Source: Phycisphaerae bacterium
Lineage (GTDB): Bacteria; Planctomycetota; Phycisphaerae; Phycisphaerales; Phycisphaeraceae
DNA length: 40,000 nucleotides
NCBI GenBank assembly: GCA_030426385.1
Contig: JAUHYI010000028.1
Span: 10,032 to 50,031, forward strand
Direction of reading: 5' to 3'
Part shown: in pieces, positions 1 to 40,000 of the stretch
How positions within the stretch are numbered: position 1 is the first letter of the stretch
Layout of the letters: the number at the start of each line of letters is the position of its first letter
The notes under the pieces: model-generated
Databases searched by the model: none
What the model was told of the DNA's origin: nothing
The model's input: only the letters and a program-made list of their open reading frames with translations
Translations under genes and position numbers: made by a program

Positions 1-2043
1 CCGTTTGGGTTTGGGTTTGGGTTCTTCCGGCGTTTTCTTGGGTGCCTTCTTTTTGCGTTTGGCTTTTTGCAGTTCCGGAAAATTACCATGTCCATCGGAT
101 GTGGTGTTTAACGATTCGATGGCGACCGGTTCGAGTTCTTCTTCGTATTCGTCGGCGTCGTCAGGTTCTTCGTCAGGGGCCAGGAAATCGCCAGCGATGG
201 AATCTTCATCATCATCTTGGGCGTCGCCCTGATCGTCGTGGCCAGCATCCTGATCCAGTTCCCGAGCGACATCCTCAGCGGATGCTTGGAAACCTTCCGG
301 GTTGACGCCTTCAGGGGTGACGAAATTGCCTTCGACCAGATCCGCATCATCCTCTTCCTCATCATTCTCAGCGACGGCCTGGCCTTCGATGTCGTCGGCG
401 TCATTGTCTTGATCGCTGGGAAGTTCATCGGGCGTTTCGGCGGCAACGCTCGCGGCAGCGGTGACTTCACTGACGGTTTCAAATTCACCGGCCACCGCTT
501 CATCGGCTGCTTCGGCCAGTAGATCGTCAATGTTACCCACGTCGCCATCTACTGCGGCTTCGGCGGTGTCGTTTGAGGCGGCCTCGGCAGTATCAGGCGT
601 TTGCGAAGCGGCGTTGAGCAGTTGATCGAGTTGCGAAGCCAGATCGCCGCCCGCGTCTTTGGCTGATGCTGCGTCGTCTTTTGCAACTGCGTTTGCGTTT
701 GCGTTGACGGTTTCGGTTGACTCGCTGTTGCTTGCGTTGGGATCACGCAAGCTCGCAGTGGGTTCGACCGGTGCGCTGCTGGCCTGATTGAGCAATTGGT
801 CAAGTTGGGATGCGAGATCACCACCGCCTGCGGGCGCTTCGGCAGCGACCGGTTCCGGTTCTTTCTTTTCAGGTTCTTCGTTGAGGAACTGATTGGCCAA
901 CGCATCGAGTTGGCTGTCGTCCATCGTTTCGGGGTCGGCGGTATCTTCAGACTCGTCGGGTTTTGACTCGGCTTGGGCTTGGGCTTCTTTGGCTGCTTGA
1001 GCGATTTTTTCTTGTTCTTCTTTTGCTTTTGCTTTTGCTTTTGCTTTTGCTTTTGCTTCGGCTTGGGCTTCGGCTTTTTTTGCCGCTTCGATGGCTGCGA
1101 CTTCTTCTTCCTGTTCGATCGAATCGCCGAACTCCGCCAGGGCGTTGGCCAGTTCAGCAGGATCGACAGGGTCGGACTCGATCTTGATGTCCTCAACGAT
1201 CGCGGGTTGCGCGTTTGCCTCAGAATCCGCTTCTGTTTTTATTTCCGTCTCCGTCTCCGGTTCTGGTTCCGGTTCCGGTTCAGCAGAAACCTCGACGGGC
1301 GTTTCGGCAACGGTTGGCGCCGGGTCAGGTGCGGTGGTGGCGGTGTCATCGACCGATGCGTCGGCGTTGTCTGATTTTGCGATCTCGGGTTGGGTCTCGC
1401 GGGGTGGTGCGTCGGCCACGATGGGTTCGCTGGCGGCTTCCGTTTGGGGTTCTACTTGTTGAGCTTCGACTTGAGGTTCTGCTTGAGCTTCCAATTGAGC
1501 TTCGCCGATGTCGTCGCTGATTGGCTGATCATCGATTGCATCTGCCGCATCAGTTGGTGGGGGTGGGGGGGGGGCAGCCACTTCGCTTGCTAATGCGACG
1601 GCTTCATTGATCGCGTCCTGCATCTGCTGTTCGATATCGTCATCACGAGCGACTTGGTCTGCGGCAGAATCGACGTCGCTGAGTACGTGAGCTTCGTTGT
1701 TTTGCTCATCGGTCTCATCGGATTTGGCCAAATCCTCTTCGAAAGCGGCGAGCATCATGGCTTCGATCTCTGCCGGGTCGGTAGCACCGGCGCTTGGGGT
1801 AGCCGATGCTGCCGGGGAGTCAGCCGTCGCCGCAGCGGTTGCTGGAGGCGGCGTAGTGGGTGGTGGTGGCGGGGGGGCGACTTCGCCATCGTCGCTGATG
1901 AGTTGTTGCGAGGCTTCTTTGGATTCTTCCTCGATCAGGCCTGGTTCTTCTTCCTCGATGCGAGCGAGCAATTCGTCGAGTTGAGCCCCGAGGTCTGCGG
2001 GCTTTTTGGCGCTGCTGACATCGCTGTCGCCGTCGGCGATCAT
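1..2043 (-). CDS. Large acidic low-complexity protein of unknown function; 3' end lies beyond the window, 681 codons visible
   Basis: The minus-strand frame is open from 2043 down to 1: plus-strand triplets 1-3, 4-6, ... contain no TTA, CTA or TCA. ATG at 2043-2041, with an in-frame stop just upstream at 2091-2089. It is absent from the ORF track because it runs off the left edge. Translation starts MIADGDSDVSSAKKPADLGAQLDELLARIEEEEPG and is D/E/A/P/Q-rich, with an (AK)6 run and two GGDLASQLDQLLN copies. No recognisable catalytic domain in the visible part. Confidence 0.6.
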   Translation of the reverse strand, partial: MIADGDSDVSSAKKPADLGAQLDELLARIEEEEPGLIEEESKEASQQLISDDGEVAPPPPPPTTPPPATAAATADSPAASATPSAGATDPAEIEAMMLAAFEEDLAKSDETDEQNNEAHVLSDVDSAADQVARDDDIEQQMQDAINEAVALASEVAAPPPPPPTDAADAIDDQPISDDIGEAQLEAQAEPQVEAQQVEPQTEAASEPIVADAPPRETQPEIAKSDNADASVDDTATTAPDPAPTVAETPVEVSAEPEPEPEPETETEIKTEADSEANAQPAIVEDIKIESDPVDPAELANALAEFGDSIEQEEEVAAIEAAKKAEAQAEAKAKAKAKAKAKEEQEKIAQAAKEAQAQAESKPDESEDTADPETMDDSQLDALANQFLNEEPEKKEPEPVAAEAPAGGGDLASQLDQLLNQASSAPVEPTASLRDPNASNSESTETVNANANAVAKDDAASAKDAGGDLASQLDQLLNAASQTPDTAEAASNDTAEAAVDGDVGNIDDLLAEAADEAVAGEFETVSEVTAAASVAAETPDELPSDQDNDADDIEGQAVAENDEEEDDADLVEGNFVTPEGVNPEGFQASAEDVARELDQDAGHDDQGDAQDDDEDSIAGDFLAPDEEPDDADEYEEELEPVAIESLNTTSDGHGNFPELQKAKRKKKAPKKTPEEPKPKPKR

Positions 2044-2189
2044 TTCGGGGTCGGATTGGTTGGTTTCATCAGGCAACGGGAGCCATCCTCAGGCGATAGT
2101 CGATACACTTGGCCCAGCGGTTGGGTGGCATAGGCAATATCGGCACAACCACCGGGCTCAATACAACCGGTCACAGCGAGTTCTATTCT

Positions 2190-3002
2190 ATGTATCGTTT
2201 TTATCTGACCAATTGGCCGCACGAACTATTGGCATCGGGGTTATCAGACGCGACGAGCGATGGGGAGGCGTGGGGGGTGCTGGATGTGGAACAGGCCAAG
2301 CATGCGCGGCGGGTTTTACGATTATCGGACGGTGACCGGGTTGAACTGTTTGATGGACAGGGGCACGTCGGCGTCGGGGTGTTGGGCCAGGGACGCGATG
2401 TTCGGATCGAACGGGCGTGGCAAGTACCTGCGGTGTCACCACGTTTGACGATCGCGTCGGCCGTTCCCAAAGGGCCGCGAGCCGATGCGATGGTGGATCA
2501 GTTGGGGCAATTGGGGGTGAGTCGATTTATTCCGATGGCGACGACCCGTTCGGTGGTGCGTCCACGAGATGCGAAATTGGACCGGTGGTCGCGGGGTGCG
2601 ATCGAAACGGCCAAGCAGTGTGGCCGAGCATGGCTGATGGAAATCACGCCGATGCTGGGGTTTGATCAGGTGTTGGGCATGGTGGAGCAATTCGTCAGCC
2701 GACGCGGGGAAAGTGCGCTGCATGAAGAACGGGAAAGTGGCGACGCAAGTGGAAGTGAAAACGACAATGGAAGTGGTGGGATTTGTGTGATGGGGTTGCC
2801 TGAGTCGGCCGGTGCGATTTCGCCGTTGGAAGTGAAGTCAGCCGCGGAGATCATGGTCATGATCGGCCCGGAAGGTGGATGGACGGACGATGAGATTGCC
2901 CAGGCGAAGGCGATCGGCGTGCAGGGTTGGACGTTTGGCCCCCATGTGATGCGGATTGAAACCGCCGCGGTAGCCGCCGCCGCGCTGGTGCGCGGAAGAT
3001 GA
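2190..3002 (+). CDS. rsmE: 16S rRNA (uracil1498-N3)-methyltransferase RsmE
   Basis: MYRFYL N-terminus, HARRVLRL..GD.VELFDG motif, and C-terminal IGPEGGWTDDE plus RIETAAVAA SPOUT-knot motifs typical of the RsmE family. ATG 2190 is preferred over the track start at 2109. Confidence 0.85.
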   Translation: MYRFYLTNWPHELLASGLSDATSDGEAWGVLDVEQAKHARRVLRLSDGDRVELFDGQGHVGVGVLGQGRDVRIERAWQVPAVSPRLTIASAVPKGPRADAMVDQLGQLGVSRFIPMATTRSVVRPRDAKLDRWSRGAIETAKQCGRAWLMEITPMLGFDQVLGMVEQFVSRRGESALHEERESGDASGSENDNGSGGICVMGLPESAGAISPLEVKSAAEIMVMIGPEGGWTDDEIAQAKAIGVQGWTFGPHVMRIETAAVAAAALVRGR

Positions 3003-3035
3003 CGTTGAAGATGAAGATTGTTTTTGCCAGTGGCT

Positions 3036-3449
3036 CTAGGTTGGCAGGGATTGGCGGGGGCGTGCACGCAGGGCTGGGAGGCAGAACTGTCGGTGATGAA
3101 AGCCCGCGAGAATGGGCGCGGTGAGCAGAATGGCTACGCAGGGTAATTGCGAGATGAACCCCGCGAAGTGGCCTTGGAATCCGGCCAGTGTGGCGTTGAT
3201 GAAAATGATCAGCCCGGTGAACAGGCAGACGCCGTTGGCCCCCCATTGCAGGCCGCGCGCGGTTTCAGGCAATGGGCTTCGCGGTATTTTGAGCAGCATG
3301 CAGAGATTCATCGCCGCCGCGGTGGGCATGGCGAGAATGGCGAGGATGGTGATGACCCAGGTATTGCCCGAGGCGATTGCCGCGATCAGCGAACCGAGGC
3401 CGAGCGTGGCCAGAGCAGCGTTGGTCAGGATGCAAGCGTTGTAACGCAT
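3036..3449 (-). CDS. Hypothetical small integral membrane protein (about 4 predicted TM helices)
   Basis: 137-aa ORF with successive hydrophobic stretches (LATLGLGSLIAAIA, VITILAILAMPTAAAM, VCLFTGLIIFINATLAGF, LPCVAILLTAPILAGF). No family recognised. Confidence 0.45.
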   Translation of the reverse strand: MRYNACILTNAALATLGLGSLIAAIASGNTWVITILAILAMPTAAAMNLCMLLKIPRSPLPETARGLQWGANGVCLFTGLIIFINATLAGFQGHFAGFISQLPCVAILLTAPILAGFHHRQFCLPALRARPRQSLPT

Positions 3450-3755
3450 GACGTAAGAATCCGGTGTGGGTCGATCGTGTTCGCGAAGCCGGCGGGTTTG
3501 ATACGATTAAAGGATGCGGCGATGATGGCATGACCGTTTGGGGGTCACGTGAACCGTTCGCGGCACGTTTTAGCGAGTCGCGGTATCGTGACTGACGTTG
3601 TGGCCGTATGAGCGACAACGTCCGCCACTGTTATTGGTCGGCGCAACCAAGGGAGGGGTTTGGTCAGGTGGCGATAATTTTGCATCTGGCTGGTAAAAAA
3701 ACGCGGATTGGCCCGCATAACTGATACGTTCACTATCACCCAGACAGGTTAAACC

Positions 3756-4571
3756 ATGACTGACTCCCAATCCGCACGACCAAACCCAACCAACCCAACC
3801 GGTGGACGTCCTGGCGCAGGCCAACGTCTGGTGCCACCGCCTGCGCCCGACCTTGATGAGAAAGGCCGAGCGTCGGATGGATCGGTGCTTAGCAGTGATC
3901 GGCGATTGTTCATGCAGTTGCACGTGTTCAGCGATTGCAGTGGTGGGGCTGGTGCTTGGAGTGGGAGTGGTGCTGGGGTAACAGGCGCGGTTGATGCGAT
4001 TAAGCAAGCGAAATTGCCCGCAGTGGTGTACGAGGATGTGCGCGATCCGCGCGGCTTGGCCGTGCTGACGTATGATGCGGAACCCGATTTTTTTGTGGAT
4101 CGGGTCAGGCCTGTGTTGGGAACCGAACCATTTGCATCGATGACCGCGAAGCCGGATTACACGATGTTTGGCCGAACGTATACGTTGGGATATGAGCCTG
4201 ATTTGCAGGAAGCGTTGTTTGATAGGCCGATCCGACACGCGACCAATGCCGATTGGCCCTGGGCGATCTGGTATCCGTTGCGACGGGCCGGTGCGTTTGA
4301 GCAATTGCCTGCGGATGAGCAGCGGAAGATCCTGATGGAACACGGGACCATCGGGCGCAGCTTTGGCGAAGCGGATTTAGCCCATGATGTGCGCCTGGCA
4401 TGTCACGGTTTAGATGCGCATGATTGCGATTTTGTGATCGGGTTAATGGGCAAAGCATTGCAGCCGTTATCCGGAATTGTGCAACGCATGCGCAAGACGC
4501 AACAGACGTCGTTGTACCTGGAACGATTAGGTCCGTTTTTTGTGGGCCGAGTCGTGCATATCGAGCGGTGA
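3756..4571 (+). CDS. Chlorite dismutase family protein (Cld-like / HemQ-like heme-binding ferredoxin-fold protein)
   Basis: The translation contains the family-typical C-terminal region WAIWYPLRRAGAFEQLPADEQRKILMEHGTIGRSFG...DVRLACHGLD..DCDFVIGL. The N-terminal 50 aa are low complexity. Confidence 0.7.
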   Translation: MTDSQSARPNPTNPTGGRPGAGQRLVPPPAPDLDEKGRASDGSVLSSDRRLFMQLHVFSDCSGGAGAWSGSGAGVTGAVDAIKQAKLPAVVYEDVRDPRGLAVLTYDAEPDFFVDRVRPVLGTEPFASMTAKPDYTMFGRTYTLGYEPDLQEALFDRPIRHATNADWPWAIWYPLRRAGAFEQLPADEQRKILMEHGTIGRSFGEADLAHDVRLACHGLDAHDCDFVIGLMGKALQPLSGIVQRMRKTQQTSLYLERLGPFFVGRVVHIER

Positions 4572-4624
4572 AATACCGATAGGGGTATAGGCATCCCGTT
4601 CGAGCGAAAATCTCGGACGTAGGC

Positions 4625-4697
4625 GCATGTGGGGGGACGTGGGAAGGAAAATTGCGCGGGGGAAAGTGGGTGGCGCGGGGGAAATGTGGGGGGGTAA
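4625..4697 (+). repeat. G-run repeat block (GGGGGAAATGT family), intergenic, G-rich on the plus strand
   Basis: catgtggggggacgtgggaaggaaaattgcgcgggggaaagtgggtggcgcgggggaaatgtggggggg. The block ends in a G7 run about 75-95 nt upstream of the downstream plus-strand gene. Confidence 0.8.
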
Positions 4698-4791
4698 GGA
4701 TTGCATTGGTATCGCATGGCCACAAGCGTGGTCGCGAGTGTACTGCTAACACGAAATTAATTGTAAGAATTTGCAAAGAAAAGGTTTTGCC

Positions 4792-6261
4792 ATGGATCAA
4801 GCTCCCCCTGCCAATCTCACGACCCGTTTGGAAAAAGCTCGCGCCACGTTGAGCGCGGTGGGGCAGGCCCATCTGTTGGATCATGTCGAGGCTCTGTCCA
4901 CGGATCAGGCTGACCAGTTGTTGAGTCAGATCGAAGGCATCGATTGGCCCGAGGTGGGGCGGTTGATTGAATCGCATGTGAAGCAGAAACCGAAATTCGA
5001 AATGCCTGACGATATCAAGCCCGCGCCGTGGTACCCGAACATTCCGTTGGGCAGTCACCAGGCGTTGTACATGGATGCCCGCCAAACCGGCGAGGACCTG
5101 ATCCGGCAAGGCAAGGTGGCCGCATTTACGGTGGCTGGCGGTCAGGGTACGCGTTTGGGATGGGATGGTCCCAAGGGCACATTCCCCGCGACGCCGATGC
5201 GTGGGTTCCCCTTGTTTGGATGTTTTGCGGAGTACCTGATCAAAGCGCAGGAAAAATACGGGACAGTGATTCCGTGGTACATCATGACAAGCCCGGTGAA
5301 TGATCAGCCGACGCGTGATTTTTTGGCTGAGCATGACTACTTCGGTTTGGACTCCGCCAACGTGATGATTTTCCCTCAGGCGATGATGCCTGCGGTGGAT
5401 ATGGCCAACCATAAAGTGTTGTTGGCCGACGCGGATAGTTTGGCGTTGTCGCCCAACGGCCACGGCGGATCGTTGAAAGCGCTGTGGACCAGTGGTGCGA
5501 TTGCGGACATGAAAAAACGCGGCATCGAACAAATTTCCTACACGCAAGTCGACAATCCGATTGTGCGCATGGTTGATCCGTTGTTCATCGGATTGCACGC
5601 GCTCGACAAAGCCCAGATGTCGTCGAAGATGTTGCCCAAAGTTGAGCCCTTGGAAAAACTAGGCAATTTCTGCATGGTTGGCGACAAAATGACCGTGATC
5701 GAATATTCCAATTTGCCCGAGGAATTGGCGCATCAGCGTTTGACCAATGGCGATTTGCGATTCCGGGCAGGCTCGATTGCGATCCATGTGATTCGCGTGG
5801 ATTTTGTCGAGTCACTCAACACGAGCGAGCATGGTTTTTCATTGCCATGGAATCGTGCGGAGAAAAAAGTCGCGTTCTACGATCCTGCGACCAAGCAAAC
5901 GGTGAAGCCGGAAGCGCCCAACGCGATCAAAATGGAAACGTTTGTGTTTGATGCGTTGCCGATGTGCGACAGTTCGATCGTGTACGAAACCGATCGCATG
6001 GATGAGTTCGCTCCGGTGAAGAATGCGGACACGCCTGCCGGTGAGCCGGATGCGGTGGATTCGCCCGCGAGCAGCAAACACATTCAGACCGAACGTGCCG
6101 GAGCCTGGCTGCAACAGCGTGGCGTGACCGTGCCACGCAACAGCGAGGGTCACGTTGACGCGGTGATCGAAATCAAACAGACCACCGCGATCGAATCAAG
6201 CGATCTGGCATCGGTGGAATTGCCCGACGCGATCGAGCCAGGGTCGCAGTTGTTGCTGTGA
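4792..6261 (+). CDS. UDPGP-family nucleotide-sugar pyrophosphorylase, UAP1-like (UDP-N-acetylhexosamine pyrophosphorylase type)
   Basis: AGGQGTRLG signature, PKG..P, WYIMTS, LSPNGHGG and YTQVDN motifs characteristic of the eukaryote-type UAP1/UDPGP family. ATG 4792 is preferred over TTG 4771. Confidence 0.8.
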   Translation: MDQAPPANLTTRLEKARATLSAVGQAHLLDHVEALSTDQADQLLSQIEGIDWPEVGRLIESHVKQKPKFEMPDDIKPAPWYPNIPLGSHQALYMDARQTGEDLIRQGKVAAFTVAGGQGTRLGWDGPKGTFPATPMRGFPLFGCFAEYLIKAQEKYGTVIPWYIMTSPVNDQPTRDFLAEHDYFGLDSANVMIFPQAMMPAVDMANHKVLLADADSLALSPNGHGGSLKALWTSGAIADMKKRGIEQISYTQVDNPIVRMVDPLFIGLHALDKAQMSSKMLPKVEPLEKLGNFCMVGDKMTVIEYSNLPEELAHQRLTNGDLRFRAGSIAIHVIRVDFVESLNTSEHGFSLPWNRAEKKVAFYDPATKQTVKPEAPNAIKMETFVFDALPMCDSSIVYETDRMDEFAPVKNADTPAGEPDAVDSPASSKHIQTERAGAWLQQRGVTVPRNSEGHVDAVIEIKQTTAIESSDLASVELPDAIEPGSQLLL

Positions 6262-6332
6262 CTGGTTGCGATGGGTACGGACGGATGCGGGCGGGGCATG
6301 AAAAAAAATATTCAAAACGCCATTGCCAGGGG

Positions 6333-6360
6333 TTGATCCTGTGACGAACAGTCGTACAAT
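6333..6360 (+). promoter_or_regulatory. Candidate sigma70-like promoter (TTGATC-16 nt-TACAAT) upstream of the SET-domain gene
   Basis: TTGATC at 6333-6338 and TACAAT at 6355-6360 with a 16-nt spacer, 34 nt upstream of the GTG at 6394. Promoter consensus in this lineage is uncertain. Confidence 0.3.
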
Positions 6361-6393
6361 GCTGCGCGTTACCGCGATCCCGCAACGAACACT

Positions 6394-7173
6394 GTGTCAC
6401 GGCGGACGGTCACGGAGCAAGACCACCCGACATTCGATCGGGTTTGCCGGTTTCACCATCCCATGATTCACCCATCCACGCGGGTTTGCCACGTCAATGA
6501 CCTGGTAGGCAATGGTGTTTTTGCGACATCATTTATCCCTATGGGCACCATTGTCTATGTCAAGGACGCGCTCGAAGCCGTCGTGACCCCGGACAGTCCC
6601 TTGTTGCAAGACGAGCGTTACGCGCCGACATTGAAAAAATATGCCTACACTGACAGTGAAGGCAATCTGGTGCTCAGTTGGGACATCGGCAAATTCGTCA
6701 ATCACTGTTGCCAGGCCAATACGCTATCGACTGGCTATGGTTTTGAAATTGCCGTGCGCGACATTCAGGCCGGCGAAGAAATTACCGACGACTATGGCCT
6801 GTTCAGTTTCGACGATGAAATGTCGTTGTGTTGTGACAATGGACCATGCCGACGCGTCGTGCGTGTTGAGGATTTTGATGACAACGTAGCTCGGTGGGAT
6901 AGCCTGACATTCGCGGCGATCCGTCATCTGCGCGAGGTGGATCAGCCCTTGTTATCCCTGCTTGATGATGACGTGCTCACTGCGTTGCAACACGATCTGG
7001 ATCGCGACTTGCGTCATGCAGACTCACTGCGATCGGTCGCCACGTTGCGGCATAAGTCCGAGCCGATCACACGTACCCACCTCGCGCGACGGCGAATGCG
7101 TCAAACCGCCTCGGCCGTGGCCAGTTTGACGCCTGTGATGCTCACGGTGACTGCCGTGCCAGTCATCGGATAG
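6394..7173 (+). CDS. SET-domain protein (putative protein lysine methyltransferase)
   Basis: GNGVFA..IP.GT, the NHCCQAN (NHSC-like) motif and the EEITDDYG motif, followed by a Cys-rich post-SET-like CCDNGPCRR. The start is ambiguous (GTG 6394 or ATG 6463). Confidence 0.75.
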   Translation: MSRRTVTEQDHPTFDRVCRFHHPMIHPSTRVCHVNDLVGNGVFATSFIPMGTIVYVKDALEAVVTPDSPLLQDERYAPTLKKYAYTDSEGNLVLSWDIGKFVNHCCQANTLSTGYGFEIAVRDIQAGEEITDDYGLFSFDDEMSLCCDNGPCRRVVRVEDFDDNVARWDSLTFAAIRHLREVDQPLLSLLDDDVLTALQHDLDRDLRHADSLRSVATLRHKSEPITRTHLARRRMRQTASAVASLTPVMLTVTAVPVIG

Positions 7174-7189
7174 ACGCCCATTGGACAAC

Positions 7190-7921
7190 TCATCGGATCG
7201 CGGCGAACGGTTGATAGCCCGCCAGCGCACTGGTTTTTTCAAACGTGGGCAACTGTGCCAAATCAACCGGCGACAAGCCCGCGTCGGTGATCCACTGCGC
7301 CCATTGGGATTCATCGAACAGCCCGCACACGTGGCGATCTTCTTCCACGCGCATCGTGCCGTTTTCGTGCAGCATCATCACCATGGTCAACTCGATGGCC
7401 TGGTCCGAAATTCGCGCCACGCGCGACACGTAGGCCAAGCCGTCGTTGCTATCGCTGGCTGTTTCGCCGTCGGTGAATGTTTCGGTCACATACGTCGGGG
7501 CGACCACCAGTAATCCGCCGGGTTTCAGGTGCATCGCTGCCGTGGTGAGAGTGGCTTGCACATCGCTCGCGGTCGTCAGGTAATCGATCGCATCGTGAAT
7601 CAGCACCACATCAAACGCGCGATCCAACCGCAACGTGCGCATGTCGCCAACCACCGTTTCAACGTCGGGCACCAGTTGTCGGCAGTTGGCCAGCATCGCA
7701 TCCGACAGATCCACCGCCACCGCCTGGCAACCTGCCTCGACCAGATGCACCAAGGTATGCCCGCCGCCTGCACCGAGTTCCAACACCGCTGGCACCTGTC
7801 CATCATCCGGCAACACCGCCTGCATCAATTCGATTAACGCCCCGGCCTCCGGCGCATAATCCCCCGGTGGACTCAGCCGCGGCCACCAGCTCGCCAACGT
7901 GTCGTACAGTTTTTCCGCCAT
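7190..7921 (-). CDS. Class I SAM-dependent methyltransferase
   Basis: Motif I VLELGAGGGH, then an acidic loop AVDLSDAML and the post-I/II pattern FDVVLIHDAIDYL. Confidence 0.8.
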   Translation of the reverse strand: MAEKLYDTLASWWPRLSPPGDYAPEAGALIELMQAVLPDDGQVPAVLELGAGGGHTLVHLVEAGCQAVAVDLSDAMLANCRQLVPDVETVVGDMRTLRLDRAFDVVLIHDAIDYLTTASDVQATLTTAAMHLKPGGLLVVAPTYVTETFTDGETASDSNDGLAYVSRVARISDQAIELTMVMMLHENGTMRVEEDRHVCGLFDESQWAQWITDAGLSPVDLAQLPTFEKTSALAGYQPFAAIR

Positions 7922-8035
7922 GTTTTCGCCAAAGATAAACGCGCGTCAGCACCGATGCATGGCTAAACCCGTTTAGCGGGCGACGCGCAGCGTCCCGTTT
8001 TTTTCCATCGACATCAATTCGATATCAATTCGGCA

Positions 8036-8779
8036 TCAATCCCGCTTCGCCCGCACCTTGCGAATCGATTGCTGATGATCAGCCACCCGCGCTTCGGTTT
8101 CCACCGCGATCAATGCAATGATGGCATCACGCACAAAATCACGCACAACCAGGGAGGCTTCGGAATCGGTGGCCGTCCAGGTGTCGATGCGATCACGCGC
8201 CATCGGATTTTCATCAATGACGACATAACTGCGTAATCGATCGAATTGCGATCGCCCTTCATGGTCGCGGTCCCAACTCGCCGTCACCACCGTATCGCGC
8301 AAGCCCGGCGTCAAGCCCGCATCCAACGGAATAAACAGCATCGTATGCAGCGCTTCGGCATCGACAAAAACGCGTCCGCCATCCAGAATCGAATCCACGC
8401 ACCGCTCGATGGTGTTGGCGATCGCAGGCCAACTCGCCGTGCCGACATCGCGCCAACTCGTCGCCAGTTGGTTCAGCGCATCCGCATCCAATGTCAGCAA
8501 ACGTTGTGACATTTGCCGTAACACCGCAGCATCATTTTTATGCGAATAATCGATGGGCACCTCGCCCGCAGTCACATCGTCGCGGACCAGTTCCATCGTG
8601 ATCGTCAGGTAATCATGCATCTGCCTCGCTGCGGGTGCTTCGTCGCCAGCGTTCGCCACACTGACCATACACCCGAGCATGATCGCGACCAGCCATATCG
8701 AACGTATCGATCGCCACGCGTGAAATCGCTGGGTTTGGGTTCGTTGAACCGCAAAACCTGATCCCAGTCTTAGTCCCAT
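8036..8779 (-). CDS. Hypothetical secreted protein (signal peptide); possible longer form starting at 8983 that reads through a repeat element
   Basis: Signal-like segment IRSIWLVAIMLGCMVSVANAGDE. The ATG at 8779 sits exactly at the edge of the palindromic element. The ORF stays open upstream to TTG 8983 (315 aa), but that extension is encoded by the repeat. No family recognised. Confidence 0.55.
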   Translation of the reverse strand: MGLRLGSGFAVQRTQTQRFHAWRSIRSIWLVAIMLGCMVSVANAGDEAPAARQMHDYLTITMELVRDDVTAGEVPIDYSHKNDAAVLRQMSQRLLTLDADALNQLATSWRDVGTASWPAIANTIERCVDSILDGGRVFVDAEALHTMLFIPLDAGLTPGLRDTVVTASWDRDHEGRSQFDRLRSYVVIDENPMARDRIDTWTATDSEASLVVRDFVRDAIIALIAVETEARVADHQQSIRKVRAKRD

Positions 8780-8907
8780 CCCACGAAGAACTCGCACGTT
8801 AGCCGCCGCCTTTATGGCGGCGAGAGGGCCTGTGTTTACCCCACGATTCGTGCCGCCATAAAGGCGGCGGCTAACGATAAACTTCGCGCGTGGTTTTTGT
8901 AAGACTG
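8777..8907. repeat. Palindromic double-hairpin element, copy 1, plus right-hand module; flanked by a perfect 10-bp direct repeat
   Basis: Arms are CGTTAGCCGCCGCCTTTATGGCGGCG (8797-8822) and its near-perfect complement (8851-8876), around a roughly 28-nt spacer. GTCTTAGTCC occurs at 8767-8776 and 8908-8917. Confidence 0.8.
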
Positions 8908-9077
8908 GTCTTAGTCCGACGGCTGATGATACTGATTCAATGCCCATGGTTCTCTCCCATCCACTGGCGTTGTGTTGACCCAAAAATTATTGGCGCTTAT
9001 TCTCGCTTGTTCGCGTTCATGCGCGGCTAAAAAATCAGCCGTTTAATCGCACGCATGCATTACATCTCACGCACGCA

Positions 9078-9638
9078 TTACGAACCAACCCGGCCCAGGT
9101 ATTCGCCGGTGTCCGTCGACACACGCACGACTTCGCCATTGGCAATGAACGGTGGGACGCGCGTCTTCAATCCGGTTTCGCAAACCGCTTCTTTCAATTG
9201 GTTCGTCGCGGTCGCGCCTTTGATCCCCGGCGGGGTATCGGTCACTTCCAGTTCCACCGACGCAGGCAATTCGATGCTGATCACTTTGCCGTCGTAGACC
9301 AGTCCCACCAATGCCGTGTTCGGCTTCAGGTAGTTCAGGGCATCGCCGAGAATGTCCGACGGAATCGTGGACTGTTCGTAGGTTTCGGTATCCATGAAAA
9401 CTGCGCCCGAACCATCGGAATACAGATATTCCATTTCCCGTTTGTCGAGGTTCACGCCTTCGACGTCTTCGGTACTGCGGAATCGCTTGTCGATGTTGGC
9501 ACCGGTCATCGCATTTTTCATTTTGATCTGCGAATAGGCTGGCCCTTTGCCCGGCTTGACCTGTTCGATGTTGGTCACAATCCAGACCTGTCCATCAATA
9601 TCAACAGCATTACCGGTTTTCAATTCACTGGCTTTCAC
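9078..9638 (-). CDS. efp: Elongation factor P
   Basis: 186-aa translation MKASELKTGNAVDIDGQVWIVTNIEQVKPGKGPAYSQIKMKN... with the conserved KPGKG loop and an EF-P domain II/III pattern. Confidence 0.95.
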   Translation of the reverse strand: MKASELKTGNAVDIDGQVWIVTNIEQVKPGKGPAYSQIKMKNAMTGANIDKRFRSTEDVEGVNLDKREMEYLYSDGSGAVFMDTETYEQSTIPSDILGDALNYLKPNTALVGLVYDGKVISIELPASVELEVTDTPPGIKGATATNQLKEAVCETGLKTRVPPFIANGEVVRVSTDTGEYLGRVGS

Positions 9639-9707
9639 GGGTGGGCTCCATTGGAAAAATTCAAGGTGGCGGGCAAGGCACGCAATACGCCCTGCGAGCC
9701 ACGTATT

Positions 9708-10718
9708 CTAGCTGTTTTTCTCCGTCACGGGTAGGGCCGTCCCTTCAGTGTCTACAGCAACCTCACAGGCCGCTCCACCATCATTATCCGCTTCGGTGAT
9801 CAGGATTTCCTGGCCGGTGAATCCAAACGTCTCACGCAAATCGTCAGCCACCTGTTCGGCTTGTGTCTGATCGGCCACCACCGCATACAGGCTCGGTCCC
9901 CACGAACTTTGCCCCACGCCCGCCACGCCACCATCGCGCAGGTGCGTCACGATTTTTTCCAACAACGGATCGGCATAGATACCGCCTTGCGAGGCCGCGA
10001 AACATTGCCCGACCAATTGTTGCATGGTGAATAGCGCTTCGCCGAACGCATCGATGTCGTGTTCGATCACCGCCGGGGCCAAACCGAGCAACACCAGTCG
10101 GCACAGTTCTGCCGTCGTGTCACGCGGGATGGTGATGACCGTATCAAACGCGGCCTGTTCACGCTCGCCGCATAAACCTTCGAGTTGGTGCGGCCGAATC
10201 AAGACCACTCGCCATGCCTCGGGAAAATCCAACCGCAACAACATCGGCGACAAATCCGCACGATCGCGTTTGCCACCCTCGACAATGAACCCACCATGAA
10301 TAAAACCGTGCGCTCCAATCGCTGAGCGTTGCCCGCGTCCGACCAGATGCGCCAGTTTTGCCAGGGACATATCGGGAATGTCCAGCAATTTCGCCAACCC
10401 ACGCGCGACGGCCAATCCCAATTGCGTGCCCGTGCCCAACCCCGTGTGCGGCCGCGGTATTCGCAAGACCTGCACATGCACGCCATTCAAATCACGACCG
10501 ATGCCGCGTTCAGCAGCCTTTTCCAGAAAACGTTGGGCAAACGCGACCGCTCGATCATTCATACGCCCCTCGCCGGTGAATGCATCCGATGCGCTGAGGC
10601 GCACGATCGTGTCGGGTCGACGAATCATCAATCCGACACCACCAAATTGTCGCGGCTGGGCACGATCAAATGCCAGCAAACCAAAATGCAATCGGCTGGG
10701 GGTGCGGACCTCAATCAT
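9708..10718 (-). CDS. mptG: Beta-ribofuranosylaminobenzene 5'-phosphate (beta-RFAP) synthase, H4MPT biosynthesis
   Basis: GHMP-kinase-fold protein with SRLHFGL, GG.G, PRPHTGLGTGTQLGLAVA and RS.IG..GF..GGFIVEGG motifs typical of MptG. Confidence 0.8.
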   Translation of the reverse strand: MIEVRTPSRLHFGLLAFDRAQPRQFGGVGLMIRRPDTIVRLSASDAFTGEGRMNDRAVAFAQRFLEKAAERGIGRDLNGVHVQVLRIPRPHTGLGTGTQLGLAVARGLAKLLDIPDMSLAKLAHLVGRGQRSAIGAHGFIHGGFIVEGGKRDRADLSPMLLRLDFPEAWRVVLIRPHQLEGLCGEREQAAFDTVITIPRDTTAELCRLVLLGLAPAVIEHDIDAFGEALFTMQQLVGQCFAASQGGIYADPLLEKIVTHLRDGGVAGVGQSSWGPSLYAVVADQTQAEQVADDLRETFGFTGQEILITEADNDGGAACEVAVDTEGTALPVTEKNS

Positions 10719-11311
10719 GATGCGTGCTCGTCATAGTCATATCGTTCCACATAATCACGCAGTTCCTGCATCGCCTGGTGTTCGGGATCACTGCCGGTTT
10801 TATCCACCATGATCTGTAGTGATTTATACGTCGCCAACACGTGGGATTTCCCGGTCAGGTGTAAACGCGTGGCCAGGATCGCCGCTTCGATCACCGCATG
10901 TCGCGCCCGATGAAACCCGAAAAAATCACGCAACGTCTGACGGTCCACCGTGCGCATCACGATATGCGTGCGCTCCTGCGAATCGTCCAGCGTTTCCACC
11001 TGCAATTCATAATAACGACACGCCTCTGTCAAAACGACCCCTGCCACATGAGCCGCAGGTTTTACCGGGATATCCGCCGGATTAATCGTTCCAATCGCAC
11101 CACGGGCGATCAGCAACGCATCATCGGTGACATGGAACACACCCACGCCGGTGGCTTTGATATTCCGATAGGTCGTCGATGACTGAAACGGCCTGAATTC
11201 AAAACGATCAAAGCCCGGTTCCACCATCGGGCCCATCGGCGCGATATTGGTCTGACCCTCGGAACTGACCGTGCTCATGATGCCTTCTAAAATGACGGTG
11301 TGTTTTGACAT
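10715..11311 (-). CDS. DUF447-family protein (flavin-reductase-like fold) associated with H4MPT clusters
   Basis: The translation (NIAPMG....F.PF..S.TY.N....G.GVFH.TDD) matches the pattern of DUF447 proteins found in H4MPT-linked C1 clusters. 4-nt overlap with mptG. Confidence 0.65.
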   Translation of the reverse strand: MSKHTVILEGIMSTVSSEGQTNIAPMGPMVEPGFDRFEFRPFQSSTTYRNIKATGVGVFHVTDDALLIARGAIGTINPADIPVKPAAHVAGVVLTEACRYYELQVETLDDSQERTHIVMRTVDRQTLRDFFGFHRARHAVIEAAILATRLHLTGKSHVLATYKSLQIMVDKTGSDPEHQAMQELRDYVERYDYDEHAS

Positions 11312-11335
11312 ATGTTATTTAGCCGCGGATACACA

Positions 11336-11386
11336 CCAATGAACGCCAATGTTTGTTTTTAATTCGCGTTTGTTGGTGTTCATTGG
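11336..11386 (-). other. 14-bp-stem hairpin spanning the stop codon of the DHPS-like gene
   Basis: CCAATGAACGCCAA (11336-11349) pairs with TTGGTGTTCATTGG (11373-11386) with one G-T pair and a 23-nt loop. There is no U-tract, so it is not a classical terminator. Confidence 0.35.
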
Positions 11387-12813
11387 CGGCGGCGTTTCTC
11401 CTGTTTGCGACGTTCGTGATGACTGATTTCATCGCGCGTCAGATGGCCAAATCGTAACGATTCATCCTGCGCATAGTTTTTATCCAGCGTCAGGGCGGTC
11501 ATCGCCTTGGCCATTTCATAGCCCAGATAAAACGCATGCGAGGGGTCCTCGATTTTTAACTGATCGAACAGCGGGAACGGATCGTCGCCTTGCACATACA
11601 CCCCGCGCGTCATCGCGTGGATCATGCCGCGCTCGGCAAACAGGCGCACGTTGGGATCGGTCAGTTGCGAAGCCAATTCCTGTAACGCATCATCGCCCAG
11701 TTCGCGTAATTTTTCATCGCGCATGATGACCAGACGATCGTCCAGATGTTTTGGTGGCGTCTGGTATTTCACCGCATGGTGCATCAGTCGCCGTGCGATG
11801 TCGATTTCACGCACACTCGAACGGGCCCAGCCGATGACCTGCGTGGTGAGCACGCTGGCGATGTTCAGTTCTTCGCAAAAACCAATCAATAGCGTGTTGA
11901 CGCCTGCCGAATCAACTTGCGTCATTTCCGAAAGATTGCCGATACCCATCATCATCGCGGCCTTGGGATATTTTTCGCGCACCGCCAGATATCGTCCCAA
12001 CGATTGGGCGAATCCGAATCCAATCGGCTCAATGATCGGATCGATGCGAAACGCGATGCCGTCCTTGGTCAGTTGGTCAATCGTGCGATCGAGACTCTCC
12101 AAATCATTGGGCGTGTCAGGAATGACAACGACCTCGAAATCATCGGGATTTCCCCATGTTTTCGCTTGTGCCGCATTGCTGGAATTAGCACTTAAAACCA
12201 GTTCGGCACCGGCAGCAATGCCCGCAATGATTTCCTCATCATGAAAACTATCGATCGACACGCGAAAGCCATCGTCGCGCAACAGGCGAACCACATCCGA
12301 CAGTCCCGGCCATGCGTCGCGCTGCGAATCCATGGGCAATGGATCGCAGCCGATGTCGATGATGTCCGCACCGTCAGCACGATAGGCGCGGGCCATGGTC
12401 AGAATTTCATCGTGGGATAGTCGCGGAGCGTGATTGATTTCCGCAATGATTTCCAACGTGTGCGTGCCATAGTCGGCAAGGTGGGCGGGGCGTTGGCCAA
12501 ACATTTTTGGCAGGTCATGCACATGACTGGGGCCGCGTTCGAACGGGATGTTGAACTGCGCGGTCAGCGGTGCCAGATCACCACGACAGTAGCCGGGCAG
12601 GATCACCCGACTGAACAGCATGCCATCGTGTGATTCGGGAATGACTAATTTTTTGGCGACCCATTCGGTGGTCAATAGCGCGGCGACCTGAATGGGTAGC
12701 ACGACGACCTGCGTATTGACCGAAGGCGTCTGATTGATTTCGGTAGCAATTCGGCGCAGCGATGGCTCCGCCAGTTTGCCCGTCAACAACAAAACCTGTT
12801 CAACATCTGGCAT
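11380..12813 (-). CDS. Dihydropteroate synthase-like pterin-binding protein (H4MPT biosynthesis type)
   Basis: 477-aa protein with a DHPS-like TIM-barrel core (ADGADIIDIGCDP, SIDSF, MMMGIGNLSE) plus N- and C-terminal extensions, as in the long DHPS-related proteins of H4MPT clusters. Confidence 0.75.
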   Translation of the reverse strand: MPDVEQVLLLTGKLAEPSLRRIATEINQTPSVNTQVVVLPIQVAALLTTEWVAKKLVIPESHDGMLFSRVILPGYCRGDLAPLTAQFNIPFERGPSHVHDLPKMFGQRPAHLADYGTHTLEIIAEINHAPRLSHDEILTMARAYRADGADIIDIGCDPLPMDSQRDAWPGLSDVVRLLRDDGFRVSIDSFHDEEIIAGIAAGAELVLSANSSNAAQAKTWGNPDDFEVVVIPDTPNDLESLDRTIDQLTKDGIAFRIDPIIEPIGFGFAQSLGRYLAVREKYPKAAMMMGIGNLSEMTQVDSAGVNTLLIGFCEELNIASVLTTQVIGWARSSVREIDIARRLMHHAVKYQTPPKHLDDRLVIMRDEKLRELGDDALQELASQLTDPNVRLFAERGMIHAMTRGVYVQGDDPFPLFDQLKIEDPSHAFYLGYEMAKAMTALTLDKNYAQDESLRFGHLTRDEISHHERRKQEKRRRQ

Positions 12814-12819
12814 CGCAGA

Positions 12820-13194
12820 TTACCGGGTCCATTTTTTCTTCATCAGGGCTTCGTATCCCTCGAACGGCGTATCGTCGTCAGGGGTGGGATGCCACAGCAA
12901 CAGGTCCTGCATTTTTTTCGCCAGGGCAAAATCCAGGTCGGTGATACCGTCCGCCGAATGGGTGGCCAGTTTGACGGTGAAGTGGCCGTAGGACACGTTG
13001 AGGTCGGGATGGTGGCAGGCGGCCTCCGCGAGATAGCCCAGGGCATTGACGCACATCAGGGTGTGCTGCCAGCCGCCGGTTTTGAATTTTCGGCGAATCC
13101 ATTGGCCATCGTATTCCCAGTCGGGCAATTCGTCAGCCAGACGTTGCTTGATGGCATCGTCGTTCAGGGCGGTAGGTTGGGTGGGTTTGGACAT
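12820..13194 (-). CDS. Pterin-4a-carbinolamine dehydratase (PCD/DCoH family)
   Basis: The 124-aa form MSKPTQPTALNDDAIKQRLADELPDWEYDG..W has AACHHPDL.VSYG.FTVKL.THS..GIT..D, typical of PCD. The upstream part of the 263-aa track ORF is R/H-rich shadow sequence. Confidence 0.8.
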   Translation of the reverse strand: MSKPTQPTALNDDAIKQRLADELPDWEYDGQWIRRKFKTGGWQHTLMCVNALGYLAEAACHHPDLNVSYGHFTVKLATHSADGITDLDFALAKKMQDLLLWHPTPDDDTPFEGYEALMKKKWTR

Positions 13195-13272
13195 GGTGTT
13201 TTCCTTGTTTGAGTAGGTCATTGTAAACCGAGCCACCGGGCTTGTCGGGTTTGCATTACAATTTGCGGTTCC

Positions 13273-14277
13273 ATGCTTGTGAATCAGGTCATTATCGAGG
13301 ATACGTTTGCCGAGGCATTTCGGATGTGGGCCAGCCGTCTGGTTGTGACGGCGATTGACCGCACCTGGTTGGATTTTGCCGTGCGCGAGGTGACGGGGTA
13401 CGGAACGAGCGTGATCGGTTGCGATGCCGAGGCAGGTGTGGAACGGTATCTGGATGAAAGCCAAACGCCGGACGGCCGAGTGGGGGCGTCGGTGATGTTT
13501 TATGCGTTCAATGCCAAAGCGCTGCAAAAATCGATTCCGAATCGGGCCGGGCAATGCGTGATGACCTGTCCGACGACAGCGGTGTACGACGGCATGCCCG
13601 AGGCCGGACAAGACCCGGATGATGAGGATTCAGCACGATTGGATCTGGGCAAACACATTCGGCGGTTCGGTGACGGGAATCAGAAAAGCAAAGTGTTGAA
13701 TGGCCGACGATTTTGGCGCGTGCCGGTGATGGATGGGGAGTTTGTGATTGAGGAATCATGCGGCGCAGTCAAAGCGATCGGCGGCGGAAATTTTCTGGTG
13801 ACCGGGCGGGGTCAACGCGCGACATTGGACGCAACACGACACGCGGTCGAAGCCATCGCGGCCGACGTGGTTGCGAATAACGGATCGGAAAGCGAAGGGA
13901 AAAATGTGGTGGGGAATGTGGGGGGAAATGTGGGGGGGGGTGGGGGGGTTGTGATGCCGTTTCCGGGGGGGGTGGTGCGTAGCGGGTCGAAGGTGGGTTC
14001 GATTTATAAAGCGCTGTTTGCGTCGACCAATGATGCGTTTTGTCCGACGGTGCGTTCGAAAACGAAGACGCAGTTACATAGCGGAGCGACGTGCTGTTAT
14101 GAAATTGTGATCAATGGCTTGAATGCGGAGGCGATCAGTCGTGCGATGCGGGTGGGCATTGAAACAGTTTGCGAAGCCGGGCCGGAACAAGTGGTGGCCG
14201 TCAGTGCGGGCAACTATGGCGGGAACCTCGGGAAGTTTCATTTCAAATTGCATGAGGTGATGGGCAAACAATCATGA
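13273..14277 (+). CDS. fhcD: Formylmethanofuran--tetrahydromethanopterin N-formyltransferase (Ftr / FhcD)
   Basis: IEDTFAEAF.MW.SR...TA, GYGTSVIGCDAEAG, PFPGGVVRSGSKVGS.YK...ASTN and EIVINGL motifs of Ftr. It carries an in-frame G-run repeat insertion (GKNVVGNVGGNVGGGGG). Confidence 0.9.
   Translation: MLVNQVIIEDTFAEAFRMWASRLVVTAIDRTWLDFAVREVTGYGTSVIGCDAEAGVERYLDESQTPDGRVGASVMFYAFNAKALQKSIPNRAGQCVMTCPTTAVYDGMPEAGQDPDDEDSARLDLGKHIRRFGDGNQKSKVLNGRRFWRVPVMDGEFVIEESCGAVKAIGGGNFLVTGRGQRATLDATRHAVEAIAADVVANNGSESEGKNVVGNVGGNVGGGGGVVMPFPGGVVRSGSKVGSIYKALFASTNDAFCPTVRSKTKTQLHSGATCCYEIVINGLNAEAISRAMRVGIETVCEAGPEQVVAVSAGNYGGNLGKFHFKLHEVMGKQS
13897..13948 (+). repeat. G-run 12-nt repeat block inside fhcD (in frame)
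   Basis: gggaaaaatgtg gtggggaatgtg gggggaaatgtg ggggggggtggggggg; encodes GKNVVGNVGGNVGGGGG. Confidence 0.85.
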
Positions 14278-15065
14278 GTGATCGCGGTGGTTACATTCTG
14301 ACATGGAAAGACACCAACAAGGTGGGGTTGTCGGATGGGACGATGCTGCGCCCGGATGTGTTGGGCGGTTTGTCGCGTGAGGCGTTGGGCGCGTTTGAAT
14401 TACCGGTGGGCCGCGAGCGGGTGGCGTTGTCGAAACTGTTTGAAATCGAGGGAGAGCATGGTGATAACGAGGGGTGTTTGACATTGCGGAATTTGCCGCG
14501 GTTGCCACGGGTTGGGGCGCGAATGGCAAGCGGTGAACTGGTGATTGAGGGTGATGCGGGCGATGGGTTGGGCGCATCGATGCGGGGTGGGGTGATTCGG
14601 GTGACGGGTCGTGTTGGCGATGAAGTGGGTGGCCCTGATTTTGGATCAGATCGGGGGATGGTGGGTGGCGAAATTTTTGTGGCCGGTGATGCGGGTGAGC
14701 GTGTGGGCTATCGGCAGCGCGGCGGTTTGATCGCAGTGGGTGGTTGTGCGGGGAAACTGGCGGGGTACCGCATGTTGGCGGGGACGATTGTGCTCAAACG
14801 CGGACCGTATGAATGCGTGGGTTTGGAATCACGGCGTGGGACGATGGTGTTGCTGGATGCGGATAGTCCGGTGGCGATGAACGCGACGATGACGATTGAG
14901 GGTGAGTTCGCCGCGTCGGAAATGGTGGCCGTGGGTTTGTTGATGCGACATTTAGGCGCGACGAGTGAACAGTTTGTTGGCGTGGTTCGTCCGGATACGA
15001 AAATACGATTGCTGAGTTTGGACCAATTTGAAATCAGGAAAGCGGAACTATGGCAGGTGTGTTGA
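14274..15065 (+). CDS. fhcC: Formylmethanofuran dehydrogenase subunit C homologue (FhcC)
   Basis: Glycine-rich beta-helix repeats (GDAGDGLGASMRGGVIRVTGRVGDEVGG, GGEIFVAGDAGERVGYRQRGGLIAVGG.AG). ATGA start/stop overlap with fhcD. Confidence 0.85.
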   Translation: MSDRGGYILTWKDTNKVGLSDGTMLRPDVLGGLSREALGAFELPVGRERVALSKLFEIEGEHGDNEGCLTLRNLPRLPRVGARMASGELVIEGDAGDGLGASMRGGVIRVTGRVGDEVGGPDFGSDRGMVGGEIFVAGDAGERVGYRQRGGLIAVGGCAGKLAGYRMLAGTIVLKRGPYECVGLESRRGTMVLLDADSPVAMNATMTIEGEFAASEMVAVGLLMRHLGATSEQFVGVVRPDTKIRLLSLDQFEIRKAELWQVC

Positions 15066-16003
15066 GTTTGAATGATCGTGCGTTGGCGGTGTGGCGTGAT
15101 GCGGCGGTGCGCGGTGCGGAATTGAACGTGTCGAGCCGATCGGTGATGGGTGCGCAGGTGATCGACGCGGGGGTGGATCAGTTGGGCAGTCTGGAAATTG
15201 GTTTGTTGTTGGCGCGAATCTGCCTGGCCGATTTAGCACAGGTGTCGCTGGTGCCTGGGCGCGTGGGTGGGGTTATGGTTCCGACGGTGGCGGTGAATGT
15301 GTTGCAGCCGGTGGCGGCGTGCATGGCCAGTCAGTATGCGGGTTGGCAGATCGCAGTGGATCAATATTTTGCGATGGGGTCGGGGCCGATCCGTGCGTTG
15401 TATGGCAAGGAAGCGTTGTTTGACGATATTGGTTTTCGAGAGAAACCGAAGGTGGGCGTGGGTGTTTTGGAAACATCGCAATTGCCGGATGAGGGGGTGG
15501 TCGCGCACATTGCCGGTAAATGCGGATTAGCGCCGGAACGATTGACATTGTTATGTGCGCGCACGGCAAGCATGGCCGGTGGGGTGCAGGTGGTGGCCCG
15601 CAGCGTGGAAACGGCGATGCATAAATTGCATGAGTTGAAATTTGATCTGTCGCGGGTGGTGGCGGGTTATGGTGTGGCACCGGTTCCGCCAGTGGCGAAA
15701 AACGATATGAAAGCGATCGGGCGGACCAATGATGCGGTGTTGTACGGGGGCGAGGTGACGCTGTTCGTGACCGGCGATGACGCATCGATTGCGGACGTGG
15801 GCAAGCAATTGCCATCGTCGAGTTCGTCGGATTATGGTCGGCCGTTCGCGGAAATTTTTAAGCGGTACGATCACGATTTTTACAAGATCGATGCGATGTT
15901 GTTTTCGCCTGCGGTGGTGAGTCTGCAGAATGTGGAGACGGGCGTGACGCAGACGTTTGGTGCGGTGGATCATGGGGTTCTGGGCGAATCGTTTTTTGGA
16001 TAG
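15050..16003 (+). CDS. mch: Methenyltetrahydromethanopterin cyclohydrolase
   Basis: 317-aa translation with the Mch pattern (SLN.RA..........L.V....G..VID.G, ACMASQYAGW.I....YFAMGSGP.RAL, TND...YGG.V.L). 16-nt overlap with fhcC. Confidence 0.9.
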   Translation: MAGVLSLNDRALAVWRDAAVRGAELNVSSRSVMGAQVIDAGVDQLGSLEIGLLLARICLADLAQVSLVPGRVGGVMVPTVAVNVLQPVAACMASQYAGWQIAVDQYFAMGSGPIRALYGKEALFDDIGFREKPKVGVGVLETSQLPDEGVVAHIAGKCGLAPERLTLLCARTASMAGGVQVVARSVETAMHKLHELKFDLSRVVAGYGVAPVPPVAKNDMKAIGRTNDAVLYGGEVTLFVTGDDASIADVGKQLPSSSSSDYGRPFAEIFKRYDHDFYKIDAMLFSPAVVSLQNVETGVTQTFGAVDHGVLGESFFG

Positions 16004-16072
16004 GGGGAAGGGGAATAACCACAGAGGCACGGAGGCACAGAGGAAGGCAGGGATGGTTGTCTGGAACTCGTG

Positions 16073-16153
16073 CGTTAGCCGCCGCCTTTATGGCGGCGCG
16101 GGGGTTTGGGGTTTATTGACGATGGCACGCCGCCATAAAGGCGGCGGCTAACG
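16073..16153. repeat. Palindromic double-hairpin element, copy 2 (between mch and the ATP-grasp gene)
   Basis: The left arm at 16073-16098 is identical to copy 1. The right arm at 16128-16153 is its perfect complement. The spacer is divergent. Confidence 0.85.
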
Positions 16154-16213
16154 GGGAATCATGCGAGAAAAATTATTGGAATCTGTATCAGTGTGTGGGT
16201 GGGAGAATTAATT

Positions 16214-17299
16214 ATGAAAACGGTGATCTTGAATTCGACGGGGGAGGGGTGGCATGCGGAGGATTTGGTGCGCGCGTTGGGCGAGGTGGATGAGCAACAA
16301 CGTGGTGGAGCGCATGTGGTTGGGTGGGAAAATGTCGAAGCGAGTGTGGGGGGGCATGCTGATGGGCATGTGAATGGGCGTTCAGACCGAAGCGGGGGTT
16401 GGATGTGGCGAGGAAATGAGGGAGAGAAAACAGTGGGAGAAGTGGTGGGAAAAACGCAGGGAAACGTGGGGAAAAACGTGGGGGGAAGCGCGGGGGAAAA
16501 AGTGGGGGGGGTGGGGGGGGTGGATGCGATTGTGTTGCGAGCGATGGGTAGCGCGTCGTTGGAACAGATTGTGTTTCGGATGGATGTGATGTTGCGATTG
16601 GAATCGCAGGGCGTTTATTTTGTGAATGGTCCGCGATCGATTGAGGCGTCGGTGGATAAATATCGGGCGAGTGGATTGATTGCGGATGCAGGGGTGGCGG
16701 TGCCTGCGACCCGGGTGTGTCAGCGGGTGGATGATGCGATGCGTGCATTTGAGGATTTGGGGGGTGATGTGATCGTGAAGCCGTTGTTCGGGAGCGAGGG
16801 GTTTGGGATGATGCGTGTGAGCGATCGCGGGTTGGCGGCGCGGGCGTTTGCAACGATCGGACAGATTGGCGGGGTGATGTATGTGCAAAAGTTTGTGGAT
16901 CATTTGCATGGCGTGGGCGGTGACTATCGTTTGTTCGTCGTGGGCGATCAGGTGGTGGCGGCGATGCAACGGCGAGGGGTGGGTGGGCCTGACGGTGCGG
17001 AGGCGTGGCGAGCGAATGTGGCGCGCGGGGGGACGGTGGTGGCATGTGCGTTGGATGGTATGAATGCCGCGTGGCAGGCGATGGCGGTGCAGGCGGCGCG
17101 GGCGTGTGGCGCGAATGTGGCGGGTGTGGATGTGCTGGTCGATCGCGATGGGCGAGCGCATGTGATTGAAGTGAATTCGTCGCCGGGGTGGAAAGCGTTG
17201 GCAGGGATAACGGGCGTGGATGTGGCAGGTTGTATTGCGCGGTATATCTGGGATGCGGTGCATGAGCGCAAACACAAGGCGGTCACCGCGCATGCATAA
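16214..17299 (+). CDS. RimK-family ATP-grasp ligase (MptN-like H4MPT/methanofuran glutamate ligase)
   Basis: ATP-grasp motifs (VIVKPLFGSEGFGM, YVQKF, DYRLFVVGD, VDVLVDRDGRAHVIEVNSSPGW). GGAGA RBS before ATG 16214. About 75 aa of N-terminal low-complexity insertion contains G-run repeats. Confidence 0.8.
   Translation: MKTVILNSTGEGWHAEDLVRALGEVDEQQRGGAHVVGWENVEASVGGHADGHVNGRSDRSGGWMWRGNEGEKTVGEVVGKTQGNVGKNVGGSAGEKVGGVGGVDAIVLRAMGSASLEQIVFRMDVMLRLESQGVYFVNGPRSIEASVDKYRASGLIADAGVAVPATRVCQRVDDAMRAFEDLGGDVIVKPLFGSEGFGMMRVSDRGLAARAFATIGQIGGVMYVQKFVDHLHGVGGDYRLFVVGDQVVAAMQRRGVGGPDGAEAWRANVARGGTVVACALDGMNAAWQAMAVQAARACGANVAGVDVLVDRDGRAHVIEVNSSPGWKALAGITGVDVAGCIARYIWDAVHERKHKAVTAHA
16441..16522 (+). 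repeat. G-run repeat block inside the ATP-grasp gene (in frame)
   Basis: ...gggaaacgtggggaaaaacgtggggggaagcgcgggggaaaaagtgggggggggtggggggggtgg; encodes QGNVGKNVGGSAGEKVGGVGGV and ends in two G8 runs. Confidence 0.85.
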
Positions 17300-18317
17300 A
17301 TTACCGAGTCCAGGACAGATCGCGCAATGGGCCTGTGTGGCTGAGGTCAGTGCCAAAAAAGCGGGGAATGTGCATCCGGGGCAGGGCGGTGCGTTTTCGG
17401 ATTGTGATTGGGAATCGTTTGTGGTCAGCGCGATGGTATGTCGGCCGATTCTGGATCGTGTAGCCGAGTTGGGTGTAGGCCAGGCAGTGTTGGCCGCGGT
17501 GAAAGCGACGCGCGACGCGGTGGGGGTGAATACGAATTTAGGGATGTTGTTGCTGTTAGCGCCGTTGTGTGTGACGGTGGAACGCGAGGCATTGCGTGGC
17601 GTGTTGGATGGGATTGATGGGGATGCGATGTATAAAGCGATTCGGTTGGCCAAGCCCGGCGGGTTGGGAACGGTGGATGAGGGAGATGTGCATGATGCGG
17701 GTGGATTGGGACGCGAGAAGGACGGGGAGAGGGCTAAGCCGCAAGGGGCGGGTCATGCGAGTGGGAATGCAGGGGGAAAAGCGGGGGGAAACGTGGGGGG
17801 GAATGCGGGGGGAAATGTGGGGGGGGTTATGGATGCGATGCGTTTGGCCGAAGCGCGTGATGGGATTGCCCGCGAATATGTGAATGGATTTGCAGGCGTG
17901 TTTGATTTTGTAGCGCGGCGGTTGGTGGAACGATACGATGCGGGCGAAGCGCTTGACCGAGCGATTGTGCGGGTGCATCTGGAATTGATGGCGCGGCAGC
18001 CTGATACGTTGATTGCGCGTAAGTGTGGGCAGGGGGTTGCGGATGAATCGGCACGGCGGGCGCAGAAGGTTTTGGATTGTGAAGCGGCTGATTTTGATCG
18101 GGAATTTGTCGGGTTTGATGCATGGTTGCGGGCCGATGGGCACACGCGGAATCCGGGGACGAGTGCGGACCTGATAGCCGCGGGGTTGTTCGTGGCGATG
18201 GCGCGGGGCGAAATTACGATGCCCTGGCGATGGGATGATGCGATTGAGCCGACTTATGAATTGGATGATGACGAAAACGCTGACGGTATCGCTGGCGGTT
18301 ACGATGACGATGAATGA
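17292..18317 (+). CDS. Triphosphoribosyl-dephospho-CoA synthase (CitG/MdcB) family protein of H4MPT clusters
   Basis: ACVAEVSAKKAGNVHPG, NTNLGMLLL.APL, PDTLIARKCG and NPGTSADLIAA motifs of the CitG family. ATG 17292 overlaps the upstream stop. It carries an in-frame SGNAGGKAGGNVGGNAGGNVGG insertion. Confidence 0.75.
   Translation: MHKLPSPGQIAQWACVAEVSAKKAGNVHPGQGGAFSDCDWESFVVSAMVCRPILDRVAELGVGQAVLAAVKATRDAVGVNTNLGMLLLLAPLCVTVEREALRGVLDGIDGDAMYKAIRLAKPGGLGTVDEGDVHDAGGLGREKDGERAKPQGAGHASGNAGGKAGGNVGGNAGGNVGGVMDAMRLAEARDGIAREYVNGFAGVFDFVARRLVERYDAGEALDRAIVRVHLELMARQPDTLIARKCGQGVADESARRAQKVLDCEAADFDREFVGFDAWLRADGHTRNPGTSADLIAAGLFVAMARGEITMPWRWDDAIEPTYELDDDENADGIAGGYDDDE
17761..17827 (+). repeat. 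G-run 12-nt tandem repeat inside the CitG-like gene (in frame)
   Basis: gtgggaatgca gggggaaaagcg gggggaaacgtg ggggggaatgcg gggggaaatgtg ggggggg; five to six 12-nt units. Confidence 0.9.
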
Positions 18318-18341
18318 CACGACGTTGTAGGGCGATCAAGT

Positions 18342-19439
18342 ATGGCTGATGGGTGTGGTGAGCATGTGAACGTGTTGGCGCTGGACATCGGCGGGGCGAA
18401 TATCAAATGGGCCACGTCGAGCGGAGCGTATGGTTCGCATCCATTTGCGTTATGGAAAGCGCCGGAATTATTGGTGGATGCGTTGCGTGTGTTGGATCGC
18501 GAGCATATGCCGGGGCGTTGGCTGGTGACGATGACGGGCGAGTTGTGTGATTGTTTTGAAACCAAGCGAGCGGGGGTGGAGCATATTTTGCAGGCAGTGG
18601 TTTCGGCAGCGTCAGGGAAAAAAGATGAGGATGAAAACGGAAACGCGCGTGTCGTGGTGTGGGGATGTGGGCGCGGCGCGGGGGGATTTGTTTCGGTGGA
18701 TGACGCGAGGGATGATCCAATGTCGGTGTCTGCGGCGAACTGGCATGCGCAAGCGTCGGTGATTGGCAGGCGATATCCGGTTGGTCGGACGTTGCTGATT
18801 GATATGGGGTCGACGACGACGGATGTGATTCCTTTGCGAGATGGCCGAGTGGATGCGGTGGGTCTGACGGACACGGGGCGATTGGCTACGGGCGAGCTGG
18901 TGTATGTCGGCGCGCGGCGAACGGCATTGATGGGTGTGGTTGATCGCGTGGTTTGTCAGGGGCAAACCTATCGGGTGATGAACGAGCGTTTTGCGACGGC
19001 GTTGGATGTGCAGTTATTGTTGGGGCGGATGAATGATGATGCATCGAATGTGGATACCGCGGACAATCGACCTGCGACGCGGGACTGTGCGGTGACGCGG
19101 ATGTTGCGCATGATCGGTGCGGACCGTGAGATGATGTCGGTTGATGATGCGGTGGCGATCGCGCGATCGTTTGACAATGCGATGCGGCAACGCGTGTTGG
19201 ATGAATCGGTTTTGTCACTGGGTGCGAATAGCCATGATGATGTTCACCGATGGGATCGAATTGTGATTTCAGGTTCGGGCGAATGTGTGTTGTCCGCATG
19301 GTTCGCGGATTTGGGTTTGGATGCGAATTCGGCGCAAAGGCTATCGGTTGAACGATTGGGTGATATGGTCGGGCCGCAAGCGACGGAAGCGGCGTGTGCG
19401 TGGGCGTTGTTGCAACTGGATCAAGAAAAAGAAGATTGA
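18342..19439 (+). CDS. Hydantoinase-A/oxoprolinase-like protein of H4MPT/methanofuran clusters (MfnF-like)
   Basis: ASKHA-fold signatures LALDIGGANIK and LLIDMGSTTTDVIPL; size and context match the H4MPT-linked hydantoinase-A-like family. Confidence 0.7.
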   Translation: MADGCGEHVNVLALDIGGANIKWATSSGAYGSHPFALWKAPELLVDALRVLDREHMPGRWLVTMTGELCDCFETKRAGVEHILQAVVSAASGKKDEDENGNARVVVWGCGRGAGGFVSVDDARDDPMSVSAANWHAQASVIGRRYPVGRTLLIDMGSTTTDVIPLRDGRVDAVGLTDTGRLATGELVYVGARRTALMGVVDRVVCQGQTYRVMNERFATALDVQLLLGRMNDDASNVDTADNRPATRDCAVTRMLRMIGADREMMSVDDAVAIARSFDNAMRQRVLDESVLSLGANSHDDVHRWDRIVISGSGECVLSAWFADLGLDANSAQRLSVERLGDMVGPQATEAACAWALLQLDQEKED

Positions 19440-19440
19440 C

Positions 19441-20076
19441 ATGAATACGGATTGTCCACGACATGTGATCAAGCTTGGCGGCAGTTTGTTGAGCCTGTCT
19501 GATTGGGGTGAGCGGCTGGTGCGTTTTTTAGCCTCGAGCGATGAGGAAGTGCTGGAAAAAGAAGGAAAAAAAGGGGGGCAAGTGGCCCGATGCGGTGGGG
19601 TGTTGGTCGTGGGTGGTGGTGGTGCTGCGGATATGGTGCGGGCATGGTGTGCGACCCATGAGATTGATGATGCGACGGGACACGAGTTGGCTGTTGATGC
19701 GATGCGGTTTAATGCGGGGATGGTCGTGGCGGTGTTGCGAAAATTAGACGTGGACTATCAGTGGGTGGCACGCGGGGACGACTTGGATCGTTTGCACGAC
19801 GGTTGCCTGGCGATCATTGATCCGGTGACGTGGCTTGCTCATGCGGACGTGCCGCGGGTCTGGCAATTCACCAGCGATTCGATTGCAGCACGCGTGGCCA
19901 CGGATATCGAGGCGGGACGTTTGACGTTATTGAAAAGCACGTTGCCGAATGACGATGATGCGGTTGCATCGGCGGGCATCGTGGATGATTGGTTTGCTCG
20001 GGCGTCGGCAAGTTTGCCTTGGGTGGAGCTGGTTAATTTGCGTGATGATGCGTTGCCGGCGTGGCGGCTGCGATGA
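19441..20076 (+). CDS. Amino-acid-kinase-fold protein of H4MPT/methanofuran clusters (MfnE-like candidate)
   Basis: N-terminal VIKLGGSLL and VLVVGGGGAAD motifs of the aspartate/glutamate/uridylate kinase fold. ATG 19441 directly follows the upstream stop (19437-19439). The upstream part of track ORF 19285-20076 is a shadow frame. Confidence 0.65.
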   Translation: MNTDCPRHVIKLGGSLLSLSDWGERLVRFLASSDEEVLEKEGKKGGQVARCGGVLVVGGGGAADMVRAWCATHEIDDATGHELAVDAMRFNAGMVVAVLRKLDVDYQWVARGDDLDRLHDGCLAIIDPVTWLAHADVPRVWQFTSDSIAARVATDIEAGRLTLLKSTLPNDDDAVASAGIVDDWFARASASLPWVELVNLRDDALPAWRLR

Positions 20077-20779
20077 TCTGCTTCAGCTCGGCGACACGTT
20101 GCGCGTCGATGGCTGATTGCCGATCGTGATTGGTGCAAGCTGCTCCACGGACCGCGATGATATCGGGACGCAATGTGGCAACCTGTTGGACAAGCTCGCT
20201 GCGCAACGAACCGGCCAGCGCGATGAATAGGCCGTCGGCATGGGCACGATTGATCCAGGCGTTGAGTTGGCCGGGCGTGGCGTGGTCCAACAATGTTTGG
20301 CCGTTTTTGATGGCGGTGTCGATCAGGATCCCCGCCGCGCGATGGGTGATGGCGTAGTCGATGATTTCATCGACAGTGGGTGTGGGTGTGGGTGGTGGGG
20401 GGGAGGTGGTGGGGGGGATTGATGCGTGGTCGGCGTAGGCGGTGGGGATCAAGCGTGGGTGGCCGGTGAGTTGTGCGCGCCAATCACGTGGCGCGTTGGC
20501 CAAACCAATTTTGACGAAATCCAGCGGAATATCGCTGGGAAAACGATCGGTTTGATCGACCAGTTCGCCCAGGGCTGCGCTGACAGGGAGGTAGGGTTGC
20601 GATTGATTCGCCTGTTGTTGTTGGTGTTGTTTGACGGTGGCGACGATCGCTCGAATCACGTCATGGTCAGCGCGACCCAATGCGCCATGGGCGGGTTCTT
20701 TGATATCGATGATGTCAGCGCCACCCGCCATGGCGGCGCGGCATTCATCGACATGGCGCACACTGACCAGCAATTGCAT
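20033..20779 (-). CDS. mfnB: (5-formylfuran-3-yl)methyl phosphate synthase (MfnB, DUF556 family), methanofuran biosynthesis
   Basis: MQLLVSVR...EC..A..GGADIIDIKEP..GALG, DFVKIGL, ILIDT..K and ALAGSL motifs of the MfnB family. It contains Q-rich and PPPPTPTPT insertions. Confidence 0.8.
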   Translation of the reverse strand: MQLLVSVRHVDECRAAMAGGADIIDIKEPAHGALGRADHDVIRAIVATVKQHQQQQANQSQPYLPVSAALGELVDQTDRFPSDIPLDFVKIGLANAPRDWRAQLTGHPRLIPTAYADHASIPPTTSPPPPTPTPTVDEIIDYAITHRAAGILIDTAIKNGQTLLDHATPGQLNAWINRAHADGLFIALAGSLRSELVQQVATLRPDIIAVRGAACTNHDRQSAIDAQRVAELKQIIAAATPATHHHAN

Positions 20780-20784
20780 CGCGA

Positions 20785-22080
20785 CTATTCCTTGCTGCCC
20801 ACGGGAGTTTGTTGAGGAGCGTTCGTGTCGGACTGTTCGTCCGAATTATTCAGGCCATCCGTTTTCATGAGTTCCTGCAACACCACGGTCGCGTACGCGC
20901 CGGGTGGCAATTCAAAACTCAATCGGATGTACGGGCCGTTTTCATCGACACCGCCTGCGATATCCGGATCGCGTAATGGCACGCGCAATGATCGGCGACT
21001 GCCGCGCAGTGAGGCGAGATCCGATTCGGTTAAATCGCATTCGGCCAGGACTTCATTTTCCAAGGTCGCGACGGCGTCGGTGGGTTGCATCATGTCGGCA
21101 CCCCAGATCGGTCCGCTGGGTGAAACTTTTTGCGAGGGGATGCGTCCGTCGTTGCTGTTTTCTAATGTGGCGGTGTCAGCATCGACGGTAAAAATTGAGC
21201 CGTTGTCATGTTTGTAAGCCAGATCGCCGGGTAACAAGCGATCGAATGTTTTGTTTTGCAAACGTTTTTCGAGCACGCGATTGAACAGGTCACTTTGCAA
21301 GGCATTGAGGAAAAATCGGCGTTGCTCTTCATCGAGTTTTTTGGCCGCGTCCGATTTGGATACGCCTTGCCGTAACAGGTCGAGGGCGTGTCGTTCCTGA
21401 TGCGCGTATTTTGGCCAATGGGATAACGCGGTGTCATAGTCGCCACGTTGATAGGCTTCGCGGCCTGCAGCGATATCCACATTTTCCGACGCGATGCTAT
21501 GGCCCAAGAGCAAGTCCATGGCAGACTCAAATTCGTTGAGCAATAACGCGCGGCCGATCTGGTGATTGATGTGTCGATAGCCGAAGCGTTGTTCGCCGAA
21601 ATAGTTGGGCACGCCACACCGGGTCAACATGTCAAGGATGGGCCGAGCCCGCAGGACGGCGGTCGGGTCGACATCACGGATGTAAATCACAAACCGATTG
21701 CCTGCCAGATGGCCGCGTCGCAATTTGGTGGTGGTTCGCTCAGCCCAGAGCAATTTGAACGGCGTGTGCCGAATGTTTTCCAGTCGCTTTTGTTCTTCGT
21801 CAGGATCAACGCGGCCGGGCAGGTGTACGGTCAGGTGTTGACGAGTGATCGCATGCTTATCCTTCAAGCCTGCGTAGCCGATATCGGATCGACGTACGCG
21901 AAACAGCTTGGCCAAACGTCGGACCATGTCAGTGGTGGCAGCGCCGCGTTTTTCGACGTAGAGCATCAGGTGCTCGCCCTCGCCGGACGGTTGATAGAGG
22001 GGTTGTTCTTCGACGAGAAAATCATCAGGCCGGGCCTTGATGCGTCCGCCTACGCCGGGAATATCGTCAGTCAAATACAT
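20785..22080 (-). CDS. truD: tRNA pseudouridine(13) synthase TruD
   Basis: DDF.V.E, GYAGLKDKHAITRQ and PNYFGEQRFG motifs. The start is ATG 22080 (alternative TTG 22104). Confidence 0.85.
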   Translation of the reverse strand: MYLTDDIPGVGGRIKARPDDFLVEEQPLYQPSGEGEHLMLYVEKRGAATTDMVRRLAKLFRVRRSDIGYAGLKDKHAITRQHLTVHLPGRVDPDEEQKRLENIRHTPFKLLWAERTTTKLRRGHLAGNRFVIYIRDVDPTAVLRARPILDMLTRCGVPNYFGEQRFGYRHINHQIGRALLLNEFESAMDLLLGHSIASENVDIAAGREAYQRGDYDTALSHWPKYAHQERHALDLLRQGVSKSDAAKKLDEEQRRFFLNALQSDLFNRVLEKRLQNKTFDRLLPGDLAYKHDNGSIFTVDADTATLENSNDGRIPSQKVSPSGPIWGADMMQPTDAVATLENEVLAECDLTESDLASLRGSRRSLRVPLRDPDIAGGVDENGPYIRLSFELPPGAYATVVLQELMKTDGLNNSDEQSDTNAPQQTPVGSKE

Positions 22081-22100
22081 GTTGTTTTTTGCGCCTGTTT

Positions 22101-23081
22101 TCAATCTTCGGGCGCGTTGTTTTTGACCAAGCCCTGGAACGCTTCGAGTAAGCGTTTGGTCATCAGCCCGGGTTGTCCGTTGCCAATGGCACGTCCGTCG
22201 ACCTTGGTCACGGGAATAATTTCCGCCGCGGTGCCGGTCAAGAACATTTCGTCAGCGGTGTAGAGGTCATGTTTGGTCAGGTCGGGGCGAGTCACCGGAA
22301 TGCCTGCTTTTTGTGCCAGGGCGATGACCGTGTTCATGGTGATGCCTTCGAGGGCACCGGCATGCAACGGTGGTGTCATCAATACGGGTTTGCCGGTCGG
22401 ATCGGGTCGCACGATAAAAATGTTATCGCCGGTGCATTCGGCCACGTAGCCTTGCGGGTTGAGCATCACCGCTTCCAGCAGGCCCGCGTCGATGGCTTCG
22501 ATCTTGGCAAGGATGTTGTTGAGGTAGTTCATGCTCTTGATGCGCGGCGACAGGGCGCCGGGATGGTTGCGCATCACGGACGAGGTGATCACGGTCATGC
22601 CGTTTTTGTAGAGCTCTTCGGGATACAGTGTGATTTTGTCAGCGATGATAAATACGCTTGGCTTGGCACAGGTGAATGGATGTAACCCGAGTGCTCCGAC
22701 GCCGCGTGTGACACACAGACGGATGTAACCATCGGTGAGCTTGTTGGCTTGGACGGTCTGGCGTGTGGCGGTGGCTAGTTCTTCGATGGACAGGGGGATA
22801 TCCAGACGGATCGCCTGGGCCGATTCGTAGAGCCTTCGCAGGTGAGTGCCGAGTTTGAAAATTCGGTTGTTGTAGACGCGGATGCCTTCGAACACGCCGT
22901 CGCCGTAGAGCAGGCCGTGGTCGAACACACTGACCATGGCTTCGCCCGGTGGCACGAGTTTGCCGTCGAGGTAGATGCGTTTGTCCGCATGTTGAGCCGA
23001 GGGTGTTTCCACCGGTGAGGCAGCTGCGGTGGAAGAGGCGTCTGAGGCCGTTGTTGCCGGCTTGTTTGATAGGGTAGTCAC
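22101..23081 (-). CDS. ilvE: Branched-chain amino acid aminotransferase (class IV)
   Basis: DHGLLYGDGVFEGIR.Y, YIR..VTRG, K..NYLNNILAK.EA and ECTGDNIF motifs. GTG start with a 30-aa S/T/A-rich N-terminal extension. Confidence 0.9.
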   Translation of the reverse strand: MTTLSNKPATTASDASSTAAASPVETPSAQHADKRIYLDGKLVPPGEAMVSVFDHGLLYGDGVFEGIRVYNNRIFKLGTHLRRLYESAQAIRLDIPLSIEELATATRQTVQANKLTDGYIRLCVTRGVGALGLHPFTCAKPSVFIIADKITLYPEELYKNGMTVITSSVMRNHPGALSPRIKSMNYLNNILAKIEAIDAGLLEAVMLNPQGYVAECTGDNIFIVRPDPTGKPVLMTPPLHAGALEGITMNTVIALAQKAGIPVTRPDLTKHDLYTADEMFLTGTAAEIIPVTKVDGRAIGNGQPGLMTKRLLEAFQGLVKNNAPED

Positions 23082-23174
23082 AGTAAAAGCTCCGACAGGG
23101 GGAATCTACCAGTATACATCGTCAAATCCCAAGGAACATCCTAATGTGGGGCGAGCCGATGAATTAAATCGTGC

Positions 23175-23210
23175 AAAAAAAATGCCGGGCGGCACAAAGG
23201 CCGACCCGGC
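23175..23210 (-). terminator. Rho-independent terminator downstream of tsf
   Basis: The minus strand reads GCCGGGTCGGC-CTTTGT-GCCGCCCGGC followed by A-TTTTTTTT: a 10-bp GC-rich stem with a one-base bulge, a 6-nt loop and a T8 tract, 47 nt after the tsf stop. Confidence 0.8.
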
Positions 23211-23257
23211 TAGGGGGGGTAAAATTGGGGGCAAATCCCAATCGCCTGATATGACGA

Positions 23258-24061
23258 TTATTCGCCCAGTTTGTACCGCACGAAAGCGGTGATTTTGGCA
23301 CCCTTGGGCAGGAAATCACGGACTGGTTTTTTCGAGTCCATTTCCCGCAGGTACTGTTGTCCCAATAGGGTATTGTCGTCGATCCATTTACGCAATTTGC
23401 CGGTGGCAATTTTCTCAGCAATTTCCTGAGGCTTGCCTGATGCCTTGGCTTCTTCGATGGCGGCCTGTTTGTTCTTTTCGACCTCATCGGCGGGCAGGCC
23501 TGCCTGGTCGACGGCGATCGGTGTGGGGACCGAAGCGGCGATGTGCTGGCAAATGCCGGTGAGCAGGTCGTCGGACAGATCGCCTTCGCCAGCGATGATG
23601 ACGCCGACCTGACGATTGTGGTGCAGGTATGAGCCGACCTTCTCGCCGGAGAGCTTGTGGCCCTTGGCGACGGAAATGTTTTCCTTGATGGTGATGCGCA
23701 GCTCATCGGTGATGGCGGTCATCGCTTCGGTCGCGGTGATGTCGCCGTCGGCTTCGCTGACAGCCATCTCGGCGATTTTGTCGGCCGCTTCGACGAAGGT
23801 GTCGTTCTTGGCAGCAAAGTCGGTTTCAGACTGTAGCTGGATGATGGCTACTTGGCCGTCCTTGGCTGACAGAGCGATGGTGCCTTCGCCCGCTTCGCGG
23901 TCGGCACGCTCGTCCATTTTGCCCTTGAGCTGTTTACGCAGCAATTCAATGGCCGCGTCGATATCGCCGTCGGTTTCGGTGAGTGCTTTTTTGCACTCCA
24001 TCATGCCCAAGCCGGTGCGGTTGCGCAGGCTCATGACGTCTTTGGCGCTGATGGTCGCCAT
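23258..24061 (-). CDS. tsf: Elongation factor Ts
   Basis: MATISAKDVMSLRNRTGLGMMECKKALTETDGDIDAAIELLRK: the canonical EF-Ts UBA-like N-terminus and core. Confidence 0.95.
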   Translation of the reverse strand: MATISAKDVMSLRNRTGLGMMECKKALTETDGDIDAAIELLRKQLKGKMDERADREAGEGTIALSAKDGQVAIIQLQSETDFAAKNDTFVEAADKIAEMAVSEADGDITATEAMTAITDELRITIKENISVAKGHKLSGEKVGSYLHHNRQVGVIIAGEGDLSDDLLTGICQHIAASVPTPIAVDQAGLPADEVEKNKQAAIEEAKASGKPQEIAEKIATGKLRKWIDDNTLLGQQYLREMDSKKPVRDFLPKGAKITAFVRYKLGE

Positions 24062-24150
24062 GGGGGGAATCTCCGGTTGGACCCGCGTGTGGTGCGGGTC
24101 GGTGTGTTTGAAATCAAAAAACGTAAAAACGTATTAACAGGTAAAAATTA

Positions 24151-24210
24151 CACGTAGCCTACCCTTGTCTATCGTGGCCTACCCTGGCCCGTCGTGGCCT
24201 ACCGTCGTTT
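24151..24210. repeat. Three tandem 20-bp repeats in the rpsB-tsf spacer
   Basis: cacgtagcctacccttgtct / atcgtggcctaccctggccc / gtcgtggcctaccgtcgttt. The core (A/G)GCCTACC sits at exactly 20-nt spacing (24156, 24176, 24196). Confidence 0.8.
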
Positions 24211-24341
24211 TATTCAAGACCCATCAAACCCAATTGAGCCGACGAAACACATGAAATGACACATGTCAGGCAAGCAAGGGAAACGCAGGGTACGTGGCCG
24301 ACGACGGCAGTGCTGGGCTGGTGTGGGGGGGGGGTGGGGGG

Positions 24342-25229
24342 TTAGGCTTGGGGTTCAGCGGCGGCGACGGGCTCAGCCGGTGAGGCTGGTGGCGTGGCCG
24401 GTGCTGCGGGGGCTTCGGTTGTTTCGGCAGCGGCGGTTTCACCAGCGGCCGGGGCTTCGCTATTGTCAGCCGAGAACATGGCTCGTCGGCTACGTTTGCG
24501 TTGCGGTTCACCGCTGGCATTGTTGTCTTGACCGCGGGCAGCCACGGTACGCGTGCCTTTGCCTTCGTTGACGGCGGCACACAATTGCGAGATGACCACT
24601 TCGATCGAACGCATGGCATCATCGTTGCCGGGGATGGCAATGTCAGCCATGTCGGGATCCGAATCGGTGTCGATCAGGCAGATGGTGGGGATGCCGAGTT
24701 TACGGGCTTCCTTGACCGCGTTGGTTTCGCGTTTGACATCGACGATGACCAATGCGCCGGGGAGCTTGGTCATGTTGCGAATGCCGTCGAGGTTGCGTTT
24801 GATTTTGGTGCGTTCGCGCATCAACTGTGATTCCATTTTCTTGGAATAGTTGTTGATTTCGCCGGACTCGACGAGGTTGTCGAGTTCATCAAGGCGTTTG
24901 AGGCGTTCGCGAATGGTGCGGAAGTTGGTGAGCGTGCCACCGAGCCAACGTTCGGTGACGTAAGGCATGCCGGTTTCGCCGACGATGGTTTCGATGCAGT
25001 TGCGGGCCTGTCGTTTGGTGCCGACGAAGAGGACGTCTTTGCCCGAGCCGACCAGTTGTGTCAGGTATCGTCGAGCGAGCAACAAGCCCTTGACGGTGGT
25101 TTTCACATCAATGATGTGGATCTTGTTGCGTTTGCCGTAAATGTACGGCGCCATCTTGGGGTTCCAGTTGGTGGCACGGTGGCCAAAATGGATACCGGCT
25201 TCAACGAGGTCTTTGACGAGAGATGCCAT
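24342..25229 (-). CDS. rpsB: 30S ribosomal protein S2
   Basis: [10 protein letters not shown]....[43 protein letters not shown] upstream. The C-terminal tail is A/P/E-rich. Confidence 0.95.
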
Positions 25230-25510
25230 AACGAGCTCCTGGGAAAGTGTCGGCCGATCGGTGACGGTCCTATGTGAGCCTTTTTGGACTCATTGGCAGG
25301 GTTGCGTCACGAACCACCCTTGTCCGAATTATCCCGAGTTTGCCAACGTTTTGAGGGTCTTGCGGACCTTGAGACGTTGTTTATACCTGGGAAAAGGTGG
25401 GGGGCTCAGCCTGTTTGTCCGTAAAATCTTCAATATTTACGGTGAAAAAAGCGTCGCTCCAAACTGCTCGACCATCGAGCTGGACCGACGACAACATTTT
25501 GTATTATGAA

Positions 25511-25582
25511 CCACCCCCCCCACATTCCCCCCCACACGTACCCACATTTCCCCTCCGTGCCTCCCGCATTTCCCCCGCAATT
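25511..25582 (-). repeat. G-run repeat block (C-rich on the plus strand), intergenic upstream of rpsB
   Basis: ccaccccccccacattcccccccacacgtacccacatttcccctccgtgcctcccgcatttcccccgcaatttc. Confidence 0.8.
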
Positions 25583-25766
25583 TCGTACACGCTCTCCGCA
25601 TGCACGTGGCACAGCTTGTACCCTCACTTCAAATGGTTCAGTAGCGCAAAAACCCATTGTACGCATCGTCAGCATACTTGCAAGTGGCAGGGGTCAAACT
25701 GAACACGCGATGCCTGCGGTCGTCACCCGATCCATGCGAATGGCAAGTGGAATAGCAAGGATAGTG

Positions 25767-25824
25767 CGGTGGGGTGTTGGGGGGAGGGGAGTGGGATGGA
25801 GTGGAGGGGGGGAGTGGGGGGGAG
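25767..25824 (+). repeat. G-run repeat block, intergenic, G-rich on the plus strand
   Basis: cggtggggtgttggggggaggggagtgggatggagtggagggggggagtgggggggag. Confidence 0.75.
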
Positions 25825-25866
25825 CGAATAATCCCAATCCCGATAAAAACCATGCATGTGGTAAAT

Positions 25867-25946
25867 CGTTAGCCGCCGCCTTCATGGCGGCGCGATGGTC
25901 TAGGTTTGACGCACGTTTCGCGCCGCCGTGAAGGCGGCGGCTAACG
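25867..25946. repeat. Palindromic double-hairpin element, copy 3
   Basis: The arms at 25867-25892 and 25921-25946 are the same as in copies 1 and 2, except for paired substitutions in the arm loops (TTTAT to TTCAT, ATAAA to GTGAA). Confidence 0.85.
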
Positions 25947-26024
25947 ATAAAGCACGCGAAATCGCGCGTGTGTATGTTTGTGGGGTGGGTATTATACGGA
26001 TTACGATAAATACTCGCGCGTAGA

Positions 26025-26097
26025 TTTTTATTAGCTCCCGGTGAATACCGGGAGTTTGTGTGAAGGGAAATTTGAGGCCGCGCGAGTTTTTAATGGG
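26025..26097 (+). repeat. 73-bp repeat (left copy) containing the hairpin CTCCCGG-tgaata-CCGGGAG followed by TTTGTGTG
   Basis: It is the exact reverse complement of 39925-39997. I derived this by hand base by base. Confidence 0.85.
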
Positions 26098-26120
26098 GTG
26101 GATATCATCCCGAAATGATG

Positions 26121-26197
26121 ACAAGAAATGGCGAAGAAATGGCGAAGGAATAGCCAAGAAATGGCCAAAGAATTGCGGAGGAAATGTGGGGGGGGGT
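26121..26197 (+). repeat. 11-nt tandem repeat (about 7 units) decaying from ACAAGAAATGG to a terminal G9 run, abutting the stop codon of the transferase gene
   Basis: acaagaaatgg cgaagaaatgg cgaaggaatag ccaagaaatgg ccaaagaattg cggaggaaatg tggggggggg. Confidence 0.8.
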
Positions 26198-27699
26198 TAG
26201 GCTGATTTGCCGGTGGGGCTGAGGATATCGGGGCCGACTGACGAGGGGGGCAATGCGTTGGCTGAGGCTGAGGCTTGGGCGGTCTTGGCGGCTTTGGCGA
26301 GATTGGCCTGGGTTTGTGCCAGTTTGGCCTGATGGGAGCTGGCCAGAGCGCGTTTGCGTCGGATGCCCATGATTACGCCGAGGCAGAACGTGGCAAAGAG
26401 CCAGATACCCAGCACGATCATGGCATGACGCAGGCGAACCCCAGGCAGTGAAAGCGAACAGCCCAGCGCTGCGAAGCCAATGCCCGCGATATAGAGGGTG
26501 ATGACCGCCTGTTTGACGGATAGGCCCATGCGGATGAGTTTGTGATGGAGATGTTGGTTGTCAGGGCTGAGAATACCGTGCCCGTGGATGGTCCTGCGGA
26601 TGATGGCCAAGAGGGTGTCGGTGATGGGCAGGCCGAAGACGACCAGTGAGGCGACGACAAAGCGTGGTCCGCTCTCGGCAGTGTGAGCGAAGAGGAGGAT
26701 GGTTGAAATCGCGAGGAACCCGAGCAACAGCGAGCCGGTATCGCCCATGAAAATGGACGCGGGGTTGAAGTTGTAGACGAGGAAGCCGAGCAAGGCCCCG
26801 ATGAGCGCCAGGCCCATGACGATGCGCACCGGATCGGATACCGGGTCACCGCCGATGGCGTAAATATGATGGCTGATGTTGGTTTGGCTGATGAAGTCGT
26901 AGTGCTGGATGGCGACCAAACCGGCGAGAATCAGGAAGCCGACACATGCGATGGCGGTGACGCCCGCGGCTAATCCGTCGAGTCCGTCAAGCAGGTTGAC
27001 GGCATTACACCCGCCGATGACGAAGATCGCGATGATGGCAGCGCCGAGGATGTAGGTGAATGTGGGGTCGGTATCAATGCCGCCTGCGCGGAAAAATTCG
27101 AACGCCAGTTTTTGTCCGACATCCTGCGTGGCCAACCAGGCGGCGGCGAGCATCTGGCCGCCGACCTTGACACGCGGGCTGATGGCATAAATGTCATCAA
27201 GCAAGCCGACGATCACGATGATGATGGCACCGATGAGGATGGCGGTGGGAAACGCGACGTGGGTGATTGGCGAGATGTGTTCAGGGGTGGGATGCGGGGT
27301 CATGCTCAAGCTGACGGCGATACCTGCCAACCAGCCGAAGAAAATCGCGACTCCGCCCAGGTAGGCGATGGGTTTGCGATGATGTTTGCGGACCTCGTCG
27401 GGACGATCGACGATGTTGTTGGAGATGGCCAGACTGCGCAGGATCGGGGTGCTGAGCAGGCTGAATGCCAAGGCCGCGACGAAAACCCAGCGATAGTACC
27501 AGATGATTCCGAACAGGCTCATGGAAAATTCAGGGTGAGCGTCAGCATGGGTCGTCTGGGCGATGAATGACGAAGAGAATGACGAAGAAGCTGAGATAGG
27601 TGATAAATCAGCCACGGCCACCACCGGCTCAATCAAGGATTGAGCGATCAATGCCAGGGAATAGGGCAATAGCGGTGCGGTCACTGCGAACGACTCCAC
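26197..27699 (-). CDS. Glycosyltransferase family 4 polyprenyl-phosphate sugar-1-phosphate transferase (WecA/MraY-like)
   Basis: D.P..RK.H..P..YLGG, NAVNLLDGLDGLAAG and FMGDTGSLLLGF motifs with multiple TM helices. An alternative start at ATG 27522 (MSLFGIIWYY) would remove the overlap with the upstream gene. Confidence 0.85.
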   Translation of the reverse strand: MESFAVTAPLLPYSLALIAQSLIEPVVAVADLSPISASSSFSSSFIAQTTHADAHPEFSMSLFGIIWYYRWVFVAALAFSLLSTPILRSLAISNNIVDRPDEVRKHHRKPIAYLGGVAIFFGWLAGIAVSLSMTPHPTPEHISPITHVAFPTAILIGAIIIVIVGLLDDIYAISPRVKVGGQMLAAAWLATQDVGQKLAFEFFRAGGIDTDPTFTYILGAAIIAIFVIGGCNAVNLLDGLDGLAAGVTAIACVGFLILAGLVAIQHYDFISQTNISHHIYAIGGDPVSDPVRIVMGLALIGALLGFLVYNFNPASIFMGDTGSLLLGFLAISTILLFAHTAESGPRFVVASLVVFGLPITDTLLAIIRRTIHGHGILSPDNQHLHHKLIRMGLSVKQAVITLYIAGIGFAALGCSLSLPGVRLRHAMIVLGIWLFATFCLGVIMGIRRKRALASSHQAKLAQTQANLAKAAKTAQASASANALPPSSVGPDILSPTGKSA

Positions 27700-29054
27700 G
27701 ATGTCCCGGTTTTCCCCGAATGTCGAGGGGGCTTAACGTCGTTGGTAGAAATCTCGGCCTGGCCGGGGTTTACGTTGACGTTGCAGGCTGGCTGGCTGGC
27801 CGATCTCGCTGCCACTTCGGCCTGCCTATCGGCCGATTTTGCCCCCGGTTTTACCACCGATTGTGCCCCCTGATGCTGGTTCGTGGACGCGGTACGCTCG
27901 AGACTGATCAGGTCGTCGAGCGTCTGGTCAAGCGATATTGTAGCGGAAAACCCGGTGGCTGTCTGTAGTTTTTCCAGCGCGGGGGCCCGTCGCATCAGGT
28001 CATCAAAATTTTGCGCATACGCTTGTTCATAAGGCACATACGCGAGTGTCGAACGCGAGTTGGAACGCGCGATGATACGCTTGGCCAGATCAGTGATACT
28101 GATCGGCTGGGCACGGCCGACGTTGAACACCTGGCCGTGACAGGCGGGCGTCTCAACCAGGCGAATCAGGGCCTCAACGGTGTCACGGACATCGCAAAAG
28201 CAGCGGGTCTGAGTGCCGTCGCCGTAAATTTCCAGAGGCAGGCCCGCGACGGCACGTTGGACAAAACGCGGGACAACCATGCCGTAGTTGCCGATCTGTC
28301 GTGGGCCGATGGTGTTGAATAGTCGAGCGACGACGCAGCGAGCCTTGCCGTTCTGGTGATACGCCAGGGCCATGTGTTCGTCGAGGGCTTTGCTATGGGC
28401 ATAAGACCAACGCGGGCTGGTCGTCGGGCCTAGTTCCAGCGTTTGGTCCTCACGCATCGGAATGCGGTCGGTCATGCCATACACCTCACTCGACGAAGCC
28501 ACCAACACCCCCCCCACGTTCCCCCCCACATTTTCCCCCACGCTTCCCGCCGCATTGCTTCCTACATTTTTCCCCGCATGCTCCACATTGCCTTTGGTTG
28601 TTCCGTTTGTATTTCCGGCTGTATTTCCGCTGGCGGGGGTATTGATCAGGTTGGCGTGATTGGCGACGGCTTCGAGCAGGGCGGCGGTTTGATCGATGTT
28701 GTTGCGAATGGCTTCGACGGGGTTTTCCACGACCAGCCGCACGCCGACGGTGGCCGCCAGGTGATAGACCGCGTGCACGTCAGCCATCAGTTCAGGCTCG
28801 CGTTTGAGGACAGCGGCAACCTGACCCTGTCGCCAGATGTGAGGCAATTGAGTGAAATGGGCGGGCAGATTTTGCGATCGGCCTGTGGATAGGTCATCGA
28901 TGAGGATGAGTCGATCGCCGCGCTGGGCTAATCGATGGGCCAAATGCGAGCCGATGAATCCTGCGGCACCGGTGATTAAGGTGGTTCGGCCGCTTGGCGC
29001 ATTGCCTTGGGCCGCGGTGTCGGACGGGGGAGTTGTGGGGGGCGTGGCAGTCAA
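27681..29054 (-). CDS. NAD-dependent epimerase/dehydratase (extended SDR, nucleotide-sugar modifying)
   Basis: TGAAGFIGSHL Rossmann motif, SSSEVYG, and YAHSK (YxxxK catalytic). TTG start. It carries an in-frame insertion of about 45 aa made of 12-nt G-run repeats. Confidence 0.85.
   Translation of the reverse strand: MTATPPTTPPSDTAAQGNAPSGRTTLITGAAGFIGSHLAHRLAQRGDRLILIDDLSTGRSQNLPAHFTQLPHIWRQGQVAAVLKREPELMADVHAVYHLAATVGVRLVVENPVEAIRNNIDQTAALLEAVANHANLINTPASGNTAGNTNGTTKGNVEHAGKNVGSNAAGSVGENVGGNVGGVLVASSSEVYGMTDRIPMREDQTLELGPTTSPRWSYAHSKALDEHMALAYHQNGKARCVVARLFNTIGPRQIGNYGMVVPRFVQRAVAGLPLEIYGDGTQTRCFCDVRDTVEALIRLVETPACHGQVFNVGRAQPISITDLAKRIIARSNSRSTLAYVPYEQAYAQNFDDLMRRAPALEKLQTATGFSATISLDQTLDDLISLERTASTNQHQGAQSVVKPGAKSADRQAEVAARSASQPACNVNVNPGQAEISTNDVKPPRHSGKTGTSWSRSQ
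28507..28640 (-). repeat. 12-nt G-run repeat array inside the epimerase gene (in frame), with a purity gradient
   Basis: Coding strand: aatgtggagcat gcggggaaaaat gtaggaagcaat gcggcgggaagc gtgggggaaaat gtgggggggaac gtgggggggg; encodes GNVEHAGKNVGSNAAGSVGENVGGNVGG. Confidence 0.85.
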
Positions 29055-29161
29055 TCAAATCCCTCAACACGTCAGCATGACGTTGGCGTTACGTCCGGGT
29101 AGGGCAGGACCGAGTGGTGGAGCCGATTGAGGGAGACAAGTGAGCGGCGAGTGGTGCGCCA

Positions 29162-29228
29162 TGGGGGAAACGAGTGGGGGCGGAGTAGGGGGGCGGAGTG
29201 GGGGGCAGTGGGGGGGCAGTGGAGGGGT
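29162..29228 (+). repeat. G-run repeat block, intergenic upstream of the epimerase gene
   Basis: tgggggaaacgagtgggggcggagtaggggggcggagtggggggcagtgggggggcagtggaggggtg. Confidence 0.75.
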
Positions 29229-29261
29229 GAATGCGATGCTTGTTCTGAACATGCCCGCGTG

Positions 29262-29510
29262 GAACCCTGACCTCTCGGAACCCTGGCCTCCCGGAGCCCT
29301 GAACCCTGATTTTGTAACTCTGACCTCTTGTAACTTTGGCCTTTTGTAACCCTGATTGCTTGTAACCCTAATCGACTGGAACTCTGGCTTGTCGAACCCG
29401 ATGTCTTCGGAATCCAAACCCGCGAATCTAGCCCCGAAAATACCCCCCCCCCGGCCCGCCCGGAAATAACCTGCGAATCTACCTACTCCCACAGAATCCT
29501 GATCGGTTAC
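29262..29510. repeat. Phased degenerate 16-bp tandem array (11 clear units to 29435, looser to about 29510) filling the kinase-epimerase intergenic region
   Basis: Unit starts fall at 29262, 29278, 29294, then 29313, 29329, 29345, 29361, 29377, about 29393 and about 29409. Cores are GAACCCTG / TGTAAC(C/T)CTG / GAATC. Confidence 0.8.
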
Positions 29511-29581
29511 CGCATCACTTGCCTTAACCAGCCGGCTGTCGGTCATGGATGGCATGGTGACGACTGTGCTCGACTTGCGGG

Positions 29582-31861
29582 TTATGCCGGCGTTTCGGTT
29601 TCCGCTTCCTGAGTCTGGCGGGATTTTTTCTTGCGTGGCGTTTTGGGTTCGCTTTGGCCATTGCTCTTGCCGTTGCTCTTGGATTCGTTGCGGTACTGAT
29701 AGTACAAGCGGTAGTTCTGTCGGAAATAACCGCCCGCATTCGAACGTACGCCGTTGAGGATCACGCCCAGCATGTCGGCACGGTGGCCGTCGAGCATGCG
29801 AATCATACGTCCGACCATGCCGCGTTTTTCGTTCATCGCACGGACCACCACCGCGATCGCATCGACACGCTTGGCCAACAACTGCGACTCACTGGTCACC
29901 AGTGCCGGTGGGGCATCGATCACGATCAGATCGTAATCCGATTCCAATTGGCTAAGCAGGTTGCGGAACGCCGCACCCTCGAGCATTTCCGGCTGAGCGT
30001 CATGTCCCTCGCCGTTGGGCAACAGATCCACGCCCGCTTCATCATTGGTGTGAATGGCTTGCGCCAGTGATGCCTTGTTGGTTAACACGTCGACCAAGCC
30101 AGGCGTGGCACGCGTGTTCAAAATGCGATGCAAGCTGGGGCGACGGAAGTTGGCGTCGATCAGCAAGACCTTTCGGCCGTTGAAGCCCAGACTGATCGCC
30201 AGGTTGCTCGCCAGTGAACTGACACCGACGCCGCCCTTGGCCCCGACAAGCATCAGGGTCTTATAGCCACGGCGATCCATGCGGGTAAGCACACTGGTGC
30301 GGACCTGTCGGAACGATTCGGCCAACAAGCCATGCGGATCGGTGCGGACGATATTCTCGATGGTGTCGGGTTTCGACGGATCTTCTGAGGCGTCGGGCAA
30401 AGAGCCCAGAGGTTCCACATCGGGAATCAAACGCAAGTCGCTCGGGCTCTTGATGCGTTGATCCAGCACTTCGATCACAAAAATCAGCAGCGCGACCGCA
30501 CCGACAAACAGCATCGGTACACCCACGGCATAGGCACCGAGTTTTGGCGACGTGAGCACGGGCGTCGTTGGTACGAGCAATAATTTGATGCGTTCAAAGT
30601 CAGGACGCAAGCTACGAACGCGAACCAGTTCGAGTAATTCGTCGGCCTTGCCCAGACGTGACAAAATCGCATCACGGCGTTGGCTGATCGAACTGAACTC
30701 TTGGATCTTGGCATTAACGTCCTGCACGCGGGCTCGTGACTGTTCAAAGCGTTCGACAATGATCGCCATCTGGTTTTCCAGATATTCGAGATTGTCTTTT
30801 GAATTTCGCAGCTTGGCTTCATGAGTCTCGCGAAGATATTTGTCGATTTCACGGGCGCGACTTTGCTCCGCAATGCTGATGCGATCGTCGAGGTTGAGCA
30901 CTTCACGATGCTGCGGGCCATAGCGTGTTAACAATAGTTCACGGCCTTGTTCGAGGTTGTCGATGCGTGCGTCGATGGCAGCTACTTTTTCACTTTTTTC
31001 GGCCCCTAAAAGTTCATCCTGAGTGTATGTGACTCGCCCAGCAGAAGATTTTTCCAGAAGTTTCTGGTGGTTTTCTTTCGAGACTTCCAAAGCCAGACTC
31101 AGGTCGGTCAGGCGATTGGCCATTTTGTTGTATTCAATGGTCGCTTCATTTTTATTGGCATCGAGCGTGGGCAATTCGTTTTCACGGGTAAACCGTGTCA
31201 TCTCTTCCTGGATCTGCTCCAGCTCGTCGTTCATGCGATCGCTTTCCTGCACGAACAGGCGACGCACGTCGCTGGTTTGCAGTTCGTTGTTCAAGCGAAA
31301 CTGCCGCAAGAAAGTTTGAATGACCTGATTGAGCACAATCGGCAGGTCATTGCGTTTCTCTTCGCCTTGGACCGACAGGCTGATGTTGATGTAGGTTGAG
31401 CCGGACACTTGGCCCGCGCGTAGGTTGTCCTGCAGGTTGCGAATGACTTCGCGGTTGTCAGTAAATGACTGATACCAGTCGGTATTACGCACGCTATCGT
31501 GTTTGATCGCGTCTTCCAGAACTTCGTTAGAAGTGAGCACGACCACCTGGTTACGAATAAATGTCGAGACGTTGCGAGCATCAGCGCGGACATCGGCCAC
31601 GTCGTTGGCATCCCAGATGCCCGAGGGCGGAATTGTTACAGCCATCTGTGCTGACGAGGCGTACACCGGTGCGTACTTGCGCATATACACAAACACGCTG
31701 ACCCCAACGATCAAGCCCACCACAAACGCCACGATGAGCACCTTGGCGTATTGACGCAACACACGCAGCGGATCGAGCGGTGTGAAGCGAGGAGATTGTG
31801 ATGACTGCGGGCCGGGAGGGGCAGTCATGGGTGGGATAGCGGAAAGTGGGTTTGCGGTCAT
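29582..31861 (-). CDS. Polysaccharide chain-length determinant / tyrosine autokinase (Wzz + BY-kinase, EpsG/GumC-like)
   Basis: N-terminal TM helix followed by a long coiled-coil periplasmic domain and a second TM helix. C-terminal kinase with Walker A GAKGGVGVSS, A' VLLIDANFRRP, Walker B DLIVIDAPP and a Y-rich tail YFRQNYRLYYQY. Confidence 0.9.
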   Translation of the reverse strand: MTANPLSAIPPMTAPPGPQSSQSPRFTPLDPLRVLRQYAKVLIVAFVVGLIVGVSVFVYMRKYAPVYASSAQMAVTIPPSGIWDANDVADVRADARNVSTFIRNQVVVLTSNEVLEDAIKHDSVRNTDWYQSFTDNREVIRNLQDNLRAGQVSGSTYINISLSVQGEEKRNDLPIVLNQVIQTFLRQFRLNNELQTSDVRRLFVQESDRMNDELEQIQEEMTRFTRENELPTLDANKNEATIEYNKMANRLTDLSLALEVSKENHQKLLEKSSAGRVTYTQDELLGAEKSEKVAAIDARIDNLEQGRELLLTRYGPQHREVLNLDDRISIAEQSRAREIDKYLRETHEAKLRNSKDNLEYLENQMAIIVERFEQSRARVQDVNAKIQEFSSISQRRDAILSRLGKADELLELVRVRSLRPDFERIKLLLVPTTPVLTSPKLGAYAVGVPMLFVGAVALLIFVIEVLDQRIKSPSDLRLIPDVEPLGSLPDASEDPSKPDTIENIVRTDPHGLLAESFRQVRTSVLTRMDRRGYKTLMLVGAKGGVGVSSLASNLAISLGFNGRKVLLIDANFRRPSLHRILNTRATPGLVDVLTNKASLAQAIHTNDEAGVDLLPNGEGHDAQPEMLEGAAFRNLLSQLESDYDLIVIDAPPALVTSESQLLAKRVDAIAVVVRAMNEKRGMVGRMIRMLDGHRADMLGVILNGVRSNAGGYFRQNYRLYYQYRNESKSNGKSNGQSEPKTPRKKKSRQTQEAETETPA

Positions 31862-31996
31862 GGAGCAAAATCCTTACGAGTGCGTCACGCGTGTGGCCGG
31901 TTCTCCCCCGGGGTTGGGGTGGCCGTTCTATATTTTCCCATGAGGTACTCCCGCAGGGCTTCCCATTGTTTCAGTCAGCGGCGAGGGTGTCCTAGG

Positions 31997-32017
31997 CCTG
32001 AATCCTGATTCCTGATT
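31997..32017. repeat. Three tandem heptamers CCTGA(A/T)T upstream of the tyrosine kinase gene
   Basis: cctgaat cctgatt cctgatt, about 135-155 bp upstream of ATG 31861. Confidence 0.7.
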
Positions 32018-32129
32018 CTTTGGCCCTGGGGTTCTATGTCCCTGGGCTTGGTTAGGCAGGCGGGCACAAGCTGGTGCTGAACTGTCTGAATGGTTCATGT
32101 GGGGGAGTATCTTACAGGGTTGTGTCAGG

Positions 32130-35100
32130 TCATTGGGTTTCTAATTCTGCCATACGTTGGGTGGTTAAGTCCAGAATTTCTTGATCATTGGTCGATTTTG
32201 CCAGATCGAGGGCCTGATTGAGTAGATTTCGCGCTTCGATCAATCGGCCATCCTGAATCATCGTCATTGCTAAATGATAGGCTGCCGGCGCGATCGGTTC
32301 GATACTCAGGCTCATTTGCAGGGTTCTTTCGGCCTCCTGATAGCGTTTAAGCCGGTAATAGATCCATCCCAGAGTGTCGAGCAATTGGGGATCGCCTTGG
32401 CTTGAAGGGCGACTCTCCACGATTTCGTTGGCTTTTTCAGCCAGTGGGAGGGCCTGTTCGGGCAGGTTGAGGTCTTCGCAGAGCAGGTACGCCAGATTGT
32501 TGAGTGAGGCCACGTCTTCAGGCACGACCTCAAGAATTCTCTCATAGGCAGCCCGCGAAGGCTCAAAGATCTGTTGTTGATAATAACAGATGGCTCTTAA
32601 CCGATCTGCCATGATTTGCTCCGGGCTTCCCTGGATGAAACTGATCGGCTCGAGCCGAGCGATCGCCGCGCTGTAGAGTTGTTTGTTGGCTTCGAATTGA
32701 GACTTGGCCAGTTCCAGCCAATCGCTTTGGGCGGGAAGCTCGAGCTTGGACAGTTCGCCTAGCAATTGATCCTTGCCCCAGGCCTGTTCCATCTGGTTGG
32801 CGACGATCAGAACTTGCTGGATGCTTCGGCACTGTTCCATGGCCGTGGCAAAGTCCTGGCGTGCTTCTTCGGCTTGCGAAAGCTTGGCTTTCGTATGGCC
32901 ACGCAGTGCCAGCATAATCGGCTGGTTCTGGACATGTTCTTCGTGAGCTTGCAAGGTTGCCAAGGCATCGCGGAGCTTGTTGTGGTTGATGAGCATCTGC
33001 GTCAAGTCGGCCACGGTCTTAGGCGTCGCGTTGAGTTTGACCAGTTCTTTCTGGAAGCCGATCGCGCTGTCGATCCGTTTGGCCTGCAAGTCGAATTGAA
33101 CTTGATAGGTCAGCCACGACGGGTCATCGGGAAACATTTCGCGGCTTTCTTTGAGCAGGTCACGCAACAATGTGGTACGGCCTGCCGCTTGATACAGCCG
33201 GACCAGCATATGTCGGACCTGGTTGTATTCGGGGGCATATTCAAGAAGTTTACGCGCTTCGGTCGTAGCCAGCGTGAAGTCCTGGCGTGAGGTATACAGT
33301 TCTACTAATTTGATACGAGCCTGAATCATCGCCGGATTGATGTTGATCGCGCGGTTGAGTTGTGTGATCGCCTGCGCTTCCTGCCCAGGGATTTGCAACA
33401 GCGAGGTGGCGCGTTCGAAATACACCGTCGGATTGTTCGGCACCATTTCAGCGGCTTTGTCGAAGTAACCGATGGAATCCTGGAATCGGCCACGCGTTCG
33501 CGCAATCATGCCTCGCAGCATTAATGAACTGGCGCTGGGCGATTCGTTTTGCATGGCTTGATCAAGCGTTTTCTCCGCTTCATCAATTTGATTCTGACGC
33601 AGCAACGCTTCGGCCAGACGCAGGCCGACGCGGTTGTCGTTGTTCTTGTTTTTCATCAGTTCGCGATACAGTTCGATGGCATCTTCATTGCGTTGCAAAG
33701 AGAACAACGCATCGGCCAATTGCCGGGTGCCTTCCTGGATCGAAGGGTCTTCGACTTTGCGCGATGCGCGATAGTAGGCCAGTGCGGTATCCACTTCGCC
33801 CATTTGTTGCATGAACCGTCCAGCCATCAACCAGTCGATGGATTGCGCGTCGTCGCCGAGCTTGCTGGTGTAGTCGATCAATGTCTGGCGGGTGCCTTCG
33901 AGATCGCCTGCCGCGCGTTTGAGTTGGGCCTGGGTAAGCACGTTGGCGCGGTTCATGCCTTCCTCAGCGACGATGGCGTCGAGCGTTTGTTGGGCTTCGA
34001 TCGGCTTGTCGATATCTGCCAGTAACACCGCCAGCGTTCGGCGATTGACAATATCTTTGGGGTTGTCCTTGGCTTGTTTTCGGCGATATTCAAGCACTTT
34101 CATGGAATCGCCATGTTCGCGTTCGTAAGCCAGATACGTGTTGAGCAAATTGGTGTTGCCAGTGGCGTAGTCGCTGGCTTGTTTGAAATGCAACAGGGCT
34201 GAGCTGAAATCGCCCAGTGCATTGAATGCCAGGGCCATGCCGCGATGGACGGCGGCGGTGTCGGGTTTGAGTCGCAGTGCTTCCTGATACGCATCGCGGG
34301 CCGAGGCGTAATCACCTTGGGCCATCAGTGCATCACCGAGCACGCGCCAAACGGTGGCGTCGAGCGAGTTGAGTTTGCTGGCACGTTTGAGACTGGTCAC
34401 CGCCAGATTGATGCGTTGTTCGGCCAATTCCAGACGACCGCGATAGACCAGGCCTTGCACACGATCAAGGTTTTGCTTGCTGGCGACTTGTGCCAGATTG
34501 CGTGCTGTATCGTAATCTTCGTTTTGCAATGCTTCTTCGAAACGAATCTGAACGATTAACGGGTGCGTCGCATCAATGGTTTCTGCGGCGACCAATTCTT
34601 TCTCGGCATCTTCCACGCGATTGCTGGCAACCAGCAGGCGATATTTGTTCAGGTGTTTTTGGATAGGCGTTTGTGAAGTGCTGTCGATCTGTTCGGTCAG
34701 CAAAGCCATCGTGTCGATGCTGCTGTCGAACTGACTGGCCATCAGGTTCAACACCTGCTCGGTGGTGCCCGCTTGTTTGGCGCGATCGAGATAGAGCTGC
34801 TTATTGTCCGGATCCAATTGCAACACCATTTGCAACAGCGAGGTATTGGTCGGCTCGGCTTCGAAGCGTGCTCCTGCCAGTGCGAGGGCTTCATCCTTGC
34901 GGTCGGCTTTGTAATAGACACGGATCAGGATTTGTGCCAACGCTGGATCGTCTGCGGCTCCGATGGATTCGAGCAAATCAATCGCGTCGCTGTATTTTTG
35001 CTCAGCCATCAGAAGTTGCACTTTCAACTGACGGGCAATTTTGTTACCCGGCTCGTTTTGCAGACAGTATTCCAATTGCTGGCGGGCCAGGTCGAGTTGG

Positions 35101-36611
35101 CGTGTGCCGATGTAGATTTCTACCAGACGCAGACGTCCGGGAATGTAATTCGGCTGGGCTTTGATCACCGTCAACAAACGCTCAGCAGCCGCGCCGGAGG
35201 TTCCCATTTTGCGATGGGCTTCGGCAGCGAGTACGAGGGTTTCCATGTGACTGCCGCCGAACTGCGTGTTGGCGACTTCAAGTTTTTCAATGGCATCAAC
35301 CCATTGGCCACGCTCGATCGCCACGCGTCCGGACAACAGGTTCACAATGCCGCTGTCACCACTGGTGTCACGCAATTCCTTGATCAGATCATCAACGCGT
35401 GCCAACAGTTCTTTACGCTCTTCGAGCGATTTGTTTTGGGCCTGGACCAATAGCAATGTGGCGCTTTGCTCCGCCGCCACGTAACGATATTGCGAAACCA
35501 TCAGTGCCTGAAGCGGGTCGGTCTTGTAGGTCGTTTGGCGAATGTCGTCGAAAATTTCGTAAGCCTCGTCAGACTTTTGCGACAGCCGCAACATTCGCCC
35601 GTATGCGAGTTTCAAACGCAACGCTTTGGGGTTGGCTTCCACAGATTTGGCTAACAAGGCGACCGCACGTTCGAGGCCCTGGCTCCAACGCGTGTTGTCC
35701 GCATCCTGATCAGAAGGCTCAGGGAATAGTTGGATCATCAACTCGACAATGCCAAGTATCGTGTTGGGCTGATCCAGATAATTGTCGGCTTGCGATTCGA
35801 GTTGGAGCACCACTTCGCGGGCATCTTTTTCTTCGTCGGCTTGTTGCAAGGTGCGCGTCAGTTGCAACAACGGCTCAGGATTGTCCGGATTTTTTTGGCT
35901 GGCTTCACGCAGTATGTTGATCGCAGTAATGCGATGGCTTTCGACGTCATCGAAACGGATGCCGGTCTTTTTGATGCGCGCTGCTTCGGCTAAATGCCAT
36001 TTCGCGTCGGCATAGATCGTCTCCAGATCGTCGGGCAGTTGTGCGAGGACAAAATCAATATCCTGACGTGTCAGTTCCCGTTCTGTCTGATTCAGGTCCA
36101 GGGTGTTCAGGCGTTCAACCTGTGCGATGGCTCGATACTTTCGGGCTAACAGATTGTCGGGCTGACTACCCAGCAACGAGGTGGTGCGTTCGTAAACGCG
36201 CTCCCACACTCGCGTATCGTTCATTTCTCGGCCCAAGGAAATGAACATCTCCATCAGGCGCGTCATCGCTTCTTCGTTGGTCGGATCAATATTGAGCGCT
36301 CGGCCCCACCAGTTACGCATCTGATCGATCAGACTGCGAGCTTGTTTGGTATCCGATATCTGGAACTTGCTGACCGTGTCGGTGTAACGCAGAATCAACT
36401 CGAGATTGTTCTTGTCCACCTTCAACGCTCGGCCATACTGCTGAGCGGCACGTTCATAATCGCCTTGCCGATAAAAACTGTCCGCACGAGCGATATACTC
36501 GGCAGGATCGGTCTTGGCAGTTACCCACCAGGCGGCAATGACACCACCACCGGCCATCAGTAGGATAGCGATCAATAAAACAACGAATTTTGTATTAACT
36601 CGGCCTGCCAT
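32130..36611 (-). CDS. Very large membrane-anchored TPR-repeat protein (PrsT-like, EPS/exosortase-associated)
   Basis: N-terminal TM anchor FVVLLIAILLMAGGGVIAAWWV, followed by dozens of 34-aa TPR-like repeats (recurrent A..Y..AL...P.N, G.Y..A...). Confidence 0.85.
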   Translation of the reverse strand: MAGRVNTKFVVLLIAILLMAGGGVIAAWWVTAKTDPAEYIARADSFYRQGDYERAAQQYGRALKVDKNNLELILRYTDTVSKFQISDTKQARSLIDQMRNWWGRALNIDPTNEEAMTRLMEMFISLGREMNDTRVWERVYERTTSLLGSQPDNLLARKYRAIAQVERLNTLDLNQTERELTRQDIDFVLAQLPDDLETIYADAKWHLAEAARIKKTGIRFDDVESHRITAINILREASQKNPDNPEPLLQLTRTLQQADEEKDAREVVLQLESQADNYLDQPNTILGIVELMIQLFPEPSDQDADNTRWSQGLERAVALLAKSVEANPKALRLKLAYGRMLRLSQKSDEAYEIFDDIRQTTYKTDPLQALMVSQYRYVAAEQSATLLLVQAQNKSLEERKELLARVDDLIKELRDTSGDSGIVNLLSGRVAIERGQWVDAIEKLEVANTQFGGSHMETLVLAAEAHRKMGTSGAAAERLLTVIKAQPNYIPGRLRLVEIYIGTRQLDLARQQLEYCLQNEPGNKIARQLKVQLLMAEQKYSDAIDLLESIGAADDPALAQILIRVYYKADRKDEALALAGARFEAEPTNTSLLQMVLQLDPDNKQLYLDRAKQAGTTEQVLNLMASQFDSSIDTMALLTEQIDSTSQTPIQKHLNKYRLLVASNRVEDAEKELVAAETIDATHPLIVQIRFEEALQNEDYDTARNLAQVASKQNLDRVQGLVYRGRLELAEQRINLAVTSLKRASKLNSLDATVWRVLGDALMAQGDYASARDAYQEALRLKPDTAAVHRGMALAFNALGDFSSALLHFKQASDYATGNTNLLNTYLAYEREHGDSMKVLEYRRKQAKDNPKDIVNRRTLAVLLADIDKPIEAQQTLDAIVAEEGMNRANVLTQAQLKRAAGDLEGTRQTLIDYTSKLGDDAQSIDWLMAGRFMQQMGEVDTALAYYRASRKVEDPSIQEGTRQLADALFSLQRNEDAIELYRELMKNKNNDNRVGLRLAEALLRQNQIDEAEKTLDQAMQNESPSASSLMLRGMIARTRGRFQDSIGYFDKAAEMVPNNPTVYFERATSLLQIPGQEAQAITQLNRAININPAMIQARIKLVELYTSRQDFTLATTEARKLLEYAPEYNQVRHMLVRLYQAAGRTTLLRDLLKESREMFPDDPSWLTYQVQFDLQAKRIDSAIGFQKELVKLNATPKTVADLTQMLINHNKLRDALATLQAHEEHVQNQPIMLALRGHTKAKLSQAEEARQDFATAMEQCRSIQQVLIVANQMEQAWGKDQLLGELSKLELPAQSDWLELAKSQFEANKQLYSAAIARLEPISFIQGSPEQIMADRLRAICYYQQQIFEPSRAAYERILEVVPEDVASLNNLAYLLCEDLNLPEQALPLAEKANEIVESRPSSQGDPQLLDTLGWIYYRLKRYQEAERTLQMSLSIEPIAPAAYHLAMTMIQDGRLIEARNLLNQALDLAKSTNDQEILDLTTQRMAELETQ

Positions 36612-36669
36612 GGCAATATTCCTCTAGGCTCATCGGGTCATCCCGCGTATCAGTTAATCGATCCTCAAT

Positions 36670-36764
36670 CCCCCCCACATCCCCCCCACATCCCCCCCAC
36701 ATCCCCCCCACATCCCCCCCACATTTCCCCCGCATTCAACCCCCTACATCCCCCGCATTTTCCC
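36670..36764 (-). repeat. Five perfect 11-nt units (GGGGGGGATGT on the minus strand) plus degenerate units; G-quadruplex-capable
   Basis: Plus strand C7ACAT x5 at 36670-36724, then ttcccccgcattcaaccccctacatcccccgcattttccc. It lies about 60-155 nt upstream of the TPR start (36611), on that gene's sense strand. Confidence 0.9.
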
Positions 36765-36988
36765 TGGTCTGGTACACCCGCTATTTTTTTCGATCCAATT
36801 CCCCGCCTGTTATTTGTTTCGTGGTTTTTATTGGCCACATTTAGTGTGGTTTGCCATTTTGTGTTTCACGTTGGCGGTTGTATTGGACTTTTACAGGTGA
36901 TATTTCATGTCGGTTTTTACGTGTACACGTTTTTTCGGTTAATTCGTGGGGCACGATTGGTCGTTATGGCTTTGGTTTTTGCGATGGC

Positions 36989-39358
36989 TTAGCTCCCCGG
37001 CTCATGATCAGTGTAGGCGACTTGGTTGGCGGGGTTATCAGTGGATTGGTTCGCGGGCCAGAGGCCGGCTTTGACATCTACCCAATCAGGCAAACAGGCG
37101 AGCACTTCGGGCATTGCTTGCGACAAAAATTTCGAGGCAATTTCGCGGGCCTTCTCCGGGTCTTCGACCTGATGGACCAGCACTTCGATTTTGCAGTAAT
37201 AGCTGTATTGATCGCGCAGATCGAATCCCTGCAATCGCACATGATCGGGCGTCGGCAGGAACTTGCCATTGGCGCTGAAAAAATAGATGACGTTCGATGC
37301 CGGAATCGCTTGCGTACGTTGGGCGCTCTGGGCTGGGCTGAATGTAAAAATCGTGGCAGGAATATCAAGCCTGGCGACACGCACCGGCTTGTCGGCGATT
37401 TCGGAAAAGGCGACGATTTCTTCCTGGTTCTGCGCGTCGTGTTGGGTTTGGTATTGCGAGCCGGACAACGTGACGTCGGCGATGGTTTTGTTGATCGCTG
37501 CGGCGCCGCCTGCCACGAAACATCGATCGGGCACATGCGGGACGGTGTCGGCATCGCCGGTGTAGTAGGCCACGTGTAAACGCACGATCGAGCCGGGCGT
37601 ATTTTCAGGCAGGCTGGTGTCCATGTAGGTCCGGCTGAGGTATTGCTCGGTGCCCAGCTCTTCGAGAATTTCGGCGCTCATCAAATCGTCTTTGCCAATT
37701 TGTTCATAAGTCCCCAGGACGCTGGGCACGTAGACCCAGAAGGGTGATTTACGCAACGGCACGGGTTGCTTGATCAACACAACTTGCATGGCTGAGACGG
37801 TGCTGGTCAGTCCGAAAATGCCCACGACCAAAATCGCCAAGGTCAGACTCAGCGCCGCATAGGACGGTTGACGATAGCTGGCTCGCAATTCCGGTCGCAG
37901 TAACTTCCAGGTCAGCCAACTCAGCACCAGCATGCCCAGGCACGCGGTGATCAACATGGTCAACATGACCGGCTTGTTCGAATAGGGCACCAGGTCGGGT
38001 CGTATTTGCGAGACGATGCCCAACACGATGACGCTGACGAGCATGATCATGCCCAGGCCTGCGCCCAAACCCCATATGATGCGCGCGGTGGGTTTGGTTT
38101 GCCCGTTATGTGTTGGCGATGCGTTGCGATCGGTTCCGGCTTGGTGGTTGGCCAGCCAGATCACCATGTGATACAGCAGAACGACCAGTCCGACTGGAGA
38201 GCGCACCTGTCGGCACAGGGTGCCCAGATTGATGTCATCCTCGCTGGAGGCGCGGTGTGAGTTGGCGGACGTTTGTTCAGACTTGGTGGTGCGTGGGGTT
38301 GACTGAGGTGTGGTGGCCGTGGTGGGTGAGGTTGTGGGTGAGGTTGTGGGGGAGGTGGGGGGTGAGGTGGGGGATGTGGGTGGGGGGTCGGTCACGATGA
38401 TGTGATCGAGAACCCAGCCGAGTAACAGGAACAAGCCCGCGGCGGGAATGAGCATGAGCATGCCGACGAAGGTGTGGAAGCTGCCCTTGGCCAGTTCGGG
38501 GTAATAGATGTGCAGCAAGCCGAGTGTGGTGACGCGGGCGATGTTGATCGAGACGGCGATGGGAACCGCCAGGGCGACCATGATCAAGCGTTGCCACCAT
38601 GTGCGGGGAATGAGAAACGCCAGCGCGACGCCCAGCGATAAAAACGCTGCGAGCATGCGTAACCCGGAACAAGCTTCGGCCACATTGAGCGGATCACTGC
38701 TGATCCATTCGCCGTTGCGATAGAAACTCAGATCGATGGTGGACCCGCGATTTTCGACATCGAAATTAAACAGCATGCCCAGCAATTTGAGGATGACCGT
38801 CGAGGTGCCAGCGGCGATCAATTGCAGTTTCCAAGCGATCTGTTCCCAGATGCGATCGGAGACCTTGACCGCGAAACTCAGGAACAGAATCGGAAACCAC
38901 AAGTAGCGCATCATACGCGGACCCAACAGGAATAACACCATGCCGAACAGGGCAATGATCATGCTGTAACCGCTGAGCATGTCGTTGCGTCCCGGTCCCA
39001 GCCACCAGGCATAGCTGGCAATGCCGAGCAGAAAAAATACCAGCCCAGGCAGGAAAACCTGACGGGGGGTTTGCAAGAGTGTCTCGCGATGTTGGTAGAT
39101 GTAGATGGCGCTGATGAACGGAATGATCAGGGCATGGGACCAGTCGCGATTCCACGTGGCTCCGGGAATGCTAAGGAGCACTTCGAATAGATTCGCCCCT
39201 TGGCCGTTGGTGGCGATGCGTAACATGCGTTCGAGGAAGTGGCCATGGAGAATGACAAACAGCACGCCCAACAGCGCGATCCACAGCCACGTTCGATGCG
39301 AGAGCGCCGAGCGGGTTCGCTGGTGTTTGTTGATGTGACTGATACTCGTGGTGCTCAT
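36989..39358 (-). CDS. Exosortase (EpsH/Xrt family) fused to a C-terminal EpsI-family domain
   Basis: The N-terminal polytopic domain has the exosortase catalytic motifs EACSGLR, NIARV and FHTFVG. A P/T/S linker and extra TM helices follow. The C-terminal EpsI-like domain has AYYTGDADTVPHVPDRCFVAGG. Confidence 0.85.
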   Translation of the reverse strand: MSTTSISHINKHQRTRSALSHRTWLWIALLGVLFVILHGHFLERMLRIATNGQGANLFEVLLSIPGATWNRDWSHALIIPFISAIYIYQHRETLLQTPRQVFLPGLVFFLLGIASYAWWLGPGRNDMLSGYSMIIALFGMVLFLLGPRMMRYLWFPILFLSFAVKVSDRIWEQIAWKLQLIAAGTSTVILKLLGMLFNFDVENRGSTIDLSFYRNGEWISSDPLNVAEACSGLRMLAAFLSLGVALAFLIPRTWWQRLIMVALAVPIAVSINIARVTTLGLLHIYYPELAKGSFHTFVGMLMLIPAAGLFLLLGWVLDHIIVTDPPPTSPTSPPTSPTTSPTTSPTTATTPQSTPRTTKSEQTSANSHRASSEDDINLGTLCRQVRSPVGLVVLLYHMVIWLANHQAGTDRNASPTHNGQTKPTARIIWGLGAGLGMIMLVSVIVLGIVSQIRPDLVPYSNKPVMLTMLITACLGMLVLSWLTWKLLRPELRASYRQPSYAALSLTLAILVVGIFGLTSTVSAMQVVLIKQPVPLRKSPFWVYVPSVLGTYEQIGKDDLMSAEILEELGTEQYLSRTYMDTSLPENTPGSIVRLHVAYYTGDADTVPHVPDRCFVAGGAAAINKTIADVTLSGSQYQTQHDAQNQEEIVAFSEIADKPVRVARLDIPATIFTFSPAQSAQRTQAIPASNVIYFFSANGKFLPTPDHVRLQGFDLRDQYSYYCKIEVLVHQVEDPEKAREIASKFLSQAMPEVLACLPDWVDVKAGLWPANQSTDNPANQVAYTDHEPGS
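38300..38388 (+). repeat. 12-nt G-rich tandem repeat inside the exosortase gene (coding strand C-rich)
   Basis: gtgggtgaggtt gtgggtgaggtt gtgggggaggtg gggggtgaggtg ggggatgtgggt gggggg; encodes PPPTSPTSPPTSPTTSPTTSPTT on the minus strand. Confidence 0.8.
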
Positions 39359-39924
39359 CTACCCTGTTGGACTCGATTGGTGTTACGACAGTGTTAGGCG
39401 ATCTATAAAAACAGGTCTAGCCTGAATTTTTCTCCCAAACATGTGGGGTTGGTGGGAAAACATGACGGCCGAGTGGCCAGCGTTTGAATCCCTGATTTTC
39501 TCTGATTTGGCGCTAATCTCAAAATTCGCATCTTGCCAATACACATCAAACTGAAAATTATCGGATGCGAACTCGATCAAAGCGCCATCATTTCAGCGGT
39601 GTGTGACCGTCAGCGTCATGGCTGGCGATACCGTGTTTATCGCCAATTTCGTGCCTAATCATGACCCTGACAAGCCAGAACAGCAAACAACGTCTTAATC
39701 TTACGCCGGTTTCGACCTGGAAGTTCGCCCGATATGGAAAAACATGGCTCGATTAACAATTGTCGACGGCGTGAAACTCATGGAGTCGGCCCGCATTTGT
39801 CTACATGATGGCGGGACTACGCTGGGTAGGGCTTTGCTAGGTGAGTGCAACCGGCGCGGTTAGAGCGTCTTGCAAAATTTCTGTCCTAACGATACTCACG
39901 CTGGACTGGTCATTTAATACCCAT

Positions 39925-39997
39925 CCCATTAAAAACTCGCGCGGCCTCAAATTTCCCTTCACACAAACTCCCGGTATTCACCGGGAGCTAATAAAAA
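39925..39997 (-). repeat. 73-bp repeat (right copy), inverted relative to 26025-26097; probably continues past the window end
   Basis: cccattaaaaactcgcgcggcctcaaatttcccttcacacaaactcccggtattcaccgggagctaataaaaa is the exact reverse complement of 26025-26097. One mismatch follows, then a further match up to position 40000. Confidence 0.85.
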
Positions 39998-40000
39998 ACT

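Follow-up and report, generated by a model that had tools for sequence, protein, structure and literature searches.

Long homopolymers are usually avoided by bacterial genomes, and rG4 motifs are said to be depleted in bacterial mRNAs, as reportedly found by Guo and Bartel in 2016. The cyanobacterial STRR heptamers (e.g., CCCCAGT) are mainly intergenic, and telomeric and interstitial telomeric repeats have pure units at the distal 3' end of the G-strand and degenerate units proximally. The insertion of Rickettsia palindromic elements in frame in protein-coding genes was reportedly described by Ogata et al. in 2000.

Low-complexity regions of prokaryotic proteins arise by proliferation and slippage of short repeats (Persi et al., 2023, PMC10120016), and Rickettsia palindromic elements are mobile repeats located in frame within protein-coding genes (review PMC10969869). 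The human G4-forming minisatellite CEB1 is unstable in yeast without Pif1 (PMC7063842, PMC5491262), an instability that is orientation-dependent and tied to replication of the G-rich strand. Clustered G-runs are near expectation in most prokaryotes, and the G-pattern-rich bacteria include Microcystis, Anabaena, Nostoc and the planctomycete Isosphaera pallida (PMC4060949).

This report concerns 40 kb of one Phycisphaerae metagenome-assembled genome (MAG), the whole of which is referred to as the window, where G-run arrays occur both in intergenic DNA and in frame in protein loops; they are purest at one and the same end, a polarity that suggests a one-directional DNA-copying error and not a designed protein feature. 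A preliminary description had held that these arrays belong to no described element class, which is too strong, as in-frame low-complexity inserts, G4 minisatellites and G-pattern-rich genomes are known (PMC10120016, PMC4060949, PMC7063842).

Like low-complexity regions, the arrays are in frame, lineage-specific, biased and placed in loops of conserved enzymes, with genome base bias and slippage as the proposed driver, and they are tolerated, not required; the housekeeping enzymes of Plasmodium falciparum, with their Asn-rich inserts, are a similar case. Unlike those regions, which grow from 1–6-nt microsatellites, the family of the window has 11–12-nt G-run minisatellite units, is as common in intergenic DNA and antisense, and shows a one-sided purity gradient. 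The arrays share with CEB1 tandem units, G-runs in each unit and a strong predicted G4 potential, but CEB1 has units of 39 nt and occupies a single subtelomeric locus in a eukaryote, whereas here many short bacterial arrays are found, some of them within genes of an essential pathway. Both the Rickettsia palindromic elements and the window arrays lie between genes and in frame in conserved genes, surface-exposed and with function kept; the former, however, are 100–150-bp palindromes with a fixed consensus and single-copy insertions, whereas the latter are polar tandem arrays, non-palindromic and nearly devoid of C, whose unit and length vary. As in G-pattern-rich genomes, clustered G-runs are over-represented and partly form tandem short units; the G-pattern surveys deal with genome-level over-representation and report neither in-frame enzyme arrays nor polarity. 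The short G-rich units and the direction of purity are those of telomeric repeats, but the arrays are internal to the chromosome and their unit is non-uniform. No telomerase-like enzyme occurs among the window genes examined, and to our knowledge none is known for such arrays. In a limited literature search no description of a consistent one-sided polarity of such repeats was found.

A family of G-run arrays in genes and intergenic DNA

An objective, strand-symmetric rule identified 13 G-run arrays in the window. A local second-order Markov model gave 1.29 ± 1.16 per simulation (200 simulations, maximum 5), and relatives' loci, 1.27 Mb in all, have 0.13 arrays per 40 kb. With up to two mismatches, the 17-mer GGGGGAAATGTGGGGGG has 19 matches in the window versus 0.06 expected; it is exact at 4677, 13921, 17808 and 36715 and near-exact at 25516, 26177 and 28522. 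Both counts uphold an enrichment beyond base composition, which as the sole cause is ruled out by simulation (~1.3 arrays); a relative's locus with a skew of -0.29 (L008) holds one weak array only. The arrays cited in the preliminary description are all present at or near the same positions, and the identities that it gave to the genes carrying them are correct. The three enzymes that it regarded as consecutive are not so, since fhcC-like and mch genes separate fhcD from the ATP-grasp gene.

The family consensus unit is GGGGGGAAATGT, that is, a G-run plus a short spacer. According to TRF the units are arranged head-to-tail with periods of 9–14 nt and 2–7.6 copies at all sites, the spacers seen being AAATGT, ATGT, AACGT, AATGC, CAGT, CGGAGT, TGAGGT and AGT. 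The AAATGT spacer is common to at least six loci (at least seven when AATGT is included), and GT lies directly 5' of 24 of the 29 runs of seven or more Gs (p = 1e-18). Unit type, period and array length vary by locus, with no fixed full-length consensus, and the tandem copies and variable units distinguish the family from a single dispersed fixed 9–12-mer of the DNA uptake sequence type. The 3' end of the array at 36670 is made of five G7 runs linked by four ATGT spacers. The flank GGATGCGAT follows three arrays on their 3' side, a weak signal because ATGCGAT is common on the same strand (18 copies).

Four sites of the family are sense coding, three or four are antisense coding and at least six are intergenic (Table 1); the G-rich strand is + in nine of the 13 arrays and - in the other four. 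At least six intergenic blocks are present, as had been stated, although the one at 26121 consists mostly of (AAGAAATGGCG)n with G9 only at its terminus. That the family also occurs between genes, and antisense within them, agrees with the earlier view of a DNA-level family. Antisense arrays are indeed read as Pro/Thr/Ser in MfnB, the exosortase and the acidic ORF, and the MfnB segment differs from three orthologues. The acidic ORF has a second G-run, G7, at 1871.

Table 1. Array-carrying genes and G-run arrays of the window.
Feature	Position	Strand	Description
fhcD	13273-14277	+	
RimK/MptN-like ATP-grasp gene	16193-17299	+	
CitG-like gene	17220-18317	+	
MfnB gene	20033-20779	-	
SDR epimerase gene	27681-29054	-	
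Exosortase gene	36989-39358	-	
Long acidic ORF	over 700-2076	-	
In-frame insert, fhcD	13861..13950	+	core 13897-13948 (...G4 AATGT G6 AAATGT G9 T G7); encodes ADVVANNGSESEGKNVVGNVGGNVGGGGGV
In-frame insert, MptN/RimK-like ATP-grasp ligase	16385..16522	+	~41 aa; core 16433-16520, ends G8 T G8
In-frame insert, CitG-like	17700..17827	+	~38 aa; core 17760-17827, period 12, ~5.8 copies, ends G8
In-frame insert, SDR epimerase	28507..28640	-	~45 aa; ~10-13 units, period 12, ends G7 AACGT G8; G-rich strand is the sense strand
Antisense array, MfnB	20376..20418	G on +	encodes PPTTSPPPPTPTPT
Antisense array, exosortase	38319..38388	G on +	period 12 and 9; linker after EpsH domain; encodes PPPTSPTSPPTSPTTSPTTSPTT
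Antisense array, acidic ORF	1556..1574	G on +	G5 T G10; poly-Pro (PPPPPP)
Array at rpsB 3' end	24315..24353	+	G3, G10 T G6, G4
Array between chlorite-dismutase-like and UDPGP genes	4631..4694	+	G6...G5 AAATGT G7
Intergenic array upstream of rpsB	25514..25576	G on -	ends G7 AATGT G8
Intergenic array	25771..25822	+	ends G7 AGT G7
(AAGAAATGGCG)n degenerate units	26121..26196	+	period 11; ends GGAAATGT G9; directly 3' of GT4 stop codon
Array of CGGAGT-G6 and CAGT-G7 units	29163..29227	+	period 10-13; intergenic or within doubtful 163-aa ORF
Short cluster with G10	29432..29461	G on -	
Intergenic array	36670..36764	G on -	period 11; degenerate units, then exact GGGGGGGATGT units at 3' end

Inserts in conserved enzymes and their polarity

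The four sense arrays all share one phase (GGG GGA AAT GTG, Gly-Gly-Asn-Val), and translation bears out the G-G-N-V/A reading of the units. The insert is absent in 13/13 orthologues compared for FhcD, in seven for the ATP-grasp ligase (five of them syntenic Phycisphaerae), in five for the CitG-like protein and in nine homologues for the epimerase, in which the Pfam and NCBIfam matches are split around it. The FhcD insert maps between residues 191 and 192, i.e., adjacent residues, of the solved Ftr 1FTR; the AF2 model of FhcD (pTM 0.83), confident elsewhere, has pLDDT < 50 at residues 206–223 and predicts a disordered insert. In orthologue alignments the 5' borders of the inserts are fuzzy, the 3' borders abut conserved residues and the native residues on both sides are kept. 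Inspection of the insert borders by eye gave only fuzzy similarities of 7–8/10 nt, which were not counted as target-site duplications.

Since neither the MfnB segment nor any of the four sense inserts is present in orthologues, a DNA repeat is supported, and not an ancient protein feature, as had been proposed: no orthologue carries the Gly/Asn-rich segments, and both enrichment and polarity are significant. The closest FhcD matches are Phycisphaerae MAGs of only 62–64% identity, both in a genome scan and in a search of 5.8 billion proteins. A sister lineage contains a different repeat, (GGCACGRA)n, both between genes and within FhcD; genes of the clade have therefore been colonised by repeats more than once. 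No family was matched in an Rfam scan of the window, and a search with a synthetic peptide derived from the repeat translations gave no match. A metagenome scan with the 17-mer (120 loci) revealed no related lineage with the family. About 30 of these loci are unrelated hyper-G contigs (Ga0179593, Ga0179591) with G54–G59 runs, no polarity and no homology to the window; most of the others each have one copy of a recurrent conserved element, and the best array-like match (L160) looks fungal. A viral scan gave three single matches, which is the chance level.

Polarity is highly significant over the 13 arrays (summed Kendall S = 93, null sd 17.7, z = 5.3; 0/100,000 permutations as high), the longest G-run being among the last two runs in 11 of them, and is absent from two control sets of 100 and 31 arrays (z = 0.32 and -0.12). 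Pure units are located at the G-strand 3' end and degenerate units 5'. Polarity tracks the G strand and neither gene direction nor the strand of the window. Unit identity to the consensus climbs 5' to 3' in the CitG-like array (rho 0.79, p 0.004) and in the epimerase array (rho 0.70, p 0.005). The claim that every array is polar holds for the set taken jointly, but the arrays at 24315 and 25771 are non-polar taken singly. Coding and intergenic arrays differ in run spacing, which is divisible by 3 in 18 of 27 coding versus 5 of 23 intergenic cases (p = 0.002); it is exactly 12 nt in 12 coding cases and 11 nt in seven intergenic ones.

Authenticity, G4 potential and possible function

Comparison with the Logan contigs lying inside the window showed identical arrays in both assemblies at 1559, 4625 (L208), 20376 (L206), 28507 and 29163 (both L210), 29026 and 29432. 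A variant of the FhcD array, found at a contig end from another run, reads G7-AATGT-G5 versus G9-T-G7, with the same length and three substitutions at the 3' end. Long homopolymers occur within ORFs (G9 and G8 in fhcD, G8 and G8 in the ATP-grasp gene, G8 in the CitG-like gene), and frameshift variants were not detected among the assemblies compared. A sequencing or assembly artefact, caused by two-colour poly-G or low-complexity mis-assembly, is exceedingly improbable: Logan contigs do break inside three arrays (L207 within that at 36670) and unrelated hyper-G contigs with G54–G59 runs exist in public metagenomes, but breaks are expected at repeats with k = 31, the units are structured, unlike plain poly-G, the reading frames are intact in seven genes, and the arrays are repeated base for base in independent assemblies of run ERR3420974 and partly of SRR24442557.

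The arrays are predicted to be G4-prone. The window contains 19 canonical G4 motifs; G4Hunter scores are 2.0–2.9 at all arrays, with 25 windows scoring at least 2.0 versus 6.1 in simulated sequence; and the sense mRNAs, over 86–106 nt, are predicted by ViennaRNA to fold at -49 to -64 kcal/mol with G4 allowed versus -8 to -12 without. Runs of G8–G9 length are classical contingency tracts in other bacteria. Strong predicted G4 in sense mRNAs, three arrays upstream of rpsB and G8–G9 runs in three genes of one pathway would all suit selected functional elements, whether G4 regulatory signals, phase-variable switches (G8–G10 in ORFs) or useful Gly/Asn or Pro/Thr loops. Such a role is nonetheless improbable. 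The arrays face either way with respect to genes and are spread over linkers, gene ends and intergenic DNA, without a fixed place with regard to starts; orthologues work without the inserts, and disorder is predicted for the one in FhcD. Moreover, a polar decay gradient is the pattern of unconstrained sequence, and no frameshift variants appeared among the assemblies.

Probable growth in place and its alternatives

The explanation judged, with modest confidence, to be probable is that the arrays are lineage-specific, G-quadruplex-prone minisatellites made in place by DNA copying error and not by selection of a protein feature. The + genes have a GC3 skew of +0.3 to +0.69, and the - genes next to them one of -0.29 to -0.53; GTG/GCG/ACG account for 68–78% of codons in + genes and GTC/GCC/ACC for 52–71% in - genes. 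Because one strand of the region has a strong excess of G, synonymous sites included, G6–G8 runs would preexist, with + genes supplying them as Gly-Gly/Val-Gly codons and - genes as Pro-Pro codons. During G-strand synthesis nascent G-runs may misalign on neighbouring C-runs, resulting in recopying of a unit, and once several runs have been made, G4 folding of the nascent strand could conceivably promote the misalignment. New units would join at the G-strand 3' end, because misalignment needs upstream G-runs, and older 5' units would decay via point substitution; 3' growth and 5' decay together would yield the observed gradient of purity and run length. Selection would operate as a filter only, which would account for the pattern seen in genes: the arrays have 3n periods, the sense ones use the single harmless phase GGNV, not GGKC or GEMW, the antisense ones have spacers without AAA (P/T/S), and all sit in linkers or in surface loops that tolerate them. 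The loops thus added to the proteins are probably neutral passengers.

A dispersing or enzyme-templated element is unlikely, and less likely than in-place slippage. In the templated form, a telomerase-like reverse transcriptase or a primase-polymerase would write units on G-strand 3' ends during break repair; in the dispersal form, array fragments would be copied between loci via microhomology-mediated template switching. Such an element would fit the form of the polarity, which is that of telomeres, the sharp 3' junctions, the recurrence of the spacer at unrelated loci (the 17-mer being exact at four) and the GT before 24 of the 29 long runs, but not the fact that units differ by array (ATGT, CAGT, CGGAGT, TGAGGT, AGT) with periods of 9–14. 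Array-specific variants (ATGT, CAGT/CGGAGT, TGAGGT) point instead to local amplification. An inverted-repeat search detected no inverted termini, complementarity existing only between separate arrays; the nearly C-free G strands and the weak non-G4 folds (-8 to -12 kcal/mol) are those of arrays with neither terminal inverted repeats nor a hairpin body. No reverse transcriptase is encoded among the window genes examined, and the window contains no candidate template RNA. Retention of the native residues flanking the inserts is unexpected under break healing by a templating enzyme, and, as regards dispersal, the 17-mer metagenome scan yielded no related carrier lineage. The mobility implied by the initial statement that the repeat colonises enzymes is not sustained, as neither termini nor target duplications nor a uniform unit came to light, and templated addition, also suggested at that stage, received no direct support.

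In-place slippage is itself challenged by the uniformity of AAATGT and GT, which exceeds the expectation for independent origins and calls for exchange or a common source among arrays. Directional growth, as first proposed, accounts most simply for the purity gradient; expansion, if ongoing, did not show in the assemblies compared, where arrays are identical and the one variant seen has the same length. The gradient could alternatively reflect G-biased substitution or conversion that purifies the 3' units, and not their youth, a reading that the same-length FhcD variant fits equally well. Active, genome-wide directional repeat-writing, in which G4-coupled recopying of the nascent strand or a template-using enzyme adds G-run units at the 3' end of G-strand arrays, is considered quite unlikely. 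If true, it would create new loops in essential enzymes along with G4-prone sequence in their mRNAs, and would represent a bacterial counterpart to telomere-like polar growth, at internal sites.

The window has roughly one G4-prone array per 3 kb, and enzymes of a central C1 pathway are among the carriers. On the practical side, the arrays cause short-read assemblies to fragment and can lead gene callers astray. Their one-sided gradient would constitute a built-in record of the order of unit addition, offering a natural system in which to test how, and in which direction, minisatellites grow, and the difference between coding (period 12, one phase) and intergenic arrays (period 11) would afford a clear view of selection filtering blind mutation into protein loops.

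Host genes and reading frame of the arrays

On re-reading, the G-run arrays of fhcD, the ATP-grasp gene and the CitG-like gene have the sequence claimed for them in the preliminary description, and the gene names given there are backed by NCBIfam and Pfam. The three genes had been called consecutive; they belong to one operon, in which fhcD is separated from the ATP-grasp gene by an fhcC-like gene and mch. This tetrahydromethanopterin/methanofuran C1 operon comprises fhcD, fhcC-like, mch, MptN/RimK-like ATP-grasp, CitG-like, MfnF-like and MfnE-like genes, with MfnB convergent to it and the SDR epimerase and exosortase genes farther along the window. G-run units are carried on the sense strand in four genes; the other arrays are antisense or intergenic (see table).

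G-run arrays and other repeats of the window, with metagenome loci that share a conserved context
Feature	Orientation or setting	Window position or locus	Units, end or encoded segment	G-run lengths (G strand, 5' to 3')
fhcD array	sense		...GGGG AATGT GGGGGG AAATGT GGGGGGGGG T GGGGGGG	3, 4, 6, 9, 7
ATP-grasp array	sense		~12-nt units, end G8 T G8	3, 3, 3, 4, 6, 5, 8, 8
CitG-like array	sense		five to six 12-nt units, end AAATGT G8	3, 5, 6, 7, 6, 8
Epimerase array	sense			3, 5, 7, 8
MfnB array	antisense		encodes PPTTSPPPPTPTPT (Pro/Thr segment)	
Exosortase array	antisense, linker		encodes PPPTSPTSPPTSPTTSPTTSPTT	
Acidic ORF array	antisense		encodes PPPPPP	
Intergenic arrays	intergenic	4631, 25514, 25771, 26121, 29163, 36670		3, 5, 5, 5, 7, 7, 7, 7, 7 (36670)
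Period-12 arrays (Tandem Repeats Finder)		13903, 16447, 17755, 28509, 38319		
Period-11 arrays (Tandem Repeats Finder)		26123, 29172, 36668		
24-mer CGTTAGCCGCCGCCTTYATGGCGG inverted pairs	intergenic	8797-8876, 16073-16153, 25867-25946		
tgtGGGGGGaaatgtGGGGGGaatttt context, first set	metagenome loci	L086, L094, L100, L115, L144, L146, L154, L189, L203		
tgtGGGGGGaaatgtGGGGGGaatttt context, second set	metagenome loci	L097, L099, L107, L124, L137, L139, L162, L174, L181, L191, L193		

One reading phase, GGG GGA AAT GTG (G-G-N-V), is shared by the four sense arrays; the alternative two phases would encode Cys-rich or Trp/Met-rich peptides. Successive G-run spacings are divisible by three in 18 of 27 cases in coding arrays (exactly 12 nt in 12) versus 5 of 23 in intergenic arrays (11 nt in 7; Fisher p = 0.002). 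This contrast is the signature of a single blind mutational process combined with a reading-frame selection filter, which the coding arrays carry.

Two host genes have further peculiarities. With its start at MADVHAVYHLAAT, the public epimerase gene call (P0129, 368 aa) misses the N-terminal Rossmann GxxGxxG region; the window ORF (27681-29054, minus strand, from TTG at 29054) includes this region, which matches galE residues 3-112, and the start in P0129 is probably mis-called. The acidic ORF (700-2076, minus strand), which codes for a long acidic protein, carries hexamer tandem repeats at window positions 970-1504: (CTTTTG)6.5 and (GCTTCG)n, of period 6, 12 and 18, which translate as AKAKAKAKAK and E/A-rich low-complexity stretches. 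A contig of the independent Logan assemblies (L208) ends within these repeats.

Enrichment, strand bias and neighbouring repeats

A direction-symmetric rule (G-runs of at least 3 chained at gaps of at most 9 nt, with at least 4 runs of which at least one reaches 6) gives 13 arrays in the window, nine with G on the plus strand and four on the minus strand. Simulated sequences keeping the local trinucleotide make-up contain 1.29 +/- 1.16 (maximum 5), relatives' loci hold 4 arrays in 1.27 Mb (0.13 per 40 kb), and the 17-mer GGGGGAAATGTGGGGGG occurs 19 times in the window with at most 2 mismatches, against 0.06 expected. Enrichment beyond base composition, the lack of which would have told against a distinct repeat family, is thus present within the window, and composition as the sole cause is ruled out by the simulations, the relatives' loci and the 17-mer excess. 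One relative's locus of comparably strong skew (L008, -0.29) has one weak array only.

The arrays lie on a G-biased strand. From about 13 to 28 kb, synonymous sites on the top strand are enriched in G in either gene orientation: the GC3 skew is +0.32 to +0.69 in plus-strand genes and, read on their own coding strand, -0.29 to -0.53 in neighbouring minus-strand genes; within their codon families, GTG, GCG and ACG account for 68-78% in the former and GTC, GCC and ACC for 52-71% in the latter. Native G6-G8 runs occur at Gly-Gly and Pro-Pro codons because of this enrichment, and the conserved PFPGG of FhcD is encoded with G8. The asymmetry forms an island (window ~13000-28000, top strand G- and T-rich, GC3 skew up to 0.69); it is almost absent at 6-12 kb and mild at 29-40 kb, and a simple replication-strand effect would not be so local. 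The proposed capacity to form G-quadruplexes (G4) is borne out by prediction: the window contains 19 canonical G4 motifs and 25 G4Hunter windows of at least 2.0 (6.1 simulated), and the sense mRNAs fold in ViennaRNA at -49 to -64 kcal/mol when G4 formation is permitted, versus -8 to -12 when it is not.

Several other repeats occur in the window. A second family, the 24-mer CGTTAGCCGCCGCCTTYATGGCGG, is present in six copies (0 expected), arranged in inverted pairs in three intergenic regions, one of them between mch and the ATP-grasp gene; the pair at 25858-25955 has 38-nt arms that are 89% complementary, and these pairs look like a REP/BIME-type palindromic element. The C-rich array 25514-25582 and the G-rich array 26171-26196, of the same G-run family, lie some 600 nt from each other as an imperfect inverted pair (arms of 19-23 nt, 87-89% complementary) that flanks the rpsB upstream region, which includes the 25771 array and a REP-like pair. 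Tandem repeats distinct from the G-run family, at 29261-29366 and 24153-24203, comprise 16-nt GGAACCCTGACCTCCC (2.6 copies), 16-nt TTGTAACTCTGACCTC (3.4 copies) and, between tsf and rpsB, 20-nt CGTGGCCTACCCTGGCCCAT (2.5 copies). The motif G[GA]ATGCGAT (16524, 17833, 29231) lies within 3-17 nt 3' of three arrays and, in the two of these that are in genes, encodes conserved Asp-Ala-(Ile/Met); the association is weak because the motif is common on the strand (18 copies).

Among metagenome matches, two recurrent conserved contexts found in many unrelated metagenomes each carry a single ...tgtGGGGGGaaatgtGGGGGGaatttt... and probably represent conserved or mobile elements that are widespread; they are unrelated to the window arrays. 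The Ga0179593/Ga0179591 contigs (a subset of L084-L197; ~49% GC, GC skew +0.2 to +0.6) have poly-G of up to 54-59 bases on a single strand (e.g., L184 216-397, L145 2030-2114) and no homology to the window; they may reflect an artefact of sequencing or come from a very odd template.

Lineage specificity and independent assemblies

The best-matching FhcD relatives come from Phycisphaerae/Planctomycetota MAGs (62-64% identity, gene order conserved), and the FhcD insert of ~25 residues is missing from 13 orthologues. Residues 2-191 and 192-295 of the solved homologue Ftr (1FTR) align to FhcD residues 2-196 and 222-329; since the 1FTR alignment resumes from 191 to 192, the insert falls between adjacent residues of solved Ftr. 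The AlphaFold model of FhcD (36 sequences), which is confident overall (pTM 0.83), renders the insert as a disordered loop, residues 206-223 having pLDDT below 50 and no secondary structure directly after helix 181-203. The inserts of the ATP-grasp (~41 aa) and CitG-like (~38 aa) proteins are missing from the orthologues compared and the orthologue sequence differs at the Pro/Thr segment of MfnB, these orthologues being mostly from syntenic Phycisphaerae loci; the epimerase insert (~45 aa) is missing from 9 homologues. The interpretation as a DNA repeat rather than an ancient protein feature is upheld by orthologues without inserts and by units that are also antisense and intergenic. The repeats are of DNA-level origin and, as judged by sequence comparison, specific to this lineage.

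In sister Phycisphaerae FhcDs (P0042, P0064, P0066, P0075, P0082), inserts of 30-70 residues (EGRHEGTKGRRDEGTKG...) occupy another loop, the one that follows GDGHQKSK, and one sister locus (L209) has a repeat distinct from the G-run units, (GGCACGRA)n, inside the FhcD insert and in an intergenic spacer (10412-10579, 872-915).

Several window proteins also occur in Logan assemblies of ERR3420974 and of SRR24442557, a run listed in a biofloc aquaculture metagenome paper (PMC10582022). These independent contigs match the window at 99.9-100% and contain base-for-base copies of the arrays at 1559, 4625, 20376, 28507, 29026, 29163 and 29432, and Logan contigs end inside the FhcD, CitG and 36670 arrays, which is expected of repeats assembled at k = 31. 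One SRR24442557 contig equals the window over ~5,080 bases and differs only at its last bases, at the 3' end of the FhcD array, which reads G7-AATGT-G5 versus G9-T-G7 in the window and ERR3420974 (three substitutions, equal length). The variant may be real, through inter-unit conversion or a G-biased change at the growing end, or may represent k-mer cross-talk at the contig end.

Polarity and a possible mode of growth

Every array inspected had been described as ending in its longest G-run at the 3' end of the G strand. The arrays are polar as a group (13 arrays, summed Kendall S = 93, null sd 17.7, z = 5.3; 0 of 100,000 within-array permutations reach the observed S), and the longest run stands in the last two positions in 11 of the 13, not in all. 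By the same test no polarity is found in 100 arrays of unrelated G-rich contigs (z = 0.32) or in 31 arrays of other metagenome loci (z = -0.12). Identity of 12-nt units to the consensus climbs toward the 3' end in the CitG (rho 0.79, p 0.004) and epimerase (rho 0.70, p 0.005) arrays, and the 3' borders of the inserts adjoin conserved residues while the 5' borders grade into degenerate sequence. Polarity tracks the G strand, independent of gene or window direction, and translation-level selection is therefore not its cause.

Slippage between G-runs during G-strand synthesis would re-copy units, and a nascent strand that folds after several runs have been made may assist; new units would land at the 3' end and older 5' units would decay. 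Such growth would fit the general pattern by which structures in the nascent strand give expansions. Alternatively, the gradient may stem from G-biased substitution or conversion purifying the 3' units.

GT stands before 24 of the 29 G-runs of at least 7, versus 11% of G3 runs (p = 1e-18), and at least seven separate loci share the spacer AAATGT or AATGT. Such a common spacer, together with telomere-like polarity, would suit a templated or dispersing origin, which is less likely than slippage given that units are array-specific (ATGT four times at 36670, CGGAGT/CAGT at 29163, TGAGGT/AGGT at 38319), that the arrays have no termini and intact native flanks, and that the window holds no enzyme or template. 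The common spacer and the array-specific units therefore point to local amplification plus some shared source or exchange among arrays.

The proliferation of short repeats into low-complexity regions of prokaryotic proteins is established (PMC10120016), and in-frame insertion into genes is known for Rickettsia palindromic elements (PMC10969869). Most prokaryotes contain about as many G-run clusters as expected, the few with strong over-representation counting among them the planctomycete Isosphaera pallida (PMC4060949), and G4-forming minisatellites in yeast show orientation-dependent instability (PMC7063842). Within the 40 kb of one metagenome-assembled genome covered by all array results, the arrays are set apart from these cases by the G-run minisatellite unit, their density and their presence in the mRNAs of central enzymes, and chiefly by their one-sided polarity.

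Follow-up and report, generated by a model that had tools for sequence, protein, structure and literature searches.

A palindromic intergenic repeat in inverted copies around an exosortase operon of an uncultured Phycisphaeraceae-like planctomycete

The exosortase operon and its neighbours

The window, which is the whole 40,000-nt stretch of DNA that was analysed, contains an exosortase operon with all of its ORFs on the minus strand (Table 1). According to Pfam and NCBIfam, the region encodes EpsH and EpsI, a PrsT-like TPR protein, a tyrosine autokinase, an export protein, and a priming transferase, which is the set of components by which an exosortase/PEP-CTERM-type EPS locus is recognized. 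In the comparison of exosortase subfamily models (XrtA versus other), every specific model scored below its cut-off. The first-pass annotation had described every gene between the arms of an inverted repeat as an EPS gene on one strand; this is correct for the strand, whereas the ORF at 29064–29555 is of low complexity, has no family match, and is not demonstrably an EPS gene.

The export protein Poly_export (P0130) is encoded beyond the right end of the window, and according to cluster metadata it shares a contig of 51,915 bp with the proteins of the window. Two Logan contigs, L002 and L005, both from the window's own organism, cover parts of this region; L002 is 100% identical to window positions 31044–36697. 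Read on the minus strand, the order is an unknown gene, repeat copy c3, Poly_export, copy c2, the exosortase operon, copy c1, and rpsB-tsf. In both related loci compared (L003 and L004), Poly_export adjoins the exosortase gene and the order Poly_export, exosortase, TPR protein, kinase, and GT4 is conserved. On this comparison of loci, Phycisphaeraceae have inherited the gene order vertically, and the operon stands in its ancestral orientation.

Table 1. Coordinates of genes and repeat features in the window and on Logan contig L005.
Feature	Position	Strand	Remarks
REP-like dimer	8797–8888		further member of the dimer family
REP-like dimer	16073–16153		further member of the dimer family
REP-like dimer	25858–25955	.	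head-head palindrome dimer TTAGCCGCCGCC...GGCGGCGGCTAA, 37 nt from c1
Copy c1	25992–26105	+ (forward sense)	~114-nt structured repeat; outer edge from L005 3' end, inner edge from three-copy alignment
Rod hairpin of c1	26007–26093	+	outer stem AAAUACUCGCGCG/CGCGCGAGUUUUU around middle stem UAGAUUUU/AAAUUUGA and core hairpin
Core hairpin of c1	26034–26055	+	GCTCCCGG-TGAATA-CCGGGAGT; TTAGC tag 26031–26035 in front, TTGTGTG behind
12-nt periodic array	26112–26196	-	C-rich on mRNA strand; fills gap from GT4 stop codon to c1
GT4/WecA-like priming glycosyltransferase	26197–27699	-	last operon gene
NAD-dependent sugar epimerase/dehydratase (SDR)	27681–29054	-
Wzz-type chain-length determinant/tyrosine autokinase	29582–31861	-	TIGR01007 above its cut-off
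PrsT-like TPR protein	32130–36611	-	1493 aa
Exosortase (EpsH) fused to EpsI-like domain	36989–39358	-	first operon gene
Copy c2	39917–40000	- (forward sense)	cut at window end, to ~40030 per L005
Core hairpin of c2	39967–39988	-	identical to c1 core
REP-like dimer	L005 2247–2338		further member of the dimer family, 44 nt from c2
Copy c3	L005 1–47		partial, ~80% identical; upstream of Poly_export, ~2.4 kb beyond c2

Extent and fold of the repeat

The starting point was a 73-nt inverted repeat. Re-alignment confirmed that 26025–26097 is the perfect reverse complement of 39925–39997 and that pairing runs on to the window end with a single mismatch, at position 26024; the wider arms 26022–26105 and 39917–40000 comprise 84 nt and are 96% complementary. 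No match of this kind was obtained by chance in 100 dinucleotide shuffles. Rightward extension on L005, by which the full repeat was to be defined, gave a length of ~114 nt (25992–26105) instead of the earlier 73 nt. Since the 3' end of L005, TTATACGGATTACGATAAATAC, is identical to window 25992–26013, the right copy reaches ~40030 and thus overshoots the window end by ~30 nt, with 8 nt of c2 unseen. Between c1 and c2 there are 3 mismatches at 106 comparable positions (~97% identity over ~114 bp), and c1 scores 152 bits with the covariance model of the element in cmsearch.

Copy c1 is located 3' of the EPS operon, antisense to it and ~760 nt upstream of rpsB, while c2 occupies the spacer that separates Poly_export from the exosortase gene, whose start follows ~560 nt downstream. 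On its two sides, c2 has mutually complementary flanks (CTGGTCA/TGACCAG); comparison of flanks revealed no direct target-site duplication around either copy or around the pair.

At least three copies are present within 16.5 kb, each at a boundary of co-directional transcription units. Copy c3 has the orientation of c2 and c1 the opposite one, and it is because of the orientation of c1 alone that the exosortase operon has inverted copies, c1 and c2, on its two sides. The 3' arm of c3 carries changes, for example CGTGCGAG. With c3 in hand, two claims of the first-pass annotation could not be upheld. The repeat had been said to bracket the entire EPS locus, which is wrong because the Poly_export gene and the third copy lie outside the right copy; and the full identity of the arms had been set against the divergence of other repeat families, but this family does diverge, as its third copy is only ~80% identical. 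A search with a covariance model of the three copies turned up no others in the remaining 26 kb of the window or in the related loci, and neither L003 nor L004 has a counterpart of the repeat. Two weak full-length matches of the model (E 0.19 and 1.5) sit on REP-like dimers and were not accepted as copies. Ends of Logan contigs were also considered as markers of extra copies and rejected; they are unreliable for this purpose because L002 stops in unique coding sequence.

Each copy is an imperfect palindrome from end to end and is predicted to fold into a rod hairpin. Both copies contain the motif CTCCCGG-N6-CCGGGAG with TTTGTGTG behind it, in the inward-facing orientation annotated before, and this motif forms the core of the rod. 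The stem at the base of the rod is GC-rich (ACTCGCGCG/CGCGCGAGT); next to it comes TTTTTAAT when the element is read forward and TATTTATC when it is read in reverse. The outer stem, CGCGCGAG, behind which TTTTTAAT stands, closes the 87-nt rod. A relaxed motif of the element reads AGGCCGYGCGAGTTTTTANNGGGNTGG. For the c1 rod RNA, the minimum free energy is -46.4 kcal/mol on the plus strand (z -5.5) and -33.3 kcal/mol on the minus strand (z -4.7); c2 with its flanks yields a rod fold of -53 kcal/mol (z -4.2) when the 8 unseen nt are taken as equal to c1. Pairing of c2 with c1 into a long-range 5'-3' panhandle within one operon transcript was considered but not adopted, since self-complementarity would make each copy fold locally.

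The element is accompanied by REP-like palindromes. Hairpins consisting of TTAG and a 7–8-bp stem occur eight times in the window versus 1.2 expected, six of them being units of REP-like dimers and two the cores of the element, and the tag (A/G)TTAGC is common to the element core and the neighbouring dimers.

Relation to known intergenic repeats and terminators

REP sequences fall into GTAG- or CGTC-tagged super-families with units of 20–40 nt, for which roles in termination and mRNA stabilisation have been proposed; REP families, REP dimers, and REPs nested in longer palindromes have been documented, including in Planctomycetes (Di Nocera et al. 2013, PMC3733652). Like REPs and BIMEs, the element is extragenic and situated at gene boundaries, it has as its core a 22-nt GC-rich stem-loop (8-bp stem, 4–6-nt loop) with a tag directly 5' of the stem, this core is nested in a longer palindrome, and a related hairpin family occurs beside the element as head-head dimers. 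It differs in its tag, which is TTAGC and not GTAG or CGTC (a GTAG at 26020–26023 lies inside the rod but off the core stem), in its conserved unit of ~114 nt versus 20–40 nt, and in its three copies in 42.4 kb; no RAYT (Y1 HUH transposase) gene or parent IS was seen in the 40-kb window.

The ERIC/IRU elements of enterobacteria are imperfect palindromes of ~127 bp; they number tens to hundreds of copies and lie, facing either way, in intergenic regions that are transcribed. The element described here is of similar size (~114 bp), is likewise palindromic over its whole length with a rod-like RNA hairpin, and is found in both orientations between co-directional genes. It is, however, without sequence relation to ERIC, belongs to a different phylum, and has three documented copies in 42.4 kb. 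Correia/NEMIS elements and other bacterial MITEs are non-coding palindromes of ~100–150 bp at gene boundaries and can act as terminators or processing sites. The element resembles them in being a non-coding palindrome at such sites and in the presence of near-identical beside diverged copies; unlike MITEs, it shows neither a clear terminal inverted repeat set apart from the palindrome as a whole nor a target-site duplication, and no parent IS was identified, with no transposase in the window and no match to the element in plasmid and phage BLAST.

Other searches remained without a match. Rfam returned only noise at gathering and permissive thresholds, and scans of viral contigs and of a metagenome collection without the source genome were negative. 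The sole genome-contig match to the hairpin pattern, a gene-end hairpin of Chitinophagaceae (L001) in a collection without the source genome, was regarded as a chance match. A 43-aa translated query gave no candidates for spurious ORFs across other copies.

With intrinsic, bidirectional terminators the element shares a GC-rich stem base with a U-run behind it when read forward, and an upstream A-tract that becomes a U-rich tail in the reverse sense. Unlike them, it is a rod of 87–114 nt and not a compact stem-loop, and the tail of its core hairpin, UUUGUGUG, is weak. The terminator of Poly_export looks different: it is canonical, with a 15-bp stem, a 3-nt loop, and T6, and ends that gene 146 nt upstream of c2. 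The former reading of the arms as paired inward-facing terminators or insulators stands in part, in that the anatomy is terminator-like, the inward orientation is real, and both are more pronounced than first described, the whole element being a rod hairpin; but the inner core hairpin with TTTGTGTG was not called by a standard consensus terminator scan.

Origin and role of the copies

The arms are, with moderate confidence, copies of a lineage-specific, imperfectly palindromic intergenic repeat of ~114 nt of the REP/ERIC/MITE kind in an uncultured Phycisphaeraceae-like planctomycete, and the bracketing of the exosortase operon is probably incidental. To give rise to the copies, a REP-type element would have been duplicated, transposed, or copied through gene conversion into spacers already containing REP-like palindromes, and the near-identity of c1 and c2 would result from recent copying or conversion, not from selection for recombination. 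In a transcript, the rod and the A/U tracts beside it may attenuate read-through or stabilise 3' ends in either orientation. The first-pass annotation had itself named a dispersed element as the finding that would make the bracketing coincidental. Within the 42.4 kb covered, a third copy and a core hairpin with a tag of the REP type point partly in this direction. What speaks against this reading is that all three known copies in the 42.4 kb adjoin EPS transcription units; further points against it are the non-canonical tag, the lack of a RAYT gene or parent IS in the window and of an evident target-site duplication, and the core hairpin's failure in the terminator scan.

This distribution is what a set of locus-dedicated boundary elements would produce, that is, insulators, terminators, or protein-binding sites which delimit the two EPS/exosortase units and shield them from neighbours including the highly expressed rpsB-tsf. 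There is a copy at each of three EPS unit boundaries and none elsewhere in 26 kb, c3 and c2 have the same orientation upstream of their genes, and the rod has the shape of a bidirectional terminator, with U5 behind it in the forward sense and an A-tract on its opposite side. The clustering is, however, only marginally non-random and was chosen post hoc (P ~0.06 for all three copies in the right-hand 16.5 kb under random placement by length over 42.4 kb), and the element is missing from the two related loci of the same gene order. Furthermore, c2 is redundant as a terminator because a canonical one already ends Poly_export, c1 is oriented the opposite way and no plus-strand gene reads into it, and the tag of the core hairpin is common to an evidently dispersed REP-like family. 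Dedicated boundary elements are thus considered unlikely. A combined scheme, in which the copies are no dispersed selfish repeat but a locus-specific structured boundary set that delimits the Poly_export unit and the exosortase operon, gene conversion keeps c1 and c2 near-identical, and the copies serve as bidirectional insulators against read-through to and from rpsB-tsf or allow occasional RecA inversion of the 13.8-kb operon, is regarded as improbable. Where the copies would act as RNA, c2 and c3 stand in sense orientation upstream of EPS genes, the predicted fold is strong and strand-biased, and a U-run follows the hairpin, so that each copy could be conceived as a cis-regulatory leader RNA or as the 3' portion of a gene for a small RNA. 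That appears very unlikely for an element without Rfam match whose shared sequence includes no conserved promoter and has unrelated upstream flanks, whose copies are 560–750 nt away from start codons, with c1 antisense to the operon, and which is lacking in relatives.

Recombination readings were weighed on the same data. Exchange by RecA between c1 and c2 would invert the 13.8-kb operon and give rise to structural polymorphism or phase variation; the inverted arms, with 73 bp of perfect and ~114 bp of 97% identity, are longer than the minimal homology that RecA needs. Yet no recombinase or transposase genes were found within the 40-kb window, and inversion would switch nothing because the likely promoter region (39359–39916) and the genes lie together inside the bracket, so that promoter–gene linkage is unchanged. 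In both respects the arrangement differs from invertons of the fim and hin type. The current orientation is, moreover, the ancestral order of L003 and L004, which leaves inversion very unlikely. Inverted terminal repeats around a functionally coherent gene set also bring to mind a composite transposon, or an EPS cassette that could be mobilised, but the arms are 114-nt non-coding sequences and not IS copies with transposase genes, the pair is without flanking direct duplication, the cluster is vertically conserved with its export gene outside the bracket, and the GC content inside (0.52–0.59) is similar to that outside, without compositional anomaly. The composite-transposon reading is effectively refuted, and the earlier suggestion of inversion or mobilisation of the cassette has found no support.

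If the arms are indeed copies of a REP/ERIC/MITE-like repeat, they would be an ordinary case of a structured intergenic repeat, from a phylum that has received little study, and inverted copies around an operon should not be taken for switches or cassette ends. Such repeats break short-read assemblies, and the Logan contigs do stop inside two copies; they may also be places where MAGs are misassembled or rearranged. Should the element turn out to be restricted to boundaries of EPS units, it would be a dedicated insulator of the exosortase locus; as a dispersed repeat, it would extend the known REP/ERIC-like sequences by a hairpin family tagged TTAGC and a rod element of 114 nt.

Extent and fold of the repeat

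The arms of the inverted repeat, 26022-26105 and 39917-40000, are 84 nt long and 96% complementary, with mismatches at 26024, 26098, and 26102; from 26106 on similarity decays, and the right arm is truncated by the window end. The perfect core proposed in the first-pass annotation, 26025-26097 against 39925-39997, was confirmed. A 53-nt core pattern allowing up to three mismatches occurs at two window sites only, c1 and c2 (the left and right copies), and in 0 of 100 dinucleotide-preserving shuffles. The repeat extends outwards beyond the arms, since the 3' end of L005, a Logan read-assembly contig of the same organism lying beyond the right window end (...GGTCAC, then TTATACGGATTACGATAAATAC), matches window 25992-26013. 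Over 106 comparable positions, c1 and c2 differ at 3. The 5' end of L005 starts within a third copy, c3 (GTGAGGAGAAAATTTAGGCCGTGCGAGTTTTTAGCGGGATGGCTAT; its 5' half is unseen). Across 46 nt, c3 is about 80% identical to c1 and c2 (47.5 bits and E 1.7e-8 by cmsearch); it is oriented like c2 and precedes the start of the export gene by ~750 nt.

The + strand of c1 folds at -46.4 kcal/mol (z -5.5), giving a rod in which the outer stem AAAUACUCGCGCG/CGCGCGAGUUUUU surrounds UAGAUUUU/AAAUUUGA and then the core hairpin GCUCCCGG-UGAAUA-CCGGGAGU; the opposite strand folds at -33.3 kcal/mol (z -4.7). Together with its flanks, and with the 8 unseen nucleotides taken as in c1, c2 forms a single end-to-end rod (-53 kcal/mol, z -4.2) reaching into the complementary flanks CTGGTCA...TGACCAG; the repeat unit is therefore an imperfect palindrome over its full length. 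These flanks (39896-39916 and L005 2368-2382) look like the two sides of a 7-bp hairpin that was there before c2, with c2 seated in its loop; such complementarity was not found in the flanks of c1. Next to the GC-rich basal stem comes UUUUUAAU when the unit is read forwards and UAUUUAUC when it is read in reverse, a predicted bidirectional-terminator shape. The consensus scan did not call the core hairpin with UUUGUGUG, which had been the focus of the first-pass annotation. The Rfam search of the repeat matched no family. A nearly identical hairpin and tail (CTCCCGGTGAAAACCGGGAGTTTGTGTG) at 5019-5046 of a Chitinophagaceae MAG sequence was the single match in the genome DNA collection, which, like the metagenome collection, does not include the genome that the window comes from; as a gene-end hairpin in AT-rich DNA, it was attributed to chance convergence, not homology.

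Coordinates of the repeat copies, genes, and arrays (window positions unless L005 is named)
Feature	Position	Strand	Remark
c1	25992-26105		114 nt
c2	39917 to about 40030		8 nt unseen
REP-like head-head dimers	8797-8888; 16073-16153; 25867-25946; L005 2247-2338
Poly_export terminator	L005 2205-2237		canonical; 15-bp stem, T6
Exosortase (EpsH) fused to EpsI-like domain	36989-39358	-
PrsT-like TPR protein	32130-36611	-	1493 aa
Wzz-type tyrosine autokinase	29582-31861	-
ORF between kinase and epimerase genes	29064-29555	-	163 aa; no family match
SDR sugar epimerase/dehydratase	27681-29054	-
GT4/WecA-like transferase	26197-27699	-
rpsB	24342-25229	-	left of bracket
tsf		-	left of bracket, with rpsB
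H4MPT/methanofuran-linked C1-transfer cluster	13273-20779		Ftr, Fhc-like GXGXG protein, Mch, RimK-like ATP-grasp protein, CitG-like, 4-HFC-P synthase
Intragenic arrays	13863-13952; 16435-16536; 17750-17839; 28506-28579; 38333-38391; 20375-20429
Intergenic arrays	24322-24364; 25512-25579; 26112-26196; 36659-36756		same 11-12-nt kind

The bracketed operon and the export gene

All ORFs between the arms are on one strand, as had been stated, while the further claim that each is an EPS/exosortase gene is doubtful for the ORF between the kinase and epimerase genes. Public annotations call this ORF; its product is of low complexity and rich in Pro/Gly, and the ORF is unlikely to be a genuine gene. 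The remaining window genes are housekeeping genes (H4MPT-pathway enzymes, efp, truD, methyltransferases), and GC content is similar inside and outside the bracket. The C1-transfer cluster shows an unusually strong + strand GC skew (0.36-0.52). The best homologue of the exosortase is 66% identical, and by its homologues the source organism falls within or close to the Phycisphaeraceae (Planctomycetota). The exosortase-EpsI protein itself was not found in a collection of 5.8 billion proteins that includes its same-contig neighbours; the deposited MAG may list its gene as a pseudogene or lack a call for it.

Directly to the right of c2 lies the Poly_export gene. Its product, P0130, matches the export protein of the related locus L003 (72% identical), belongs to the same 51,915-bp NCBI contig as the window proteins, and is carried by L005 (2404 nt, sample ERR3420974); L002, a contig of the same sample, is 100% identical to window 31044-36697. 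A member of the conserved cluster thus sits outside the bracket, and the view that the repeat encloses the entire EPS locus had to be abandoned. In transcription order, the layout is c3 (forward), Poly_export, terminator, REP dimer, c2 (forward; 44 nt beyond the dimer), 560 nt, exosortase operon, C-rich 12-nt array, c1 (reverse), REP dimer, ~760 nt, and rpsB.

The order Poly_export, exosortase/EpsI, giant TPR, kinase, GT4 is conserved in L003, the closest relative, and in L004 (CP087563.1, a 7.4-Mb genome). The corresponding spacers of both contain neither sequence related to the repeat nor a bracketing inverted repeat; in L004, too, the export gene ends in an ordinary terminator, with a spacer of ~550 nt behind it. 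By sequence comparison, this absence indicates that the repeat is lineage-specific and that the locus does not require it. The assembled orientation, with export gene and exosortase adjacent and co-directional, is ancestral, which counts against misassembly at c2. In L003, the 1.6-kb spacer from Poly_export to the exosortase gene is crowded, at 7700-8700, with short tandem repeats such as CAACGATCCAAAGT, GAACGCCTG/GGCCGCCTG, and GAGAGCGTCGGGTGGAACC, which marks it as a repeat-prone spacer in this lineage.

REP-like hairpins and periodic arrays

Eight window sites, versus 1.2 expected, have TTAG in front of a perfect stem of 6 bp or more. Six are units of three REP-like head-head dimers, and c1 and c2 contribute one each with their core hairpins, so that the repeat core has the TTAGC tag architecture of the REP-like family. 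The dimers have the form (G)TTAGCCGCCGCC-TTTAT-GGCGGCG ... CGCCGCC-ATAAA-GGCGGCGGCTAAC, with variable spacers of 25-30 nt, and sit at the 3' ends of genes (efp, mch, and Poly_export). From c1 and from c2, the nearby dimer is separated by 37-44 nt of unrelated sequence. Published accounts (PMC3733652) describe REPs with tags, head-head dimers whose spacers measure 20-100 bp, REPs lying inside longer palindromes, and REP families of Planctomycetes; the canonical tag is GTAG or CGTC, whereas the dimers and the c1/c2 cores carry TTAG.

G-rich/C-rich arrays of 11-12-nt period (unit about GGGGGGAAATGT) run in frame within conserved enzymes, resembling intragenic REP/RPE-like insertions. Their translations are of the (N/K)VGG type (Ftr, ...GKNVVGNVGGNVGGGGGVV; the RimK-like protein; CitG, GNAGGKAGGNVGGNAGGNVGGV; epimerase, GENVGGNVGGV) or, in another frame, PTSP/PPT repeats (exosortase linker, 4-HFC-P synthase). 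Intergenic arrays often directly follow a stop codon (GT4, stop at 26197; rpsB, stop at 24342), their mRNA strand being C-rich and G-poor; speculatively, they may act as Rho-utilisation-like sites.

Origin and possible role of the repeat

The bracket would be a by-product of orientation: of the local repeat copies, at least three in number, two chance to face opposite ways. A REP/ERIC/MITE-like structured intergenic repeat is the best explanation, one we consider probable. A dedicated boundary or insulator role is rather unlikely. In its favour, each of the three known copies borders an EPS unit and none is found in the other 26 kb of the window; this clustering, chosen post hoc, is of marginal strength only (P about 0.06 by length). 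Inversion of the segment between c1 and c2 is mechanistically possible given ~114 bp at 97% identity; it is nonetheless very improbable, as it would be functionally silent and no recombinase was found nearby. Least credible of all is a mobilisable EPS cassette. The first-pass annotation had envisaged mobilisation of 13.8 kb as one possibility. Against it stand the vertically conserved gene cluster, the position of the export gene outside the bracket, and the lack of transposase genes; integrase and invertase genes were likewise not found in the window. As a REP/ERIC/MITE-like element, the repeat may, judging from its predicted fold, have the side effect of attenuating read-through or stabilising 3' ends in either orientation.

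Follow-up and report, generated by a model that had tools for sequence, protein, structure and literature searches.

The described systems most like the one reported here are eukaryotic G-rich minisatellites located upstream of genes, such as ILPR and CEB1, and engineered G-quadruplexes (G4s) in bacterial 5' UTRs. The human insulin-linked polymorphic region consists of (ACAGGGGTGTGGGG)n, and CEB1 and CEB25 are eukaryotic G-rich minisatellites that form G4s; variation in repeat number is the hallmark of an active minisatellite. Poly-G and short tandem repeats also act as contingency loci in surface genes of Campylobacter, Neisseria, and Haemophilus. RNA G4s on the sense strand are reportedly under-represented in bacteria. 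Stable short-loop G4s are reported to be rare in bacteria and genetically unstable (PMC6614823). In E. coli/T7 systems, translation was enhanced when a G4 on the non-template strand stood 43 bp ahead of the ribosome-binding site (PMC11087576). A search of the literature on planctomycete G4 or G-run families found nothing specific.

In a 40,000-nt stretch of DNA from a Phycisphaerae bacterium (the whole stretch analyzed, hereafter the window), the spacer between an exosortase gene and a TPR gene carries a tandem G-run array. On the + strand, CCCCCCCACAT is repeated five times at positions 36670-36724 with 0 substitutions, and this (C7-ACAT)x5 sequence reads (ATGT-G7)x5 on the - strand; the five identical 11-nt units were recovered by TRF and as five occurrences of ATGTGGGGGG. 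All five perfect tracts are exactly G7. Both flanking genes lie on the - strand, which makes the G-rich strand their sense (non-template) strand, and the preliminary description of this locus, made by a model from the letters alone, was right about both the five substitution-free units and the strand on which they lie. Adjoining them on the - strand, as read from the sequence, are degenerate units at 36725-36764 comprising three G5 runs and one G3, with spacers AAATGT, GAATGC, ATGTA, and AAATGC (+ strand C5 runs at 36727-31, 36740-44, and 36750-54 and C3 at 36762-64). The degenerate units are probably older than the perfect ones. They had been described as following the perfect units, which holds only in + strand coordinates; read along the sense strand, they precede the perfect units, on the 5' side. 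The TRF call over the array spans 36668-36754, with a period of 11, 7.6 copies, and a score of 119.

The array shares with ILPR, CEB1, and CEB25 a tandem 10- to 14-nt unit made of a G-run and a short (A/T)GT-type spacer, G4 propensity on one strand, a position upstream of a gene, and an expected tendency to expand. Unlike these minisatellites, it is bacterial and has G7 tracts where theirs are G3-4. The E. coli/T7 reporter G4s (PMC11087576) and the mycobacterial PE/PPE rG4s (PMC10801317) likewise present a sense-strand PQS tens of nucleotides upstream of a ribosome-binding site, but they are single four-tract G2-G3 motifs with tested effects, whereas the present case is an eight-tract repeat array. 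The Neisseria gonorrhoeae pilE G4, mentioned in PMC6614823, is like the array in lying upstream of a surface-structure gene. It is a single 16-nt motif that works together with a neighboring sRNA promoter and with silent donor cassettes, and no counterpart of these was found here. Finally, REP/BIME elements and a G/C-rich intrastrand-triplex motif family (PMC4666352) resemble the array's family in being short, genome-scattered, often intercistronic, and linked to genome instability, but the family described here lacks a palindromic hairpin, forms tandem G-run arrays, and also occurs in-frame in coding sequence. A REP/BIME-type repeat was rejected as an assignment, there being no inverted repeats in 36600-37000.

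Both neighbors of the array belong to an EPS/exosortase operon on the - strand, comprising genes for an exosortase, a PrsT-like TPR protein, a BY-kinase, a UXS-like epimerase, and a WecA-like transferase. The exosortase is a 789-aa EpsH fused to an EpsI-like domain (36989-39358, - strand; PF09721, PF11984, and TIGR02602), and its best matches are 66% identical and are labeled Phycisphaeraceae. The TPR protein (32130-36611, - strand) has 1493 aa, an N-terminal membrane anchor, and matches to Pfam TPR families; TIGR02917 scores 249.9 bits on it, which is below the cut-off. Orthologous TPR genes align with it from residue 1 on, in support of the start codon at 36611. The last G of the array (36670) lies 58 nt from this ATG, and 225 nt separate the exosortase stop (36989-91) from the array edge at 36764, so both distances first estimated for the locus held. 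An SD-like GAGG (36624-36621) follows the array by 45 nt and precedes the ATG by 9 nt. Long spacers are the rule in this operon (268, 527, and 377 nt), and the BY-kinase/epimerase spacer of 527 nt (29055-29581) also contains two 16-nt tandem repeats (29261-29366) and a G10 run on the - strand (29443-29452).

Chance is excluded as the source of the repeat, given 13 occurrences of ATGTGGGGGG in the 40-kb window against 0.20 expected; 0 of 100 shuffled sequences reached 13. Compared with first-order Markov simulations, the window also has 19 canonical G4 motifs against 2.1 and 51 runs of G6 or longer against 22.9. Perfect short repeats are hard to assemble, and a poly-G sequencing artefact or a collapsed or expanded repeat would be one way of accounting for the array. 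We consider such an artefact extremely unlikely. An independent Logan assembly (ERR3420974) reproduces the TPR gene exactly, together with its leader and 28 nt (about 2.5 units) of the array, and the contig breaks within the array, as expected of a k-mer assembler in a perfect repeat. Moreover, the family to which the array belongs has structured ATGT spacers, keeps frame in four conserved enzymes, and is contig-internal. If assembly were nonetheless at fault, the exact unit count of five is the only part that could be wrong.

The capacity of the array for G4 formation is strong at the level of sequence. With five G7 tracts separated by 4-nt loops and three further G5 tracts, it conforms to the canonical PQS motif (at least four tracts of G3+ with loops of 1-7 nt on one strand), and G4Hunter ranks it as the longest and strongest region of the window (110 nt, mean absolute score of 1.99). 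ViennaRNA computed an energy of -139 kcal/mol with G-quadruplex terms, a value extrapolated for 7 layers, versus -40.6 kcal/mol without them. G7 tracts can align in numerous registers, and steric constraints make a parallel RNA G4 of 7 tetrads with 4-nt propeller loops implausible; the computed -139 kcal/mol is thus an extrapolation. Some G4 would very likely form from the array in vitro, whereas one "ideal" fold is not likely. The preliminary description had called the array an ideal intramolecular G4 former; the potential it saw is there, and the word "ideal" is too simple given the registers and the steric problem.

Could such a structure have been selected as a regulator of the TPR gene? 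Folding of the array in non-template DNA or in intercistronic mRNA or the 5' UTR would then tune expression of the TPR gene relative to that of the exosortase gene by promoting R-loop-assisted transcription, by shielding the message from RNases, or by standing as a bulky barrier that steers ribosomes to the start codon. In favor of this, the sense strand is the G-rich one and forms the strongest G4Hunter region of the window, and no intrinsic terminator was detected on the - strand in the stretch from the exosortase stop to the array; the lack of a terminator-like site makes it plausible that the array would be present in a read-through mRNA, and it is probably transcribed. In addition, its position 45 nt before the SD-like GAGG is near the 43-bp geometry at which enhancement was reported (PMC11087576), so that any effect on the TPR gene would be predicted to be enhancement, not repression. 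Further copies lie on the sense strand upstream of rpsB and of a UDPGP-family gene, and, like the geometry, these count in favor of a selected role. Against such a role, scans for sigma-70 promoters (36500-37100) and sigma-54 promoters (whole window, with matches at chance level) found no - strand match in the spacer, although these scans may not cover planctomycete promoters. The repeat also occurs antisense, inside ORFs, and after stop codons, which argues that its sequence alone does not imply a role. Weighing these points together with the comparison with relatives below, we regard selection of the array as a G4 regulator as unlikely.

The rest of the 377-nt spacer was inspected for signals. 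The 58-nt leader between the array and the TPR ATG (36612-36669, - strand) has no second copy in the window, and the part between the exosortase stop and the array (36765-36988, - strand) is A-rich and unique (44% A on the - strand, 43% GC). Within this A-rich part, a perfect 12-bp palindrome, ACGTGTACACGT, lies at 36919-36930, 155 nt upstream of the array on the sense strand; as a rough estimate, about 0.1 such palindromes are expected per 377 nt, and it was not considered significant. A known cis-regulatory RNA was rejected, as Rfam yielded no match at E<=1 in 36000-37600 and none at the gathering score in the whole window. Small ORFs of 46 and 57 aa across the array were also dismissed; neither product is on record, and all three frames are open through the array because its 11-nt unit lacks a stop codon.

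Comparison with relatives bears on the origin of the array. An alignment-based scan of GTDB genomes identified at least 78 orthologous Phycisphaerae exosortase loci, and ATGTGGGGGG occurs in 0 of the 78 loci listed. Among these, the TPR gene directly follows the exosortase gene in at least 66, and the gap between the two genes is 5-205 nt (median of ~41, 95th percentile of 139); at one locus (L012), for example, the TPR ATG lies ~58 nt after the exosortase stop. With a maximum of 205 nt among the loci listed, the 377-nt spacer is an outlier, and the absence of the repeat from all 78 together with the tight gaps identifies the array as a lineage-private addition to a normally tight junction. 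It is, on the same count, not a conserved regulatory element of the exosortase-PrsT junction, and most of the listed loci lack room for an array of this kind, which weighs further against a selected G4 regulator. The suggestion that the array is positioned to modulate the TPR gene, part of the preliminary description, thus found no support: no promoter match accompanies it, the 78 listed orthologous loci lack it, and its repeats occur in both orientations across the window. There is no evidence that the array evolved as a regulator, and it does not appear to have been built as one.

The array is one member of a dispersed family. When the 377-nt spacer was compared with the window by blastn, only the array part (36657-36764) matched elsewhere, at 12 other sites with 73-87% identity over 40-85 nt, in agreement with the earlier proposal of a G-run family. 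The unique flanks indicate that the array is not part of a larger mobile element, and assignment to a MITE or other mobile element was rejected on this basis. Among the bases preceding the 51 runs of G6 or longer, G occupies position -2 in 41 and T occupies position -1 in 38, with A-rich sequence further 5'; these preferences give a family unit of G6-9 with (A)(A)ATGT before it. Taken as tandem units of G6-9 plus (A)(A)ATGT/ACGT/AGT, the family is over-represented, occurs at multiple loci, and has members on both strands, inside genes and between genes; 13 of 18 clusters are on the + strand, a bias that is not significant. Elsewhere in the window, arrays contain at most 2-3 identical units, and the array described here is, as first suggested, the purest member. 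As the window covers only 40 kb of the genome, these family statistics are small.

Intergenic members besides the array include one ~77 nt upstream of the UDPGP-family gene (4619-4704, + strand) and one ~285 nt upstream of rpsB (25503-25577, - strand), both with the G strand sense, and one in the 527-nt BY-kinase/epimerase gap (29158-29237, + strand), where the G strand is antisense to the operon. The rpsB member lies in a 967-nt gap between a GT4 stop and the rpsB start (25230-26196) that holds no supported gene; this gap contains G-run arrays in both orientations (25503-25577 and 25757-25833) and 3.9 copies of an 11-nt tandem repeat, AAGAAATGGCG, at 26122-26173. Elsewhere in the window, GC skew reaches +0.29 to +0.52 per kb over 13000-20000, far above the rest, in a + strand H4MPT/C1-transfer cluster (FTR, FhcC-like, MCH, RimK-like, CitG-like, and hydantoinase-like genes). 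The first part of the window (1-2100) is T/G-rich, with an AT skew of -0.36 to -0.45, a G10 run at 1565-1574, hexamer repeats (GTTTGG, CTTTTG x6.5 at 1020-1058, GCTTCG, and TCCGGT), and no Pfam-supported ORF.

Copies inside genes take the form of in-frame insertions. All four sense copies use the common frame GGG AAT GTG GGG and encode (G-N-V-G)n in 12-nt units: in the FTR (FhcD) gene (13897-13972, + strand), a 25-aa insertion reading ...GKNVVGNVGGNVGGGGG; in the RimK-like (MptN-like) gene (16435-16523, + strand), GNVGKNVGGSAGEKVGGVGG; in the CitG-like gene (17755-17826, + strand), GNAGGKAGGNVGGNAGGNVGG; and in the UXS-like epimerase/dehydratase gene (28491-28556, - strand), part of a ~45-aa insertion ending ...GENVGGNVGG. 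The antisense copies encode P/T/S linkers, namely, PPTTSPPPPTPTPT in MfnB (4-HFC-P synthase; 20374-20430, + strand) and the EpsH-EpsI linker, PTSPTTSPTT..., in the exosortase (38319-38388). TRF periods differ between settings, being 12 and also 9 and 6 for coding copies and 11, 10, and 23 for non-coding ones. For the FTR and epimerase copies, insertion is evident from solved structures and homologues. FTR residues 197-221 are missing in 16 of 16 aligned homologues and are absent from PDB 1FTR (M. kandleri), where they would fall between residues 191 and 192; the nearest FTR homologue among 5.8 billion clustered proteins is only 64% identical. Relative to human UXS1, the epimerase has an insertion, residues 127-181, in place of ~9 residues.

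Other Phycisphaerae FTR homologues (e.g., P0191, P0192, P0193, P0202, and P0213) have their own, unrelated low-complexity insertions in a different loop, after DGxQKSK, and the FTR enzyme thus tolerates insertions repeatedly in Phycisphaerae. The copies inside genes are best explained by a DNA-level repeat process filtered by reading frame and peptide tolerance; protein-level or locus-specific design explains them less well. In a collection of 15 billion proteins, no exact match was present for the four array-bearing proteins tested (genes at 13273-14277, 17220-18317, 27681-29054, and 36989-39358), and six neighboring proteins from the same contig were present, among them MfnB, which carries an array. 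The absence of exact matches may reflect differing start calls or pseudogene/frameshift calls at G-runs.

The setting of the array, with slippage-prone G tracts and tandem units beside a cell-surface polysaccharide gene, recalls the contingency loci mentioned above. Gain or loss of an 11-nt unit, or of single Gs, would in that case switch or grade a component of surface-polysaccharide export. A perfect, slippage-prone tandem array upstream of a cell-envelope/EPS gene is what such phase variation would use, and G-run lengths of 5 to 10 in older family members fit G slippage over time. Unlike contingency loci, the array lies outside reading frames and is not between recognizable -35/-10 elements (with the proviso that planctomycete promoters may be uncovered), and the family is also present in housekeeping enzymes (FTR, CitG-like, and RimK-like), where switching would be harmful. 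The uniform G7 length of the five perfect tracts also counts against this reading. Phase variation is, on balance, a distinctly improbable function for the array.

The complementary strand offers another possibility. Rho prefers C-rich, G-poor RNA, and an antisense transcript of the array, (C7-ACAU)n, would be C-rich and G-poor; the array might load Rho and so suppress antisense transcription into the exosortase gene, or serve a protein that binds G- or C-runs. Immediately beyond the rpsB, GT4, and tsf stops, other family members read as C-rich in the mRNA, at places where a termination signal would fit. This argument is purely positional, and against it the family has mixed orientation across the window and neither an antisense promoter nor a candidate binding protein was identified; we consider action through the C-rich strand or a run-binding protein highly improbable. 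In the mRNA sense, C-runs abut the stops of rpsB and the WecA-like GT4 gene, and one lies 27 nt after the stop of tsf (24325-24344, 26188-26199, and 23213-23231); the rpsB and GT4 C-runs have a common junction, ...GCC TAA C6-10 ACA. These C-runs might be 3'-end or Rho-loading signals, or coincidence.

Similar repeats were also sought in metagenome and viral collections. Two adjacent units were present in 82 stretches among 241 M metagenome records and in 2 viral contigs, and blastn found none of these stretches similar to the window. Sampled array-rich metagenome contigs had only short, scattered ORFs, and of ten Pfam-scanned ORFs, all from VFQP01 contigs, nine had no match and one had a partial HSP70; on these grounds the contigs were judged to be eukaryotic microsatellites. 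The units in such contigs (L108, L116, L154, and L156 from Ga0307488/9; L120; and L095, L142, and L152 from VFQP01) are G6-TATGT or G6-7-(A)ATGT, nearly the same as in the window, with up to 9 units per array. Two other contigs, L086 (2564-2593) and L141 (1323-1361), are GC-rich, gene-dense, and prokaryote-like and carry 12-nt (GGGGGG-CCATGT)n arrays in long ORFs, and they may be further, independent examples of G-run repeats kept in frame.

Taken together, we somewhat favor the explanation that, among local expansions of a G-run minisatellite specific to this Phycisphaeraceae-like genome, the array is the youngest and largest, arising by slippage or unequal exchange and tolerated in a non-coding spacer. 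Five units without a substitution point to recent expansion, and the occurrence of the repeat in both orientations, in coding and non-coding DNA, across the window points to a genome-wide mutational process, not a locus-specific device; the presence of the family inside enzyme genes also makes the array look more like the product of repeat expansion than a purpose-built switch. Whole 11-nt units would be added through slipped-strand replication or unequal recombination. The host spacer would have ballooned to 377 nt between genes that in relatives are near-contiguous and presumably co-transcribed, and the array would be tolerated because it lies in this non-coding spacer. Inside genes, only frame-preserving 12-nt versions would survive, whereas a non-coding unit would be free to be 11 nt long. 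A G-quadruplex or R-loop could form ~45 nt upstream of the TPR ribosome-binding site, and a side effect on TPR expression or local stability is plausible. The 224 nt of unique A-rich spacer are unexplained by repeat expansion. Alternatively, the perfect homogeneity of the units could stem from purifying selection or gene conversion instead of youth.

A bolder and more doubtful version of the expansion hypothesis is that the genome hosts an actively expanding, G4-prone minisatellite (G6-9 plus AATGT) driven by a lineage-specific DNA-level mechanism, which seeds spacers and also places (G-N-V-G)n or P/T/S insertions in frame within conserved enzymes. Its newest burst would be the exosortase-TPR array, acting as a hypervariable modulator of EPS-export expression. 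The driver could be slippage, template switching induced by G4s, or deficient resolution of G4s. If true, this would be a natural counter-example to the idea that bacteria purge stable G4s from sense-strand transcripts.

In sum, the locus carries a caution, in that the position of the array looks regulatory while the comparative data identify a recent, lineage-private addition. G4-prone tandem repeats close to bacterial genes are a known kind of element; what is unusual is the purity of the G7 tracts, the size of the array, and, above all, the dispersed family that also occurs in-frame in conserved enzymes. The array alone is modest, and the genome-wide phenomenon, which rests on 40 kb, is more surprising. 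The window has ~19 canonical G4 motifs per 40 kb, including an eight-tract array in an operon spacer, and sense-strand G6-9 arrays inside C1-metabolism and sugar-nucleotide genes. If this pattern is genome-wide, the organism would be a natural system for studying how bacteria tolerate or use an extreme G4 load, as well as how DNA-level repeats create protein insertions and how arrays may tune operon-internal exosortase/EPS expression.
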